A DNA stretch of 64,000 nt, taken from an uncultured Chloroflexia bacterium. Lineage in GTDB: Bacteria > Chloroflexota > Chloroflexia > QHBQ01 > JADMIH01. The stretch spans positions 224,001 through 288,000 of the forward strand of contig CAWCNY010000006.1 in the NCBI GenBank assembly GCA_963797095.1, given 5' to 3'. The position numbers and the translations under genes are program-made. The number at the start of each line of letters is the position of its first letter. The first letter of the stretch is position 1. The notes beneath the pieces are model-generated. The model did not search any database. It saw only the letters and a program-made list of their open reading frames with translations, and had not been told where the DNA came from. Below, piece by piece: positions 1-64,000 of this stretch.

Positions 1-2
1 TA

Positions 3-374
3 GCTGCCGAGATATGGCGCGGTTTTGACCCTGTATGGTTTGCGTACGGGTTGTTCGGGGTCGAGATGCTTGGAGTTGGTTTGCTGGCGGTGGCGGTCGG
101 GTTATCGGTGCCGTGGGCGAAACTGGATTGGGACGACCCGAGGCGAATGCTGCCCTGGCAGACCGCGATCCTGACGATGGTGGCCTGGATGGTGATAGGG
201 TTGCTGGCGGGTGGGCTGCTCTGCTTGCCTTTCTTCGTTGACTTGTTCAACCCTGGCGTGGTGGGGGTGTTGATGCCCATGGGCGCGCTGCTGTCGACCA
301 TGTTGATGGGTGGGGTGGCTTATGGGGCGCTGCGCCTGGGAACGCTGCAACTTGGCAATATCGACGAGCCTTAG
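3..374 (+). CDS. C-terminal part of a multi-pass membrane protein (putative ABC-type permease), truncated by window start
   Basis: Frame is open from position 3 (AAEIWRGFDPVWFAYGLFGV...); hydrophobic helices around a 'WAKLDWDDPRRM' loop; stop at 374. Confidence 0.6.
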   Translation, partial: AAEIWRGFDPVWFAYGLFGVEMLGVGLLAVAVGLSVPWAKLDWDDPRRMLPWQTAILTMVAWMVIGLLAGGLLCLPFFVDLFNPGVVGVLMPMGALLSTMLMGGVAYGALRLGTLQLGNIDEP

Positions 375-385
375 GCTCGGCGGAG

Positions 386-2242
386 CTATTTGGCCAGGGC
401 AGCTTTTTTGTCTTTCCGCTTGTGGCCGTTGGTGGCTGCGGAAATGGCCTGAGCCTCTTCCATGGCCTCAAGCTCCATGGTGAAGATGCGGCGCACTATG
501 GCTACCGAGGTGGCGTAGGCGGAGTCCATACCGAGGTAGGCGAGGCGGATCGCGCCCAGGTTTTTGCCACGGGTGTAAGGGGTGTCTGAGCCGTAGTGGA
601 GGAAGCCGAGGTCAATGGGGAGCCTGGAAAAGTTGATGTGCTCGCCGTTGGGGTAGCGGGTGGGGTAGGTGTACTCGTAGACGGCGTTGAGGTAGGGGCC
701 TGCCTCCATTTCGACCACCGTGTAGTTGTCCTTGTAGTAGGAGTCGAGGTAGGGGCGGTTCTGGAGGTAGGTGCCTTTGACGGTGACGGCCTTCTGGTTG
801 TCGAGCACGGAGCCGTAGGCCAGGAAGGGGGAGACATCGGCGGCGGTGAAGCAGTTGTCGAGCCAGTAGGTGTTCTGGGTGTGCTCATCGAAGACGGAGT
901 TGCTGATCATGACATCGCCGATGCGCCCGTTGAGGGTGGCGGCTTTGCCGAGCACGTAGACGCCCTTGACGTTCTCAAGGCTCTCGGCGACCTGCACGAA
1001 GATGTAGTAGGCGGCGAGGCCGAGGGGATAGTCGATGTTGAGGATGATGGCGCGGCTCTTTTTGAGGCGCTCTATGCCTTCGACGCCGAGGCGGGGGTCG
1101 AATCCTGAGGTGTCGAGGCGAGCTAGCTCGATCACCTGGGCGTCGATGGGCATGCCCTCTTTGGTGGGGATGTAGTGGATGCCCTGTTCTTCTTCTTCTT
1201 TGGGCTTGCGCTTGAGGGCATCACGTCCCTTGTCGGTCTCGGTGAAGTAGAGGCGGGAGGCGTAGTAGAGCATGTTCTCGATGGGGGCGCGGACCTGCTT
1301 TTTGACTAGCTTGTTGTATTCGACGAGAAGCTCAGGGTCGCTTGAGCGGCGGATGAACTCCTCGATGCCCTGACGAGCGCGGGGGATGGTGCCGCTGACG
1401 AGGTTGGTGAGGGCGTGGGTGTTGGAGGAGACGAAGTAGACGGGGCGGTCGGCTAGATCGCGGCTTTCGAGGAGTTTCTTGATGGGGGCCCACCACTCCT
1501 CGGTGGCCTTGGCGTAGCCTATGTAGGTGCCTCCCAGCATGCGGACGGTGAAGCTTTTTTCGTCTTTTGCCATGGCCCTGAGGTTGTCCCAGGTGCCTTC
1601 GCCCCATACAGCCTGGAGGCGCACCCAATCTTCCATGCTGACGAGGAGGCGCGATTGGAGCACGCGCATCACCTCGTTGTAGAGGGCGGGGGGCATGGTG
1701 TCGATGGATGTGAGTAGCTCGATGGTGTTGGGGTCGGAGTTGAGTAGCTCGTGGAATTTGTTCCATTCGATCTGGAAGCCGGTGAGGGTTGGGATCAGGT
1801 CGTCTACGTCGCTGATGGAGGAGACGTAGACGGCGAGGGTTTCTTTGCCGTCCCAGAACCATCGCCTGCGCCTGCCGGGGGAGCTAACGGGATCCCACTT
1901 TTCGACGGGGAAGCCCTGGCGGTGGAATACTTCCGCCGATTGGCCGAGGAGGACGCGGCGCACGCGCATGATGCTGGCAGGCAGCCGTTGCACGCAGTAG
2001 AGGAAAGCTGACATGTCTGGCTCGATGCCGCGAGCGTTGACGTGCAAGGCGGAATCGGCGTTGAGGTGGGCCTGTACAAGGGCTTTGACTTTTACTTCGC
2101 CCGACGAGCGCAACATGGTGGTGTAGGTGCGGATGTAGACTTCTACATCCTGCTTGGTGGCGGGGTAGATGTCCTGGTGATCTACGGCACCATCGCCTTC
2201 GGGGAGGTGTCTGGGGTCCTCCATTTCTATCAAGTTGTCCAT
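386..2242 (-). CDS. Conserved protein (DUF6909-like) with predicted C-terminal nucleoside phosphorylase-like fold
   Basis: 618 aa ORF with AGGAG RBS; motifs 'VYVLGKAATLNGRIGDVMI', 'VVEMEAG' and 'HYGSD' follow the NP-I family order. Confidence 0.8.
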   Translation of the reverse strand: MDNLIEMEDPRHLPEGDGAVDHQDIYPATKQDVEVYIRTYTTMLRSSGEVKVKALVQAHLNADSALHVNARGIEPDMSAFLYCVQRLPASIMRVRRVLLGQSAEVFHRQGFPVEKWDPVSSPGRRRRWFWDGKETLAVYVSSISDVDDLIPTLTGFQIEWNKFHELLNSDPNTIELLTSIDTMPPALYNEVMRVLQSRLLVSMEDWVRLQAVWGEGTWDNLRAMAKDEKSFTVRMLGGTYIGYAKATEEWWAPIKKLLESRDLADRPVYFVSSNTHALTNLVSGTIPRARQGIEEFIRRSSDPELLVEYNKLVKKQVRAPIENMLYYASRLYFTETDKGRDALKRKPKEEEEQGIHYIPTKEGMPIDAQVIELARLDTSGFDPRLGVEGIERLKKSRAIILNIDYPLGLAAYYIFVQVAESLENVKGVYVLGKAATLNGRIGDVMISNSVFDEHTQNTYWLDNCFTAADVSPFLAYGSVLDNQKAVTVKGTYLQNRPYLDSYYKDNYTVVEMEAGPYLNAVYEYTYPTRYPNGEHINFSRLPIDLGFLHYGSDTPYTRGKNLGAIRLAYLGMDSAYATSVAIVRRIFTMELEAMEEAQAISAATNGHKRKDKKAALAK

Positions 2243-2499
2243 ATTGTTCCTTCTCCTATGGTCTTTTTCACTTCTGCTGATTCTTGTTATTACCTGCCAT
2301 TATATTGTTTGTCGCGGGTTGCGTCAAAGTGTTTGAGAGTTTCGTAAGGTGGTACTTTGGTACAGCAGGCGATCAGAATTTTGAGTGGTCGAAGGGAGGA
2401 TGGTTGGATTCCCCTCTCATTAACTAAGTGGCAGATGGGGGGCAAAACTGGACTCTTTTTAGGGTGTACTTTAGTACAGTTTTTTGGAGTGCGGAGTGC

Positions 2500-2620
2500 A
2501 GGGTGGCTTCCGCAGACTGGCCATCGTTATGAGCGACGGCTGGACATTCACAAGGCGTTCCTGATTCTTGCTGTGCCTTATCTGCCGGCTTTATCTAATA
2601 TGAGGTTTTGAAATCAATTC
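2500..2620 (+). pseudogene. 3' remnant of an IS5-family transposase and right end
   Basis: With small frameshifts it reads GFRRLAI-RYERRLDIHKAFLILA-CALIC, the typical IS5 C-terminal motif; ends GTTTTGAAATCAATTC then TTA (2621-2623). Confidence 0.55.
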
Positions 2621-3053
2621 TTAGCTTATGATTTAACCGTCACGAAACCGGCAAGAGCTTGATCGACTTTTGCCGATACCTTAACAACCAACTACCAAAC
2701 GCTCAAATTGCCACCGATGGCCCGCTCATGTACGCTCATGCAGCCTTTTTGATGGCTGGATAGCGTCGAGCGGGCCCTGAACGTCGTCCCTTGGGTCTGC
2801 CAGGCGAGCGTCCACACGGTTTTGGCAACTTCGCCGGAGTACCCACCTCTAGCAGAAGTGTCCAAAACCTCCGCCTCACTCGGTAAGGAGTCAGCTTGCC
2901 TGCCTCAAGTGGTCTCTCCCAGGGCAGACGTTGGTCAGTCACGCAGCTTCTGGCAAGACGCAGTTGAGTGTAAGCGGCGATAATAAGCCAGCTCCAACGG
3001 TCGGCTTGCTGAGGTAGTCGAACGCGAGGCACCGTCCAGTTGAGGGTTTGTTT

Positions 3054-3234
3054 GATGAAGCGGAAGGTGTGTTCCAAGATGAAGATGAAGCGGAAGGTGT
3101 GTTCCAAGATGAAGATGAAGCGGAAGGTGTGTTCCAAGATGAAGATGAAGCGGAAGGTGTGTTCCAAGATGAAGATGAAGCGGAAGGTGTGTTCCAAGAT
3201 GAAGATGAAGATGAAGGTGTGTTCCAAGACGAAG
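3054..3234. repeat. 30-bp tandem repeat, about 6 units
   Basis: CGGAAGGTGTGTTCCAAGATGAAGATGAAG x5 perfect (3061-3210) plus a degenerate unit; encodes (FIFILEHTFR)n in the transposase. Confidence 0.97.
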
Positions 3235-3390
3235 CGTCTGACATAGGAACGCCAGAGCATATCTAACAGATCCAAGCCTGGCTCATTTGCGTCAGGGCCT
3301 GAGTACCACAACCAAAGCACCTGTGGCTCTCGCGTCTTTCTGGGCAGCCGAGAGACTTCAACCAGCACCAACATGCCCTTAGATATAGGT

Positions 3391-3417
3391 CGGGGTTGGC
3401 GGGGTTGGCGGGGTTGG
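3391..3417. repeat. 9-bp tandem repeat x3
   Basis: CGGGGTTGG x3, encoding RQP repeats in the transposase. Confidence 0.9.
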
Positions 3418-4440
3418 CGGGTGCCATGAGTGGGGTGGTTTTGGGTCTTGGGGTGCAAGCCACACCACGCTCGCACCCTCACACTTCCGTATTGACTATC
3501 CTCGCATCAATGCTCAAGGGTGGGAGTGGGCCAGGTGGCCGGGTTGTAGCACTCGAACTTGCGACCATGCCGACGTGGGCGACCACCCAAAGTGCCCCGT
3601 CCAGTGCCACACTCAGCAGGGGAAAGGGGGTCTGCATAGAAGCAACGACCACAGCGCAACCTAACCAGGATAGAAACAGAAGCCGCCAAGTCAGGGTTAT
3701 CAGAGTTGGCAAGCTCTTCAGCCAGTTGCACCGGATCGTACCCGGCATCAAATGCGAATAGAGGTGTTAGAGCGGTTGGAGAGGCAGCTTGTTGATCTGT
3801 GTCCAGCTCCGGACCGAGCGAAGCAAGCATTTGCCCGATCTGCTGTACAGCAACCACGTGGAGGTTCTCATTGGGGTGAACACGACGCACATCGAGAGGC
3901 GCAGTCCAGCTATCGCGGGTAAAACCGAGCTGAGCGATCCATTGATAAGCCCAACCAGCCACGATGGGCTGACCGGCCGAGTGGCGAGAGGGGTGGTAGT
4001 AGAAGCCTCGATCTGGGCTTGCTTCGGCATCACACCGCGGCCATACGCTGACATCTACTGCGTAGACTGTTCTAGAGTTTGAGTTATCCATGTCCAAAGG
4101 GTGCAGTGGGTGCTCAGCAAGCAGGGTTCTGAGGCGATCAACATCGATTTGACCTTCGGAGAGGGCCGCGTACAGGCTACCCCAGCCCCGCCGATGCACT
4201 GGCTCAAGGCTCAGTTGCACCGGAGATGGCAGAGGCCCGCCCGTTATGATAGCATCGGTAAGCTCAAACAGAGCATCGGCTCGTTTGGAAAAACAAGCAT
4301 AGAGGGAAGCGCGAAATGTAGCCAAAGCATCAAGAGAGTACAGAGCGTTGGATTCCATAGCGAATCCAGTATGCTCCCTCTCTCGCAAAATGACCACCTT
4401 ACCTGCCAATTGCCACCCTCCTGGCTAAATCATAAGCTTA

Positions 4441-5727
4441 GGAGCCTTCCGCAGATAAGGTGATCAAAGTAGCTGAGGCTTGATAGTGTAGTTCCATTCC
4501 CCGTGGAAGGCATCTTTGAACAGATTGAGGGCAGCCACTTGCTCATCAGTGACCTTGATCCCTGTCGGATATGCATGGCTGTCCTTGAGCGCCCTCACCA
4601 CTAACCCCTCTTGGGTGGTAGTATGCGAGATCAGTTCCAACACCACTTCCATAGACGTGAGCGGGGTGGCCCGCCAATTTATTGATATGTACGAAAACAC
4701 TCGATGCTCTATCTTGTTCCATTTGCTGGTAGCAGGGGGATAATGCGCCACCGTGATGGCCAGTTGTTCTTCATTGGCCAGTGCCTGTAGCTTTTGCTTC
4801 CACAGGCGGTTTCTCACCCCATTGGAGCCTCCTCCATCAGCGGTGATCAGCAGTTCCTTTTTGCCTGGATAGAGGGTTTTGCCCCACTTCTGCCACCACC
4901 TGCGGATACTCTCCACCGCAAACTCAGCCGTATCATGGTCAATACCCACATTCACAAACCCCACGTTCACAAACCCCACGTTATGCACCAGGTCATATAT
5001 CCCGTAGGGGATGGCCTTGCCATCGGCCAGGGAAACAAAGTCATACACCGATACCACCCTCTCTTCCCCTTGAGCCTGCCATTCCCGTCCGTTGTTCCTG
5101 AACTGGCCTATCAACTCCTTCTTCTTGCAGTCAACGGAGATGATAGGAGCGCCTTTGTGTTCAAACTCTTTGCACCGAGCGTTGATGTGAGTAAATTGCT
5201 CATCCCGGTCAGGGTGCGATTGGCCTTCGATATTCTTCTTGTTGACGCGCAGAGAAAATCTCTGCTCGTGCAGCAATTCGGCCAGTGCTGACTTCTTGAT
5301 GTGATGCCCTTTGCCTTCAAGGGCTTGCACCAGGTGTGCCAACGATTTGGTGGTCCATCGTACAAGGCTCATCGGGTCACCCTTGGGTTCCAATTCCCTC
5401 TCCAGATCGGGGAGCAGGGTGGGATCGGTCTGTGCAAGCTTTTTCATGCCCCCACCAGGCTTGCGGATGCGTTCTCCTGGTTGATAGTTGTCCCCTGCCT
5501 CCCGTTCTTTCAGACCCCGCTTGACCGTGTTGAGGGATACCCCTGCCTCCCGAGCTACTGTGCTGGTGCTTCCTCTGCGTTGAGCCTCGGCTGCCAGGTA
5601 CTGTCTCCACTGCTTCTCATTTAGCAGTGTCCGAAGCTGTTGGTATTCTTGTTCGGTCGAGAGCTTTTCCATACTCTCTATCTTCGCATATCTCCCTCTC
5701 TATGTCAACTAATTCTCGGAAGGCTCC
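4441..5727 (-). mobile_element. ISAzo13-family insertion sequence
   Basis: Terminal inverted repeats GGAGCCTTCCG (4441-4451) and CGGAAGGCTCC (5717-5727); 3-bp direct repeat TTA at 4438-4440 and 5728-5730. Confidence 0.92.
4464..5672 (-). CDS. ISAzo13-family transposase
   Basis: 402 aa; motifs GDPMSLVRWTTKS, ISVDCKKKELIG, ITADGGGSNG, TSKWNKIEHR; in-frame 15-bp duplication at 4951-4980 (VGFVN x2). Confidence 0.93.
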   Translation of the reverse strand: MEKLSTEQEYQQLRTLLNEKQWRQYLAAEAQRRGSTSTVAREAGVSLNTVKRGLKEREAGDNYQPGERIRKPGGGMKKLAQTDPTLLPDLERELEPKGDPMSLVRWTTKSLAHLVQALEGKGHHIKKSALAELLHEQRFSLRVNKKNIEGQSHPDRDEQFTHINARCKEFEHKGAPIISVDCKKKELIGQFRNNGREWQAQGEERVVSVYDFVSLADGKAIPYGIYDLVHNVGFVNVGFVNVGIDHDTAEFAVESIRRWWQKWGKTLYPGKKELLITADGGGSNGVRNRLWKQKLQALANEEQLAITVAHYPPATSKWNKIEHRVFSYISINWRATPLTSMEVVLELISHTTTQEGLVVRALKDSHAYPTGIKVTDEQVAALNLFKDAFHGEWNYTIKPQLL

Positions 5728-5793
5728 TTAGTACTATCGGCTAGTATCTTTGTGTATATTCACTATTGATAAGAATCGTCACCCGGTGTCTGA

Positions 5794-6123
5794 TTACAGC
5801 GCACTCACTCTTGGACGTGCTGCTCACCTTGGAGAGTAGACCAACTCTACGAAGTGTCTTGGGGTATAGCCGCTGCACGCTCTATTCCTCAGATTTACAT
5901 GGCACAGGCTGCCAGAGACTGGTATACAGTAAAACGCTGGGCGTTTGAGAATAATCACATCATGCAATTTGCTGGAGAAACAACACAGTGTGGCAAATAT
6001 GACTGCCATTCTCCCCACTTTAATTGGGCACAAGCCTGGCAGGTATTCTGGTTGGAACTCAATGCAGATGAGAGGTCCGGATTCCAAGAAACTTTCGACT
6101 ACTCAACTGACATTTGGCCGTGA
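5794..6123 (+). pseudogene. C-terminal remnant of a probable secreted protein
   Basis: Protein-like frame (WRVDQLYEVSWGIAAARSIPQIY...FDYSTDIWP) with no RBS or start; in-frame stops upstream, directly after the IS stack. Confidence 0.45.
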
Positions 6124-6198
6124 AATTGTATTTGTGGAATTGTATATTGATCACAAATGCGCCAAGCTTCAACGTTCCCAATAATGGAGGGAAATCCC

Positions 6199-6855
6199 AT
6201 GGATCGCTACACAGCTCATGTGCATGAATGGTCTTTGTTAGTCTTGGTTCTATGTTGTACATTGCTAGTCGTCGGTCTCTTGAGTGCCTGCTCTAATGAA
6301 AGCCAGCATGTAGTGGGGCTCACTTCCCCCGCTACCAGTACATTACGGGGAAGTACTCGCACTGTCGGGATGGGAGCCACATTTACGCCTAATGAGAAGC
6401 AAACCTCTGATACGCGTGTGGCACAGTTCGATGCTACAATCGCCGCACAGGTTACACTTTCCCCACGCCCAACTGCGCATCATGGACCAATCTACTCAGA
6501 GAGTCCCATACCTACTCCCACCTGGGCTGTGGGTTATTTTCCAGGCCCTCGACCAGAGAATACCTTCAATCCAGAGTACTTCACCTGTTGGTATGGTGCC
6601 CTGAACGACAAACTGTTATCAATATGTGCCGGGCATGAGCAGTTTGGTGGAGACCTGGAGCAAGGCGTGATAAGAATAAGGGTGTTGGAGCAAGATCAAG
6701 TGACAGTGGTTAGCCATGACATCTACCGGACGCCAGAGAAGGTGGGGGTCGTGCACATCGTAACTGCGGACAATAACTTGGTAACTGTTGCCTCTGAAGA
6801 TGGGCAGCATATCTTTACATTCGATATTGCCACTCGCCAGTGGGTAACTCCGTAA
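6199..6855 (+). CDS. Hypothetical lipoprotein
   Basis: GGAGG RBS at 6186-6190, ATG 6199; hydrophobic signal ending in lipobox LLSAC; Thr/Pro linker then beta-rich domain. Confidence 0.75.
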   Translation: MDRYTAHVHEWSLLVLVLCCTLLVVGLLSACSNESQHVVGLTSPATSTLRGSTRTVGMGATFTPNEKQTSDTRVAQFDATIAAQVTLSPRPTAHHGPIYSESPIPTPTWAVGYFPGPRPENTFNPEYFTCWYGALNDKLLSICAGHEQFGGDLEQGVIRIRVLEQDQVTVVSHDIYRTPEKVGVVHIVTADNNLVTVASEDGQHIFTFDIATRQWVTP

Positions 6856-6979
6856 GAAAACCTGAGCTAACCGTTTGTCAACAAGAGTGCTTTACAAGAT
6901 AACCAACTTTCTGACTCGTAGGCGCGTAACAAAGTAATTCACCTTTAGTTGAGAGATCGGAACCCACGCTTGATTCGCT

Positions 6980-7177
6980 TCAGGTAATCTCCACCTTCAC
7001 AAGCCCCGTTTCCAGCGGCCCGGGGAGCGGTACTATCGTGCCGTCTGGTAGGGTGGCCGTCGTCGCTATACCGCGTGATACGAGGATTCCACCCTCATCG
7101 TACACGGTGGACCACACCGTGTTCGCGGTTGAAATCTGATCGGCTTGTGGCAAGGCGTCTTTGTCCAGGTTATCCAT
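6980..7177 (-). CDS. Small hypothetical protein
   Basis: GAGGTG just upstream of ATG 7177; TATAAT upstream on the minus strand; 65 aa. Confidence 0.4.
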   Translation of the reverse strand: MDNLDKDALPQADQISTANTVWSTVYDEGGILVSRGIATTATLPDGTIVPLPGPLETGLVKVEIT

Positions 7178-7520
7178 GTAGCACCTCACAGTTTCGATTA
7201 TCAAATCCGACACTGAGCCAACATTAGCCTGATTACCTGCGTATTATAGCGCATGGACAGCACGCCCATGCGCGTCTTCTATGGCGGCAGGCGGAGCATA
7301 CTTGGCTGGAATGCGGCAATGGCTAGGGCTTGACCAGGGACTTTGCATCCCCTGTCTGAGTTGGGCGTGATGTTGTGGGGGGTCGGGGCTTCGTGGTACA
7401 ATGGCGGACGGTAAGCAAATATATAGGTCGTGCGAAATATGTCAGAATAGTGTAATACCGGGGTGGGGTTATGATGACGTATGACGCGTGTTGTTTTGCC
7501 GTGATGAGAGGGAGGGGTGC

Positions 7521-8201
7521 TTGAAGGTTTCAGTTGTCATTCCCGTATACAACGAAGAAAGCACTATACGAGAAATCGTAATGCGGGTGCAGGCGGTGCC
7601 TGTCGAGAAGGAGATAATCGTTGTGGACGATTACTCCACGGACGGCACCGAGGCGGAGTTGAAAAAGCTGGAAGCAGAAGGGGTGATAAGGCTGTTCCGG
7701 CATGCGGTGAACCAGGGGAAGGGGGCGGCCTGCCGCACCGGGATTTCGAAGGTGGCGGGCGATGTGGTTATCATACAGGACGCCGATCTGGAATACGACC
7801 CGGCGGATTACCCCGATCTGCTGGCCCCGATTGAGAAGGGGCGGGCCAAGGTGGTGTACGGCTCGCGGTTCCTGGGGCCGCACAAGGCTATGTATTTCTG
7901 GCATTCAGTGGGCAATAAGATGCTTACGCTGGTGACCAACGTTTTGTACGATACAACGCTGACCGATATGGAAACGTGCTATAAAGTGTTTACGGCAGAT
8001 ATAGCGCGCAAGCTGATGTTGAAGTCGAACAGGTGGGGATTTGACCCTGAGATCACGGCCAAGATACTGAGGATGGGCAACCGTATTTATGAAGTGCCCA
8101 TTTCGTACACAGGCCGGGAGTTCGACGAGGGGAAGAAGATATCGTGGAAAGATGGCTTCACGATCGTTTGGGTGTTGGTCAAGTACAAATTCGTAAAGTG
8201 A
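7521..8201 (+). CDS. Glycosyltransferase family 2 (DPM1/polyprenol-phosphate glycosyltransferase-like)
   Basis: VSVVIPVYNE, VDDYSTDGT, NQGKGAA, IQDADLEY, DMETCYK; TTG start after GGAGG. Confidence 0.92.
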   Translation: MKVSVVIPVYNEESTIREIVMRVQAVPVEKEIIVVDDYSTDGTEAELKKLEAEGVIRLFRHAVNQGKGAACRTGISKVAGDVVIIQDADLEYDPADYPDLLAPIEKGRAKVVYGSRFLGPHKAMYFWHSVGNKMLTLVTNVLYDTTLTDMETCYKVFTADIARKLMLKSNRWGFDPEITAKILRMGNRIYEVPISYTGREFDEGKKISWKDGFTIVWVLVKYKFVK

Positions 8202-8217
8202 GTGGTGGTTGGTACAG

Positions 8218-9201
8218 ATGAACATCTTAGGCATTGATTTAGGCGGAACGAAGATACTGGGGATACTGGCGAACGAGCACGGCGAGGTGCTGGACGAGTA
8301 CCTTGTGCCGACGCTGGCGCATGAAGGATTGGAGGCGGTGGTAGGCCGGCTGGTGGACGTGATACAGCGGCTGACGCCGGAAGGCGGGGTGGATGCTATC
8401 GGGGTGGATGTGCCCGCGCCTGTTGATACCAACCAGGGGATATTGTACGCGCCGCCCAACCTGCCAGGGTGGTCCGAAAAGGGCGTGCCGCTTATCCGGA
8501 TATTGAGGGAGAAGTGTGGGTTTGGGGATACGATGCCCGGTATGGTGCTGGTCAATGATGCTAACGCATCAGCCCTTGCCGAATACACCTATGGGGCGGG
8601 GTGCGAGACGGTGTTGGGACGCAAGATCAAGCACATGGTCTTCCTGACGGTGAGCACGGGGATCGGCGGTGGGGTGATCACAGATGGCAAACTGCTGCTG
8701 GGGGCCAACGGGTTCGCCGCAGAGTTGGGGCACATCGTGATCGACGCTTTCGGGTACAGGTGTAACTGTGGGAATGTTGGCTGCCTGGAGGCGATGGCTT
8801 CGGGGACGGCGCTGGGGCGAGAGGCCTCGATTATCGTGGAGGCACGTCCCGATACCCGGATGGCCGAGCTTGCAGGGGGAGATCCGAAGAATGTGACGGC
8901 GAAGATAGTGGTGCAGGCGGCGCAGGAAGACGATCCGGTGGCGCTGGAGCTGATGAGGCGAGAGGCATCGCTGGTGGCCGCAGGGGTAACAGGGTTTGTT
9001 CATTCGTTCAACCCGCAATTGATCGTGATCGGCGGGGGAGTGAGCCACGCTGGAGACCTGCTGTTCGTGCCGCTACGCGCCGACGTGACGCGGGCTGTTA
9101 TGCCACCGTTTGTGGGCACTTATGAAATAGTGCCGGCCCGGGTAGGCGACAAATCGGCGGCCCTGGGCGCGGTGGCGGCGGTGCTGCATTTGGGACCATA
9201 G
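8218..9201 (+). CDS. ROK family sugar kinase (glucokinase-like)
   Basis: GIDLGGTK, NDANA, STGIGGG, ELGH..CNCGNVGCLE zinc motif. Confidence 0.92.
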   Translation: MNILGIDLGGTKILGILANEHGEVLDEYLVPTLAHEGLEAVVGRLVDVIQRLTPEGGVDAIGVDVPAPVDTNQGILYAPPNLPGWSEKGVPLIRILREKCGFGDTMPGMVLVNDANASALAEYTYGAGCETVLGRKIKHMVFLTVSTGIGGGVITDGKLLLGANGFAAELGHIVIDAFGYRCNCGNVGCLEAMASGTALGREASIIVEARPDTRMAELAGGDPKNVTAKIVVQAAQEDDPVALELMRREASLVAAGVTGFVHSFNPQLIVIGGGVSHAGDLLFVPLRADVTRAVMPPFVGTYEIVPARVGDKSAALGAVAAVLHLGP

Positions 9202-9327
9202 ACGAAGGGCGGTAGTTTCAAGTTCCAAGTTCCTGGTTGTTGGTAGTCGGTAGTCGGAGGGCTTGTGACGGAGTGTGTAGTACGTCGTATACAATAAAGA
9301 CTGTCACTCGTCACTCGTCACTCGTTA
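9200..9327. repeat. Heptanucleotide tracts
   Basis: In-phase 7-mers agtttca agttcca agttcct ggttgtt ggtagtc ggtagtc (9214-9255) and gtcactc x3 (9303-9323). Confidence 0.8.
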
Positions 9328-9346
9328 CGTATCAGGATGGCATTTC

Positions 9347-9745
9347 ATGGCAGATAGCGATGCCGGTAGCGAGCATGAGCACGAAGTTGATAACGCGCCT
9401 ATGGTTGGGCGGCCTACATTGCTGGTGACGTTCAGTGCGAAGTTGGACGGGCAGGCGGTGATGTCGGCGCTGGGCAAGGTTGGGTATCCGGTAAGCGATG
9501 TGCGCATTTATCACAGGCCGGTGGGAACCGACCAGGTGATCGATGCGCTGACGAGAGAGGTGCCTGCCGGGGAAGCGCTGGCGCGAAATGTCACGGCGAG
9601 CAAAGATGGGCGCAAATTGGACACGCTGGTGCTGCTGCACCCGGATGGGGCGCAGTTTGTGGCTGTGAAGGGTGCGCTGGATCAACTGGGTGTGGCCGAC
9701 TATAAGTATTCCGAAGGTTCGGTCTTCGAGGGCGTGGAAGAGTGA
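9347..9745 (+). CDS. Hypothetical protein
   Basis: 132 aa ORF co-oriented with neighbours, AGGA upstream, normal codon pattern. Confidence 0.7.
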   Translation: MADSDAGSEHEHEVDNAPMVGRPTLLVTFSAKLDGQAVMSALGKVGYPVSDVRIYHRPVGTDQVIDALTREVPAGEALARNVTASKDGRKLDTLVLLHPDGAQFVAVKGALDQLGVADYKYSEGSVFEGVEE

Positions 9746-9802
9746 TGCAGGGAATGCCTGGTGATTGGCGCAATTGTTGATGGTCATAGATAGAGAGTAT
9801 TG

Positions 9803-10465
9803 ATGAGTTTTAACTTCGATCCTGAGCGCTTTCTAGGTTTTATGCTGGCGTTTGTGATAGGGACAACCTTTCACGAGTTCATGCATGCTTATTCGGCGCA
9901 TTTGTTAGGGGACGATACAGCCAAGAACCAGGGGCGGGTTACGCTGAATCCCGCCGCGCACTTCGATCCGCTTGGTTTCTTTTTTGGGCTGTTGCTGGCG
10001 CTTGGCATAGGTTTTATCGCCTGGGGGCGGCCTGTGCCTGTCAATCCATCGAATATGCGATGGGGCAGGCGTGGAATGTCGATAGTGGCGGTGGCCGGGC
10101 CGCTGGCGAACCTGGCTTTTGCCGCGGTTTTGCTGCCGATTGTGAAGCTTGGGGCAGGGGCATTGCCGGACTCGGTGGTCGGTGTGGTGTTCAACATGAT
10201 CCAGCTTAACTTTCTGCTGTTTTGCTTCAACCTGATCCCGATCCCGCCGCTGGATGGGTTCAATATGCTGGTGGGTATACTGCCTAACTACTGGACGATG
10301 GTGCTTGAGCCGATCAGGCGCTACAGCTTGCCGATCCTGATCGGGTTGGTGTTCATAGTGCCGCTGCTTGGCAGGCAGGTGGGCATAGGGCTGGACCCGG
10401 TTAGCCAGGTGCTTTTCCCTGTGTACCAGCTATTGAATCGCATCTTCTTTGGCTCGATCGGATGA
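9803..10465 (+). CDS. Site-2 protease family (M50) membrane metallopeptidase
   Basis: HEFMH, AGPLAN and NLIPIPPLDG motifs. Confidence 0.93.
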   Translation: MSFNFDPERFLGFMLAFVIGTTFHEFMHAYSAHLLGDDTAKNQGRVTLNPAAHFDPLGFFFGLLLALGIGFIAWGRPVPVNPSNMRWGRRGMSIVAVAGPLANLAFAAVLLPIVKLGAGALPDSVVGVVFNMIQLNFLLFCFNLIPIPPLDGFNMLVGILPNYWTMVLEPIRRYSLPILIGLVFIVPLLGRQVGIGLDPVSQVLFPVYQLLNRIFFGSIG

Positions 10466-10472
10466 CGCGTGA

Positions 10473-11030
10473 TTGTGTTTGCCGACTGATTTGGTGACTC
10501 GTTGGGCGTACAGGGCGCGCCAGTTTTTCACCGCTCTCGCGGGGCGGGTCAGAAAGGACGAGATGGCGGAAGCGCGGCAGGTGCTTGGAGATGGGCTGTT
10601 CGCGGTGTTTGCCATAATGCCCAGGCAGTACATGCGGCATGCGCTCAATGTTTACAGGCGCGCGAGTGATGCTGGTTGTGAGGACCTTGATGTGTTACAG
10701 GCCGCGCTGCTGCATGACTCAGGCAAGTACGATCCTGCCAGCGGGCGCTATGTGACCGTGGGCCACCGGGTGGCTGTGGTGCTGCTTGGGGGGGTGCCGG
10801 TAGGCAGGCGCTTGTTGGCCGCAGTATCGAGGCGGAGAGGGGCGCGTGGGTTGGGCGGCTGGATTCTTTACCCGTTCTATTTGAGCAGATATCATGCGCG
10901 GCTTGGCGCGGAGTTGGCGGCGCGCCGGGGGGCGTCTGACGAGGTGATAAGATTGATCGAGCGACACCAGGACGACGGGGGAGAAGACGACAAGCTGAGA
11001 GTCTTGCAGGCGGCGGATGATAGAGAGTAG
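10473..11030 (+). CDS. HD-domain protein
   Basis: RHALNV, AALLHDSGK, HARLGAE, IERH, LQAADD motifs. Confidence 0.85.
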   Translation: MCLPTDLVTRWAYRARQFFTALAGRVRKDEMAEARQVLGDGLFAVFAIMPRQYMRHALNVYRRASDAGCEDLDVLQAALLHDSGKYDPASGRYVTVGHRVAVVLLGGVPVGRRLLAAVSRRRGARGLGGWILYPFYLSRYHARLGAELAARRGASDEVIRLIERHQDDGGEDDKLRVLQAADDRE

Positions 11031-11820
11031 CGTAAACGGGAATATGAATGGGAACGGCACGTTCCAGGTGCGGCTCGATGTGTTTGAGGGGCCGCTCGAC
11101 TTGCTGTTGAAGCTGATTGAGAAGCGGCAACTTGACATAAGTAAAGTAGCGTTGGCCGAGGTGGCTGATAGCTTCCTGCATTACCTCGAAGCTTATCCTG
11201 ATATGCCGCCGGGGCCGCTGGCCTCGTTCGTGTGGGTGGCGAGCAAGCTGATATTGATCAAGTCGCAGGCGCTGCTGCCGAAGCCGCCTTTGCCCAGGAC
11301 TGGCGAGGAAGAGGAAGACCCAGGCGACGAACTGGTGCGGAGGTTGGAGGCGTACAAGCGCGTGCAGGACGCCGCGAAGTGGCTGCGAGAAAGAGAGAGC
11401 GCGGGGTTACGCTCGTATGAGAGGTTGGCGCTGCCGGAGGGGGATGGAGATGGACGCGAGAAGACGCCGGAGGAGATGGGGAACGGGCTGGAAGGGGTGT
11501 CTTTGCAGAAACTTGTGAAACTGGTGCAAAGGCGTATGCAGCTACAGTTGCAGTTGCATGCGGGGATGCCGAGGGGCACTATTACACGCGGTCATGTGGT
11601 GACGGTGGCCGAGAAGGTGGCGCATCTGCGCTCGCGGTTGGGGCGATTGAAAGAAGGTGGGCGCATATCGTTGAGTGATGAGTTTGAGCGAGCGACCACG
11701 CATTCGCGCACGGAACTGGTGGTGTTGTTCCTGGCGGTGCTGGAACTGGTGAGGCGGAAGCTGGCCTGGGCCGAGCAAGACGAATTGTTCGGGGAGATAT
11801 GGCTGAGGAGGCGCGCATGA
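11017..11820 (+). CDS. scpA: Segregation and condensation protein A (kleisin)
   Basis: FEGPLDLLLKLI, IKSQALLP, FLAVLEL..Q.ELFGEI. Confidence 0.93.
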   Translation: MIESSVNGNMNGNGTFQVRLDVFEGPLDLLLKLIEKRQLDISKVALAEVADSFLHYLEAYPDMPPGPLASFVWVASKLILIKSQALLPKPPLPRTGEEEEDPGDELVRRLEAYKRVQDAAKWLRERESAGLRSYERLALPEGDGDGREKTPEEMGNGLEGVSLQKLVKLVQRRMQLQLQLHAGMPRGTITRGHVVTVAEKVAHLRSRLGRLKEGGRISLSDEFERATTHSRTELVVLFLAVLELVRRKLAWAEQDELFGEIWLRRRA

Positions 11821-12893
11821 ACATCTACAACAGACGTATGTTCGCGCAGCTTGAGGATTGGATCGAGAGGAGCGAGCGGCCACCGATCATCACTATGACC
11901 ACGGACTTCGGGCAGTATGATGGGTATGTCGGCACGATGAAGGGGGTTATTCATACGCTGCTGCCGAATGCGAAGCTGGTGGATATCAGCCACGAGATTT
12001 CGCCGCACCAGATCAACGAGGGGGCGTTTATTCTGTACAGGGCGTATCGCTACTTCCCGGCGGGAGCGGTGCATATCGCGGTGGTGGACCCAGGGGTGGG
12101 GAGCGACAGGCGTCCTATCGTGCTGGTGATGCGGCACGGGATTTTTGTAGGCCCGGACAACGGAATATTTACGTATGTGTTGAGGGCGGAGCTGGCTGCA
12201 CAGCACGAGGCGGAACGTGGGCCTGAAGAGGATGGTGAAGACGCGGCCAACCCTGGGGGCGACGGGTTGGAACTGCCTGGCGGTCCTGCCTGGGCGGGAG
12301 GGATGTGGGGCGTTGCGCCCAACTGGGAAGGGGATGAGCCTGCCGGGAGGCGCAGGCGAGCACACAGGTTCGGGCAGGGCGGAGAAGCGGACCTGCCGAG
12401 GGCATACCACCTGGACAAGCCGAATTACTGGCTACCGACCGTAAGCAGCACATTTCATGGGCGGGATATATTCGCGCCTGTGGCGGCGCACCTTGCCAGC
12501 GGGGCGCAACCCGACCGGATTGGAAGCCGTATCTCGCTCGACAGCCTGATAAAACTGCCCATAGGCGCGCCTCGCGTGTATAGATCGGGGAAGAGCGTGA
12601 CGATAGTGGGCCAGATAGTGCACGTGGACAGGTTCGGGAACATCATCACGAATCTGCCCGACAGGCTGCTCGCGCCGATACTGGCGAAGCACGGAGAGCC
12701 GCTGGTGGAGGTTGGTGGGCATTCTATCAAGGGGCTGGCGGAGTCGTACATGGATGTAAAGGAAGGGCAGCCTGTGGCGCTGATGGGGTCGGAGCGTTTG
12801 TTGGAGATAGCTGTGCGTAACTCGAACGCCGCGCACAGGATGAAGGTGCGCACCGGAGACCCGGTGAGGATAACAGTTTGGCGGGAGGAGTAG
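11817..12893 (+). CDS. SAM hydroxide adenosyltransferase (DUF62 family)
   Basis: ITMTTDFG, VVDPGVGSDRR, GPDNG, SSTFHGRDIFAP, VDRFGN; ATGA overlap with the scpA stop. Confidence 0.9.
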   Translation: MNIYNRRMFAQLEDWIERSERPPIITMTTDFGQYDGYVGTMKGVIHTLLPNAKLVDISHEISPHQINEGAFILYRAYRYFPAGAVHIAVVDPGVGSDRRPIVLVMRHGIFVGPDNGIFTYVLRAELAAQHEAERGPEEDGEDAANPGGDGLELPGGPAWAGGMWGVAPNWEGDEPAGRRRRAHRFGQGGEADLPRAYHLDKPNYWLPTVSSTFHGRDIFAPVAAHLASGAQPDRIGSRISLDSLIKLPIGAPRVYRSGKSVTIVGQIVHVDRFGNIITNLPDRLLAPILAKHGEPLVEVGGHSIKGLAESYMDVKEGQPVALMGSERLLEIAVRNSNAAHRMKVRTGDPVRITVWREE

Positions 12894-13167
12894 TACATAC
12901 GCTATTTGCTGTATTTTCGCAGTATTGTTGCCTGGCAAGCGGCAGAATCGCTTGCGTTGGCCTCCTCCGATGGGTTATCATGCCCCTTGCGCCACGCAGA
13001 TAGCGTGCGCCCCTGCTCTATGAGCATGAAAACTGGGATACGTGCTTCTACGTCTAACGTTGCATACGCGGTAGCTTCGTCCGGATTTGCCCTGTACGTG
13101 TTCCAGCCAGGGAGGGAGCAATTGTGCAACCTCCAATCCTTGCTATGTTGAGGAGGCAACTTTACAA

Positions 13168-15315
13168 ATGGCACGTACTTTGCCTAAGGGAGGCAAAGGC
13201 TCGATAGGAGAGGACGCGGAAGCTGTGGCGCGAAATGAGGGCGGCCGATCTTCGCGCAACGACAAGCACAACGGGAACGGAGTAATGGACTCCACCCAGG
13301 TATCATCTCAATCTTCCTTATTCTCCGGCAAGACTTCGCGTTCCGGCTCCCGCCAGCGCAAGGCTATGGGCGACGCCCAGGAGAGCCTCAACTCCCTGCT
13401 TCAATCTCCGGCTGACAACGGTCAGCCAATCATCCTGTCATCATCAGGCGCGGTGCGTAACACGAAGGGGCGAATCGCAAGCCCCAAAGCGAACGGCGCG
13501 CATCCCACTTCCCGGCCCGGAAGCGCGGGCCAGTTGATCGACGGCGATACGGCCAGAGAGGTCGAGTCGGGTTCCACCGACCGCTTGCTGGCTATAGTTC
13601 CCCACACGCAGCCACTCTATGAGGACGAGGAGGTACACGACGTACCGCAGTCGCGCCTCTCTATGGGTCTGCAAATCGCGGGCGAGCGCGTGCAATCGGC
13701 GCGTGATCGTGTTGGCCTGCTGATCAAAACAGATAGTGATGAGTTCGGGCTTGGCCCGGTTGGCGCGCATGATGACCTTGCGGTACATAGCTCGCGCAGG
13801 CACGCGGCCCGCTGGGTGACGCGGTATGCAACCCACTTTGTGATCCTGGTGGTGGTGGGAATGCTGGTTGCGTTCGGTGGGCTGAAGGCCCTTACCGTGC
13901 AGAGCGCATTCCCCAATGGCCTGGCTGCCGTGGACAATTACGGGACCGACTACTTCGGCGACGAGGATGGGGGCGACCAGGCTATGAATAGCCAGGACTA
14001 CGCCCTCACTTTGCCGCGTACCGAGCTGGGTGGCACAGACGCCGCCGACAATTCACGCGTTTATGTAGCCCCTATCGAGGGGAAAGACGGGCTGGTAGAG
14101 CAGCAGCCTGTTGAGCGCACGACCGTTACGGCTTATACCGTGCAGGCCGGTGATACGATAGAGTCGGTGGCTGCCAAGTTCAATGTGATGCCGGAAACGG
14201 TGATGGGGTCGAACGGCATCTGGGATTCGGAAGAGGAACTGGCGGCAGGACGGGTGTTGCAGGTGCCACCCATCGATGGCATGTACTATGTACCGAAAGA
14301 GGGCGATACGCTCGATTCGGTGGCGCGCAAGTTCCAGGCCGATCCCTCTATGATCGAGGGGTATGCCGCGAATAACGCAGCGGACGGCACGCTTACGGTA
14401 GGCCAGCCTATCGTGGTGCCGGGCGGTATGATGCCGATGCGCGAGACGGCTATTACGTATGTAGTGCGCAAAGGTGATACTTACAAGAAGATAGCGGCGC
14501 GCTTCGGGATCGATGTTACGACTATACTGCACGCCAACGATATACCCGATCCCACGGTTGCCACGCCGGGCGCGGCTTTGCGCATACTGCCTGTGGCGGG
14601 TATGGAGTACAGGACCCAAACGGGCGATACAGTGTTCTCGGTGGCCGACAAGTTCGGCGTGACGACGCAGATGATCATGGACTTCACACCCAATGGGGTG
14701 ACGACTGCGGACGCGTTTCCGGTTGACAAGCTGCTGATGATCCCAGGCGGCAGCCCACCGAGCGAGGTGGCGGCGGCCAGGTTGGCGGCGGCTCAAGAGG
14801 CGGAGAAGCAGAACGAGAGCAGCACCCAGGCATCAAGCGATAAGCCCAGCCAGTCGGCGGCCAAGCCTGTTACTCCGAAGGCCACGCCCAAGCCTTCGAC
14901 AGCCCCCAAGCCCGCGACCAGCGGGTATACGGGTGGGTCGGGCACGCTTGGGTGGCCCCTGGCCAGCTTTGTAATTACCCAGTACTTCACAAGCTACCAC
15001 AATGGTTTGGACCTGGCAGCGCCTGCGGGCACGCCGATCCACGCCGCAGCAGCAGGCAAGGTGATCTGGTCGGGGTGGCGCACCGATGGGTTGGGGTACT
15101 GCGTGTTCATTGACCACCAGAACGGCCTGACGACAGTGTACGGGCATATGATCAGGCAGCCTGCCGTGTATGTGGGCCAGTATGTGTCGCGCGGGCAGGT
15201 GATAGGGTACGTGGGTTCGACCGGGCACTCGACCGGGCCGCACACGCACTTTATGGTGAAGGTGGGGACGGGGCGCAACTATCGCAACCCGCTGGCTTAC
15301 CTGGGCTCGCGATAA
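13168..15315 (+). CDS. Membrane-anchored LysM (x4) / M23 peptidase
   Basis: AGGAGG RBS; one TM helix; four LysM repeats (YTVQAGDT, YVPKEGDT, YVVRKGDT, YRTQTGDT); HNGLD and STGPHTHF M23 motifs. Confidence 0.93.
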   Translation: MARTLPKGGKGSIGEDAEAVARNEGGRSSRNDKHNGNGVMDSTQVSSQSSLFSGKTSRSGSRQRKAMGDAQESLNSLLQSPADNGQPIILSSSGAVRNTKGRIASPKANGAHPTSRPGSAGQLIDGDTAREVESGSTDRLLAIVPHTQPLYEDEEVHDVPQSRLSMGLQIAGERVQSARDRVGLLIKTDSDEFGLGPVGAHDDLAVHSSRRHAARWVTRYATHFVILVVVGMLVAFGGLKALTVQSAFPNGLAAVDNYGTDYFGDEDGGDQAMNSQDYALTLPRTELGGTDAADNSRVYVAPIEGKDGLVEQQPVERTTVTAYTVQAGDTIESVAAKFNVMPETVMGSNGIWDSEEELAAGRVLQVPPIDGMYYVPKEGDTLDSVARKFQADPSMIEGYAANNAADGTLTVGQPIVVPGGMMPMRETAITYVVRKGDTYKKIAARFGIDVTTILHANDIPDPTVATPGAALRILPVAGMEYRTQTGDTVFSVADKFGVTTQMIMDFTPNGVTTADAFPVDKLLMIPGGSPPSEVAAARLAAAQEAEKQNESSTQASSDKPSQSAAKPVTPKATPKPSTAPKPATSGYTGGSGTLGWPLASFVITQYFTSYHNGLDLAAPAGTPIHAAAAGKVIWSGWRTDGLGYCVFIDHQNGLTTVYGHMIRQPAVYVGQYVSRGQVIGYVGSTGHSTGPHTHFMVKVGTGRNYRNPLAYLGSR

Positions 15316-15337
15316 CGCACACTAATTCGGTCGCAAG

Positions 15338-15366
15338 GAGGCATCCCTCACCGGGATGCCTCTTTT
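15338..15366 (+). terminator. Rho-independent terminator
   Basis: GAGGCATCCC-tcacc-GGGATGCCTC followed by TTTT. Confidence 0.85.
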
Positions 15367-15506
15367 CTATTGAAGCAATTTACATTCTTACTTGCCCGGA
15401 GCCTGGAAAGGTGGCCGGTGCGCTTTATTTGAGCTTTCGGAAGATTTACCCCCTTTTTCCTGTATCTACCTGTTTCTCTATCATTGCAGATTTTAGATCT
15501 GGCCAT

Positions 15507-15776
15507 TCAAGCGGCGAATAGGTCGTACAGATGCTCCTGAGGAACACCCGCCACAAACTGCTTATGCAGCCAATCGAGCAAGCATCGCCGGTGCACTCGC
15601 TGCATTTCTCTGCGCGCATCCCCGATGGTCACACGAACGTGCTCGCTCGTGCTGGCCTGCAAACTGGCACGCTGCTCATCCAGAAGCGTGTACGCCGCCA
15701 ACACCAACGTCCAGAACCGCTCGATTGCTGTGGCGCTCATCAGTTGGTACTGGTCCAGCCCCAGCAACTCCTTACG
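15507..15776 (-). pseudogene. 3' fragment of an IS701-family transposase
   Basis: KELLGLDQYQLMSATAIERFWTLV motif; no 5' part present. Confidence 0.7.
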
Positions 15777-15799
15777 GATGGACGTTGGTGGAAAAATAC

Positions 15800-16487
15800 A
15801 ACCCTTGCCTAACTACAGCTACCCCACTGCGACCTCAACAGCGTGCTCAATCCAATTCAGCGATGTGCCCGAAGGCTCTACTTTCTACGGTTTCGTGAGG
15901 TGCATGGCCTGTAGAGGCATAATCAACGGTTACACAACAGGATGCGAGACGGGCAGCCCATGTTTCAAGCCCGGTAACAGTGTCGCAAGGGGGCAGCTTG
16001 CCAAGATCGTCGCAAACGCTGCGGGCTTCAACGAGCCTGCGGGAGCACAACGGTACGAGGACGTAGCACCGGGGTCTACCTTCTACGACTTCATCTGGAG
16101 ACTGTCTGACCGGGGCTATATCAATGGCTATGATTGTGGAGGAGTAGGCGAGCCGTACGGAAGCGGTTCTCTACCGTACTTCCGGCCCAATGGCAACGCC
16201 ACTCGTGGGCAGATATCCAAGATAATGAGTAATGCAGCAGGGTTCAGCGAGCCACCTGGGGAGCAGCTATTTGAGGATGTGCTTCCCGGTTCCACCTTCT
16301 ATGAGTTCGTGGAGCGGTTGGCTTCGCGTGGGGTGATGGGGGGATATGAGTGCGGGGGAGCGGGCGAGCCATGTGGGAGCGGCAGCCTGCCATATTTCAG
16401 GCCGGCTAACAATGCGAGCAGGGGCAGACATCGAAGATCGTAGCCAACACCTTCTACCCCGATTGTGAAACTCCGCGCAAAAGATAG
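15800..16487 (+). pseudogene. S-layer homology (SLH) tail fragment, frameshifted
   Basis: Three SLH repeats (FSDVPEGSTFY..RGIINGY..RGQLAKI); a 1-bp deletion near 16425 shifts the terminal GQTSKIVANTFYPDCETP; N-terminus replaced by the IS remnant. Confidence 0.8.
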
Positions 16488-16581
16488 TCCCGGTGAATTG
16501 CCGCTCAGGTGAATAATGTCGACCGGCTTCAGTTTGCTGCGGCAGAGTGAAGAATTTCGACTTGGTGATCACAAAGGAGCT

Positions 16582-16620
16582 AGCGTCGGCGTTGACGCTG
16601 GAGCGTCAGGGCTGTAGGAT
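16582..16620 (+). promoter_or_regulatory. Sigma70 promoter of the uvrA-like gene with overlapping palindromic operator
   Basis: TTGACG (16592)-17 bp-TAGGAT (16615); palindrome TGACGCT-GG-AGCGTCA (16593-16608) plus a third AGCGTC at 16582. Confidence 0.6.
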
Positions 16621-16702
16621 GGTGATGGTAGGTGCACTGTGGGATTTCCGGTGGACTTTGAGTGTTGTACCCTTTATTCGCATATCGTAGGAGGAGAACG
16701 CA

Positions 16703-19267
16703 ATGATAATGCAGGGCACGATCACTATAAGAGGGGCGCGTCTTCACAATCTCAAGAATATCACCCTGAGTATTCCTAAGAACAAGTTGGTCGTGTTGAC
16801 CGGGCTATCAGGCTCAGGTAAGTCAACCCTGGCATTTGACACATTGCATCACGAGTTGTTGCGCCAATTATTTGAATCGGTTGGTATGGTCACATACCAG
16901 CAGAAGCCAAATGTTGAGCGCATCGAGGGTCTATCTCCCTCGATCAGCATCGACCAGCATTTGACCAACCACAGCCCGCGATCCACTGTTGGCACCGTCA
17001 CGGAAGTGTTCACCTACCTGCGCATACTGTTCGCCCGCATAGGTCAACAGCCCTGCCCTGCCTGTGGTCGGGATGTTCCGCCATCCCACAACGTTACCGG
17101 AGTTGAGCTTTGGGATGAAGATGCCACCGGCGAGCCGGGCGAAGCTGCGGAGGGCACCTATCCATGCCCGCACTGCGGCGCAGCCATACCTGAACTAGGG
17201 ATGGCTCACTTTTCCTTTAATAAGCCCGAAGGCGCGTGTCCGACCTGCACGGGCCTGGGTGTCGTATATGGGGCCAACTTATCGATGCTGATCGATCCGG
17301 CGCGCAGCATCCCGGATGGTGGCGTGGTTCGCTGGGTTTCGCAGGAAATCACGAGGCATCTTGAAACGCTGCAACTGGCCGCTGAATACTATGGGTTTGC
17401 TTTCAACCCGGCGACGCCTATAGGAAAATTCACGCAAGCGCAGCGCGATCTGCTGCTGTACGGGGTCCAAAGCCGGGAGTTTCGACGCCACTATCCGGAT
17501 ATTGAACCTCCGGCATACGTCAATCGGGGTCGGTTTGAGGGTGTCATGACCGCCATGATGAGGCGTTACCAGGAACACGCCCAGGATGCGGACTATCGCC
17601 AGCGGTTGGAACAATTGATGGTGACGCAAACTTGCCCCGACTGCCAGGGCAATCGCCTGCGCTCGGAGAGCCGCCGGGTAGAGATCGGTGGGTCAACCAT
17701 TATCGACCTATCGCAAATACCGTTTACGGCGCTCCATAACTGGATAGAGGGGCTGCCGACAATCGTGCCGGTAAGCGAGAGAGACATCATCCAGCCGATT
17801 ATCGAGGATCTGAGCGAACGCATCAGCCGTTTGGTGGACGTGGGGGCAGGCTATTTGAACATGGCGCGCGCCTCGCCTACCCTGTCGGAAGGCGAGGCGC
17901 AAAGATTACGGCTGGCCGCGCTGCTGGGTTCCGATTTGACGGGGATGATATATGTACTCGACGAACCGACAATTGGCCTGCACCAGCGGGATACGGGCAA
18001 GCTGATCGATGTACTGCGCCAACTGCGTGACCTGGGAAACACGGTGCTGGTAGTCGAACACGACCTGGAAATGATCCGTAACGCGGATCATGTGATTGAT
18101 TTCGGTCCCGGTGCGGGCCGGAATGGTGGGCAGATCGTCGCGGTAGGAACGCCCGGTGAGATCGCGGCTAGTAGATCGTCGATAACGGGCGATTATCTTT
18201 CGGGTCGAGTCGCCTTGCCAGGCTCCCGGTTGCGGCCCGGCAGCGGGAAAGGCCTAGTCATTCGTGGGGCACGCGAGCATAATCTGAAGAATGTTACCGT
18301 GGGGATACCCCTTGGGACCCTTACCGTTGTTGCTGGGGTCTCCGGTTCGGGCAAGTCCTCGTTGATGCTCGACATCCTCGACCGGGCGGCCCGGCAGCAC
18401 TTTAATGGCGCGACTGAGGCCCCAGGTGAACACGACACCATTGAAGGGTGGGCACACCTGGACAAGATCATTTCGATCGATCAGGCGGCTATCGGGCGCA
18501 CGCCTCGTTCCAACGCGGCGACTTATACAGATGCCTTCACGTCGATCCGCCAGGTTCTCGCAGAAACGATCGAGGCACGCCGCCGCCACCTGACCCCCGG
18601 ACACTTTTCGTTCAATATGCCTGGTGGGCACTGCGAACGCTGCAAAGGTGCCGGTACACTCATGGTGAATATGCACTTTCTACCGGATGTGCAGGTGCGT
18701 TGTCCGGCTTGTGGGGGGCGGCGTTTCAAACAGGATGTGCTAGCCGTTCGCTATCGCGGCTACGACATCGCTGAGATACTCGATCTGACGATTGAGGAGG
18801 CACTGGCGGTATTTGAAGATGTACCGGCAGTGGCTGCGCGTCTATCGCTGATGGCCGAGGTTGGCCTGGGGTATATGCAACTGGGGCAGCCCGCCGATAC
18901 GCTGTCTGGTGGCGAAGCCCAGCGTATCAAGCTAGCCAAAGAACTGGCGCGCCGCACGACGGGCCGGACGCTGTACCTGCTGGACGAGCCAACGACAGGA
19001 TTGCACCCAGCTGATGTGGCCCGCCTCCTTGACCTGTTGCAGAGGTTGGTGGATGGCGGTAACACCGTGGTGGTTATCGAACATAACCTGGATGTGATAC
19101 GGGCCGCCGATTGGATTATCGACCTGGGGCCTGAAGGTGGCGAGGCAGGCGGATACGTCGTCGCCGAAGGGCCGCCAGAGGCAATCGCCGGGGTTACTCA
19201 ATCGTTTACAGGGAGGTTCCTGGATAAGGTGCTCGAAGGCGCGGCTATCTATAGTCCTTCATGTTGA
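16703..19267 (+). CDS. uvrA: UvrA-like ABC ATPase, class II (UvrA2/DrrC-like)
   Basis: Two Walker A (GLSGSGKS, GVSGSGKS), signatures LSEGEAQR and LSGGEAQR, Zn fingers; 854 aa with only a short linker between the first Zn-finger Cys pairs, so the UvrB-binding domain is absent. Confidence 0.9.
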   Translation: MIMQGTITIRGARLHNLKNITLSIPKNKLVVLTGLSGSGKSTLAFDTLHHELLRQLFESVGMVTYQQKPNVERIEGLSPSISIDQHLTNHSPRSTVGTVTEVFTYLRILFARIGQQPCPACGRDVPPSHNVTGVELWDEDATGEPGEAAEGTYPCPHCGAAIPELGMAHFSFNKPEGACPTCTGLGVVYGANLSMLIDPARSIPDGGVVRWVSQEITRHLETLQLAAEYYGFAFNPATPIGKFTQAQRDLLLYGVQSREFRRHYPDIEPPAYVNRGRFEGVMTAMMRRYQEHAQDADYRQRLEQLMVTQTCPDCQGNRLRSESRRVEIGGSTIIDLSQIPFTALHNWIEGLPTIVPVSERDIIQPIIEDLSERISRLVDVGAGYLNMARASPTLSEGEAQRLRLAALLGSDLTGMIYVLDEPTIGLHQRDTGKLIDVLRQLRDLGNTVLVVEHDLEMIRNADHVIDFGPGAGRNGGQIVAVGTPGEIAASRSSITGDYLSGRVALPGSRLRPGSGKGLVIRGAREHNLKNVTVGIPLGTLTVVAGVSGSGKSSLMLDILDRAARQHFNGATEAPGEHDTIEGWAHLDKIISIDQAAIGRTPRSNAATYTDAFTSIRQVLAETIEARRRHLTPGHFSFNMPGGHCERCKGAGTLMVNMHFLPDVQVRCPACGGRRFKQDVLAVRYRGYDIAEILDLTIEEALAVFEDVPAVAARLSLMAEVGLGYMQLGQPADTLSGGEAQRIKLAKELARRTTGRTLYLLDEPTTGLHPADVARLLDLLQRLVDGGNTVVVIEHNLDVIRAADWIIDLGPEGGEAGGYVVAEGPPEAIAGVTQSFTGRFLDKVLEGAAIYSPSC

Positions 19268-19287
19268 TAGATAATAACGATACAATT

Positions 19288-19397
19288 GGGTATGAACAAC
19301 CAGGGGGTATGAACAACGAACGAAAGAACCTCTCTGCCGCGTCTGCCGGAGCCACCGATTGGCGGGAAGGTAGACGCCTCAGAGTATGGGAACTGGG
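19288..19397 (+). pseudogene. 5' remnant of an IS630-like transposase
   Basis: MNNERKNLS...ATDWREGRRLRVWEL resembles the N-terminus of IS630 HTH ORFs; similarity ends abruptly; GGGTATGAACAAC duplicated at 19288 and 19305. Confidence 0.45.
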
Positions 19398-19579
19398 GAG
19401 CTGCGCCAGCAAGGTTGGACCCAACAGCGGACCGCCCAAGCCCCTGGCGTGACACAAGGTGCAATAGTGCAGTAAGCCAATGGTTGGGACGCTCAGGGCG
19501 AACCACCAGCCTGGCTGCCATTACTCATCTATGTGAAGGGCTATAAGATCTGTGTTCATGAAAGGTGCAGCATAATCCC

Positions 19580-20095
19580 ATGATCCTCCCCAAAGATCGC
19601 GACCCTCGCTTCATCACCATCCGCCGCGGTGGGACGCTCACGGATTCAGACCATCACCTTCTCGCCTTGTGGGCAGCCGCGTGTGCGGAGCATGTCCTGC
19701 ACCTGTTCGAGTTGGCGAAGCCTTCGGACTCGCGACCGCGTCACGCAATTGAGCAGGCTCGGGCCTGGGTGCGAGGCGAGGTCACTATGTCCGAGGCCCG
19801 CGAGGCAGCCGGCCATGCGATGGCGGCGGCCAGGGATCTGAGAGGCGCGGCGCGCCATGCCGCGTATGCTGCCGGTCAGGCGGCGGCGGTCGCGCACGTG
19901 GCCGCGCACGAACTCGGAGCAGCAGCCTACGCGATCAAGGCTGCGCGGGCGGCTGCGCCTGAAGGCGAGGGGGAGAGTAGTGGCCGGCTCGAGTGCCGCT
20001 GGCAGCGCGACCAGCTGCCGGATGCGATTTGCGATCTTGTCCTGGACGATGAGCGGTTACGAAACGACATCTGCTGGTCGGTATTCGACTGCTGA
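19580..20095 (+). CDS. Imm5-like putative immunity protein
   Basis: MILPKDRDPRFITIRRGG..LALWAAACAEHVL..D.RPR.AI..AAGQAAAVAHVAAHELGAAAYA..ECRWQ. Confidence 0.8.
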   Translation: MILPKDRDPRFITIRRGGTLTDSDHHLLALWAAACAEHVLHLFELAKPSDSRPRHAIEQARAWVRGEVTMSEAREAAGHAMAAARDLRGAARHAAYAAGQAAAVAHVAAHELGAAAYAIKAARAAAPEGEGESSGRLECRWQRDQLPDAICDLVLDDERLRNDICWSVFDC

Positions 20096-20134
20096 TGGGC
20101 GACGGCGTGTGCCGGCACTGCCAGCACTGCCCAC

Positions 20135-20194
20135 TCCGTCCTTCGTCCTCCGCGCTTCGAGCCGACGCCGCGAGCGCGGAGGACGAAGGACGGA
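20135..20194. repeat. 22-bp perfect inverted repeat between convergent genes
   Basis: TCCGTCCTTCGTCCTCCGCGCT (20135-20156) pairs with AGCGCGGAGGACGAAGGACGGA (20173-20194). Confidence 0.85.
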
Positions 20195-20424
20195 AGTGAT
20201 TGAGCGCGGCTCAAGCGCAACACATTGGGCGCTTATCGGTGTTCAACTTCGGTCTGATAATCTCGCTAAATAGCAAGAGACCACCTACAGCACTTTGCTT
20301 TGACTTGTAATATTGTAGCAACTTCCCCACGCCTGGATAGGCGGCAAGATTATTAATCATCAACGTGAAGAGGTGTAGCACCTGAAATCTGTGACTCTTT
20401 GAGGCTATTGTGCTTATGTTGTGG

Positions 20425-21735
<1,311 letters not shown>

Positions 21736-21827
21736 TTATAAACCATTTACCTTACACGTACGGACTGTTTATTGGTACACGAAGATACGAAGAAGAGCGA
21801 AGGGTACGATGTATCTTTGAGTAACGC

Positions 21828-21858
21828 AAAACCCCCACCGCGAGCGCGTGAGGGGGTT
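21828..21858 (-). terminator. Probable terminator after the HNH gene
   Basis: Minus strand AACCCCC..CGCG..GGGGGTTTT hairpin with T tail. Confidence 0.6.
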
Positions 21859-21885
21859 AGCTGAAGCCCTGTTTAGGTTAGGGCT

Positions 21886-22428
21886 TCAGCTTGGGTTGCC
21901 GGAGGATACCTGGGTCTGGATGCCAGGGAGGTATATCAGCCATTCTTGTAGTGGGCCATGCTCGAGATAGCGGTGCACCATGTAGTAGACATTCGAACGA
22001 GGCTCGCGTGGGAGGCGGGCAAGGTGCATGCGGGTTTCGGTGAGGTGTTTGCCGCCTTTGCGGTGGTTGCACGATTTGCAGGCGCTCACCAGGTTTTCCC
22101 AGGTGTGCGGGCCGCCTTTGCTGCGCGGGATTACGTGGTCGATAGTGAGGTCACGCGTGCGAGTTCCACAATACTGGCAGGTGTAATTGTCTCGGATAAA
22201 AATCTCCCGCCTGCTGAGTCGCGCTCGCGGGCGGGGGCGTTTGATCAAGTGGGACAATCTGATTACCGAAGGGCAGTGGATGGCGCGGGTAGGAGTGTGG
22301 ACAATCTGGTGATTCAGTTCAAGCACTTCGGCTTTGCCGTCCAGCACGAGCACAAGGGCGCGTCTGACGTTGCACACATTCAACGGCTCGAAATTTTGAT
22401 TCAAGACCAGCACCGGGGCATTATACAT
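21886..22428 (-). CDS. HNH endonuclease (McrA-like family)
   Basis: VLVLNQNFEPL, IFIRDNYTCQYCG, TIDHVIPRSKGG, WENLVSACKSCNHRKG. Confidence 0.92.
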   Translation of the reverse strand: MYNAPVLVLNQNFEPLNVCNVRRALVLVLDGKAEVLELNHQIVHTPTRAIHCPSVIRLSHLIKRPRPRARLSRREIFIRDNYTCQYCGTRTRDLTIDHVIPRSKGGPHTWENLVSACKSCNHRKGGKHLTETRMHLARLPREPRSNVYYMVHRYLEHGPLQEWLIYLPGIQTQVSSGNPS

Positions 22429-22564
22429 AGCTCTCTTTACCACACACTACACACTAATAATAACCTACGCTCTGCTATGTGGGCAGGCTACCCCCTCGTG
22501 TCTGCCCGCTAACTTCAATATACCATAAGTCGATTTCTGCAAGCAACAATCTGCACGCCCAGAC

Positions 22565-22579
22565 TGGCACATCTCTTGC
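22565..22579 (+). promoter_or_regulatory. Candidate sigma54 (-24/-12) promoter
   Basis: TGGCAC-ATCTC-TTGC, exact consensus spacing, 80 bp upstream of the debranching enzyme gene. Confidence 0.55.
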
Positions 22580-22659
22580 GAGCGATCGGGTTCCACTGTA
22601 GAATCGTTCACATGCACAAAATGCCGATCCAGTAGATCCAATTTCCAACTACCAGAAGT

Positions 22660-24972
22660 ATGTCAACGCTATCCCAACAACTCATTTTGAAGGAAGGCAA
22701 CATCTTCCTTGTCAGCCATGACACGGGAGATATCACGGGAAATACCGGACAGGGGATGTACTACCACGACATCCGCCACCTCTCCTACTTCACCTTTGAG
22801 GTGAATGGGCAGACACCGGACATTCTGAGTTTTTCGGGTTATCGCAATTTCATGGGCACGCTACAGCTGACGAACGGTGTGTTCCAACTGGAGGATGGTT
22901 CGCTAGTCAGGCCCGAAACGCTCAGCATCCGCCGCAGCCGGTTTATCACTAACGGCCTGCACGAGCGGCTTGGTTTCGCCAACTACAACCGCTTTCGCGT
23001 GCCGATCACGGTTACGCTGGCCTTCGGTGCCGATTTCCGCGACCTATTTGACCTGCGCGGCTTCCCGCGCAAGGAGTGGGGTAAGTTGCTGCCGCCCATA
23101 TGGGTGGATGGGAAGCTGGCGCTTGGCTACGAGGGGCTTGATGGTTTGCTCCGGCGCACCGAAATCACCTTTGACCTGGCCCCGGACGATATAGAGATAA
23201 GGAAGCCCTCTATTAGCCAGCCTGTGATCGAGTCCACTGAACTGCTTCCGGCGATAGGTGCGCCCTCATACTCTATCACTATCGAGCCTCCAACGGCCTT
23301 CCTGACCTGGCATTTCACTCTGGAGCAGGGCACACCTTATTCTCTGGCGTTCCACGTCAGACCTGTGGCTGATGATGGGCCCGAAACACCGCATGGTGGG
23401 CAGAGAGAAAGAGCAGATGAGCGCCCACCGGAGACGGTAGTAGATCATCACCGCCAGTCGCCTGCATTCCTAACTCCGCCCGATCCGAGCGACGGGTCGC
23501 AAAAGCTGTTCGACAAAGCAGTGAACTATATGCGCATGAGCTACCTGAACTGGGAGCAGGAATGCACCGATATCACGACCGATAACGAAGAATTCAATCA
23601 GGTCCTGTGGCGGAGCAAGTATGACCTGCGGGTGCTGTGCGATGAGGGGGAAGATGGCTATTTCCCCAGCGCCGGAATTCCCTGGTACGTTTGCCCGTTC
23701 GGGCGCGACAGCCTGATCACCTCTTTGCAAACGCTTGCGCTCAATCCGAAAGTGGCCGTGGGAACGCTGCATACGCTGGCGCGATACCAGGGCACGAAGG
23801 TTGACCCCTGGCGCGAAGAGCAGCCGGGGAAGATATTGCACGAATTGCGCATGGGTGAGATGGTCCGCCTGAATCTTGTGCCGCATTCGCCATACTACGG
23901 GTCGATAGACGCCACACCGCTGTTCATAATGCTTTTTGTCGAGACGATGCGATGGCTGGATGACCAGGCGCTATACGATAGCCTGCTTCCTAATGTAATG
24001 CGCGCCCTGGAATGGATCAACTCGTATGGTGACATAGACGGTGACGGTTTCGTGGAGTATGTAGCCGCGACGCATCAGGGCGGCATACGAAACCAGGTGT
24101 GGAAAGATAGCTCGGACTCGATCCAGATGCCCAATGCAACCCTGGCCGAAACACCTATCGCGGCGGTTGAGGTACAGGCGTATGTGTATGCCGCCAAGAA
24201 AGGGCTGGCCGATCTGCTGTTGCGCAAGGGCGACGCTTCGACGGCCAGGCGATTGACCAGGGAGGCCGAAGCCCTGAAGAAGAGATTCAACCAGGTGTTC
24301 TGGATGCCCAAAGTTGGGTTCTATTGCCAGGGGCTTGATAAGGAGAAGAGGCAGGTGCCCACGATCAGCAGTAATCCGGGGCACGCATTGTGGACGGGGA
24401 TCGCGGACCCTGAGAAGGCGCAACTGACCGTTCAGCGCATGATGGAGCTTGATATGCTTTCGGGGTGGGGGGTGCGCACGATCAGCAGAGATAGCGCGTC
24501 ATACAATCCGATGAGTTATCACAACGGCAGTGTGTGGCCCCACGACAACTCGATCCTGGCGGCGGGATTCAAGAGGTATGGTTGCGCGGATGAAGCCAAC
24601 ACATTGATGACCCAGATAGAGGAAGCGGCGCAACACTTCCGCTACTCCCGACTGCCCGAATTGTACTGCGGTTTTGGAAAAGACACTATGTACGGGAGCG
24701 GCCCCGCAGAGTACCCGGTGAGTTGCAGCCCGCAGGCGTGGGCGGCAGGCGCGCCGATCCTTATGATGCAGGCTATGCTGGGGTTGGAAGTAGACGCGGC
24801 ATCGAGCCGTGTGCTTCTGAAGCCAAAGCTTCCATCCTGGATCACGCGCGTACAACTCCGGAATTTGAGAGTGGGCACCGATAGGGCCAGCATCGACGTG
24901 AGCAGATTCGAAGGCCGTAACGAAGTCTCTTTGGAGAGCGCGCGAGGCGATATGCGGCTGGAGCTTGGCTGA
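22660..24972 (+). CDS. Glycogen debranching enzyme / amylo-alpha-1,6-glucosidase family
   Basis: AGIPWY..FGRDSL, EEQPGKILHE, YYGSIDATPLF, WKDS, YHNGSVWPHD, RLPELY, PQAWAA. Confidence 0.92.
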   Translation: MSTLSQQLILKEGNIFLVSHDTGDITGNTGQGMYYHDIRHLSYFTFEVNGQTPDILSFSGYRNFMGTLQLTNGVFQLEDGSLVRPETLSIRRSRFITNGLHERLGFANYNRFRVPITVTLAFGADFRDLFDLRGFPRKEWGKLLPPIWVDGKLALGYEGLDGLLRRTEITFDLAPDDIEIRKPSISQPVIESTELLPAIGAPSYSITIEPPTAFLTWHFTLEQGTPYSLAFHVRPVADDGPETPHGGQRERADERPPETVVDHHRQSPAFLTPPDPSDGSQKLFDKAVNYMRMSYLNWEQECTDITTDNEEFNQVLWRSKYDLRVLCDEGEDGYFPSAGIPWYVCPFGRDSLITSLQTLALNPKVAVGTLHTLARYQGTKVDPWREEQPGKILHELRMGEMVRLNLVPHSPYYGSIDATPLFIMLFVETMRWLDDQALYDSLLPNVMRALEWINSYGDIDGDGFVEYVAATHQGGIRNQVWKDSSDSIQMPNATLAETPIAAVEVQAYVYAAKKGLADLLLRKGDASTARRLTREAEALKKRFNQVFWMPKVGFYCQGLDKEKRQVPTISSNPGHALWTGIADPEKAQLTVQRMMELDMLSGWGVRTISRDSASYNPMSYHNGSVWPHDNSILAAGFKRYGCADEANTLMTQIEEAAQHFRYSRLPELYCGFGKDTMYGSGPAEYPVSCSPQAWAAGAPILMMQAMLGLEVDAASSRVLLKPKLPSWITRVQLRNLRVGTDRASIDVSRFEGRNEVSLESARGDMRLELG

Positions 24973-24975
24973 TCC

Positions 24976-24990
24976 TGGCACGCTAATTGC
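24976..24990 (+). promoter_or_regulatory. Candidate sigma54 (-24/-12) promoter
   Basis: TGGCAC-GCTAA-TTGC, exact consensus spacing, about 90 bp upstream of the GT4 start. Confidence 0.55.
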
Positions 24991-25082
24991 GATATACAAC
25001 CTGATGACCTGGCAAAGGCGGCGGGCTTCCTGATCCGAAGCAACTGTATATGAAAGGTTTAGAAAGGTTGTGTGGAAACGTC

Positions 25083-26216
25083 ATGAAGATCGCTCAAGTC
25101 TCTCCACTCTACGAAAGTGTGCCCCCCAAGCTGTATGGAGGCACGGAACGGGTCGTGTCTTACCTTACCGAGGAACTGGTGAACCAGGGGTACGACGTAA
25201 CCTTGTTCAGCAGCGGCGATTCAATCACACAGGCCAAACTGGTAGCATGTTGCCCTCACTCTTTGCGACTGGATACGGAAAGTGTAGACCACCTGGCCCA
25301 CCAGATGCTCATGCTTGAGCGCGTGTTCCAGCGCGCGCAAGAGTTCGATATTATCCATTTTCATATAGATTACTTCCACTTCCCACTTTCCAGGCGACAT
25401 GACTTACCGAACGTTACCACTCTGCATGGCAGGCTCGATATTCCGGACCTGGTTCCAATATATCGCGAGTTCCCTGAGATGCCTGTGGTGTCGATCTCGG
25501 ATGCACAGCGGATGCCGCTCTCCTGGATCAACTGGCAATCTACGATCTATCACGGTTTGCCGCTCGATCTATACACCTTCAATGAGAAGGATGGCGATTA
25601 CCTTGTGTTCGTGGGACGTATTTCACCGGAGAAACGCGTGGATCGAGCTATAGAGGTCGCCAAGCGCACCGGTATGAAGCTTGTGATAGCTGCCAAGGTG
25701 GACAAGGTTGACCAGGATTACTTCGAGGAAAAGATCGAGCCGATCCTGGATCACCCTCTCATCGAGTATATCGGTGAGGTCAATGAAAGCGAGAAGAACG
25801 ACCTGCTGGGCAACGCCTACGCGTTTGTATTCCCGATAGATTGGCCTGAACCGTTCGGGCTGGCAATGGTAGAGGCGATGGCGTGCGGCACGCCTGTGAT
25901 CACCGTGCCATGTGGCTCGACTCCTGAAATAATCGAACAGGGCGTGAACGGTTTCATCTGTGAGACCGTGGATGATATGGTAGAGGCGGTGCCCAGGGTG
26001 GCAGGCCTGGACCGGCGGCTATGCAGGGAATCGTTCGAGAGCCGCTTCAGCGCGCCGCGCATGGCCCGCGATTATGTTGAAGTCTACAGGCGTCTCATTG
26101 CGAAAAAGGAGGCGAGCAGATCTGCGCTTGATATCCTGGGTGGCTGGCGCCCGGCAGACCTGGTGGATCGTCCGCTGGCTGCGGACGGCGGGATAATAAG
26201 CGAGCATATAGCTTGA
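25083..26216 (+). CDS. Glycosyltransferase family 4
   Basis: MKIAQVSPLYESVPPKLYGGTERVV, GRISPEK, WPEPFGLAMVEAMACGTP. Confidence 0.93.
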   Translation: MKIAQVSPLYESVPPKLYGGTERVVSYLTEELVNQGYDVTLFSSGDSITQAKLVACCPHSLRLDTESVDHLAHQMLMLERVFQRAQEFDIIHFHIDYFHFPLSRRHDLPNVTTLHGRLDIPDLVPIYREFPEMPVVSISDAQRMPLSWINWQSTIYHGLPLDLYTFNEKDGDYLVFVGRISPEKRVDRAIEVAKRTGMKLVIAAKVDKVDQDYFEEKIEPILDHPLIEYIGEVNESEKNDLLGNAYAFVFPIDWPEPFGLAMVEAMACGTPVITVPCGSTPEIIEQGVNGFICETVDDMVEAVPRVAGLDRRLCRESFESRFSAPRMARDYVEVYRRLIAKKEASRSALDILGGWRPADLVDRPLAADGGIISEHIA

Positions 26217-26236
26217 CCCGATCATAAGGGCCTTCT

Positions 26237-26275
26237 TAGACAAAATGGCGGCTTAGCCGCCATTTTGTCTATTTT
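26237..26275 (+). terminator. Terminator hairpin (possibly bidirectional)
   Basis: 16-bp perfect stem TAGACAAAATGGCGGC-tta-GCCGCCATTTTGTCTA then TTTT. Confidence 0.85.
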
Positions 26276-26300
26276 AGAAACAGATTGCATAATCTAAGCA

Positions 26301-28172
26301 ATGATGATGAACGCGCAAAACAGGCGGGGCCGGGTGCGGCGTTTGGCCGGTACGGTTACATTGCCCATCGCTCTTTATGTGGTAGCGGCTGGACTGTTGC
26401 TGTTTGACCTGGGGAGCCACCCGGCTTTTACTTACAACTGGGAGAATAACACACTCCAGGGGCTATTCCCCTTTATGGAAGAGCCTTCGCTATCGCCGTT
26501 CAAGCTCCTTGAGGGCTTGATGACGGATAGCGGGTCGTCTCCCTGGGTGGTGTTCCCTGCGTGGGCCGGATTCGGCTGGGGCGGGGTGTCGCTGTTCTGG
26601 TTGAGAGCACCCCTGGCGTTGCTGGCGGCGATGGCGGTGCCGCTGTTGTACGTAGTGGGGTGCGAGACTATAGCACCAGGCTCAAAGTTGAGGGTTAGGA
26701 GCGGGGCGCTGCCTTTGCGCTCCCGTATTCTGTCCGTAATGCCAATAGTGGCTGCTTTGCTGCTGGCGTTATCGCCAGTGTACTTGTTGTATGCGCGCAC
26801 CGCGACCGTCGTGGGGGTGTCGCTGGTGCCCGCTTTGCTTACGGTGCTGGCTTTGTACGGAGTGTTGCAGAGGCCGGACCTGTGGTGGAGAACGGGGGCG
26901 CTACTGGGCACGCTGGTGCTTGGGGCGTATGCATATGCGCCGATAAGGTTCCTGTGGCCGATGTGCGTGGGTCTGCTGTTGCTGGAGGCGTTTGCTCGGC
27001 GGAAGGAGAAGGCGCGCAAAAGGAGACTTGTGGCGTCGGCGCTGCTGCTGGTGGTGGCGATGGCCGGGTTTATTACGGCGTTCGATTTCGAGCATGACCA
27101 CGACCCGATTATTTCGGTGGGATATTACTACGCGGGGCGGGGCGAGCAGATTGCGAACCTGCTGGTGAACGGGGATGAATATAACGAGGTGGTTAGCCCG
27201 GAACTTCAGATCGATATGCCCTCCGTTGAGGGTCTCGCGTGGAGCTTGGTGACGAAGAACGTGGTGGATATGGCGAACCTCTTTCTGGATAGGGAGACCC
27301 AGCCAGCGCTCAGCGATTACTGGAACCCACATGGGAGGCTCATCCCCTCGTGGGTGGTGCCCCTGCTGGCGGTGGGATTTCTGAGGGCCGGGTGGCTGGG
27401 GTTGAGGCGCAAGGCGTTCCGATGGCGGGTGGTGGTGCTGCTATTCCTCGGTTTCACGCTCCCGATGTTGCTTACTTCGCAAGTGCACATCGGGCGGTTG
27501 ATATTCGCTTTGCCGCTCATTTGCCTGTTCGTGACTCTTGGACTTGTTTCAATTTTGGATTTTGGATTTTGGATTTTGGATTTACCAGGCCCTCGTAGGG
27601 GCAGCGGAGCAGCTTTGCGTTCGACGCTCGTGCCAATGTCGGATGGCAAAGGGCTGCTCACGCGGCCGGTTCCCAGGTCTGGGGTCTATCGCGTGTGGGC
27701 CTGGGTTTCGGTGGTGGTGATTGCCGGGCTGGTCGTGTGTGTTGGGTGGTCTACGTGGATGGAGTACAGCATCGATGCGCCGCCCACATATGAGGCGCTG
27801 GTGACTCCCTTGTTGAGGTCGCAGGTAGGTGAGGCGGCGCGGCGGGGAGGCGGCCTGGCGTTGGTGACGGGGTCCGATGAGGGGCTGACCCTGGAGGAGA
27901 TCAATTCCAACCAGTACAGGCTGCTGTTACGCGACGCCTACCACCTGTACAATCTGGCGACAGGCGACATTGATGTTCGCAGGCCGGGGGATACACGCCC
28001 GGCGCTCTTTATCGGTGGGCTTATGGACAGGCTGAAGGAGCCTGAGAAGATGCCGAGCTATTGCCAGAACGTTTATCTTGTGTCTCCGAATCTGATAGAT
28101 CAATTCAAAGCGCTAGCAGACAGCCACTCAGATATGTGTCCTGAGCCGGTTGTGTATCATAAGCTGCCTTAG
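26301..28172 (+). CDS. Multi-pass membrane protein, ArnT/PMT-like (GT-C) glycosyltransferase
   Basis: N-terminal TM then acidic 'WEN' loop, RAPLALL, AALLLALSP..LLYAR, many TM helices and a C-terminal extracellular domain. Confidence 0.7.
   Translation: MMMNAQNRRGRVRRLAGTVTLPIALYVVAAGLLLFDLGSHPAFTYNWENNTLQGLFPFMEEPSLSPFKLLEGLMTDSGSSPWVVFPAWAGFGWGGVSLFWLRAPLALLAAMAVPLLYVVGCETIAPGSKLRVRSGALPLRSRILSVMPIVAALLLALSPVYLLYARTATVVGVSLVPALLTVLALYGVLQRPDLWWRTGALLGTLVLGAYAYAPIRFLWPMCVGLLLLEAFARRKEKARKRRLVASALLLVVAMAGFITAFDFEHDHDPIISVGYYYAGRGEQIANLLVNGDEYNEVVSPELQIDMPSVEGLAWSLVTKNVVDMANLFLDRETQPALSDYWNPHGRLIPSWVVPLLAVGFLRAGWLGLRRKAFRWRVVVLLFLGFTLPMLLTSQVHIGRLIFALPLICLFVTLGLVSILDFGFWILDLPGPRRGSGAALRSTLVPMSDGKGLLTRPVPRSGVYRVWAWVSVVVIAGLVVCVGWSTWMEYSIDAPPTYEALVTPLLRSQVGEAARRGGGLALVTGSDEGLTLEEINSNQYRLLLRDAYHLYNLATGDIDVRRPGDTRPALFIGGLMDRLKEPEKMPSYCQNVYLVSPNLIDQFKALADSHSDMCPEPVVYHKLP
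27552..27583. repeat. Heptamer repeat ATTTTGG x4.5 inside a CDS
   Basis: Encodes ILDFGFWILD. Confidence 0.9.
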
Positions 28173-28175
28173 GTC

Positions 28176-28241
28176 GGACGATGGACGATTGTAGTTCCGC
28201 GTTCCGCGTTCCGAGTTCCGAGTTCCGAGTTGCTGGTTCTG
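28176..28241. repeat. Heptanucleotide tract
   Basis: ggacgat x2 then (a/c)gttccg x5, agttgct, ggttctg. Confidence 0.88.
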
Positions 28242-28257
28242 ACGAGCTGCTACCCAC

Positions 28258-28287
28258 TGTCACAAATACCGGTGTAGCGGTGTTATT
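28258..28287 (+). promoter_or_regulatory. Candidate ECF autoregulatory promoter
   Basis: TGTCACA-16 bp-TGTTATT directly upstream of ECF sigma 1. Confidence 0.4.
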
Positions 28288-28326
28288 CTTGTAGATTGCG
28301 CGCAAACTGATTTGTTGGGAGTGAGT

Positions 28327-28941
28327 ATGACGACCGGCGGCGACCGTGATAGCGATCATGAACTATTGGCCTGCCTGCGGAAGGGTGAAAAGGGTGCCTA
28401 CGAAACCCTTTTTATGAGGCATTACGGGGCGATGTATGGCGTGTTGTACGGTCTGACGGGGAGCAGGGAGGTGGCGGAAGATGTGGCCCAGGAGACTTTC
28501 CTGGCGCTGTACAATGAGCCTCCTGCACTTGATGAGGGTCGCGCTCTGGTGGCGTGGCTGTGCAGAGTAGCGTTGAACAAGGCACACAATGCAATGCGGG
28601 GCGCGCAGCGTGCATACGCCAGGGAAGAGAGGGTGGCCCGGCTGGGCAGTGAAACATCACTGCCTGAGGAGCCTGAGGAGCATCTCTTGCGGGCAGAAGA
28701 GCATACGCGAGTGCGTGATGCGCTGGCGCAACTCTCGGAGCGTCAAGGCAAGGTGCTGCTCCTCAGGAGCGCCGGATTGACCTATGCAGAGGTTGCCGAT
28801 CTGTTGGGTGTTGCCCCAGGCTCGGTCGGTACGTTGCTTGCTCGTGCTGAGCGGGCTTTCATGGAGGCTTACAGAAAGGTAGAGGCAACGTCGCTCGCGA
28901 GGGCGCAGGAAGTACGCTTGCGCACGGAGGGGATGAAATGA
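28327..28941 (+). CDS. ECF RNA polymerase sigma factor 1
   Basis: Region 2 (AEDVAQETFL..AWLCRVALN) and region 4 (LLLRSAGLTYAEVADLLGVAPGSVGTLLARA). Confidence 0.93.
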   Translation: MTTGGDRDSDHELLACLRKGEKGAYETLFMRHYGAMYGVLYGLTGSREVAEDVAQETFLALYNEPPALDEGRALVAWLCRVALNKAHNAMRGAQRAYAREERVARLGSETSLPEEPEEHLLRAEEHTRVRDALAQLSERQGKVLLLRSAGLTYAEVADLLGVAPGSVGTLLARAERAFMEAYRKVEATSLARAQEVRLRTEGMK

Positions 28942-30821
28942 AGTCTCAGTGTGTGGATGAAGGTACGCTCAGGGCGTACATAGATGGAGAGCTTGCGACG
29001 GCGGAAAGCATGGAGGTTGGCGAGCATATTCAGGGGTGCGCGGTGTGCAGGCTGAGCCTGAGCGAACAACAATTGGTGATCTCGCAGGTGAGCGGTTTGC
29101 TGAAATCGTATTTGCGAGTGTCTATGCCTACAATTGAAACAGCTTTTGAGAGTGCGGTGGTTGGATCGCCAATATCTGGCTTGAGCAAAGTGAAGGCATC
29201 AAGAGAGCAGGTCAATGAAGTGGATCGTCCGGTTCGGTTATGGGAGCCGCGTCGTGGTTGGCTGGCGATGGGGATGGGGGTGGCGGCATTGGCTTGCCTG
29301 GTATTGCTGGCCTTCGTTTTGCCTGGTTTCTTGAGGGCACAGGGCGATGTATCAGCGCCTGATCTCCCGGCTGGTAGCATGATTGTGAGCGTGTCGCAGC
29401 CGAGTGATAAGGAGTTCACGCCGTTTGTACCTGCGGGCAAGGTGCGGCATATCGTGGTGGACTACATCACTGAATATACGGGAGTGGTGCAGCCTGCTTC
29501 ATCCCAAAGCGTGGAGGTGTGGCTGGCAAACGGGCAGGAGCATCTTCTGATGAGGAAGATCACGCAAACCGTCGGTGCTCCGCCTCAGTATCAGAGCGAG
29601 TTTGTAGTCAACGATGAAGCCGCCTGGTATTACAACCCTGCTGTGGTTGTAACGTATGATGGCAGCACGACTCTGTCGGACAGGCAAAATGACGATGGAG
29701 CGGTGGGTTACAGGATGGATTACTCGCCTGAGTTCTTAGCCCCTTATGTGCCCGATCCTGGCATCATCTCAGATTTGTTGGAGCAGTCCAACACCCAGGT
29801 TACGGGCAATGGTACGCTCGATGACCGACCCTATGAGCTGGTAGAGAGCCTGGGGAACGTCTGGCAGGGTGCCAGGATTGACAGGCTATCATCTCTCACT
29901 ACCTGGTCTACCATGCCAGTCCTACAGATCAGCAAGCTGTTTGCCGATCCCGATTATGTGTGGGTATCCAGAGCCGGATCGGTGCCCCCAGGTGTGCATG
30001 TCACGCCTGAGCCGTCTTTGCCGCCCATTGTGACGTTGCTGACAGGCATCGCGTCAACTCATAGCTCGAATGTGGACTACAGCCTGTGGGTTGATAGCGA
30101 GACTGGCAGGGTATTGCAGGCGCAGGCTAAGACCAGAATCTTTATGACCGGTGATGACGGAACGACTGAGACCGAGGGGTACGAGAGACAAACGATGAAG
30201 ATCAGGACCGATGAGTTGTTGGATGTAAGTCAGGTCTCCTCTGATCTGTTTGCCTTCAGCGTGCCGGAGGGGCGACAGGTGGATCGGGCTGTACCGGTGT
30301 TCGTCAGATTGGTCGCACCAGGAACTACTACTGGCGAGCAGTCTAGCTGGCAGGTGTATAGATCGCCCGATGGTGATTCTATGGCGGTGATGCCTGGTGA
30401 GGATGGCATAGATAGCCAAAGTGATGGCTGGCACCTGCATACGACTATCCTATCTGACTTGCCTATCACCTTTACCGTTGGCTATCGAGACCTCGATATA
30501 TCGCAGGTTACAGGGGATGAACACGCGATGATCGAGTCGGAGTTGGCAACAGTGGTTAGCCGGACGCGTGGCATCGTGCTTGCGTCGGGTGTGGTGATGC
30601 TGGACGGACACGCTGGCAAGGAGGTTACGATCAGGGGCGGGGATAATGCGTATACACGTATGCGTGTCTTTCTGGTTGGGAGCCGAATGTACGAGATCTA
30701 CGCAAGCGCGCCCGACAACTCGGTGCTGACTTTTGTTTCAGGCTCGTACGGCTCTTCCTATGGCAAATATGATGTGGGGGTTGGCACCTTCCTCACTTCG
30801 CTGACGCTTCTGAGCAAATAA
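28938..30821 (+). CDS. Zinc-binding (ZAS) transmembrane anti-sigma factor with large extracellular region
   Basis: LRAYIDGEL..HIQGCAVC motif; one TM helix; LolA-like beta domain; C-terminal PsbP-like domain; ATGA overlap with sigma. Confidence 0.85.
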   Translation: MKSQCVDEGTLRAYIDGELATAESMEVGEHIQGCAVCRLSLSEQQLVISQVSGLLKSYLRVSMPTIETAFESAVVGSPISGLSKVKASREQVNEVDRPVRLWEPRRGWLAMGMGVAALACLVLLAFVLPGFLRAQGDVSAPDLPAGSMIVSVSQPSDKEFTPFVPAGKVRHIVVDYITEYTGVVQPASSQSVEVWLANGQEHLLMRKITQTVGAPPQYQSEFVVNDEAAWYYNPAVVVTYDGSTTLSDRQNDDGAVGYRMDYSPEFLAPYVPDPGIISDLLEQSNTQVTGNGTLDDRPYELVESLGNVWQGARIDRLSSLTTWSTMPVLQISKLFADPDYVWVSRAGSVPPGVHVTPEPSLPPIVTLLTGIASTHSSNVDYSLWVDSETGRVLQAQAKTRIFMTGDDGTTETEGYERQTMKIRTDELLDVSQVSSDLFAFSVPEGRQVDRAVPVFVRLVAPGTTTGEQSSWQVYRSPDGDSMAVMPGEDGIDSQSDGWHLHTTILSDLPITFTVGYRDLDISQVTGDEHAMIESELATVVSRTRGIVLASGVVMLDGHAGKEVTIRGGDNAYTRMRVFLVGSRMYEIYASAPDNSVLTFVSGSYGSSYGKYDVGVGTFLTSLTLLSK

Positions 30822-30841
30822 AGCAAACCGTTATCTTGGAT

Positions 30842-30890
30842 AATCCGCCTTCACGCGCTATTTGAGATGAGTAGCCATGGAGGCGGATTT
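30842..30890 (+). terminator. Hairpin between the two ECF operons
   Basis: AATCCGCCTTCA...TGGAGGCGGATT followed by T residues. Confidence 0.5.
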
Positions 30891-30896
30891 TGTGTA

Positions 30897-30923
30897 TGTT
30901 ACTTTTCCATCGTTTCGGGCGAT
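30897..30923 (+). promoter_or_regulatory. Candidate ECF autoregulatory promoter
   Basis: TGTTACT-16 bp-CGAT, 30 bp upstream of ECF sigma 2. Confidence 0.45.
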
Positions 30924-30952
30924 TACATATATAGAGAGACGACAATCCATGC

Positions 30953-31582
30953 ATGGAATGGAGACGACCGTTGGCAGAGACATTCCGACTGCGCGCCGGC
31001 GCTGACGATCCCGAATGGGCCGATGCTGAAGCTGCCGTTGCCGATGATGCGACACTGGCGGCGCGTGGGGATGTGGAGGCTTTCATAAGGCTATACAGGG
31101 CACATCTTATGCCTGTATATCGCTACCTGTATGTCAGATTAGGCGATGCTGGGGACGCCGAGGACGTTACGCAGCAGGTGTTCGAGCGTGTTTGGTCGAG
31201 CCTCGGCAGTTTCAAGCCTGTACCGGGAGGCTCGTTCAAAGGGTGGCTTGTTACTATCGCTCGCAGGGCGCTGATTGACCATACGCGGGAGCGCAAGCTT
31301 AACCGGGAGTATGTGGCGCTGGATACCCTTGCTGACCAATTGGTGGACCCGGCATTGGAACCGGAGGCGGCAGCGATGCTGGCCGAGCAGGTGCAGTTGG
31401 TGATGAAGGTGATAGACGATCTGCCGGAGGAGGGCCGCGAGGTGATCACTCTTCGGTTTATGGCGGAACTCAGTTACGGCGAGATCGCGCGGATCATGGG
31501 CAAGAAAGAACCGGCTGTGAAGATGGCAGCCTATCGCGCACTGGACATCATACGGCGCAAATGGAGGAATGGCGATGTCTGA
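30953..31582 (+). CDS. ECF RNA polymerase sigma factor 2
   Basis: AEDVTQQVF..FKGWLVTIAR; VITLRFMAELSYGEIARIMGK..AVK..YRAL. Confidence 0.93.
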   Translation: MEWRRPLAETFRLRAGADDPEWADAEAAVADDATLAARGDVEAFIRLYRAHLMPVYRYLYVRLGDAGDAEDVTQQVFERVWSSLGSFKPVPGGSFKGWLVTIARRALIDHTRERKLNREYVALDTLADQLVDPALEPEAAAMLAEQVQLVMKVIDDLPEEGREVITLRFMAELSYGEIARIMGKKEPAVKMAAYRALDIIRRKWRNGDV

Positions 31583-32690
31583 GTTGATATTTGATGAGCA
31601 GAGCGAGCAGGAACTGACCGCTCTGGAGCAGGGCGAAGTTGGGGATTTCCTGAGGTCGGCGAGGGTCGCGTTCGAGCCCGATACGGCGTTATCGGAGCGC
31701 CTGGAGGGTCGGTTGAGAAGTATAGTCGTTGATGGAAGTGTTGACACGCCTGCTGGCAAGCCTTTAGTCGGAGCGGAAGTTGCAGCTCCAAGGACGGCCA
31801 GTGCCGCGCCTGATCGGTCTATGGCTCGACCCCCCCGCCTGCTTGGGCGCGGGCTGCGGTGGGTCTCGGTGGGCCTGGGATTGGCGGCGATGCTGGTGCT
31901 GGCATTCTGGCTTTCGGGCCAGTTTAGCTCCAGAACCAGTCGGGGGATCATCAGTGACCCGAGCGGTGGAGGGTCTGCGAGTACGAGGACCCTGCCAGGC
32001 GGTACCGCGACGCGTGTGGTGCAAGGCGATGCGTTTGTGCCCACCGGCAACGTGCGGCATATTATCCTCGTGGGATCGCAGACGATCACCGACACTACGG
32101 GCAAAGCCACCACGGAAGAAGTTCACCGTGAGGAGTTCTGGCTGGCACCTGGGCAGAATCACTATCTTATGCGAAGTTACGTGCCCCAAAGCGGGGTATG
32201 GACGCTGCTCGATGACGACAGCTATTATGAATACGATCCGCAGAATGGAGACACCGTAACCAGATATTCGTTTGATCCTAAGTACCAGGCATCGGTAGTG
32301 CCGGACCCAAACATCATTACCGATACGCTTCAGATGCCGGGCGCGAGATCCCTGGGAGAAACCATCTGGAATGGAAGGCGTGCTTTGCTGATCGAGTTGT
32401 CGAACGATTCGGCTGGGACAGATGAGGCAGTAGGCGCGAAGGGCACGCCATCCGGCTCGAACGGCACTCAGGAAGCGGATTCCTCTCCGGTGAACATGTA
32501 TTGGATCGATCTAGAAACGAACCAGATTTTGCAGGTTGAGATCATTACGGTAGATGGGGACGGTCAAACTAGAGACGTGCATAATTACATCGAATTGGAC
32601 GAACTTATAGATAGGTCGAGTTTGCCGCCAGAGTATTTCACATTTGAGTTGCCGCCAGGGGCCTCACTGGTTGACAATCGCGGCAAGTGA
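31569..32690 (+). CDS. Putative transmembrane anti-sigma factor with LolA-like extracellular domain
   Basis: Overlaps sigma 2; single TM helix; GETIWNGRRALLIEL..YWIDLETNQILQ..PPEYFTFELPPGA. Confidence 0.8.
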   Translation: MAMSELIFDEQSEQELTALEQGEVGDFLRSARVAFEPDTALSERLEGRLRSIVVDGSVDTPAGKPLVGAEVAAPRTASAAPDRSMARPPRLLGRGLRWVSVGLGLAAMLVLAFWLSGQFSSRTSRGIISDPSGGGSASTRTLPGGTATRVVQGDAFVPTGNVRHIILVGSQTITDTTGKATTEEVHREEFWLAPGQNHYLMRSYVPQSGVWTLLDDDSYYEYDPQNGDTVTRYSFDPKYQASVVPDPNIITDTLQMPGARSLGETIWNGRRALLIELSNDSAGTDEAVGAKGTPSGSNGTQEADSSPVNMYWIDLETNQILQVEIITVDGDGQTRDVHNYIELDELIDRSSLPPEYFTFELPPGASLVDNRGK

Positions 32691-32757
32691 GCAACTGGAA
32701 TCATAAGGGCGGAATTGAAACCCGCCCTTACCTTTTGCCACGCGATTGGCGGACATT

Positions 32758-34203
32758 CTATGGGTTGTTGTCGCCTGTGTAATAGATGCGGTAGATCGCG
32801 TTTGCTTTGTCGTCGGTGAGTAGGAGGGAGCCATCGGGGGCCATGATCGGGTCTACCGGGCGGCCCCACACGTCGCCATTGACGCGCCAGCCTGTGGCGA
32901 AATCCTCTACCAGCAGATCGCCCGCGTTGGGGTCGGGTTGGTTCTCCTTGAAGCGGATGCGTACGACCTTGTAGCCGGTTGGTTGGCTTCGGTTCCAGCT
33001 ACCGTGGAAGGCCACAAACAGGTCGCCTTTATACGAGGCGGGGAACTGGTCGCCCTCGTAGAAACCAAGTCCGAGGGGTGCCGAGTGGGCCTGCATCTCG
33101 ACTGCGGGCACGCCTGTAGTGCCGCAGAAGCCTTCAGGCGCATCCTGTGGGGCTTCAGAGTTGGTGTCCTTTACCCGGGTATCGTAGCAGTAAGGCCAGC
33201 CGTAGTTTGTGCCCTCCTTTACGTCGTAGATCGTTTCGGGGGGGATATTGTCGCCCAGGTTGTCGCGCCCGTTGTTGGTGACCCACATGTCGCCCGTTAT
33301 GGGGTGGAACACCAGGCCGACCGCGTTGCGTAAGCCATTCGCGTATACCTCCTGGAACTGCCCATCGGGTGAGTACTGGGAGACGGCTGCGCGCTTTTCG
33401 TTGCTCTCTTTGCAGACGTTGCAGGAAGAGCCTGCCGACACGTAGAGATTGCCGTCAGGCCCGAAGGCGATTGTGCGGGTTGAGTGGCCGCCCCCGGTGG
33501 GCAGGTCGTTGGCGATCACATCCTTCTTGTCTGCCTTGCCGTCACCGTCGGTGTCCTCAAGGCGGATGATGCTGCTTTCGTTGGCGACGTATACTCCGTT
33601 GTCCTTGAAGGCGATGCCGTGCACGTTGCCGAGATCGCTGGCGAAGGTGTCGGCGCTGTCGGCCACGCCGTCGCCGTCTTTATCGGGAAGGGTGACTACA
33701 CGCCCATCGCCCGTGACGGTGGCGTAGACCAGGCCGCCTGGAGAAATGCCAAGCCAGCGCACACCGTTGAGGCCGGTGGCGTACACCTGGATATGGAAGC
33801 CTGCTGGCAGGTTGATGCCGCGCTCTCCCTCGAAAACACCCGTGCTCGTGCTGTCCGTGGTTTCTATTGTGGTAGCGGTGAGGGTGAGAGGCCCTTCTTC
33901 GGCGGCCTCGGTTGGCGTTGCTTCTGCGCTTGCAGTCATGGTAGGCGTGGCTTCCGCCCCACCTGTGCCGTTATTATCGCTGCTGGCAGGGACGGTGGCG
34001 CTGATGGTGGGCACCGGGGCCGGGATCTCGCCTGTTGGGACGGATACCGGGGCGCTCGGCTGAGGGTTAGGGGCGCTGACCGTGGAGGTGGGCACGCTCG
34101 CTTGCGGTGTGGCCGTTGGATTGCCGGAATCGCACGCGCCCAGTATGAGGGCGCCAATCAAAGTGAATGCGGGGAGGATTCTGAACCGTAACTTGGATCT
34201 CAT
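32758..34203 (-). CDS. PQQ-dependent sugar (glucose/sorbosone) dehydrogenase family lipoprotein
   Basis: Lipobox LILGAC, P/T linker, GGGHSTR, GSSCNVC, GLRNAVG, AHSAPLG, FHGSWNR, GRPVD. Confidence 0.9.
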   Translation of the reverse strand: MRSKLRFRILPAFTLIGALILGACDSGNPTATPQASVPTSTVSAPNPQPSAPVSVPTGEIPAPVPTISATVPASSDNNGTGGAEATPTMTASAEATPTEAAEEGPLTLTATTIETTDSTSTGVFEGERGINLPAGFHIQVYATGLNGVRWLGISPGGLVYATVTGDGRVVTLPDKDGDGVADSADTFASDLGNVHGIAFKDNGVYVANESSIIRLEDTDGDGKADKKDVIANDLPTGGGHSTRTIAFGPDGNLYVSAGSSCNVCKESNEKRAAVSQYSPDGQFQEVYANGLRNAVGLVFHPITGDMWVTNNGRDNLGDNIPPETIYDVKEGTNYGWPYCYDTRVKDTNSEAPQDAPEGFCGTTGVPAVEMQAHSAPLGLGFYEGDQFPASYKGDLFVAFHGSWNRSQPTGYKVVRIRFKENQPDPNAGDLLVEDFATGWRVNGDVWGRPVDPIMAPDGSLLLTDDKANAIYRIYYTGDNNP

Positions 34204-34393
34204 TCGTTCGTTGTTCTCCTGATTCGTAACGTGAGGAATGGAATAGTTTGAGCGGGAGGTAGCAAGCTCTGTTCCCAGTATACAATGTCCGAGAGGGGAC
34301 GTCCGAGAGGGGACGACAGGCGGCGGACGGCATCTTGTTGGTTGACCCATAGTGGGTATGGGAGTACAATCGTGCCCAGGAGAAGATGACGGT

Positions 34394-35470
34394 ATGAAGG
34401 TAATTGTGCAAATACCCTGCTATAACGAAGAAGAATCGCTGCCTGATGTGATCGCGGGGATGCCGAAATCTATCCCAGGCGTGGACGTGTTGGAAACACT
34501 GGTGATAGACGACGGCTCGACCGATAGAACGGTGGAGATGGCCCGGCAACTGGGGGTGACGCATATCGTGCGGCACAGCGGCAACAAGGGGTTGGCGGCG
34601 GCCTTCCAGACGGGCCTGGATGCCTGCCTGCGGCTGGGGGCCGATATCATCGTCAATACGGACGGGGATAACCAGTACCCGCAGGCGATGATCCCCGAAC
34701 TGGTCGCGCCTATCATCCGGGGTGAGGCCGAGATGGTGGTGGGCGACAGGCAGGTGCGCCGGATTGAGCACTTTTCGCCCGTCAAGAAGGTGTTGCAGGT
34801 GATGGGCAGCTGGGTGGTGCGACAGGCTTCGGGCACGGAGGTGCCGGACGCGCCTAGCGGCTTCAGGGCGCTTTCGCGTGAGGCGGCGCTCAGGCTCAAC
34901 GTGATCACGAACTACACTTACACGCTTGAGACGATAGTGCAAGCGGGCAAGAAGAACATCAAAATCGCGAGCATACCCGTTACGACGAATGTGGTCAGGC
35001 GCAAATCGAGGTTGGTGCGCGGTATCTTCGATTACGTGAAGAAGTCGGGGGCAACCATCGTGCGGTTATATGCTATGTACGAGCCTCTGAAGGTCTTCTT
35101 TTATATAGGATTGGTGCTGCTTGGGATCGCGGCCTTCGGCGCGTTGAAGATATTGTTCCACTACTTCTTCCAGGAAGGGATGAACTTCCGCCAAACCTTC
35201 GACCGGCACGCACCCACCACGATTGTGACCCTTATCACATTGGTGTTCGGGTTCCAGATATGGTTGATAGGCCTTCTCGCCGACCTGATCGCGGCCAGCC
35301 GCCGCCTTACCGAGGAAGTGCTTTACAGGGTCAAGCGCACAGAGCTTGAGCTTGATGGTTTGCGCAAGCGCGGGCAGGTTCTGACTGAAGGTGAGCAACT
35401 TGACGGTATCGAGTCCCAGGCAGCGCAAGAGCAGGCTCAGGAACCTGAATTGGAAGGGACTCATGTGTGA
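34394..35470 (+). CDS. Glycosyltransferase family 2 with C-terminal TM helices
   Basis: IVQIPCYNEE, IDDGSTD, NKGLA, NTDGDNQY, PDAPSGFRA. Confidence 0.92.
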   Translation: MKVIVQIPCYNEEESLPDVIAGMPKSIPGVDVLETLVIDDGSTDRTVEMARQLGVTHIVRHSGNKGLAAAFQTGLDACLRLGADIIVNTDGDNQYPQAMIPELVAPIIRGEAEMVVGDRQVRRIEHFSPVKKVLQVMGSWVVRQASGTEVPDAPSGFRALSREAALRLNVITNYTYTLETIVQAGKKNIKIASIPVTTNVVRRKSRLVRGIFDYVKKSGATIVRLYAMYEPLKVFFYIGLVLLGIAAFGALKILFHYFFQEGMNFRQTFDRHAPTTIVTLITLVFGFQIWLIGLLADLIAASRRLTEEVLYRVKRTELELDGLRKRGQVLTEGEQLDGIESQAAQEQAQEPELEGTHV

Positions 35471-35769
35471 AGCCCAACGTCTTCAGCATGATCATGCACG
35501 ACGGCTCGCGCCATTTTGGCGATTTACCGCTGACTGTGTTATGGTATGACCTGCGCGATCACATACAGGGTATACCGGGCGCGCAACTCACGGGTTTTGT
35601 GACCGATCATGTTACCGAGGCCTGGATCGATTTCGACTATAAAGGGTACCGGTTCTCGGTGAACGATCAGTATGGCGATTACTGGTTTTTCGTGGAGGAC
35701 TCCGCCTGCCCAGACGATATACTTCAGGAAGTGCTGGCCTATTGCGCGCTTCTGCTGGGCAACGAGTAG
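35467..35769 (+). CDS. Hypothetical protein
   Basis: 100 aa; GTGA overlap with the upstream stop; protein-like composition (EAWIDF..QYGDYWFFV). Confidence 0.7.
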   Translation: MKPNVFSMIMHDGSRHFGDLPLTVLWYDLRDHIQGIPGAQLTGFVTDHVTEAWIDFDYKGYRFSVNDQYGDYWFFVEDSACPDDILQEVLAYCALLLGNE

Positions 35770-35874
35770 GGCAATCCAGGGCAACCTCAGTCGCCGTAGA
35801 TCAGGCAGGGTGTCACGGTGACGGGGTAAGTTCTGTTCCATTAACAGAAGGTGAATAACACGCGTCAAAATTGC

Positions 35875-35909
35875 TTGTAACCCGAAAAAGATTGTGATAG
35901 AATAAACAA
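35875..35909 (+). promoter_or_regulatory. nuo operon promoter with overlapping Rex-like operator
   Basis: TTGTAA-17 bp-TAGAAT with extended -10 TG; TTGTGATAGAATAAACAA (35892-35909) resembles the Rex box TTGTGAA-N4-TTCACAA. Confidence 0.6.
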
Positions 35910-35981
35910 GGATTGTACGCCTCCATCCCATGCGCCAAAAGCGTTTCGAAGCGTGCGATCTAACTCCACCAGGAGGGAAGC

Positions 35982-36416
35982 ATGCTCGTACTGGCATCCA
36001 CGCTGGCACAGGCCACACCGATCCCCGTGGCGCAGGCTGTCACTTCCGTTTCCCAGAATCAGACTGACTGGCTTGTGATCGCCCTATTTTTCTCTTTCGC
36101 GCTGGGGATCGCCGTGACCATGATGTTCATTCCCGCGCTTTTGCGCCCCAAGGCTCCTAACCCCATCAAGGGTACGCCCTTTGAATCTGGTATGCCCCCG
36201 ATTGGGGAAGCGCAGGCGCGCTACACGATCCGCTACTACGTGATCGCCATGTTGTTCGTGGTGTTCGATATAGAAGCCGTGTTCTTCTATCCGTGGGCTG
36301 TAGCGTTCAATACTATCGGCTGGTATGGGCTGGTAGAGATGATACTGTTTATTGTCTTACTTTTAGTTGCGTATATATACGCCTGGAGAAAGGGGGCACT
36401 CGATTGGGTCTCCTAG
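35982..36416 (+). CDS. nuoA: NADH-quinone oxidoreductase subunit A
   Basis: [29 protein letters not shown]. Confidence 0.96.
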
Positions 36417-36910
36417 TAAATAGATTCCGTCCAAGTGTGGTTACTACCACCGCGGACTTCCTTTTTAACTGGGCGCATAGATATTCTATGTGGCCCTTGA
36501 TACTGGGAACTGCTTGCTGCGCCATCGAGATGATGGCGGTTGGCATATCGCGCTTCGATATGCTTGAGCGGTTCGGGATGCTCTACAGGTTCTCGCCCCG
36601 CCAGAGCGATGTGATGCTGGTGTGCGGCACGGTTACCAAGAAGTTCGCGCCCGTAATGCGCACCCTTTGGGACCAGATGAGCGAGCCTAAGTGGTGCATC
36701 GCGGTCGGCAACTGCGCCAGCGCGGGCGGGCCTTTCCCGACCTACGCCGTGGTACAGGGCATCGACGAAGTGGTGCCGGTGGACATCTATATACCCGGCT
36801 GCCCGCCCAACCCTGAGGCGATCTTCTACGGCATATTGAAGCTGCAAGAGATCGTCCAGCAGCAGACGCTTGCCCGCACAGGCCCCAAGCCGGAGAAGAA
36901 GCAAGCATGA
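36404..36910 (+). CDS. nuoB: NADH-quinone oxidoreductase subunit B
   Basis: [28 protein letters not shown]; probable TTG start overlapping the nuoA end. Confidence 0.95.
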
Positions 36911-36912
36911 TT

Positions 36913-37001
36913 AGTTGTCGGTAGTCGGTAGTCGGATGCAGTGTCAGTTCCGACTACCGACTACGGACTACCGACTACGGACTACCGACTACCGACTACC
37001 G
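36913..37001. repeat. Inverted heptamer arrays (nuoB/nuoC junction)
   Basis: agttgtc ggtagtc ggtagtc, then its complement c(c/g)gacta x7 (36950-36998). Confidence 0.93.
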
Positions 37002-37010
37002 AGGGAACAA

Positions 37011-37538
37011 ATGGCAGACTATGTACCGTTCAAGGGTGGATACGTTCCGCCGCCTGCCGGGGTTGACCCTGAAGAGAACCCGGCAGTGCAGAAGTTGCGC
37101 GAGGCGATGCCCGATGTCATCGAGGGCGTGTCGGCGTATCGCGATCAGGTGACGATCCGGGTGTACAAGGATAGAATCGCGGAAGTATGCAAGTTCTTAC
37201 GCGATACACCGGGCCTTGAGTTCGATTTCTTGACTGACCTGACGGCGGTGGACTACCCCACCAGACCACAGCGGTTCGATGTGGTGCTCCACCTCTACAG
37301 CATGACTCAGAACCACAGGCTCAGGGTAAAGGCTGGCGTTGGTGAGAACGAGACGATACCGAGTGTAACGTCAGTGTGGAAAGCCGCCAATTGGGAGGAG
37401 CGCGAAGCCTTCGATATGTTCGGCATGGTATTTTCCGGTCACCCCGACCTGCGCCGCATTCTCCTGCCCGAAGATTGGGAGGGCTACCCCCTTCGCAAAG
37501 ACTACCCGCTAGGTGGATACGGGACATACACTTCGTAG
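37011..37538 (+). CDS. nuoC: NADH-quinone oxidoreductase subunit C
   Basis: [42 protein letters not shown]. Confidence 0.96.
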
Positions 37539-37543
37539 GTCGA

Positions 37544-37599
37544 GGACGAAAGACGAAAGGTGAAGGACGCAAGTCAGTTGGCACCCTTTGCTTTTCGTC
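37544..37599. repeat. Heptamer tract with complementary arm (nuoC/nuoD junction)
   Basis: ggacgaa agacgaa aggtgaa ggacgca ... caccctttgcttttcgtc. Confidence 0.65.
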
Positions 37600-37611
37600 G
37601 GAGGAACGAAT

Positions 37612-38886
37612 ATGGCTATCGAAGATCAGATTGAACTAACGGATGGCACCGACGCGCGCGTGGAGCCTGGGCGTGCCGTAGTGCAGACGGGAATTGGCCC
37701 CACAAACAACCTTGTGCCCCAGTCACAGGACATGATGCTCAACCTGGGGCCGCAGCACCCGTCGACGCATGGCGTGTTGCGCGTGCTCCTTGAGCTTGAC
37801 GGCGAAGTGGTGCGCAAAGCGATACCCGACATGGGCTATCTGCACCGGGGTATCGAGAAGATCGGGGAGTACAGGCAGTACAACCAGTTCGTGCCCTGGA
37901 CCGACCGCATGGATTATATAGCGGCTTTCACCAGCAATCTTGCTTTCGTGCAGGCTGTGGAAGAACTCATGGAGATTGAGATCCCTGAGCGGGCCAAATA
38001 CCTGCGCGTGATCTTCTCGGAATTGCAGAGGATAGCTTCTCACCTGCTGTGGCTGGGCACCCACTTGATGGACCTGGGCGCGACCACCGTCTTCCTGTTC
38101 GCCTTGAGGGAGCGAGAAAAGGTGCTTGATTTGCTGGAGCTGCAAACCGGCGCCCGCCTCACCCTGAACGCTCAGAGGGTGGGCGGCTTCCCAAAGGATC
38201 TCCCTCCAGGCTGGATTGAGAAATGCAAAGCATTCCTCGACGAGATGCCCGGCCACTTTGTCGAGTACGATTCGCTGCTGGCCGAGAACCCGATATTCCT
38301 GCGCCGCGTGAAGGGCGTGGGCGTGATCTCAGCCGAGGACGCGATCCAGTGGGGCCTTACCGGGCCGAGCCTGCGCGGGTCGGGTGTGGCCTATGATATA
38401 CGCAAGGCTATGCCCTACGCCGTGTACGATAGGCTCGATTTCGAGGTGCCTATAGGCACGCATGGCGATGTATATGATCGTTTCCTGGTCAGGATGGAGG
38501 AGATGCGCCAGAGTATCAAGCTGATCAGGCAGTCCCTCGATCAATTGCCGGGTGGGCCTGTAATGACCGAGGATATGAGGGTAGCTCTGCCGGGGAAAGA
38601 GGCCACCATGACCAGCATCGAGGCCATGCAGAGGCACTTTATCCTGGTGATCCACGGCTTCAAAGCGCCGGTGGGCGAGTACTATTCGGCTGTCGAGTCG
38701 CCCAAGGGCGAGTTAGGCTGGTATATAGTGTCGAACGGCGAGAACCACCCTTACAGGGCGCGCTGCCGGGCCGCCTCATTCGTCAACTTGCAGTCGCTGC
38801 CGATAATGACGGAAGGCGGCATGATCGCCGACGTGATCGCCAATATCGGCTCGCTCGATATCGTAATGGGTGAGATAGACAGGTAA
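37612..38886 (+). CDS. nuoD: NADH-quinone oxidoreductase subunit D
   Basis: NLGPQHPSTHGVLR, GYLHRGIEK, DRMDY, ESPKGE, GEIDR. Confidence 0.97.
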   Translation: MAIEDQIELTDGTDARVEPGRAVVQTGIGPTNNLVPQSQDMMLNLGPQHPSTHGVLRVLLELDGEVVRKAIPDMGYLHRGIEKIGEYRQYNQFVPWTDRMDYIAAFTSNLAFVQAVEELMEIEIPERAKYLRVIFSELQRIASHLLWLGTHLMDLGATTVFLFALREREKVLDLLELQTGARLTLNAQRVGGFPKDLPPGWIEKCKAFLDEMPGHFVEYDSLLAENPIFLRRVKGVGVISAEDAIQWGLTGPSLRGSGVAYDIRKAMPYAVYDRLDFEVPIGTHGDVYDRFLVRMEEMRQSIKLIRQSLDQLPGGPVMTEDMRVALPGKEATMTSIEAMQRHFILVIHGFKAPVGEYYSAVESPKGELGWYIVSNGENHPYRARCRAASFVNLQSLPIMTEGGMIADVIANIGSLDIVMGEIDR

Positions 38887-38920
38887 TTCGCCGCTAATCG
38901 CACTGAGGAGAGTATGTTAA

Positions 38921-39706
38921 ATGGATGAAAGCCCCCAGAGCGGACACGAGGAGAGCACAGGCGAAACGCTGAACAGCGTGCGTAGCGGGCATCTGACCCC
39001 GCACGAAGAGCGCGCCGCGGCTGCGCGTGTGGACGACAGCACCGCCATCGCGCCCGGTCGGGAGATACCGCCCACCGAGATCACGAGCATACTTGACCGC
39101 TACCGCCATGTGGACCCTGAAGAGGCGATGATCCCGGTTTTCCAGGAGATGCAGACGCAGTTCGGCTATATCACGCAGGCGGCTGCCGACCAGGTGTGCG
39201 CCGAGCTGGGCCTGCCTGAGGCTGACGTGTACGGGGTGCTCACTTTCTACTCCTTTTTCCGGTATACACCGAGAGCAGGGCACGTGATCATGTCGTGCGA
39301 AGGCACAGGGTGCTATGTGCGTGGGGCCGCCGCTGTGCGCGCCGCCGTTGAAGAGCGCCTGAATGTGGGACCGGGCGAAACTACGGCCGATGGTCACTGG
39401 ACGTTCGAGCCGCAATCGATCTGCCTGGGGGCGTGCGATCTCGGCCCGCTGGTCGATATCGAGGGGCGCTTCTATTCCTATGTGACGTCTGAGAAGATGA
39501 ACCAGATCATCGATCGGTGGGAAAACAGGCAGCCGGACGAAGACGAGCCTGTAGGGGATAATATGACGGGTGGCGTCGACCACCACGCTTACGCGAGTAA
39601 TTATGGCTTCGGCCCCAACTCCGAGGAATTGTACGCGGGGTACGAGGTGGAACGATATATGCAGAGTACGGACGGAGGGCAAAAGACGAAGGACGAAGGA
39701 CGCTAG
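38921..39706 (+). CDS. nuoE: NADH-quinone oxidoreductase subunit E ([2Fe-2S])
   Basis: VYGVLTFYSFF, CEGTGC..G, CLGAC..GP. Confidence 0.93.
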   Translation: MDESPQSGHEESTGETLNSVRSGHLTPHEERAAAARVDDSTAIAPGREIPPTEITSILDRYRHVDPEEAMIPVFQEMQTQFGYITQAAADQVCAELGLPEADVYGVLTFYSFFRYTPRAGHVIMSCEGTGCYVRGAAAVRAAVEERLNVGPGETTADGHWTFEPQSICLGACDLGPLVDIEGRFYSYVTSEKMNQIIDRWENRQPDEDEPVGDNMTGGVDHHAYASNYGFGPNSEELYAGYEVERYMQSTDGGQKTKDEGR

Positions 39707-39750
39707 AGTATGAGTCGAACTGTTCGTCTTGGTCCATTGTCATTCGTCGG
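39670..39750. repeat. Heptamer tract with complementary arm (nuoE/nuoF junction)
   Basis: ggacgga gggcaaa agacgaa ggacgaa ggacgct (in the last nuoE codons), then ttcgtct tggtcca ttgtcat tcgtcgg. Confidence 0.7.
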
Positions 39751-39766
39751 CTAACTGGAGAGAGTA

Positions 39767-41701
39767 ATGGCTGAAATAACACATTATTATCCAATGGATG
39801 TCAGCAAGCGCTCGCAGTTCACACGCGAGCAGTTTGAAGATAGACAGGCTGCGGCGCGCAAACGCTGGCAGGCGACTATGACCGCCGCCGATGTGCCGGT
39901 GATCGTGGTGCCCTGGGGCTCCTCATCTGTGGCTCATGGAGCAGACAGTACTTTCGAGACGATCCGCAAGTGGGTCGAAGCGAACAGCGTGAAGGCAATA
40001 GTGCGCCGGGCAGGCCCTATGGGCACCGATTACCTGGAGCCTCAAGTAGACATAATATTGCCGGGGCAACCGCGCGTCTCCTATGCCCACATTACCGCCG
40101 ATAAGGTGCCGGAACTGCTGGAAAGCGTGCTGAAGGACGGCAATTTGCGCGCCGACATGGCTGTATGCATCTACGGCACAGACGAGTGGGATGGCGCTGA
40201 GATCGGGCTGAAGGGTATCCCTGCTGCTCGCGAGCTAGATTTCTGGAAGCTTCAGCAGCGCGTGGTGTCGCGCAACCTGGGCTATATAGACCCTGAAAGC
40301 ATTGACGATTACATTGCGCGTGGCGGCTACGAGGCGCTCAAGCGTGTGCTGTTTAGCATGTCCCCCGAAGACGTGATCAAGATGGTAACCGACGCCGGGC
40401 TGCGAGGTCGCGGGGGCGCAGGCTTCCCGGCAGGCATCAAGTGGGACGGCGGGCGCAAGGCCCGCAAGACGCCCAAGTACGTGATCTGCAACGCCCACGA
40501 AGGCGAGCCTAACGTCTTCAAAGACCGCAGGCTGCTGGAAGGGGACCCCCACGAAGTACTCGAAGGGATGATCATCCAGTGCTTCGCGGTGGGCACGCCC
40601 TGGTCCTATATATACGTGGGTGACGAGTACCCGCTGGCGATCCACAGGACCAAGGTAGCCGTGCAGCAGGCATACGAGGCTGGCCTGCTGGGCGACAACA
40701 TCATGGGGTCGGGCTTCTCCTGCCACGTGGACGTGCAGATGGGCGGTGGGGCCTACATATCGGGCGAGGCTTCGGCCCTCATGTTCGGTATCGAGGGGAA
40801 GCGCGCCATGCCGCGCACCAAGCCCCCGCGCTCGGTGGAGGCTGGCCTGTTCAATCTGCCCACAGTCGTGAACAACGTCGAAACGATGGCGTGCGTGCCC
40901 GCCATAGTAGTGAATGGGGCGCAGTGGTTCGCCGGGATCGGAACTGAAAAGAGCAAGGGCACCAAACTATTCACACTGATGGGCTCGGTTGAGCGCATAG
41001 GGATGTACGAGTTGCCGCTGGGCCGTACCATGCGTGAGTTGGTGTATACTTGCGGGGGCGGTTGCCTGGATGGACGCCCCTTCAAGGCGATCCAGACGGG
41101 AGGCCCATCGGGCGGCTGCCTGCCGGAGCAGAATCTCGACCTGATCATGGACTTCGACTCGCTCAACAATTACGGCGGCACTATGGGGTCGGGTGGCTAT
41201 GTTGTATACGACGACACGACCTGTATCGTTGATATGAGCCGCTACTTCGGGAGGTTCAACAGGTACCAGTCTTGCGGTAAGTGTGTGCCCTGTCGCGTCG
41301 GCACCAAGAACCTGCTCCACATGGTCGACCGGATAGCGCTGGGCAACAGCCGCCCTGAAGATATCCCGATCATGAAGAAGTGGAGCGACCACGTAGTCGA
41401 GATGTCGTTGTGCGGGTTGGGCCAGACCGCGCCTTTGCCTCTGCTGGGCGGCCTGCGCTATTTCCTCGATGAGTTCGAGGAGCATATTAATGACAAGCAC
41501 TGCCGGGCGGGCAAGTGCGACGTGCTTGTAGAGCGCGAGCAGAAAGGGCAGAAACACACCCCGGCCTGGTTGGAAGAGACTTATCTGCCCGCCAGGATCG
41601 GTGAGCGCTACAGGAAGCAGTTCGGCGCGATCACGCAGGGGAATGGGCAAGTGCAGGGCACCGCGCCCACTTTGACCGAGGGGGAGGCGGTGCAAAGATA
41701 A
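39767..41701 (+). CDS. nuoF: Complex I flavoprotein subunit F, long HydB-like form
   Basis: GLRGRGGAGFP, CNAHEGEP, AYISGEASAL, NNVET, SCGKCVPCR..SLCGLG; extra N-terminal thioredoxin-like domain. Confidence 0.93.
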   Translation: MAEITHYYPMDVSKRSQFTREQFEDRQAAARKRWQATMTAADVPVIVVPWGSSSVAHGADSTFETIRKWVEANSVKAIVRRAGPMGTDYLEPQVDIILPGQPRVSYAHITADKVPELLESVLKDGNLRADMAVCIYGTDEWDGAEIGLKGIPAARELDFWKLQQRVVSRNLGYIDPESIDDYIARGGYEALKRVLFSMSPEDVIKMVTDAGLRGRGGAGFPAGIKWDGGRKARKTPKYVICNAHEGEPNVFKDRRLLEGDPHEVLEGMIIQCFAVGTPWSYIYVGDEYPLAIHRTKVAVQQAYEAGLLGDNIMGSGFSCHVDVQMGGGAYISGEASALMFGIEGKRAMPRTKPPRSVEAGLFNLPTVVNNVETMACVPAIVVNGAQWFAGIGTEKSKGTKLFTLMGSVERIGMYELPLGRTMRELVYTCGGGCLDGRPFKAIQTGGPSGGCLPEQNLDLIMDFDSLNNYGGTMGSGGYVVYDDTTCIVDMSRYFGRFNRYQSCGKCVPCRVGTKNLLHMVDRIALGNSRPEDIPIMKKWSDHVVEMSLCGLGQTAPLPLLGGLRYFLDEFEEHINDKHCRAGKCDVLVEREQKGQKHTPAWLEETYLPARIGERYRKQFGAITQGNGQVQGTAPTLTEGEAVQR

Positions 41702-41775
41702 AACGCAGGGCTACAGCCTACACGATTGGTGCGATATAATGGCAACAATCCGTGCGTAATTTAGGAGATGGTGCT

Positions 41776-42012
41776 GTGACGAAAGCTATTGATTTTACAG
41801 ATGAGACTTACGCTCTGCTAGAAGAAATGAGTAGGAAGATGGGTTTTGCTGACATAGAGCATCTTGTCAAGAAGTTACTGTGGGAAGCTGAACTTCAAAG
41901 AAGAAAGGAGCTTGGGAGGAGAATCAACAAGCATCGAGAAGCAATGCTCTCGCAGTATGGCGTGATGAAAGACAGCACCGAATTGATTCGTCAGGACCGA
42001 GAGCGCCAATAG
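41776..42012 (+). CDS. Putative antitoxin (VapB-like)
   Basis: Small AT-richer ORF ending DSTELIRQDRER, typical of PIN-associated antitoxins; own TATAAT at 41735; precedes a PIN gene. Confidence 0.75.
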   Translation: MTKAIDFTDETYALLEEMSRKMGFADIEHLVKKLLWEAELQRRKELGRRINKHREAMLSQYGVMKDSTELIRQDRERQ

Positions 42013-42016
42013 CCAA

Positions 42017-42461
42017 ATGGCTGACCTTATAGTAGACAGTACCTTATAGTAGACAGTAGTGTTGCCATCAAGTGGTTCATAACCGAAGTCGACAGTGCCG
42101 ACGCGCTCAAGGTGTTCGCAAAATATCAAAGTGGCCATATAACATTGCTTGCTCCTGACCTTATTAGCGTAGAAGTAAGAAACAAAATATGGCGCAAGTG
42201 TATATTCGAAGGTATGTCCAGTCAGATGCAGACCAGATAATAGCGGATTTTCGCGCAGTTGGAATCGATTTTACGGCTGATGCACTTTTGCTTGATGATG
42301 CTTACCGGTTAGCGGTAGCTTATCGATGCACTGTTTACGATGGGCCATACGTCGCCTTGAGCGAACGCAAAGGATGCGAACTGGTGACGGCAGACAAGCG
42401 CTTATTCAATGCAGTAGGAACGGTATTGCCGAACATCGTATTGTTAGCAAATTGGTCATAA
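42017..42461 (+). pseudogene. vapC: VapC (PIN domain) toxin, doubly frameshifted
   Basis: Reconstructs as MADLIVDSSVAIKWF..APDLISVEV.N..W...TVYDGPYVALS..LVTADKRL; broken by a 17-bp duplication (42024-42057) and a 1-bp deletion near 42218. Confidence 0.85.
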
Positions 42462-42529
42462 CTGAAAAATTACGTGGTATATGATGCATAACTCATAGAG
42501 AAGAGCAGACCCAATATCGAGGAGCGACC

Positions 42530-45529
42530 ATGGCAGCAGCCAAAATGATCACTATCAGCATAGACGGCACTAAGGTTCAGGTTCCGGACGGCACATACGT
42601 GTGGGATGCCTGCCGTATGATCGGCATTGAGATCCCGAACTTCTGCTACTTGCCGGGTCTGCGGGCTTTCGGCGCTTGCAGGATGTGCGTGGTTGAGGTA
42701 TCGGGTCGCCGCGGCTTCGAGCTTGTCACTTCATGCTCCACTCCCGCAACCGACGGTATGGAAGTGCGCACCGTCAACGACCGTGTATGGCAGCAGCGCA
42801 ACATGGTCATGGAGGCGCTCGACACCGACCACCCGGTTGACTGCCCTATCTGCGAGGCCAACGGCGATTGCCGCCTGCAAGACTACGGATACGAATACAG
42901 CGTGACAGGCACCGATACCAGCCGCCCCAAGATCGTGCGCCCCGCCGAGCGGTTGTCTCCTGCTATCGACCTTGACCGCGACCGCTGTGTGGTTTGCGGG
43001 CGCTGTGTCCGCGAATGCGACGAAGTGGTTGGCGCGACCGCCCTGGCCTTCGTGGAGCGCGGCGTGGAGTCGCTGATCGATGCGCCGTTCGGCAAGTCGC
43101 TGCTCGATACGCCCTGCACCTCGTGCGGGATGTGCGTGGAGGTGTGCCCTGTTGGCGCGCTCTCCAGCCGTATCAACCTCAAGATGGAGCACCACTGGTG
43201 GCAGCGCAAGACCGAGACCACCTGCAACTACTGCTCGGTGGGGTGCACGATCAAGTTGGGCACTACGCGCAACCAGGTGTACGAGGTGAGGACCGACGAT
43301 GCGGTGGGCCTGAACGATGGCGTGACCTGCGTCAAGGGCAGGTTCGCTATGGACGTGGTCAACTCGAACAACCGCCTCTCGACGCCGCTTGTGCGCGAAG
43401 GCGGCAAGCTAGTGCAGAGCACCTGGGACGACGCCCTCGATATGATGGCTTCGCAGTTCAAGGAGTACAAGGGCGCTGTTGGGGTGGTAGCTTCCTCCAA
43501 GCTTACCAACGAGGAAAACTACCTGTTGCAGAAGGTGACGCGCCTCGGCCTCGGCACCAACAACATAGATTACGATGGACGCGCCCGGGAAGGTGACATA
43601 TTGCAGGTGCTGGCCGACATGCTCGGCTACCCCGCGCAGACCAACAACCTGATCGACACCCGCCAGAAGGCAGGGGCTGTGCTCCTCATAGGCGATAGCA
43701 TCTACGAGACCCACCCCGTTTACGCCTACCAGTTGCAGCGCATGATCCGCCTGACCAACAAGCAGGTGGTCGTGATCAGCCCTCGCTGGCAGAAGATGTG
43801 CGAATGGGCCGCCCTCTGGCTCTCGCCGAAGGCGGGTACAGAAGAGGCGCTGCTGGGCGGGATCGCTCGCGTTATCCTCGATGCGGGTCTGCTTGACCAG
43901 GCTTACCTGGACGGCAGAACCGACAACGGGGCAGCTTTCCTGAAGGCGCTGGCGGGCAAAGCGTTCTCCCTGGAGAGTGTGAGCAAGGCTACCGGAGTGC
44001 CCGCCGGGGATATAGTGGCTGCCGCCTACATTTACGCCACGGGCGGCAAGGACACGGGACCTGTCGACCTGCCTGGGCCCACTCACCCCAGCAATCTGCC
44101 CACCCAGAACGGCAAAACCGAGCCGAGCTATGCTGACGCGATCAAGAACTACGGCACCAAGCGCGGCGATACTCAATTCCCGCCCGCCACTATCGTGTTC
44201 CCCGCATCGGGGCCATATACACTGACCACTGCCGCCGTCGCGCAACTGACCAACCTGGCTTTGCTGACGGGCAACGTGGGGCGCGAGGGAGCCGGTGTGA
44301 ACCCGCTGGTGGTCGATAGCAACAGCATGGGCGCGAACGATATGGGCTGCCAGCCGGGCATGTTCCCAGGCTATCGCCCTGTGAACGCCGATAATGCCCG
44401 CGAGCTAGAAGAGTTATGGTCGCTCGACCCCGAACGCGCCAGCCAGGAAGTGCCCTCGGAGCCGGGCCTGAGCCTCGCCAACATGCTTGAGGCCATCGAG
44501 AACGGCGACATCAAGGCGCTGTGGGTGGTCGGCTCCAACCCTGTGCTTGGCAGCGACGACCCGGATGCCGCCAGGGTGCGTGCGGCCCTCTCCAAGCTGG
44601 AATTCCTTGTGGTACAGGATATCTTCTACAGCGAAACCGCTGAGCTTGCGCACATGATCCTCCCCGCTGCCTCCTATGCGGAGAAAGAGGGCAGCTATAC
44701 CAATACAGAGCGGCGCGTGCAGCGCGTGCGGCCTGCGGTCCAGACGCTGGGCGCGTCAAAGACCGACGTGGAGATCATAGGCTTGATTGGTTACAGGCTG
44801 GGGGTGATCCTGCCTTCCATGCAGCCCGGCCTGGTGTTCGCCGAGATCGCCAGGGTTGTGCCCCAGTACGCGGGAATGTCCTACGCCCGCCTCGATATGA
44901 CCGAGTTCATCAACGACGCGATACCGATGCCTGCCGCCGTGTCGCTCAAGCAGTTAAAGGTGCGCAGCCTGATGTGGCCGTGCACCAGCAGGACCGATCC
45001 AGGTACGCCTGTGCTTTATACGGATACGTTTGGGACCGCCAGCGGCAAGGCGCGCATGTGGGTGCCGTCAGGCACGGGCGCTGCGTCCGAAGCGACCACG
45101 GGGGGCGCTCTTATGGCGACGTTCGGCTTCCCGCTCTTCCCGTTCAAGTCGGGCACGCTGAGCAGGCAAAGCTACGGCCTGAGCCGGGTCGAGCCTAACC
45201 CCAGGCTGCACCTGAACACGGCAGACGCGCTCAGACTGGGTATCAGTGACCAGATGCCCGTGCAGGTTACGATTGAAGGTGCGCCAGCATCTGAGCCTGT
45301 GTACGCGGTGTCGCAGGTGTATGACAGGATGCCGCAGGGCACGGCCTTCCTCGCGATGACTCTAGAGCAAGCCGGGACGAATGCGGCGGTACGCGCTGCC
45401 AGGCACGAGATAGCAGCCGATGGGACGGGCACGAAGAAGAGCATGCCGATCACCGTAACGCCCGCACCGAATATCAGGTTGGACGAATTGACCCCGATGG
45501 GGGCAGGTATTCTTACCGCTGGTGAGTGA
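42530..45529 (+). CDS. nuoG: Complex I subunit G, formate-dehydrogenase-alpha-like
   Basis: [2Fe-2S] FCY..GACRMC..SC; HPVDCPIC..GDC; CVVCGRCVREC; CTSCGMCVEVCP; CNYCSVGC..CVKG; Mo-bisPGD-fold domain without a Cys/Sec ligand. Confidence 0.9.
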   Translation: MAAAKMITISIDGTKVQVPDGTYVWDACRMIGIEIPNFCYLPGLRAFGACRMCVVEVSGRRGFELVTSCSTPATDGMEVRTVNDRVWQQRNMVMEALDTDHPVDCPICEANGDCRLQDYGYEYSVTGTDTSRPKIVRPAERLSPAIDLDRDRCVVCGRCVRECDEVVGATALAFVERGVESLIDAPFGKSLLDTPCTSCGMCVEVCPVGALSSRINLKMEHHWWQRKTETTCNYCSVGCTIKLGTTRNQVYEVRTDDAVGLNDGVTCVKGRFAMDVVNSNNRLSTPLVREGGKLVQSTWDDALDMMASQFKEYKGAVGVVASSKLTNEENYLLQKVTRLGLGTNNIDYDGRAREGDILQVLADMLGYPAQTNNLIDTRQKAGAVLLIGDSIYETHPVYAYQLQRMIRLTNKQVVVISPRWQKMCEWAALWLSPKAGTEEALLGGIARVILDAGLLDQAYLDGRTDNGAAFLKALAGKAFSLESVSKATGVPAGDIVAAAYIYATGGKDTGPVDLPGPTHPSNLPTQNGKTEPSYADAIKNYGTKRGDTQFPPATIVFPASGPYTLTTAAVAQLTNLALLTGNVGREGAGVNPLVVDSNSMGANDMGCQPGMFPGYRPVNADNARELEELWSLDPERASQEVPSEPGLSLANMLEAIENGDIKALWVVGSNPVLGSDDPDAARVRAALSKLEFLVVQDIFYSETAELAHMILPAASYAEKEGSYTNTERRVQRVRPAVQTLGASKTDVEIIGLIGYRLGVILPSMQPGLVFAEIARVVPQYAGMSYARLDMTEFINDAIPMPAAVSLKQLKVRSLMWPCTSRTDPGTPVLYTDTFGTASGKARMWVPSGTGAASEATTGGALMATFGFPLFPFKSGTLSRQSYGLSRVEPNPRLHLNTADALRLGISDQMPVQVTIEGAPASEPVYAVSQVYDRMPQGTAFLAMTLEQAGTNAAVRAARHEIAADGTGTKKSMPITVTPAPNIRLDELTPMGAGILTAGE

Positions 45530-45552
45530 AACCAAGGACTCTAGGAGGAAAA

Positions 45553-46887
45553 ATGGACTGGGTGCTAATCCTGCTGAGGGCCATTCTGGCGTTTGCTATT
45601 GTGAATGTCACCCTTGTTATCGTCGCCTATGTTATCTACGGCGAGCGCAAGGTTGGAGCGCACATGCAGGCTCGCCAGGGGCCGAATAGAGCCGGGCCGA
45701 TAGGTGTGTTCCAGAGCTTCGCGGACCTCCTGAAGATGCTCAAGAAAGAAGACACCACGCCCAAGGACGCCGACAAAGTCGTCTTCTTCGTGGCTCCAAT
45801 AGTGGCCGCCTTCGCCAGCATCGCTGTGGTGGCAGTAATACCGTGGAGTCCCGGCAGCATCGATATCTTCGGCGTGCAGATCCCCCTTTATGTGGGTAAC
45901 GTGAGTGTGGCCATGCTTGTGGCCCTGGCTCTCTCCTCGCTTGGTGTGTACGGCGTGCTGATGGCAGGCTGGTCGTCAAACAGCAAGTATGCCCTGCTCA
46001 GCGGTATGCGCGCATCATCCCAGGTGATCAGCTACGAGCTTACTTTCGGCATCTCATTGATAGGTGTGTTCCTTCTCTCCAGCTCCCTTAGCCTGGTGGA
46101 TATCACGAACGCACAGAACGCCAGCCACAGCGCCACCCAGCCGGGTATCTGGTTTTTCTTATTGCAACCCGTTGCCATGCTGATCTTCTTCACATCGGCG
46201 CTGGCCGAAACGGCCCGCACGCCGTTCGACCTGATCGAGGCCGAATCGGAGCTTGTGTCAGGCTATCACACCGAGTACAGCGGTATGCGCTTCGGCCTAT
46301 TCCAGCTTGCCGAATTCAACGCCGCCTTCACAATGTCTGCCCTCACTTCGGTGCTCTTTTTCGGCGGTTGGAGCTCGCCTTTCGCGGCCTTCTTCGATAG
46401 CGGGCAGTCGCTGGCGGGCATCCCGGTGCTCAGTGGGCTGCTCGGCTCAGGCATACACTGGCTGATCCTGAAGATACTGTTCTTCATTTTCATCTTCTAC
46501 TGGCTGCGCTGGACGCTGCCACGCTTCCGCTACGACCAACTGATGGGCCTTTGCTGGAAGGTATTTCTGCCCGTCATCCTGGCAAACATCTTGGTGCTGA
46601 GCATACTCAAGCTGATCTTCTTCCCGCCTCCACCCGCCGGTGTAACGGTGGCAGAGCAAGCAGCCACCTATAACCCCTTGTTCTGGTGGATCCTGGTGGC
46701 GATTGAATTAGCCCTGGGTGTGGTAGCCGTCATTGGCCTCTCCCGAGTGTCAGGTCTTAGCTGGTTCGGCAAGGCAGAGCGTCCAGTGCTGGTTGACCGC
46801 CAGATTATACTGGTGCGCAACGTGCAGGGCGGGCGTGGGACGATTGAAGGCGAATCCCGAACTGTGAGCGTCTCACACGAGGCGTGA
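45553..46887 (+). CDS. nuoH: NADH-quinone oxidoreductase subunit H
   Basis: ERKV.AHMQARQGPNRAGP, SQVISYE, AETARTPFDL.EAESELVSGYHTEYSG, PRFRYDQLM. Confidence 0.97.
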   Translation: MDWVLILLRAILAFAIVNVTLVIVAYVIYGERKVGAHMQARQGPNRAGPIGVFQSFADLLKMLKKEDTTPKDADKVVFFVAPIVAAFASIAVVAVIPWSPGSIDIFGVQIPLYVGNVSVAMLVALALSSLGVYGVLMAGWSSNSKYALLSGMRASSQVISYELTFGISLIGVFLLSSSLSLVDITNAQNASHSATQPGIWFFLLQPVAMLIFFTSALAETARTPFDLIEAESELVSGYHTEYSGMRFGLFQLAEFNAAFTMSALTSVLFFGGWSSPFAAFFDSGQSLAGIPVLSGLLGSGIHWLILKILFFIFIFYWLRWTLPRFRYDQLMGLCWKVFLPVILANILVLSILKLIFFPPPPAGVTVAEQAATYNPLFWWILVAIELALGVVAVIGLSRVSGLSWFGKAERPVLVDRQIILVRNVQGGRGTIEGESRTVSVSHEA

Positions 46888-46916
46888 GGATTGGTAGAGG
46901 GAATTAGGAGAGAATT

Positions 46917-47486
46917 ATGGACTTAGTAAATCAGGTAGCGGGCTTCTTCGTTACGCTCCGGCAGTTTTTCAAGCCGCCTGTGACCGTCGAATACCCCGAT
47001 ACGATACGCGACCTCTCGCCCAGGTTCAGGGGCGCTGTGGGCCTCTTGCCACACCCTGAGACCGGGCGCGAGAAGTGCGTGGGCTGTGGCCTTTGCCCTC
47101 AGATCTGCCCAGTCGATGCTATCGCCATCGGCGTGATCGAGGACGACAGGCCGGGCGCTAACCACATGGACGATTGGAAGCCCTTCGAGCACTACTACAC
47201 CAAGGGCCTCGACCCGCTGGACCCTCGCGCCCGCACGCTCACTTACTATTACGAGATCAACGAGACACGCTGCATGTATTGCGGCCTGTGTGTTGAGGTT
47301 TGCCCTGTGGAGGCGATCATTATGAGCCACCACTTCGAGATGGCTACCGACAACCGGGCCAGGACCATTTATGACAAGGATAAGCTGCTCGACCTCGGCA
47401 AGATATATATGGCCGAGCTGAACGAGAAACTGGACGCTCAGGCGCGGGCCGCGAGCGTAAGCCAGGCGTCGGACGGTGGACGCTAG
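46917..47486 (+). CDS. nuoI: NADH-quinone oxidoreductase subunit I
   Basis: TVEYP..RFRG; CVGCGLCPQICP; RCMYCGLCVEVCP. Confidence 0.96.
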   Translation: MDLVNQVAGFFVTLRQFFKPPVTVEYPDTIRDLSPRFRGAVGLLPHPETGREKCVGCGLCPQICPVDAIAIGVIEDDRPGANHMDDWKPFEHYYTKGLDPLDPRARTLTYYYEINETRCMYCGLCVEVCPVEAIIMSHHFEMATDNRARTIYDKDKLLDLGKIYMAELNEKLDAQARAASVSQASDGGR

Positions 47487-47533
47487 CAGGCCGGGTAATT
47501 GTTTCGGAAAGGGAGCTTTGAAGGGGAGCTTTT

Positions 47534-48346
47534 ATGAATGTTGACGTTTTCGGCATCATGATACCGATACCACCGTTAGGGCAACTGGTGTTCATTCCTG
47601 CCGCGCTGATCTCGATCGTCTCCTCGATAATGATGATCACGCGCAATAACGCCGTGCACTCCGCCCTGTGGTTGGTACTCACCTTCTTCAACCTGGCGGT
47701 GATGTATGTGATGCTGGGGGCCGAGTTCCTGGCGGCTTTGCAGGTGCTTGTCTATACAGGTGCTATTCTGGTGCTCTTTCTGTTCGTAATTATGCTCCTT
47801 GGCCTAAAATCAGGGCCGCAACTAGGCGGCGTGCATACCGCCCAGCTAATCGCCGCCTGGCCCGTAGGGCTTATTCTTGCGGGGCAGATGGTCCTGATAA
47901 TCCTCTTCACCTCGCAGCCGCGCGAGGTGCACTACGGCGATATCATCGGCACCCAGGAAGTGCTCTGGAGCAACAACAATGTGTTGGCGGTAGGGGGCAA
48001 CGTTCAGGCCCTTGGGCAGACGTTGTACACGCAGTTCTTGCTGCCGTTTGAAATTGCGTCGCTGATCCTGCTGCTGGCGGTGATCGGCGCTATCGTGCTG
48101 GCGCGTAAGGAAGAACCGGCTGAGGTAGAAGAAGTAGTGCCGTCATTGGGTATCTCTGTGGGTCGCCGCTCGGTGTCTCAATCTCCCCAGGAAGAGCAAC
48201 TTGAAAAGAAACTCCTGCCTGCCCTGGGCGGAACCAAGTATGTGCCTGGCATGACCGAGGGTGAGGTGGAAGTACCGACGGTAGACCAGCCTGACGCGGT
48301 GGGCGCTGGCACCACATCCGGCATCGAGCCGAGTAATAAATCATAA
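47534..48346 (+). CDS. nuoJ: NADH-quinone oxidoreductase subunit J
   Basis: NAVHSALWL, AEFLAALQVLVYTGAILVLFLFVIML, LPFEIASLILL. Confidence 0.96.
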   Translation: MNVDVFGIMIPIPPLGQLVFIPAALISIVSSIMMITRNNAVHSALWLVLTFFNLAVMYVMLGAEFLAALQVLVYTGAILVLFLFVIMLLGLKSGPQLGGVHTAQLIAAWPVGLILAGQMVLIILFTSQPREVHYGDIIGTQEVLWSNNNVLAVGGNVQALGQTLYTQFLLPFEIASLILLLAVIGAIVLARKEEPAEVEEVVPSLGISVGRRSVSQSPQEEQLEKKLLPALGGTKYVPGMTEGEVEVPTVDQPDAVGAGTTSGIEPSNKS

Positions 48347-48413
48347 CTGCGATTTGCGAATTACCCTTTGTTGGACATTTGTTGCAGGTAATTTGTGAAT
48401 CGGGAGGGTTGAG

Positions 48414-48746
48414 ATGGACCTATCAACAGTATCGGAGACCACAGGCGTACCGTTGGCGTGGTACCTGGCGGTCAGCGCCATACTCTTTTGCCTGGGGTTG
48501 ATCGGCGTGCTGACCAGGCGCAACATACTGGTGATCTTTATGTCCGCCGAATTGATGATGAACGCCGTGAACCTGTCTCTGATTGCTTTCAGCACCTCGC
48601 TGAACTCGATGGCCGGGCAGAATTTCGTGGTGTTCGTGGTGACGGTAGCCGCAGCCGAGGCAGCGGTCGGCCTTGCGATCATTATCTCACTGGTAAGGCA
48701 GAAACCGACCGTAGATACGACGGATATAGATTTGCTTAAGGAGTAG
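48414..48746 (+). CDS. nuoK: NADH-quinone oxidoreductase subunit K
   Basis: [27 protein letters not shown]. Confidence 0.96.
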
Positions 48747-48840
48747 TCGGTAGTCGGAAGACTGGTGACGAGTGGCAAGTGGCAAGTGGCAAGTGGCAAG
48801 TGACGAGTGATCACCGACTACCGACTACCGACTACCAATC
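48742..48840. repeat. Mixed inverted heptamer arrays (nuoK/nuoL junction)
   Basis: agtagtc ggtagtc; ggtgacg agtggca x4 agtgacg agtgatc accgact x3. Confidence 0.93.
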
Positions 48841-48852
48841 CCGGAGGAGCGG

Positions 48853-50886
48853 ATGCAAGAGTTCTTCTTGAACATAATATGGGTTGTACCTCTGCTGCCG
48901 TTGCTGGCGTTCGTCATCAATGGGTTGTTCGGCAATAGGCTCGGCAAAGAGGGGCCTGGGCGACCACAGGGATGGCTTGCCGGCTGGCTCGCCACCGGGT
49001 TGGTCTTTGTGTCGTTCCTGGTGGCGGTGGGGGTGTTCATCGACATAGCAAACAGGACTGCCGGTACGCCTTTCGAGTACACACTCTACACGTGGATACC
49101 CTCTGGCGACTTCAAAGTCGATGTAGCATTCCTGGTGGACCCCCTGACGGCGATTATGTTGATGGTGGTGCTGGGCGTAGGCACACTGGTGCACCTCTAT
49201 TCTAACGGCTACATGGCCGACGATGACAGGCCCGACCGGGGCTTCGCCCGCTTCTTCACCTATTTGCCCCTCTTTGTCTTCAGCATGCTGATCCTGGTGC
49301 TGTCGAATAACCTCCTTCTTCTTTTCGTCGGTTGGGAGGCGGTGGGCCTCTGCTCCTATTTGCTGATCGGGTTCTGGTTCAACAAGAAAACGGCCAGCGA
49401 TGCGGCCAAGAAGGCATTTATCGTCAACCGCATCGGCGACTTCGGGTTCACGCTGGGGATCATACTCCTCTTTGTCAATTTCAGCGGGCTGGCAACCGAT
49501 CTGAAATACACCGATATTTTCAGCGCTGCTACCCACATGTTCGAGGAAAACCAGCCTTTGCTGCTGGGTAACATGACCATCATTTGCATCCTCCTCTTCA
49601 TGGGTGCGATGGGCAAGAGCGCGCAATTCCCCCTCCATGTATGGCTGCCCGACGCTATGGAAGGTCCCACGCCTGTTAGCGCCTTGATCCACGCGGCTAC
49701 AATGGTGACCGCGGGCGTGTACATGGTAGCTCGCCTCAACCCGCTGTTCTCGATGGCTCCCGATGCGCTTCTCGTCGTTGCCATTATAGGTACGACCACA
49801 GCAGTACTTGGTTCGACTATTGCCCTGGCCCAGACCGACATCAAACGGGTGGTTGCCTATTCGACAGTCTCACAGCTTGGCTATATGTTCGCGGGCCTGG
49901 GCGTTGGAGCCTGGGCCTCGGCCATCTTCCACCTGATGACGCATGCTTTCTTCAAGGGCCTTCTCTTCCTGGGCTCCGGCTCGGTGATACATGCGATGCA
50001 CCATGCGGGCATCCACGACCCCATAGCCTCGCAGGACATCAGGAACATGGGGCAAATGCGCAAGAGAGTGCCGATCACTTTCTGGACCTTCCTGATAGGC
50101 TCGGCAGCCAACGCGGGTGTGATCCCCCTCGCCGGGTTCTGGTCTAAAGACGAGATTATCGGGAATTCCATCCTCAGAGGCCATTGGGTGGTGGGCGCTC
50201 TGTTGATGGCCGCTGCATTCCTCACAGCCCTCTATATGTTCAGGCTGGTTTTTGTGGTCTTCTATGGAAAGGACAACGTGCCGAAAGAAGCAGCCAAAGT
50301 ATTGGACAGCGAGCGTGTAGAGCGTACTATGCCATTGATCTGGTTGCCGCTGGTGTTGCTGGCGATCCCCGCCGCCTTGATCGGCTTTGTGGGCGTACCA
50401 CCAAACTCCGGCGTTTTCCACCAGTTCATTGAGCCTGTGTTCGCTCCTGGCATCGAGCTAGCGGGCGGTGTAGAACCCAGCGCGGGTTTCACCCAGCCAA
50501 CCATGCTGATCATGCTTATTTCGACTATGGTGGCGATTGGAGGTATCTTCGTCGCCTATCTGGTGTACCGCAGGCGTACCGGTATTCCGGCGGCTCTATC
50601 CGAGAACCTGCCCTGGCTGTACAACGCACTGCTCAATAAATGGTACTTCGATGAGTTTTACCAGAGAGTAGTTGTGGATAGCTTCAAGGCCCTTGCTTAC
50701 TGGTCGTGGCGCTTCGACCAGAAGGTGATAGACGGTGCGGTGAACGGGGTAGCGGACTTCATAGCCGGATTCGGCGGCAGGCTGCGCAGGCTGCAAACCG
50801 GCTTCGTGCAGGGCTACGCGCTAGCCATAGGCGTCGGTGTGCTCCTGCTGGTAACTTACCTGTTCATAATCTTGCCAAAGGGATGA
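48853..50886 (+). CDS. nuoL: NADH-quinone oxidoreductase subunit L
   Basis: GWEAVGLCSYLLIGFW, NRIGD, GKSAQFPLHVWLPDAMEGPTPVSALIHAATMV, HAFFK. Confidence 0.97.
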   Translation: MQEFFLNIIWVVPLLPLLAFVINGLFGNRLGKEGPGRPQGWLAGWLATGLVFVSFLVAVGVFIDIANRTAGTPFEYTLYTWIPSGDFKVDVAFLVDPLTAIMLMVVLGVGTLVHLYSNGYMADDDRPDRGFARFFTYLPLFVFSMLILVLSNNLLLLFVGWEAVGLCSYLLIGFWFNKKTASDAAKKAFIVNRIGDFGFTLGIILLFVNFSGLATDLKYTDIFSAATHMFEENQPLLLGNMTIICILLFMGAMGKSAQFPLHVWLPDAMEGPTPVSALIHAATMVTAGVYMVARLNPLFSMAPDALLVVAIIGTTTAVLGSTIALAQTDIKRVVAYSTVSQLGYMFAGLGVGAWASAIFHLMTHAFFKGLLFLGSGSVIHAMHHAGIHDPIASQDIRNMGQMRKRVPITFWTFLIGSAANAGVIPLAGFWSKDEIIGNSILRGHWVVGALLMAAAFLTALYMFRLVFVVFYGKDNVPKEAAKVLDSERVERTMPLIWLPLVLLAIPAALIGFVGVPPNSGVFHQFIEPVFAPGIELAGGVEPSAGFTQPTMLIMLISTMVAIGGIFVAYLVYRRRTGIPAALSENLPWLYNALLNKWYFDEFYQRVVVDSFKALAYWSWRFDQKVIDGAVNGVADFIAGFGGRLRRLQTGFVQGYALAIGVGVLLLVTYLFIILPKG

Positions 50887-50892
50887 TATATG

Positions 50893-50969
50893 AGTTCCAA
50901 GTTCCAAGTTCCTAGTAGGCGGTGGTCGGAACCAGGAACTAGGAACTTGGAACTAGAAACGTTGAACCA
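50893..50969. repeat. Inverted heptamer arrays (nuoL/nuoM junction)
   Basis: Eleven in-phase 7-mers; perfect 17-bp stem 50900-50916 / 50938-50954. Confidence 0.93.
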
Positions 50970-51001
50970 GGGCTTACAACTCGGGCTGGAGGAGCTTTAT
51001 A

Positions 51002-52567
51002 GTGGATAACAACCTGCTGGACTTGCCCATCCTATCGATTATGGTGTATCTGCCGGCGCTTACGGCAGTGGTGCTGTTGTTCGTAAAGGACAACAGGCTG
51101 ATACGCCGGATCGCTGTGATAGGGGCGGCTCTCGACCTGGCGATTTCGATCATTGCCCTGGCGCTTTACGCCTACTACAAGTGGGGCAGCAGCGGTCCGG
51201 GCAGCTTCGATTTCCAGGAGAACGCCGCCTGGCTGGACAGTCTCAACGTCAGATATCACCTGGGCGCAGACGGTCTCTCCCTGTTGCTGCTGGTACTTAC
51301 CACCCTCCTGACCGTAATCTCTATTCTCGTCTCGTGGGACCCCATCAAGAAGCGCGTGCGCGAATTCTACATCGTGCTCCTCCTACTTGAGGCAGGCATG
51401 ATGGGTGTGTTCGTTTCGCTCGATTTCTTCGTCTTCTACATCTTCTGGGAAGTAATGCTTGTGCCGATGGCCCTTCTGATCGGCATCTGGGGTTCGTCCA
51501 ATCGGGTATACGCGGCTATCAAGTTCTTCCTCTATACGCTGGCAGGCTCGCTGCTCATGCTGGTGGCGATCATCGCCCTCTATTTGCAGCATGGCACCCT
51601 CGATGTCCTCACCCTACAGCAACTTGGCCCCGGCGACCCCCACGACTTCCAGAACTGGGTCTTCCTGGCCTTTGCCGCCGCCTTTGCGATCAAAGTGCCG
51701 ATGTGGCCGTTCCACACGTGGTTGCCCGATGCCCACGTGGAGGCACCCACGGCAGGCTCGATCATCCTGGCGGGGGTGCTGCTTAAGATGGGCGCATACG
51801 GCTTCATCAGGTTCGCCATGCCTATTTCCCCGGCGGGCGCGGCCCAATTTGCGCCGATCATGGTCGGCCTATCGGTGATCGCCATAATCTACGGGGCTTT
51901 GGTTTCGCTGGTGCAGCCCGACCTGAAGAAGCTAATCGCCTATTCGTCGGTAAGCCACATGGGCTTCGTCACGCTGGGCCTTTTTACAGGCATCTGGCTC
52001 AACCAGGAGGGCTACACCCAGGGCACACAGGGTATTGACGGCGCGATAATAGTCATGTTGTCGCACGGCTTCCTGACCGGCGGCCTCTTCCTCTGCGTGG
52101 GTGTGGTCTATAATCGCTTGCACAGCCGTCTGATCGCCGATATGGGCGGCATCGCCAGACCGATGCCGCGCTACGCCTTCTTATTCGGGGTGATGGTGTT
52201 CGGCTCGGTGGGCTTGCCTGGCCTGAGCGGCTTCATAGGCGAGTTTCTCACGATGGTTGGCGCGTTCCGGGCCGACTGGCTGGTGGGCACTATCACATCG
52301 TTCGTGGTTATCCTGGCAGCCTGGTATCTACTGTGGATGTTCCAGCGGGTGGTATTCAATAGAACCGCGCCGGCAGTGCGCAATTTCAAAGACGCTGATG
52401 CCATAGAAACAGGCTCGTTGGTGGTGCTGGGCGCACTCAGCCTGCTCGTGGGGGTCTACCCAGGTCCCTTGCTCGACTTCCTGCACCCGGCCACTCAAAC
52501 CTTGCTGACAACGGTTTCGGCCCAGGTGCCGAAGGTGGTGACGCTATCGCAGTTGTTCTTCAGGTAG
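51002..52567 (+). CDS. nuoM: NADH-quinone oxidoreductase subunit M
   Basis: FYIFWEVMLVP, KVPMWPFHTWLPDAHVEAPT, LLKMG, IAYSSVSHMG, SHG, PGLSGFIGEF. Confidence 0.97.
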   Translation: MDNNLLDLPILSIMVYLPALTAVVLLFVKDNRLIRRIAVIGAALDLAISIIALALYAYYKWGSSGPGSFDFQENAAWLDSLNVRYHLGADGLSLLLLVLTTLLTVISILVSWDPIKKRVREFYIVLLLLEAGMMGVFVSLDFFVFYIFWEVMLVPMALLIGIWGSSNRVYAAIKFFLYTLAGSLLMLVAIIALYLQHGTLDVLTLQQLGPGDPHDFQNWVFLAFAAAFAIKVPMWPFHTWLPDAHVEAPTAGSIILAGVLLKMGAYGFIRFAMPISPAGAAQFAPIMVGLSVIAIIYGALVSLVQPDLKKLIAYSSVSHMGFVTLGLFTGIWLNQEGYTQGTQGIDGAIIVMLSHGFLTGGLFLCVGVVYNRLHSRLIADMGGIARPMPRYAFLFGVMVFGSVGLPGLSGFIGEFLTMVGAFRADWLVGTITSFVVILAAWYLLWMFQRVVFNRTAPAVRNFKDADAIETGSLVVLGALSLLVGVYPGPLLDFLHPATQTLLTTVSAQVPKVVTLSQLFFR

Positions 52568-52580
52568 CCGGGGGATGGGG

Positions 52581-52657
52581 GAGTGGCGAGTGGCGAGTGG
52601 CGAGTGACCAGCAACCAGCAACCAGCAACTATAGTCCGACTACCGACTACCGCTCAT
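52581..52657. repeat. Mixed heptamer tract (nuoM/nuoN junction)
   Basis: gagtggc x3 gagtgac cagcaac x3 tatagtc cgactac x2, all in one 7-nt phase. Confidence 0.92.
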
Positions 52658-52667
52658 TGGGGGAGCT

Positions 52668-54197
52668 ATGACGATTGACTACAACGGGATAAACCTCAAC
52701 ATAGAAGCCATACTGCCTGAGTTGATAGTGACGGTATTCGCCATTATCACCATCTTCGTTGACCTCTTCATACGGGGGCGGCAGAACAAGAGCCAACTGC
52801 TGGCAGGCATCAGCATTGTAGGCTATGTGCTGGCCTTTGCCGTGTGCATCCTCTATTTCGACAACAATATCGGCAGCCCGATCTTCAACCAGCAATCGTT
52901 CAACAACATGATCGTCACGGACAACCTGGGCTTGTTCTTCAGGATGCTCTCGCTGGGCACGGCTATCGTTGCCACCCTGCTATCCGTACAGTATGTGCAA
53001 GACCGGGGGCTGGCGCAGGGCGAATACTATGCGGTGCTGGCTCTCGCCACCGTGGGTATGATGTTCACCTCGGCCTCTACCGACCTCACGACACTCTTCG
53101 TGGGGATCGAGTTGATGTCTATCTCGGTCTACATACTCACGGGCTTCGCGCGCACCGACAAGCTATCCAATGAAGCGGCGATCAAATACTTTCTCCTGGG
53201 GGTCTTTTCCACTGCTATCCTTGTGTACGGTATGGCCTGGCTATACGGCATGACTGGCTATACCAACCTGCGCCTGATAGGCTCCAAGATAGAGGAGATA
53301 ATCACCGCGGGTGGTGGGCTGACCACCAATGCCGGGGTGCTCCTGGCGATGCTGCTGCTGATCGCGGGCCTGGGCTTCAAGATCGCGGCGGTGCCCTTCC
53401 ATATGTGGACGCCCGACGCTTACCAGGGCGCGCCTACCCCTATTACTGCTTTCATGTCGGTTGGTCCCAAGGCAGCAGGCTTCGCGGCCACCATCCGCAT
53501 ATTGACAGAGGCTCTTGGCCCCGCGTGGGACCAGTGGGTGCCTATCATCGCCTTGTTGAGTATCGCCACGATGACGCTGGGTAATGTTACAGCCGTGCTC
53601 CAACGGTCGGTGAAGCGTATGCTGGCCTATTCGTCCATAGCCCACACCGGCTACATTCTGATCGGCCTGGCGGCCTTCTCTATGACCAACCAGCAGAACT
53701 CCATCTCCTCGATACTGTTCTACCTTTTCTCCTATCTGTTTATGAATATGGGCGCGTTCGGGGTGGTGATATGGCTCCAGAGGAACGGCCTGACCGACTC
53801 GCTCGACAGCTTCAGGGGCCTTTCAAGCTGGGCTCCCGGCCCCGCTGCTTTGATGATGTTCTTCCTCCTCTCTCTGACGGGCATACCGCCAACCATAGGC
53901 TTCCTGGGTAAATATTATGTGTTCACGGCTGCACTGAACTCAGGGTTGGTGTGGCTGGTCGTTATAGGCGCTCTCAACAGCGCTGTGGCGGCGTTCTACT
54001 ACCTCCGTATCATCTGGTTCATGTACTTCGAGGAGCCACGTACAGCCCGTGTGCAGCGCTCTTCGCCCGCCGTTGTCTATACACTTGTAGGTGCTGCCAT
54101 CGCGGTGCTGCTTTTCTTCTTCGTGTCGTGGCCTATCATTGACTACGCCAAGAACTCGCTGCCTACCATAGTGGCCGTCCTGGCCGGAGGCAAGTAG
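52668..54197 (+). CDS. nuoN: NADH-quinone oxidoreductase subunit N
   Basis: GIELMSI, EAAIKYF, FKIAAVPFHMWTPDAYQGAP, KRMLAYSSIAH, GIPPT.GF.GK, YYLR. Confidence 0.97.
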   Translation: MTIDYNGINLNIEAILPELIVTVFAIITIFVDLFIRGRQNKSQLLAGISIVGYVLAFAVCILYFDNNIGSPIFNQQSFNNMIVTDNLGLFFRMLSLGTAIVATLLSVQYVQDRGLAQGEYYAVLALATVGMMFTSASTDLTTLFVGIELMSISVYILTGFARTDKLSNEAAIKYFLLGVFSTAILVYGMAWLYGMTGYTNLRLIGSKIEEIITAGGGLTTNAGVLLAMLLLIAGLGFKIAAVPFHMWTPDAYQGAPTPITAFMSVGPKAAGFAATIRILTEALGPAWDQWVPIIALLSIATMTLGNVTAVLQRSVKRMLAYSSIAHTGYILIGLAAFSMTNQQNSISSILFYLFSYLFMNMGAFGVVIWLQRNGLTDSLDSFRGLSSWAPGPAALMMFFLLSLTGIPPTIGFLGKYYVFTAALNSGLVWLVVIGALNSAVAAFYYLRIIWFMYFEEPRTARVQRSSPAVVYTLVGAAIAVLLFFFVSWPIIDYAKNSLPTIVAVLAGGK

Positions 54198-54247
54198 CCT
54201 CTTTAATTCCGAGTTCCGAGTGCAAAGGCGCGGAGGACGCTGAGGGT

Positions 54248-54478
54248 TTCGATATTTATTCGCCTTTCCTTGGCCTCATGCCTTTTGCTTATGCATATAT
54301 GGCAGGCTGAGCGATCGTGTTCGCCATTCTGGGCTGGCGCTGGCGCACCTCACACCTTATCTACACCCTGCGACTTACGGGCGAATTCGGCCGCCCGAAC
54401 GCCCTGGCTACCATGGACGAGGTTTATATCAAGGTCGTGATGCGTGCCCTCCAGAGGGGTATTCGCGACAACAGATAA
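54248..54478 (+). pseudogene. Possible decayed small membrane-protein gene
   Basis: Frame reads FDIYSPFLGLMPFAYAYMAG*AIVFAILGWRW..YTLRLTG..ALATMDEVYIKVVMRAL; internal stop and no start. Confidence 0.3.
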
Positions 54479-54527
54479 GCGTAAGTTTCCCTCATTAAGT
54501 TCGGCCCATCCACCGGCCTCCAATCTT

Positions 54528-54589
54528 TAGAACATATTTACTAAAACCATGTGTAAAACATGGCGAAAATTGCGTGAATCGGGTATAAT
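54528..54589 (+). promoter_or_regulatory. Candidate LexA box and sigma70 promoter of gyrA
   Basis: TAGAACATATTTACTA (54528-54543), 2 mismatches from the palindrome TAGAACATATGTTCTA; TGGCGA-17 bp-TATAAT at 54561-54589. Confidence 0.5.
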
Positions 54590-54647
54590 GGAATGACGCA
54601 CATATAATAATGTAGCCAGCTACCAGCATTGGAGGAACCGGAACAGC

Positions 54648-57437
54648 ATGGAATTAGGCACAATTAGAACCGTCAATCTCGACAGCGAGATGAGATCGGC
54701 TTACCTCGATTACGCCATGAGCGTGATCGTGGCCCGCGCCCTGCCCGATGTGCGCGACGGTATGAAACCCGTCCAGAGGCGTATCATGTACGCCATGCAC
54801 CGCATGGGCCTGCGCCACAACACCCCCTATCGTAAGAGCGCCGGTATCGTCGGCGAGGTGCTCAAAGAGTTCCACCCTCACGGTGATGCATCAGTTTACG
54901 ATGCCCTGGCCCGTATGGCCCAGGATTTCTCACTGCGCTACCCGCTTGTTGACGGTCAAGGCAACTGGGGTAGCGTCGACGGAGACCCACCTGCCGCCAT
55001 GAGGTATACGGAAGCCAAGCTCTCGGAAATTGCGGGCGAGTTGCTGGTAGATATAGACAAAGAAACGGTAGATTACCAGCCCAACTACGACGACAAGACC
55101 CAGGAGCCGAAGGTGCTTCCTGCCCGCCTGCCTAATATGCTCCTGAATGGTGCTTCGGGCATCGCTGTTGGCATGGCTACCAACATCCCGCCCCACAATC
55201 TGAGCGAGCTTGCCGACGCCATCATGCACCTGATCGATAACCAGGACGCGACGGTCGAAGACCTCATGAAGCATGTGCCCGGCCCCGATTTCCCGACGGG
55301 CGGCATCATCCTGGGCGTTGAAGGCATCCGAGAGGCCTATGCCACCGGCAAAGGCCGCGTGATCGTGCGGGCGAAAGCCTACATCGAGGAGAGCCGCGCT
55401 GGTCGCTATAGCATCATCGTCACCGAGTTGCCTTTCCAGGTAAACAAAGCCAGCCTTCACGAAAAGATCGCTGAGCTAATCTCAGACGATAGGTTGCCCG
55501 GTGCAAGCCTGGTGCGCGACGAGTCTGACCGCAACGGCATGCGCCTGGTGGTCGAGCTAAAGCGCGACGCGCAGCCCAAGAAGGTGCTCAACCTCCTCTT
55601 CAAATACACCGCCATGCAGTCCACCTTCGGCGTGAACATGGTAGCTCTGGTAAACGGCAACGAGCCGCGCGTACTGCCCCTCAAAAAGTCGCTGCTATAC
55701 TATATAGATTGGCGTCTTGAGGTTGTCACCAGGCGTACCCGCTATGAACTCAAGAAGGCCCAGGAGCGTGCCCATATCCTCGAAGGACTAAAGATAGCGC
55801 TGGATAACCTGGACGCGGTTATAGCAACCATACGGGCCAGCAGGACCACCAATTCGGCCAAGAGCAACCTGCGCACCCAGTTCAAGCTCTCGGATGTGCA
55901 GGCCCAGGCAATCCTCGATATGAGGCTGGCGCGGCTGGCCGCTCTTGAGCGCAAAAAGATCGAAGATGAGTACATCTCTGTGATCAAAGAGATCGGTTAC
56001 CTTGAGGACCTCTTATCGCACCCTCAGAAGATGTACAACCTGATCAAGACCGACCTGAAGGACCTGAAAGAGAAGTACGGCGATGAGCGCAGGACCCGCA
56101 TAGTTGAGACCGCAGCGGGCGAGTTCAGCGAGGAAGACCTGATCCCCGACATCCAGGTGCTCGTCACGATCACCGACAGAGGCTATGTCAAGCGACTGCC
56201 ACATGACACCTACAAGCGGCAGAACCGTGGCGGCAGGGGTATAGTCGGCATGGTGACACGCGATATGGATGCTGTGCAGCACATGATCACCTGCAATACG
56301 CTCGACAACCTTCTTTTCCTCACTAACAGAGGGAAGGTGTACCAGCTAAAGGCGCATGAAGTGCCCGATGCCAGCAGGCAGGCCAAGGGACTCCCTCTGG
56401 TGAACCTGGTATCGCTGGAGCCTAATGAGCTTGTAACGGGCTTGATCTCCATACGCGACTTCCAGAACGACGGCGCTTACCTGGTGCTTGCCACCAAGCA
56501 GGGCAAGATCAAGAAGACCGCCCTCAGCGAATATAGCTCGGTGCGCTCCACGGGCATCATAGCCCTTAACCTGGAGCCAGGCGATGAGCTTTCAGCCTCA
56601 CGCCTTTCCCACGGCAACGGCGATATAATTGTTGCCACGCGCAAGGGGCAGGCGATTCGCTTCTCCGAGAAACTGGTGCGCCCTATGGGCAGAGCCACTG
56701 CGGGCGTAGCCGCCATAAGATTAAGGTCGGGCGACGAAGTGATCGGGATGGACGTAATCCACCCCGATTCCAATGCCTCGCTCTTGATCGTGACCAGCAA
56801 GGGTATGGGCAAGCGAACTCATCTCAAGGAATTCCCGCGCCAGGGCCGAGCAGGTGGAGGCGTGCGCGCTATCACTGTGATCGCCAAAGGTGGTCCGGTC
56901 CGGGTGGCACGCGTGGTCAATCCCGACGACGATCTGGTTGTGATCTCAAACAACGGCCAGGTGATCAGGATGTTTGTCGATGGCATTCCTCACAAAGGCC
57001 GGCCGGCACAGGGCGTCGCCGTGATGAACATGCGCGAGAAGGACGAGGTGGCCTCCATAGCCCGTATGCCACGCACTGACAAGACGGGCAAGATGCTCAG
57101 CGATGAAGATCTTGAGGTTCTGAGCGAGGACGAGATAGAAGCCGGTGTAAACGGGAAGGCAGATCGCGCTGCGACATCCAGGCCGGCGGTTGCCGTCAAG
57201 ACACCAACCAACAGGTCTACACCTAGAACGTCAGCTACAAAAGTTACCCAGGCATCGCCCGCGAGAAAACCGGCGGCCAGGGTCGCGACACCTAAGGTAG
57301 AAGCAGCACCGCCGCCAGCGCAACCCGCTACGACGAGGACCCGCTCTGCTCCTGGGCCTTCAACGAATGGCAGGACCAACGGCAAAGCCGAACCGGTGGG
57401 TGCGGCACCTACTACCAGAACACGCACGAAGAAATAG
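54648..57437 (+). CDS. gyrA: DNA gyrase subunit A
   Basis: [35 protein letters not shown], GyrA-box QNRGGRG, beta-pinwheel repeats. Confidence 0.98.
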
Positions 57438-57456
57438 ACAGCCCTTCTTAAAGATT

Positions 57457-57487
57457 GAAACCGGGTCGCCTTTGACCCGGTTTCTTA
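57457..57487 (+). terminator. Terminator after gyrA
   Basis: GAAACCGGGTC-gccttt-GACCCGGTTTC-TT. Confidence 0.8.
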
Positions 57488-57567
57488 GCGCAGTATTCCT
57501 TTGTTCTTCCAAAAAGCAAGAACCCCCGTGCGCGGGGGTTCCTATTAGACACGCTCCGTGTTCCAGA

Positions 57568-57732
57568 TTAGTTGGTGACGAGACCGGAGCTGATCTGGGA
57601 GAAGGTGCTGCCGACCTGCTGACCCAGGAAGGTCAGGATCAGGATTACGACGATGGCGATCAGGACGAGAATAAGAGCGTACTCTACCAGGCCCTGGCCT
57701 TTCTTCTTCAACTGCTCAATCTTAGCGCGCAT
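57568..57732 (-). CDS. flp: Flp family type IVb pilin, copy 1 (54 aa, missed by the ORF track)
   Basis: MRAKIEQLKKKG/QGLVEYALILVLIAIVVI...; GGAGG RBS; own downstream hairpin at 57521-57540. Confidence 0.93.
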   Translation of the reverse strand: MRAKIEQLKKKGQGLVEYALILVLIAIVVILILTFLGQQVGSTFSQISSGLVTN

Positions 57733-57819
57733 TATGTTTGCCTCCAATTTAGATAATAGCTTTGGATAATTGTTGTGGCGCAGTTGGCACTATTATTGAC
57801 CGCGCCGGATTACGACTTT

Positions 57820-57898
57820 ATCTTACCCGCACCCCTAGCCTACGTGAATAGCCCTCTATTCCTATTTTGTGCCCGTACTTGCTGGCTATAAAGTCCTA
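57820..57898 (-). promoter_or_regulatory. flp copy 1 promoter with two TAGGA(C/A)-N4 boxes
   Basis: Minus strand: TAGGAC-TTTA-TAGCCA ... TAGGAA-TAGA-GGGCTA abutting TTCACG-17 bp-TAAGAT. Confidence 0.55.
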
Positions 57899-57987
57899 CT
57901 ACGTTCGAAATACCTCTTTTGGGTGAATTAAAAGAAGAACCCCGCGCATTGCGCGGGGTTCCTATTAGACACGCTCCGTGTTCCAGA

Positions 57988-58152
57988 TTAGTTGGTGACG
58001 AGACCGGAGCTGATCTGGGAGAAGGTGCTGCCGACCTGCTGACCCAGGAAGGTCAGGATCAGGATTACGACGATGGCGATCAGGACGAGAATAAGAGCGT
58101 ACTCTACCAGGCCCTGGCCTTTCTTCTTCAACTGCTCAATCTTAGCGCGCAT
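57988..58152 (-). CDS. flp: Flp family type IVb pilin, copy 2 (identical to copy 1)
   Basis: Same 54 aa; own hairpin at 57938-57960. Confidence 0.93.
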   Translation of the reverse strand: MRAKIEQLKKKGQGLVEYALILVLIAIVVILILTFLGQQVGSTFSQISSGLVTN

Positions 58153-58242
58153 TATGTTTGCCTCCAATTTAGATAATAGCTTTGGATAATTCTTTGCGAA
58201 GACCATTTCTTTTGCAGAACACCTGCATTTGCCTTCCAACTT

Positions 58243-58320
58243 AGCATAGCGAGTCCTGCGTGAGGAGTGAATAGCCAACTGGTCCTGCTAATTGGTCAAA
58301 CTGCTAGCAATATGGTCCTA
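58243..58320 (-). promoter_or_regulatory. flp copy 2 promoter with two (T/C)AGGAC-N4 boxes
   Basis: Minus strand: TAGGAC-CATA-TTGCTA ... CAGGAC-CAGT-TGGCTA abutting TTCACT-17 bp-TATGCT. Confidence 0.55.
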
Positions 58321-58355
58321 ACACGATTGGACGCGCTTTCGGCGGTAGATTATGG

Positions 58356-58397
58356 GGAAAGCAAAGAGCCTGCCGGCCGGCAGGCTCTTTGCTTTCC
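58356..58397. terminator. Perfect 42-bp palindrome, probable terminator of flp3
   Basis: GGAAAGCAAAGAGCCTGCCGG|CCGGCAGGCTCTTTGCTTTCC. Confidence 0.8.
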
Positions 58398-58504
58398 AGT
58401 ACGAGATTACAGAGGATAATTACCAGGAGAAGAATAGATAATACCAGGATAATATGTGTTTCGTAGTTGTGACCGTTGATACTCGCCCCTCGATTGCATC
58501 CATC

Positions 58505-58711
58505 TCAAGGTGTTGAAGGGAACCCATCATTCACCTTAGAGTAGAGGTTGGAGAACACCTGCTGTCCAATAAAGGTGAGGATGGCGATGATTACTATGAC
58601 AACCATTGTGATTATCAACGCGTATTCGACCAGTCCCTGCCCTTTGGTATGCAACAGGTTTCGCAACCATTGCCCCGTCTTGTCCCGAGGCCTATTTGAG
58701 CCCAATCTCAC
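58505..58711 (-). CDS. flp: Divergent Flp family pilin (third paralogue)
   Basis: KG/QGLVEYALII followed by a hydrophobic helix; AGGGGG RBS; TTACCG-17 bp-TATATT upstream. Confidence 0.88.
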   Translation of the reverse strand: MRLGSNRPRDKTGQWLRNLLHTKGQGLVEYALIITMVVIVIIAILTFIGQQVFSNLYSKVNDGFPSTP

Positions 58712-58931
58712 TTTTTACCCCCTTTCATGCAGATACGATCTGCAACAGTGTTGTGGGGTGAAGTACCCCACTCTTAATATAGTCATACTGGCTTTTGCCG
58801 GTAATATCCTTATGAGTTATCTTTACTGAGTACCAAGGTACCCTCTTTGGATGGTACCCTGGTACTACTTACAATGTGACAAGTGATTATTGCCTACTGC
58901 GTACTGCCATTTCACCATTCGTCTCAGCGGC

Positions 58932-60107
58932 TCAGGCTGCCATCTCGGCTGGTAAGTTCGCGACAACCCGAGTGCCCTTGCCCGGAGCCGTGTCGATGCT
59001 GAGTTGTCCTCCGAACATCTCCACTCGTTGGCGCATGGTTGCCAGCCCTCGGAACTTGGGGTTATTCAGCCTGGTGTCATCGGCGCTGAACCCTGAGCCA
59101 TCGTCTTCTACATTCACAGATACTACCTCGCCGTTCACGTCGATTGATACCTGTGCATGTGTAGCGTGGGCATGCTTGGCTACGTTGGTGAGCGCCTCCT
59201 GTACGATACGGAAGATCGCTACCTCGATCTGGTTCGGCAGCCTACCGTTCATGCCGTTGATGGTTACACCCACTTCGATCTTGAACTTGTCGGTGAACTG
59301 CTGCACATAGCGGCGCAGCGTCGGCTCAAGGCCGAGGTCGTCCAGGATCATGGGTCGAAGGTCAAAGATGAACCGGCGCGTATCCTGAAGCGTGGTATTG
59401 ACGACGTTCTTGAGGCCCACCAGTTCGCTCTTGGCGCGAGCCGGGTCGACATCGAGCAGACGCTCGCATATCTCCGCACGTAGCACCAGGTTGGTCATCG
59501 TCTGGGCGGGGCCATCGTGAATCTGGCGTGACACATACAGGCGCTCATCCTCTTGAGCCTGGATCACCTGGCCCAGCATCGCTTTACTTTCAGAGCTTCC
59601 TTCATTCATATGAATTTCAGGTCGGGGCTGAAGCGGGCCGGAGCCTGTTCCTTTCATCGATGTCGAACCGGGGTTGAAGTCGTCTGGGACCGATTGTAGG
59701 AGACTCGTAAATCGCCCAATGCGCTGCTGGAGCATTTTCATGCTATTGCGCTTGTTTTCCAACTGCTCCACCTGGGCGCGCATCATGAAGAGGCGCATCT
59801 GTATCTCGTGAGCCGAGTTATAGATAGTCTTCATATCGGTGCGGCTGTAGTTGTCCAGGTTTAGCTCCATATCGCGCACGCGGTTGGTCATGCCAAGCTC
59901 GCGCTGGGCCAGTTTCTCGACCTCGCCGTTGGTCTGGCGCAAGAGCATCTCGATCTCGCTCAACTCGCGTCCCAGCGCCTCTGACTCCACTCTGGACTCG
60001 CCCAATACCGAGCTAACTTTGGTGCGAAACTCATCCGTAGCCGATCCACGTGATGTAGTTGCAGAATCCTGAGTGGTAGCATCGGGCGATTGTGGGCTTC
60101 TTGACAT
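58932..60107 (-). CDS. Soluble DegS-like sensor histidine kinase (HisKA_3)
   Basis: N-terminal coiled coil, no TM; SRQIHDGPAQ, DLRPMILDDLGL, QEALTNVAKHA, DDGSGF. Confidence 0.9.
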   Translation of the reverse strand: MSRSPQSPDATTQDSATTSRGSATDEFRTKVSSVLGESRVESEALGRELSEIEMLLRQTNGEVEKLAQRELGMTNRVRDMELNLDNYSRTDMKTIYNSAHEIQMRLFMMRAQVEQLENKRNSMKMLQQRIGRFTSLLQSVPDDFNPGSTSMKGTGSGPLQPRPEIHMNEGSSESKAMLGQVIQAQEDERLYVSRQIHDGPAQTMTNLVLRAEICERLLDVDPARAKSELVGLKNVVNTTLQDTRRFIFDLRPMILDDLGLEPTLRRYVQQFTDKFKIEVGVTINGMNGRLPNQIEVAIFRIVQEALTNVAKHAHATHAQVSIDVNGEVVSVNVEDDGSGFSADDTRLNNPKFRGLATMRQRVEMFGGQLSIDTAPGKGTRVVANLPAEMAA

Positions 60108-60278
60108 GATTTCGGTTCCTCTTACTTATTCAGATTATTCTGATTGTTGTCGGGCAAAATCGTGGGTATGCCCATATGGGTTCTGTTCTAATATTAGCAA
60201 GCCTCAAGCCTGTAAACAATAAACCTTTCGTACTCTAATAAGTGAGCGATAAGTCCTATAGGCGGATTATTTGCTCAT

Positions 60279-61889
60279 CTACCTTGTGAAAACGATCCCT
60301 TGCTTATCCTCATACACCTTATTCCATGTTTGTGAGGTCGATATGAATGGAATCAGGTTCTTCTGGAAGTCTTTGTTTAGCACCAGGGTGCGAATGCCAT
60401 AGCCGTCGAGGGTCTTCTGCCAATCGGCCCGCCCCTGTGATACGGAGATATAGTCGTCCCACACCTGCACCTGTCGCGCCTCGAACCGCCCATCGATGAA
60501 AAGCTGGTACTGTGGGTAAAGTTCCCATTCCAGGTAGCCGCCCCACTCCATGTAGTTGAATATAGGCGCGGGCACATCCCCCGATTTGAGGAACGCGGTC
60601 AGTTTGGTAGGTGTGCTGTCGCCCACGGCCTCTCTTGCGTTGGCGGGCACCAATGGATTTGCTTGCCTCCACAAGGGTGTATAGAGCACAGCCCCCACTA
60701 CCAATATAGCCACCATCAGCAGGTTCAACGAGTAGATCTCCGAATAGGCGTCTGCGGGCTGCGCGTCCGCAACAGCTCCGGCCTCTTGCTCCGCCGTCTT
60801 TTGGCCTTCCTCTTTTGCCTTGCGCCGGTTTTCGGCCCAGAACGCGAAGTTGGCCGCGATCATCGGAGCTGTCACCCAACCCCACCACATGACATTGCGT
60901 AGCGAAGTAAGGGCCAGGTAGCCGAATGCGATGATCAGCAGGATCTCAGTTGGGCGCAGACGGCGCTTGCTGAGATAGATTGAGACCAGGAACACCGCCA
61001 GTTGCGCGAGGAAAAGCTGCCCCGTGCCGGTATAGATGGTGGGCGATTGCCATTCGACGTTGAGAGAGCGGGCTATCGGGTCGTTGGTGGCGACGAAGAA
61101 ATAGTTGTAGATGCTTATCGTGTATGGGTTGATCAGGCTGGCGAGGGCGGCGAGTATGAACCATAGCGCCTGCCACCCGGCGGCACGCGAGCGCAGCCAC
61201 CTCCGGCCTTCGGCGCTCCCGACCTTCTCCAGCAACGTCCCGAACCCATAGATGCCGAGCAGCGCCACGCCCAGGAAGAACGAGCCGTGTACGTTGACCC
61301 AGAAGATCATTAGCGGGACCAGCAAAGGCAGCCATTTCGGGTAGGCGTCCTTGCGCTCAAGAAGGAAGAGGAAGACTATGAACGGCAGGAAAGCGAACAG
61401 CTGTGGCCGCATTCCATAGTTGGTCCAGGCGGCGAAATAGGCCGCCAGGGTGGCGATAGAGCCTGCGCGTAGTGAGTTTGAGCGCCAGGTGCAGAGCCAT
61501 AACAGAATTCCGACTGTGGCCGTGATGATCAGCACCCTGACGGTGAGCATCAGGTAGGGCGACAGCGCGTAAGCCCAGTAGAAGAGGAGTTGCGAGCCCC
61601 ACTGCGGGTTCGAATATGGCTCGCGCACCGGCGACCACACCAGCACGTCGGTGCCCAGGAACTGCCCCATCTGCATCATGATCTGGCCGCTCTTCACGTT
61701 CCACCAGAAATCAAACGGCTCAATTGAGTCGATGCTGGCGGCGAACCAGGCGATGGCAAGCGGGATGATCGCCCACAGGTGGGCCTTCTTAATGCGGAAT
61801 GCGGAGTGCGGAGTGTGAAGTACCGTGGCTTCGCCTTCGTCTTCGTCGGCGGGTGTGGCGGCAGGGAGAGAGGTTGCTGTACTGCTCAT
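60279..61889 (-). CDS. Multi-pass GT-C-type membrane protein with STT3-like extracellular domain
   Basis: DFWWNVKSG loop, RPQ, WVNVHGSF, LINPY, EWQSP, many TM helices, C-terminal FNYMEWGGYL..FIDGR. Confidence 0.75.
   Translation of the reverse strand: MSSTATSLPAATPADEDEGEATVLHTPHSAFRIKKAHLWAIIPLAIAWFAASIDSIEPFDFWWNVKSGQIMMQMGQFLGTDVLVWSPVREPYSNPQWGSQLLFYWAYALSPYLMLTVRVLIITATVGILLWLCTWRSNSLRAGSIATLAAYFAAWTNYGMRPQLFAFLPFIVFLFLLERKDAYPKWLPLLVPLMIFWVNVHGSFFLGVALLGIYGFGTLLEKVGSAEGRRWLRSRAAGWQALWFILAALASLINPYTISIYNYFFVATNDPIARSLNVEWQSPTIYTGTGQLFLAQLAVFLVSIYLSKRRLRPTEILLIIAFGYLALTSLRNVMWWGWVTAPMIAANFAFWAENRRKAKEEGQKTAEQEAGAVADAQPADAYSEIYSLNLLMVAILVVGAVLYTPLWRQANPLVPANAREAVGDSTPTKLTAFLKSGDVPAPIFNYMEWGGYLEWELYPQYQLFIDGRFEARQVQVWDDYISVSQGRADWQKTLDGYGIRTLVLNKDFQKNLIPFISTSQTWNKVYEDKQGIVFTR
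61791..61818. repeat. Heptamer repeat inside a CDS
   Basis: aatgcgg x2 agtgcgg agtgtga, encoding LHTPHSAFRI on the minus strand. Confidence 0.75.
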
Positions 61890-62003
61890 GCTACGATTGT
61901 AGCAGCGGGCAACCGGACCTGGAATAAGATTTTCGTAGGAGTGGGGGGTAGTACCTTTTCTTGATGCCCCAGGGCATGCACCCGTGGGTTGAGCCCTTCG
62001 CTC

Positions 62004-63154
62004 CTATGGCTTATCCATCACCACCTCCTTAATCGACTGTATAACCAGATCGGGTTGCTCCACCTGGACATAGTGGTGGCTGTTCTCGGCCACGATCAGC
62101 TTCGATCCGGGCACCATAGCCGCCAGTTCCTCCTGCATCTGAAGCCAGATGCGCTCTTTTTCGTCGACGGGCCAGCCGGGAGGTTGCTTAAGGGGGAGGC
62201 CGTGCCGGATCACTGTCATCGGTACGACAGGCAGAGGACCGGCATCGCGCACCTGTTGGCCGCTGAGATGCGTCTCCTCGCAGGTAACACGCTCGCGGTT
62301 TCCGTTGATCCCCTGCTCGCGTAGTTGCTCCTGGTCGGGCGTGAGCACCGATTGGTAGCGCGCATCCAGGTCGGGGTGAACAGCATCGACCAGCACCAAC
62401 CCTGCCACCTCATTCTTATACAGCTTGGCGAAAAGCTGGACGTTAAGCCCACCCTCCGCGCCGCCCACCAAAACATACGGTCCCTGCACGCCTGCGGCGG
62501 CCAGGAGCGCATGTAGCTCATTCATCATCTGCTCGCTGGTGCGTGGGGCTGGCCCTTTGTCGCTCTTGCCCAGCCCCGCCCGGTCGTAAACGCAGGCCCG
62601 CGTGAAGGTGGAGACGTCGGGTTGTACTCCCACCCAGTCGCCCGATGTATCGCCCAGGGCCGAATCCATGATCACTGTGGGGCTGCCTTGCCCGGTGCAA
62701 CTGATCCAGAGCTTGTAGCCGCCGACATCGAAGAGCCCCTCGACAGGACTTGCCCCGGCGTATTTGTGTTTGTACCGGAAGGTACCCAATTGAGAGAGAA
62801 GCACATCGTAAGGCGCGGGGTTCTCAGGGTGATACTCGAAGACGGCACGTTCGAAGTATTGCACTGTGTAGGTGTTGCTATCGAGCGGCGATACCTCTTC
62901 CACTACCTCGGAGATAGGATAACCTTGCTGGGCGAGACCACCGTGCGCGTTCCAATAATCGAGGAAGACGCCGCCCACAGTCTTGCCCGTTTCAGGGAAG
63001 GTTTGGCTGCCTGTGCCTGGGATGTCCACCGGCGATGTGCTCTGTGTGGCGGGAGCCGCTATGCTCCCTCTAGCACACGCGATTGTGATCAATATAGAAA
63101 TTAATGTTGGAAACGCCCTCCTGATAAGCGCATAATGAATGCCCTGGCAGACAA
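62004..63154 (-). pseudogene. Lipoprotein alpha/beta-hydrolase-fold protein with Chloroflexi surface repeat; probable N-terminal frameshift
   Basis: AAGGAGG RBS and TTG at 63154 are out of frame with the signal peptide IRRAFPTLISILITIAC (1-bp loss near 63128); FPETGK..QYFERA domain; YDRAGLGKS; nucleophile elbow reads GGAEG. Confidence 0.6.
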
Positions 63155-63278
63155 TATATAGCCTCCTTATGGCAAAGGTAATCTGGCGACGATCCGGGTG
63201 CTCAGGATCGAGCCGGCAGGCTCCTTATTTCAGTACACCATTGGGGTGCATTGGGTGTCTGTGGAATATCTTGTGCTA

Positions 63279-63998
63279 CTATGCCGAGTTGGATTTGGTG
63301 AGTTCTACCCTGGGGTCCACAACCACATACAGGATATCGGCCAATGTATTGGAGAGAGCCACCACCACTATCAGGATCACTGTGATTGCCAGCACCAGCG
63401 GGCTATCGAGCGGCCCCCCTACCGGCGGCGGAATCACGTTGAAATCGAGCAGGTTGAACGTCGAGCCTGTCAGGAATGTGCCTCCAAGCGCGCTGTAATA
63501 GAGCATCCCAACCCCGGGGTACCCGAATACTTGCTCGATAATAATTCCCATTGAAAAGACCGCCGGTATTGCTAGCCCCACCAGCGTGATCAGCGGTATC
63601 AGCGCGTTGCGCAGTGCGTGCTTATACAACACCCTGCTTCTTGATAACCCTTTCGCGTGCGCCGTCCGAATATAATCCTGGCCCAGTACCTCCAGCAAAG
63701 TAGCCCGCGTGTAGCGCGCTATCGACGGTATCTGCAAAGCCACAAGTGTGAAGGTTGGCAGCGCCAGGTGGTATATCCTGTTCACCCAGTTCCCCTCCTC
63801 CCCCTCGTCAGCAATTCCGTTCAAGGGCAGGTACGGCACCCACGTCCAACCGTTGGTGGTGTGCAACTGGTATGGCACGATCGTCATCAGGAGCACCAGC
63901 ACCAACCCCAGCGCGAAGGGCGGTATTGAGCGGAAGGATAGGGTTACAAACGTCAGCACGTGTGCTTCCGCGGTATGGTTCCTGATAGCCCCAGTGAC
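63279..63998 (-). CDS. Peptide/nickel ABC transporter permease (DppB/OppB), truncated by window end
   Basis: HLALP, ARYTRATLLEVLGQDYIRTAHAKGL, HALRNALIP, IEQVFGYPGVG, ADILY..DPRV. Confidence 0.93.
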   Translation of the reverse strand, partial: VTGAIRNHTAEAHVLTFVTLSFRSIPPFALGLVLVLLMTIVPYQLHTTNGWTWVPYLPLNGIADEGEEGNWVNRIYHLALPTFTLVALQIPSIARYTRATLLEVLGQDYIRTAHAKGLSRSRVLYKHALRNALIPLITLVGLAIPAVFSMGIIIEQVFGYPGVGMLYYSALGGTFLTGSTFNLLDFNVIPPPVGGPLDSPLVLAITVILIVVVALSNTLADILYVVVDPRVELTKSNSA

Positions 63999-64000
63999 CC

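Follow-up and report, generated by a model that had tools for sequence, protein, structure and literature searches.

Which nucleotide feeds the complex I encoded at this locus? Complex I is considered to be driven by NADH and, to our knowledge, NADPH-driven proton pumping by it has so far been obtained through mutagenesis only, with no natural case shown. The window analyzed here, a stretch of 64,000 nt from an uncultured Chloroflexia bacterium, carries a nuoF gene (P0001; 39767..41701, + strand) whose stop-free translation of 644 aa matches PF01512 and PF10589 and departs from the canonical NADH pocket. A preliminary description had read the product as a complex I flavoprotein with a natural NADPH-type pocket, an interpretation that is partly supported here. 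The window is predicted to encode a 14-subunit proton-pumping complex I in which an FMN flavoprotein of HydB/Bfu descent, with an NADP(H)-type pocket, serves as NuoF; with a probability of roughly 0.6, judged from sequence, the enzyme is an NADPH-preferring, possibly NADPH-specific, quinone oxidoreductase.

The nuo operon

Between 35982 and 54197 on the + strand, Pfam searches recovered the full set of 14 core genes in the order nuoA-N, and the operon is as complete as had been proposed. Upstream of nuoF are nuoA (35982..36416; PF00507, E 7.9e-38), nuoB (36293..36910; PF01058, E 7.8e-29), nuoC (36915..37538; PF00329, E 9.9e-50), nuoD (37588..38886; PF00346, E 1.5e-114) and nuoE (38921..39706; PF01257, E 4.4e-40). 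Since the listed nuoB ORF overlaps nuoA, its true start is probably later. The quinone-site motifs, also described earlier as intact, are conserved: the HPSTHG motif of NuoD and the Tyr of its DRMDY motif align with HPSAHG and the corresponding Tyr of E. coli NuoCD, the site residues of which we take to be H224, H228 and Y273. NuoE (261 aa) is a thioredoxin-like [2Fe-2S] subunit with N- and C-terminal extensions; its four Cys (CxxxxC...CxxxC) are retained and align to HydC/NfnC, the best solved relatives, and its score falls below the NCBIfam NuoE cut-offs.

Between nuoF and nuoG lies an insertion (41752..42461, +) in which an 86-aa ORF precedes a disrupted PIN-domain gene of VapC-like type. 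It gave no match at E≤0.001 and a weak PIN match (E 0.0059, profile positions 73-116 of 120), and is probably a decayed toxin-antitoxin cassette outside complex I. The product of nuoG (42530..45529, +; 999 aa) was recognized by Pfam and has the shape of a formate dehydrogenase alpha subunit; among solved structures it comes closest to R. capsulatus FdsA (7e-126, with M. smegmatis NuoG at 2e-70), and it too is under the NCBIfam cut-offs. Formate was considered as a donor entering through NuoG and was ruled out, because the Sec/Cys-His catalytic dyad of formate dehydrogenase is Arg-Glu in the alignment, which makes formate oxidation unlikely. The operon continues on the same strand with nuoH (45526..46887; PF00146), nuoI (46917..47486; 4Fe-4S dicluster families), nuoJ (47534..48346; PF00499), nuoK (48414..48746; PF00420), nuoL (48853..50886; PF00361 and PF00662), nuoM (51002..52567; PF00361) and nuoN (52668..54197; PF00361).

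Replaced residues in the nucleotide pocket

NADH enzymes bind the hydroxyls of the adenosine ribose through a Glu, which would leave no room for a 2′-phosphate. BLASTP aligned NuoF to E. coli K-12 NuoF without gaps over the pocket stretch, placing Ala335 of AYISGEASAL (aa 329-338) at Glu183 of the E. coli sequence RYICGEETAL, and Lys352, Arg355 and Ser356 of KPPRS (aa 352-356) at Lys200, Phe203 and Pro204. Identical equivalences were obtained in phmmer alignments against four solved HydB/NfnB chains. The codons of Ala335-Ser336 (40769..40774, +) correspond to Glu183-Thr184 of E. coli and Ser320-Thr321 of Thermoanaerobacter kivui HydB, and those of Lys352-Pro-Pro-Arg355-Ser356 (40820..40834, +) to Lys200-Pro-Pro-Phe203-Pro204 and Arg337-Pro-Pro-Arg340-Thr341, respectively. 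Ala335 (nt 40769-40771) and Arg355 (nt 40829-40831) had been located correctly in the preliminary description, and its assignment of Ala335 to the Glu183 position is upheld by the ungapped alignment. At all three positions NuoF departs from the canonical NADH-pocket signature (the second Glu of GEE, and PP[F/Y]P) and carries the NADP(H)-type signature of T. kivui HydB, namely a small non-acidic residue, Arg, and Ser or Thr. The FMN site is kept, with its GRGGAGFP loop, and the N3 [4Fe-4S] ligands Cys503/506/509/549 are also present.

A further motif singled out earlier, NAHEGEP, does occur (aa 242-248), with His244 (codon 40496..40498, +) at E. coli Asp92 and Glu247 at Glu95, but it does not belong to the NADP signature, since Asp is retained in that column by T. 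kivui HydB and by 16 of 23 further switch-type proteins; His244 is instead specific to the Chloroflexota clade. The Asp is an FMN-binding residue, and its replacement by His244 could affect the chemistry of the flavin unpredictably.

Among the best 120 database homologues of NuoF, which extend down to ~47% identity, position 335 is Gly, Ala or Ser in 120/120, 355 is Arg in 120/120, 356 is Ser in 120/120 and 244 is His in 117/120. Such invariance of the swapped residues argues for purifying selection, beyond chance. Relatives include proteins named for the cultured Thermomicrobium roseum, Sphaerobacter thermophilus and Thermorudis peleae, species in which the prediction is open to direct testing. 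The swaps are a lineage-wide trait, and not a quirk of this single nuoF.

Precedents for an NADP(H)-type pocket

Substitution of Glu183 in E. coli NuoF, the subject of work by Morina et al. in 2011, is said to confer NADPH:quinone activity on a proton-pumping complex I, the variants reportedly retaining NADH activity and producing more reactive oxygen species. Position and setting are those of Ala335, but the E. coli variants are man-made and singly substituted, with Phe203 and Pro204 intact, whereas the window carries a natural, three-residue replacement that is maintained through the lineage. Because NADH activity is reportedly retained in E. coli, loss of the Glu alone would be expected to give dual, not exclusive, specificity. 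A second engineered case is HoxF of Cupriavidus necator, a NuoF homologue in which the E341A/S342R exchange, which eliminates the ribose-binding Glu and introduces an Arg, led the hydrogenase to accept NADP+, and in which single and double substitutions at the Glu position gave dual specificity, as summarized in a section of a review (PMC10127272); that enzyme is soluble, and its Arg adjoins the Glu position instead of standing at the aromatic one. Cyanobacterial HoxF was tried as a natural NADPH comparator and dropped, a 2026 preprint having reported that NADPH does not support the enzyme.

The one characterized natural precedent is provided by T. kivui HydB (PDB 8A6T, identity confirmed, and 8BEW), which ranks with the closest solved relatives of NuoF, scored 519 bits over the whole protein, ranked second for the pocket domain and is ~50% identical to NuoF there. 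Its GESTAL...PPRT sequence puts Ser320, Arg340 and Thr341 in the columns of Ala335, Arg355 and Ser356, and it shares the Gly-rich loop, Phe205 (NuoF Phe220) and the Cys3His ‘B2’ ligands. According to passages of PMC8578170, purified HydABC is strictly NADP+-dependent, reaching 20.8 U/mg with NADP+ and <0.005 U/mg with NAD+ as the nucleotide reduced; the legend of a cryo-EM figure lists Arg340 as a contact of the bound NADP+. Solved homologues with an NAD(H) site, the HydB proteins of A. woodii and A. mobile and the NfnB proteins of C. saccharolyticus and T. sibiricus, read GEET...PP[F/Y]P. The T. kivui protein differs from NuoF in having its own N-terminal [2Fe-2S] cluster and C-terminal 2×[4Fe-4S] ferredoxin domain, in retaining Asp where NuoF has His244, and in belonging to a soluble bifurcating hydrogenase with a hydrogenase partner and no membrane arm; Ser320 and Thr341 are also similar, not identical, to the Ala/Gly335 and Ser356 of the NuoF clade. 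Because the pocket swaps match those of this NADP(H)-only enzyme, the proton pump of the window is probably run by NADPH and not by NADH. The earlier argument from loss of Glu and gain of Arg to an NADP(H)-type pocket is supported by this precedent, although the Pro to Ser/Thr exchange at position 356 had been overlooked.

Genome context and the specificity of the pocket

The pocket might instead be relaxed, admitting both NADH and NADPH with NADH as the main physiological donor, and the swaps might tune affinity or product release; this is unlikely, though by no means negligible. It accords with the dual specificity of the HoxF variants (PMC10127272), and the adenine-stacking Phe220 and the Gly-rich loop are unaltered. 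The NADH activity reported for the E. coli Glu183 variants points the same way, and most relatives have no other NuoF, while aerobic heterotrophs produce much NADH. However, T. kivui HydABC carries the same three swaps with NAD+ activity too low to measure, at least in the assays excerpted from PMC8578170, and in NuoF the aromatic residue has been exchanged in addition to the Glu.

The genomes of the lineage also bear on this alternative. The preliminary description had named a second canonical nuoEFG and a transhydrogenase as genes worth looking for: the 93%-complete genome of the window yielded one PF01512 match and no second NuoF-type gene, and 22 of 24 other genomes of the genus searched likewise gave a single match. 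PntB transhydrogenase is present in the window's genome, together with two NDH-2-like genes whose products share 29-31% identity with Ndh of E. coli (E 2e-40 and 7e-36). Family f2 has a second PF01512 match in 5/5 genomes, of the canonical GEE/PPFP (or PPIP) type, which lay inside a second nuo operon at both loci examined for context (L126 and L127). Retention of canonical and variant complex I side by side suggests that the two are not interchangeable. PntB was found in 0/5 genomes of f2, 22/24 of f1 and 8/9 of f3. It is present where the canonical second complex I is missing and absent where that complex is present, a pattern that reflects only some two or three events in the evolution of related genomes, many of them incomplete MAGs. 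The occurrence of PntB where the canonical enzyme is absent also speaks against the relaxed pocket.

A survey of whether variant NuoF lies within nuo operons, as the preliminary description supposed for the window, placed 8 of 12 variant loci there (the window, L119-L124 and L129). The variant genes of the other four stand away from nuo, as nuoEF pairs (L118, L039) or nuoEFG trios (L125, L130), so at those loci the module may also, or instead, serve other partners.

Descent of NuoF and its metal sites

The product had been called a complex I flavoprotein, and it does sit inside a full nuo operon, but it is not an ordinary one. By sequence scores and tree it is nested within the HydB/Bfu radiation; its nearest solved structures are HydB/NfnB (~540 bits), with Nqo1 at 341 bits, and it falls under all NCBIfam equivalog cut-offs (TIGR01959, 443.4 against 558.65 bits; NF010120, 349.6 against 389; NF008436, 335.6 against 749). 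Canonical NuoF/Nqo1/NDUFV1 (TIGR01959) has the same FMN and SLBB domains, N3 [4Fe-4S] motif and place in the operon, whereas the window protein has an additional N-terminal domain and a 3Cys+His site and has replaced the Glu, Phe and Pro of the NADH pocket. The N-terminal thioredoxin-like domain (~aa 1-168; 39767..40270, +) aligns to the HydB/NfnB N-termini and has no Cys in its first 129 residues, the earliest being Cys134, so the ‘B5’ [2Fe-2S] site of HydB has been lost. The B1 [4Fe-4S] site beside FMN is present, its Cys503/506/509/549 being flanked by Cys486...His573, Cys579 and Cys584 (41222..41518, +), equivalents of four of the five ‘B2’ ligands of HydB, which are conserved in 113-115 of the best 120 homologues. 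These were mapped on A. mobile HydB, for which the ligands are numbered Cys438, Cys476 (or Thr), His525, Cys531 and Cys536 in the excerpted text of PMC9304861. The fifth column holds Ala524 in NuoF and Arg or Ala in most of the 120 homologues, and the tail (585-644) is Cys-free without a Fer4 domain, the B3/B4 C-terminal ferredoxin domain being absent. The entire input module (E, F and G) derives from the HydABC/formate-dehydrogenase branch, which is of interest for the evolutionary assembly of complex I.

Such descent raises a second alternative, a confurcating complex of the Nuo-Bfu type in which NAD(P)H and reduced ferredoxin would jointly drive menaquinone reduction; we consider this very improbable. 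Confurcating Nuo-Bfu has been proposed for Geobacter, Planctomycetes and Nitrospirae, and operons of this kind are reported for Deferribacteres, Proteobacteria, Planctomycetes and Nitrospirae, Chloroflexi going unmentioned in the excerpted text (Schut et al. 2022, PMC9304861). Like the operon of the window, these comprise 14 nuo genes with E, F and G of HydC/HydB/HydA-like (Bfu) descent, and both the position of NuoF inside the HydB/Bfu radiation and the four conserved B2 ligands (Cys486, His573, Cys579, Cys584) would fit. The Bfu core is nonetheless defined there by five clusters in BfuB and six in BfuBC (PMC9304861), a complement from which the window NuoF lacks B3, B4 and B5: the ferredoxin domain proposed as the path for ferredoxin electrons is missing, the B5 site is Cys-free and the fifth B2 ligand is replaced. 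Nor is an NADP-type pocket discussed for Nuo-Bfu in the same excerpt.

It is very improbable that the nucleotide site has decayed, with NuoEFG left as a structural relic and the complex fed by a different donor, or by formate entering at the formate-dehydrogenase-like NuoG. In favor of decay, three conserved NuoF motifs are off-canonical, the cluster of the N-terminal domain has gone, none of E, F and G reaches the equivalog cut-offs and NuoG is closer to FdsA than to NuoG. Yet the deviating residues are invariant over the 120 homologues, NuoF retains its N3 cysteines and Gly-rich loop as well as Lys225, Phe220 and Glu245/Glu247, and the Arg-Glu pair of NuoG tells against formate oxidation.

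A putative NADPH-driven electron path

If the enzyme is an NADPH-preferring quinone oxidoreductase, the exchange of the ribose-binding Glu for Ala335, of the aromatic residue 20 positions on for Arg355 and of the adjoining Pro for Ser356 would create a pocket that, together with the retained Lys352, could hold the 2′-phosphate of NADPH. Electrons would then pass from FMN through the N3-type cluster to NuoG, NuoI, NuoB and (mena)quinone, as in any complex I, in a reaction reversible in principle. NADH might enter the chain through the NDH-2-like enzymes or by hydride transfer to NADP+ catalyzed by PntAB. A menD search of the genome remained below cut-off and an MqnA/D-family gene is present, which makes menaquinone use plausible. 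Phototrophic reverse electron flow to NADP+ was considered as a rationale and ruled out, the reaction-centre gene PF00124 not being found in the 93%-complete genome.

The potential of menaquinone is -74 mV. In a tentative and more doubtful extension of this path, PntAB would spend one proton for each hydride of NADH lifted into the more reducing NADPH pool, and complex I would therefore have driving force enough for full pumping against this low-potential quinone. Physiological potentials given in the excerpted text of PMC9304861 are ~-380 mV for the NADPH pool and ~-280 mV for NADH.

Titles and abstracts, together with part of PMC4453560, contained no description of an NADPH-type complex I in Chloroflexi/Chloroflexota. 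A natural enzyme of this type, if confirmed, would alter how energy yield and redox balance are modeled in a lineage widespread in soils and hot springs and offer a scaffold for NADPH-coupled bioenergetics.

Coupling of the switch across the superfamily

In 164 rows of the NuoF/HydB superfamily, Glu was combined with F/Y/W/L in 121 and a non-Glu residue with Arg/His in 35, leaving 8 other rows. The 121 canonical rows have Glu in 121/121, F/Y/W/L in 121/121 and Pro in 117/121, and Pro to Ser/Thr in the column of NuoF 356 emerged from the superfamily rows as a third residue coupled to the switch. On a superfamily tree built with FastTree only, the trait columns being left out, at least 13 changes of the Glu state and at least 14 of the Arg/His state are required; across nine independent pairs the traits were concordant in 7.3 on average and opposite in none (median p 0.016). 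Across the superfamily, the Glu has been lost repeatedly, and its loss is coupled to the gain of Arg/His.

A broader proposal, which we offer tentatively and consider doubtful, joins a strictly NADPH-specific proton-pumping complex I, a two-step gear formed with PntAB, and a switch that predicts NADP(H) use throughout the NuoF/HydB/HoxF/FdsB superfamily from at least ~13 origins. Strict NADPH specificity, if true, would make the enzyme a natural counterpart to the engineered ‘energy-converting NADPH:ubiquinone oxidoreductase’, and a three-residue rule, if true, would guide NAD versus NADP annotation for hundreds of hydrogenase, formate dehydrogenase and bifurcating-enzyme sequences. C. autoethanogenum HytB and the beta subunit of M. 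thermoacetica formate dehydrogenase are reported to be NADP-dependent; the HytB literature searched held no motif information, and the cluster members of ten switch-type proteins carried no informative names. A generic N3-cluster pattern scan of genome contigs supplied an independent sample of 80 listed matches, mainly HydB genes and not Chloroflexota NuoF, and among the 78 readable loci of these matches non-Glu was accompanied by Arg/His in 13/13 and Glu by Phe/Tyr in 65/65.

Nucleotide pocket of the window's NuoF

The open reading frame at 39767-41701 (+) gives a stop-free translation of 644 aa (P0001, the source of all residue numbers below) containing the three unusual motifs listed in the preliminary description, NAHEGEP (242-248), AYISGEASAL (329-338) and KPPRS (352-356); the codon coordinates reported there for Ala335 and Arg355 were also right. 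In T. thermophilus Nqo1, Glu185 binds the adenosine ribose and the Phe 20 residues further on stacks on the adenine. The corresponding E. coli NuoF E183 mutants were reportedly the subject of work by Morina et al. in 2011, the E183A complex I being said to oxidise NADPH. By BLASTP, P0001 aligns with NuoF of the annotated E. coli K-12 genome without gaps across the pocket region, pairing Ala335 with Glu183, Ser336 with Thr184, Lys352 with Lys200, Arg355 with Phe203, Ser356 with Pro204, His244 with Asp92 and Glu247 with Glu95. By this alignment Ala335 sits at the E183 position; a different placement had been named as one of the outcomes that would refute the proposal of an NADPH-type pocket.

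Loss of the Glu together with gain of an Arg had been argued to suit a 2′-phosphate, and by analogy a precedent supports this. HydB of Thermoanaerobacter kivui HydABC (PDB 8A6T and 8BEW; 8A6T chain B) has GESTAL and PPRT at the aligned columns (Ser320, Arg340 and Thr341); A. woodii HydB (HydABC, 7Q4V and 7Q4W), A. mobile HydB and two NfnB chains have GEETAL and PP[F/Y]P. In the accessible text of the biochemical report, purified T. kivui HydABC showed 20.8 U/mg with NADP+ versus <0.005 U/mg with NAD+, and a Km for NADP+ of 48.8 µM (PMC8578170). The accessible portion of the cryo-EM paper assigns NAD+ to the A. woodii enzyme and NADP+ to the T. kivui enzyme, and a figure legend names Arg340 of T. 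kivui HydB as a contact of bound NADP+, a contact that is thus already in print. By column, Arg340 corresponds to Arg355 and Phe205 to Phe220. For the C. necator hydrogenase, a review, in its accessible part, records that HoxF E341A/S342R permits NADP+ use (PMC10127272).

Judging from the T. kivui legend and general NADP-site chemistry, the 2′-phosphate of NADPH would fit the space freed by Ala335 and be gripped by Arg355, Lys352 and Ser356, the adenine packing against Phe220 and Arg355; hydride would pass to FMN and electrons along the usual chain to quinone. Given physiological potentials of about -280 mV for NADH, about -380 mV for NADPH and -74 mV for menaquinone (accessible text of PMC9304861), NADPH would offer a menaquinone-reducing pump roughly 100 mV of extra driving force, a plausible selective reason for its use. 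A new natural complex I variant of NADPH type is put forward as a well-supported, testable prediction from sequence, not as a demonstrated activity. The titles, abstracts and main-text passages covered by the literature search described neither a natural NADPH-type complex I nor this Chloroflexota signature.

Conservation and recurrence of the pocket switch

The signature holds across the lineage. In the best 120 homologues from a search of 5.8 billion proteins, a set with entries named for Thermomicrobium roseum, Sphaerobacter thermophilus and Thermorudis peleae, Gly occupies position 335 in 67, Ala in 51 and Ser in 2, positions 355 and 356 are Arg and Ser in all 120, and position 244 is His in 117; the remaining three are HydB-like, with a C-terminal ferredoxin domain, and keep Asp. 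A strict DNA pattern for the His motif was found in at least 8 of 401 genomes drawn evenly from the phylum, each of the 8 belonging to the window's class, a lower bound because such a pattern misses close motif variants. In some variant NuoFs (that of locus L120 in genome G025, and homologues P0049 and P0050 among them) the first motif Glu is lost too, Leu334-Ala-Asp replacing Glu-Ala-Ser.

Comparison across the superfamily indicates that Glu loss and Arg/His gain form a recurrent, coupled switch. A 50%-clustered library yielded 21,393 matches, and in an alignment of the best 150 of these plus the query (151 rows) Glu loss was nearly always paired with Arg or His at 355. Enrichment with 11 Chloroflexota proteins, five loci and E. 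coli NuoF, and removal of four poor-coverage rows, gave 164 rows: 121 with Glu and F/Y/W/L, 35 with non-Glu and Arg/His, and 8 others. Position 356 is Pro in 117/121 canonical rows versus Ser or Thr in 27/35 switch-type rows. On a FastTree phylogeny of the 164 members, built with the trait columns left out, the minimum number of changes was 13 for the Glu state and 14 for the Arg/His state; across nine independent pairs, all on supported branches, the second trait went with the first in 7.3 (mean) and against it in none (median p 0.016). In a separate named-genome sample, selected with patterns that avoid the trait columns and readable at 78 of 80 loci, Arg/His accompanied non-Glu in 13/13 proteins and Phe/Tyr accompanied Glu in 65/65, among the matches listed. 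NAHEGEP had also been counted as part of the NADPH pocket; T. kivui HydB, however, keeps Asp at the column of His244, and the His is a trait of the Chloroflexota clade only (12/12 of its rows in the 164-row set).

Descent of the flavoprotein

The best solved relatives of P0001 are HydB/NfnB/HoxF-type subunits of bifurcating enzymes, at about 510-540 bits versus only about 315-341 for solved Nqo1/NuoF. It misses the curated cut-off of each of the three NuoF equivalogs in NCBIfam (TIGR01959: 443 bits versus 559), and the window's NuoE and NuoG miss theirs too. In the tree, P0001 belongs to a 12-row Chloroflexota clade (support 97) nested in the HydB/Bfu radiation, at a distance from both E. coli NuoF and the relatives' canonical second NuoF copies.

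Bfu enzymes are defined, in the accessible text of PMC9304861, by five clusters in BfuB (B1-B5). P0001 keeps B1 (Cys503, Cys506, Cys509 and Cys549) and four of five B2 ligands (Cys486, His573, Cys579 and Cys584; nt 41222-41518), the fifth being Ala524; this three-Cys-plus-His site is conserved in 113-115 of the best 120 homologues, though the ferredoxin domain to which it would pass electrons is gone. The C-terminal ferredoxin domain (B3/B4) is absent from P0001, and its N-terminal thioredoxin-like domain has no Cys, leaving the B5 site empty of cysteines. This inventory points to a trimmed HydB-type flavoprotein that serves a complex I and is akin to the proposed 'Nuo-Bfu', but fails that system's definition, as far as the accessible text of the same paper gives it.

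The nuo operon

As proposed, the operon is complete, with Pfam matches running from nuoA to nuoN in order (35982-54197) and then gyrA, and the quinone site is intact, the NuoD His/His/Tyr aligning with E. coli NuoCD. The listed nuoA and nuoB frames (35982-36910) overlap by ~120 nt, so nuoB probably begins further downstream than its first candidate start codon. NuoE (38921-39706, 261 aa) keeps all four [2Fe-2S] cysteines; ~55 N-terminal and ~60 C-terminal residues extend beyond its solved 150-180-aa homologues.

NuoG in general is a dead formate-dehydrogenase-like subunit. The window's NuoG (42530-45529, 999 aa) keeps full molybdopterin domains and is nearer the alpha subunits of NAD-dependent formate dehydrogenases (7e-126 to R. 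capsulatus FdsA) than NuoG of solved structure (2e-70 to that of M. smegmatis); since Arg-Glu stands where those enzymes have the Sec/Cys-His catalytic dyad, it too appears to be such a dead subunit. nuoF and nuoG are separated by 830 nt. At 41752-42461 this spacer carries an ORF of 86 aa together with a VapC-like gene of the PIN-domain type that a frame change and a short tandem duplication have broken; the pair looks like a decayed toxin-antitoxin cassette, an insertion in the operon that is unrelated to complex I. In relatives the nuoF-nuoG spacing ranges from ~0.3 to 1.7 kb.

Genomic context

Variant NuoF lies in nuo operons at 8 of the 12 loci examined, namely the window, six of the window's order in families f2 and f3 (L119-L124) and one of a further family (L129); in the other four the gene is detached, as a nuoEF pair (L118, L039) or nuoEFG trio (L125, L130). 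Genome G040, from the window's class, has its only NuoF-type gene in the variant nuoEF pair (L118), ~1 Mb from a nuo cluster (L128, G040:C1:1779000-1798900) reading A-B-C-D-H-J-K-L-M-N, without E, F and G and with I also undetected at the threshold used.

No second nuoEFG of the canonical type was found in the window's own genome (93% complete). Its single match to PF01512 (NuoF-type FMN domain) is paralleled in 22 of 24 further members of the genus that were searched. A second, canonical match (GEE and PPFP or PPIP) occurs in all five f2 genomes, within a second nuo operon in both f2 loci examined for context (L126, L127); G025 and G027 thus have two complete nuo operons, one with variant NuoF (L120/L121) and one with canonical NuoF (L126/L127), and neither genome yielded a PntB. 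As for a transhydrogenase, PntB is present in the window's genome, in 22/24 f1 and 8/9 f3 genomes, and in 0/5 f2 genomes searched. These tallies, and with them the pattern of PntB versus a second complex I across families, are only suggestive: they take in unpublished genomes (G016, G021, G022 and G032) and many incomplete MAGs, and independent events are few.

No reaction-centre gene was found in the window's genome; an MqnA/D-family gene of the futalosine pathway is present, as are two NDH-2-like genes. The better match of the two to E. coli Ndh (29% identity, E 2e-40) is at G000:C6:220501-221649 on the window's contig, some 2.4 kb before the window begins and ~14 kb upstream of the operon's start.
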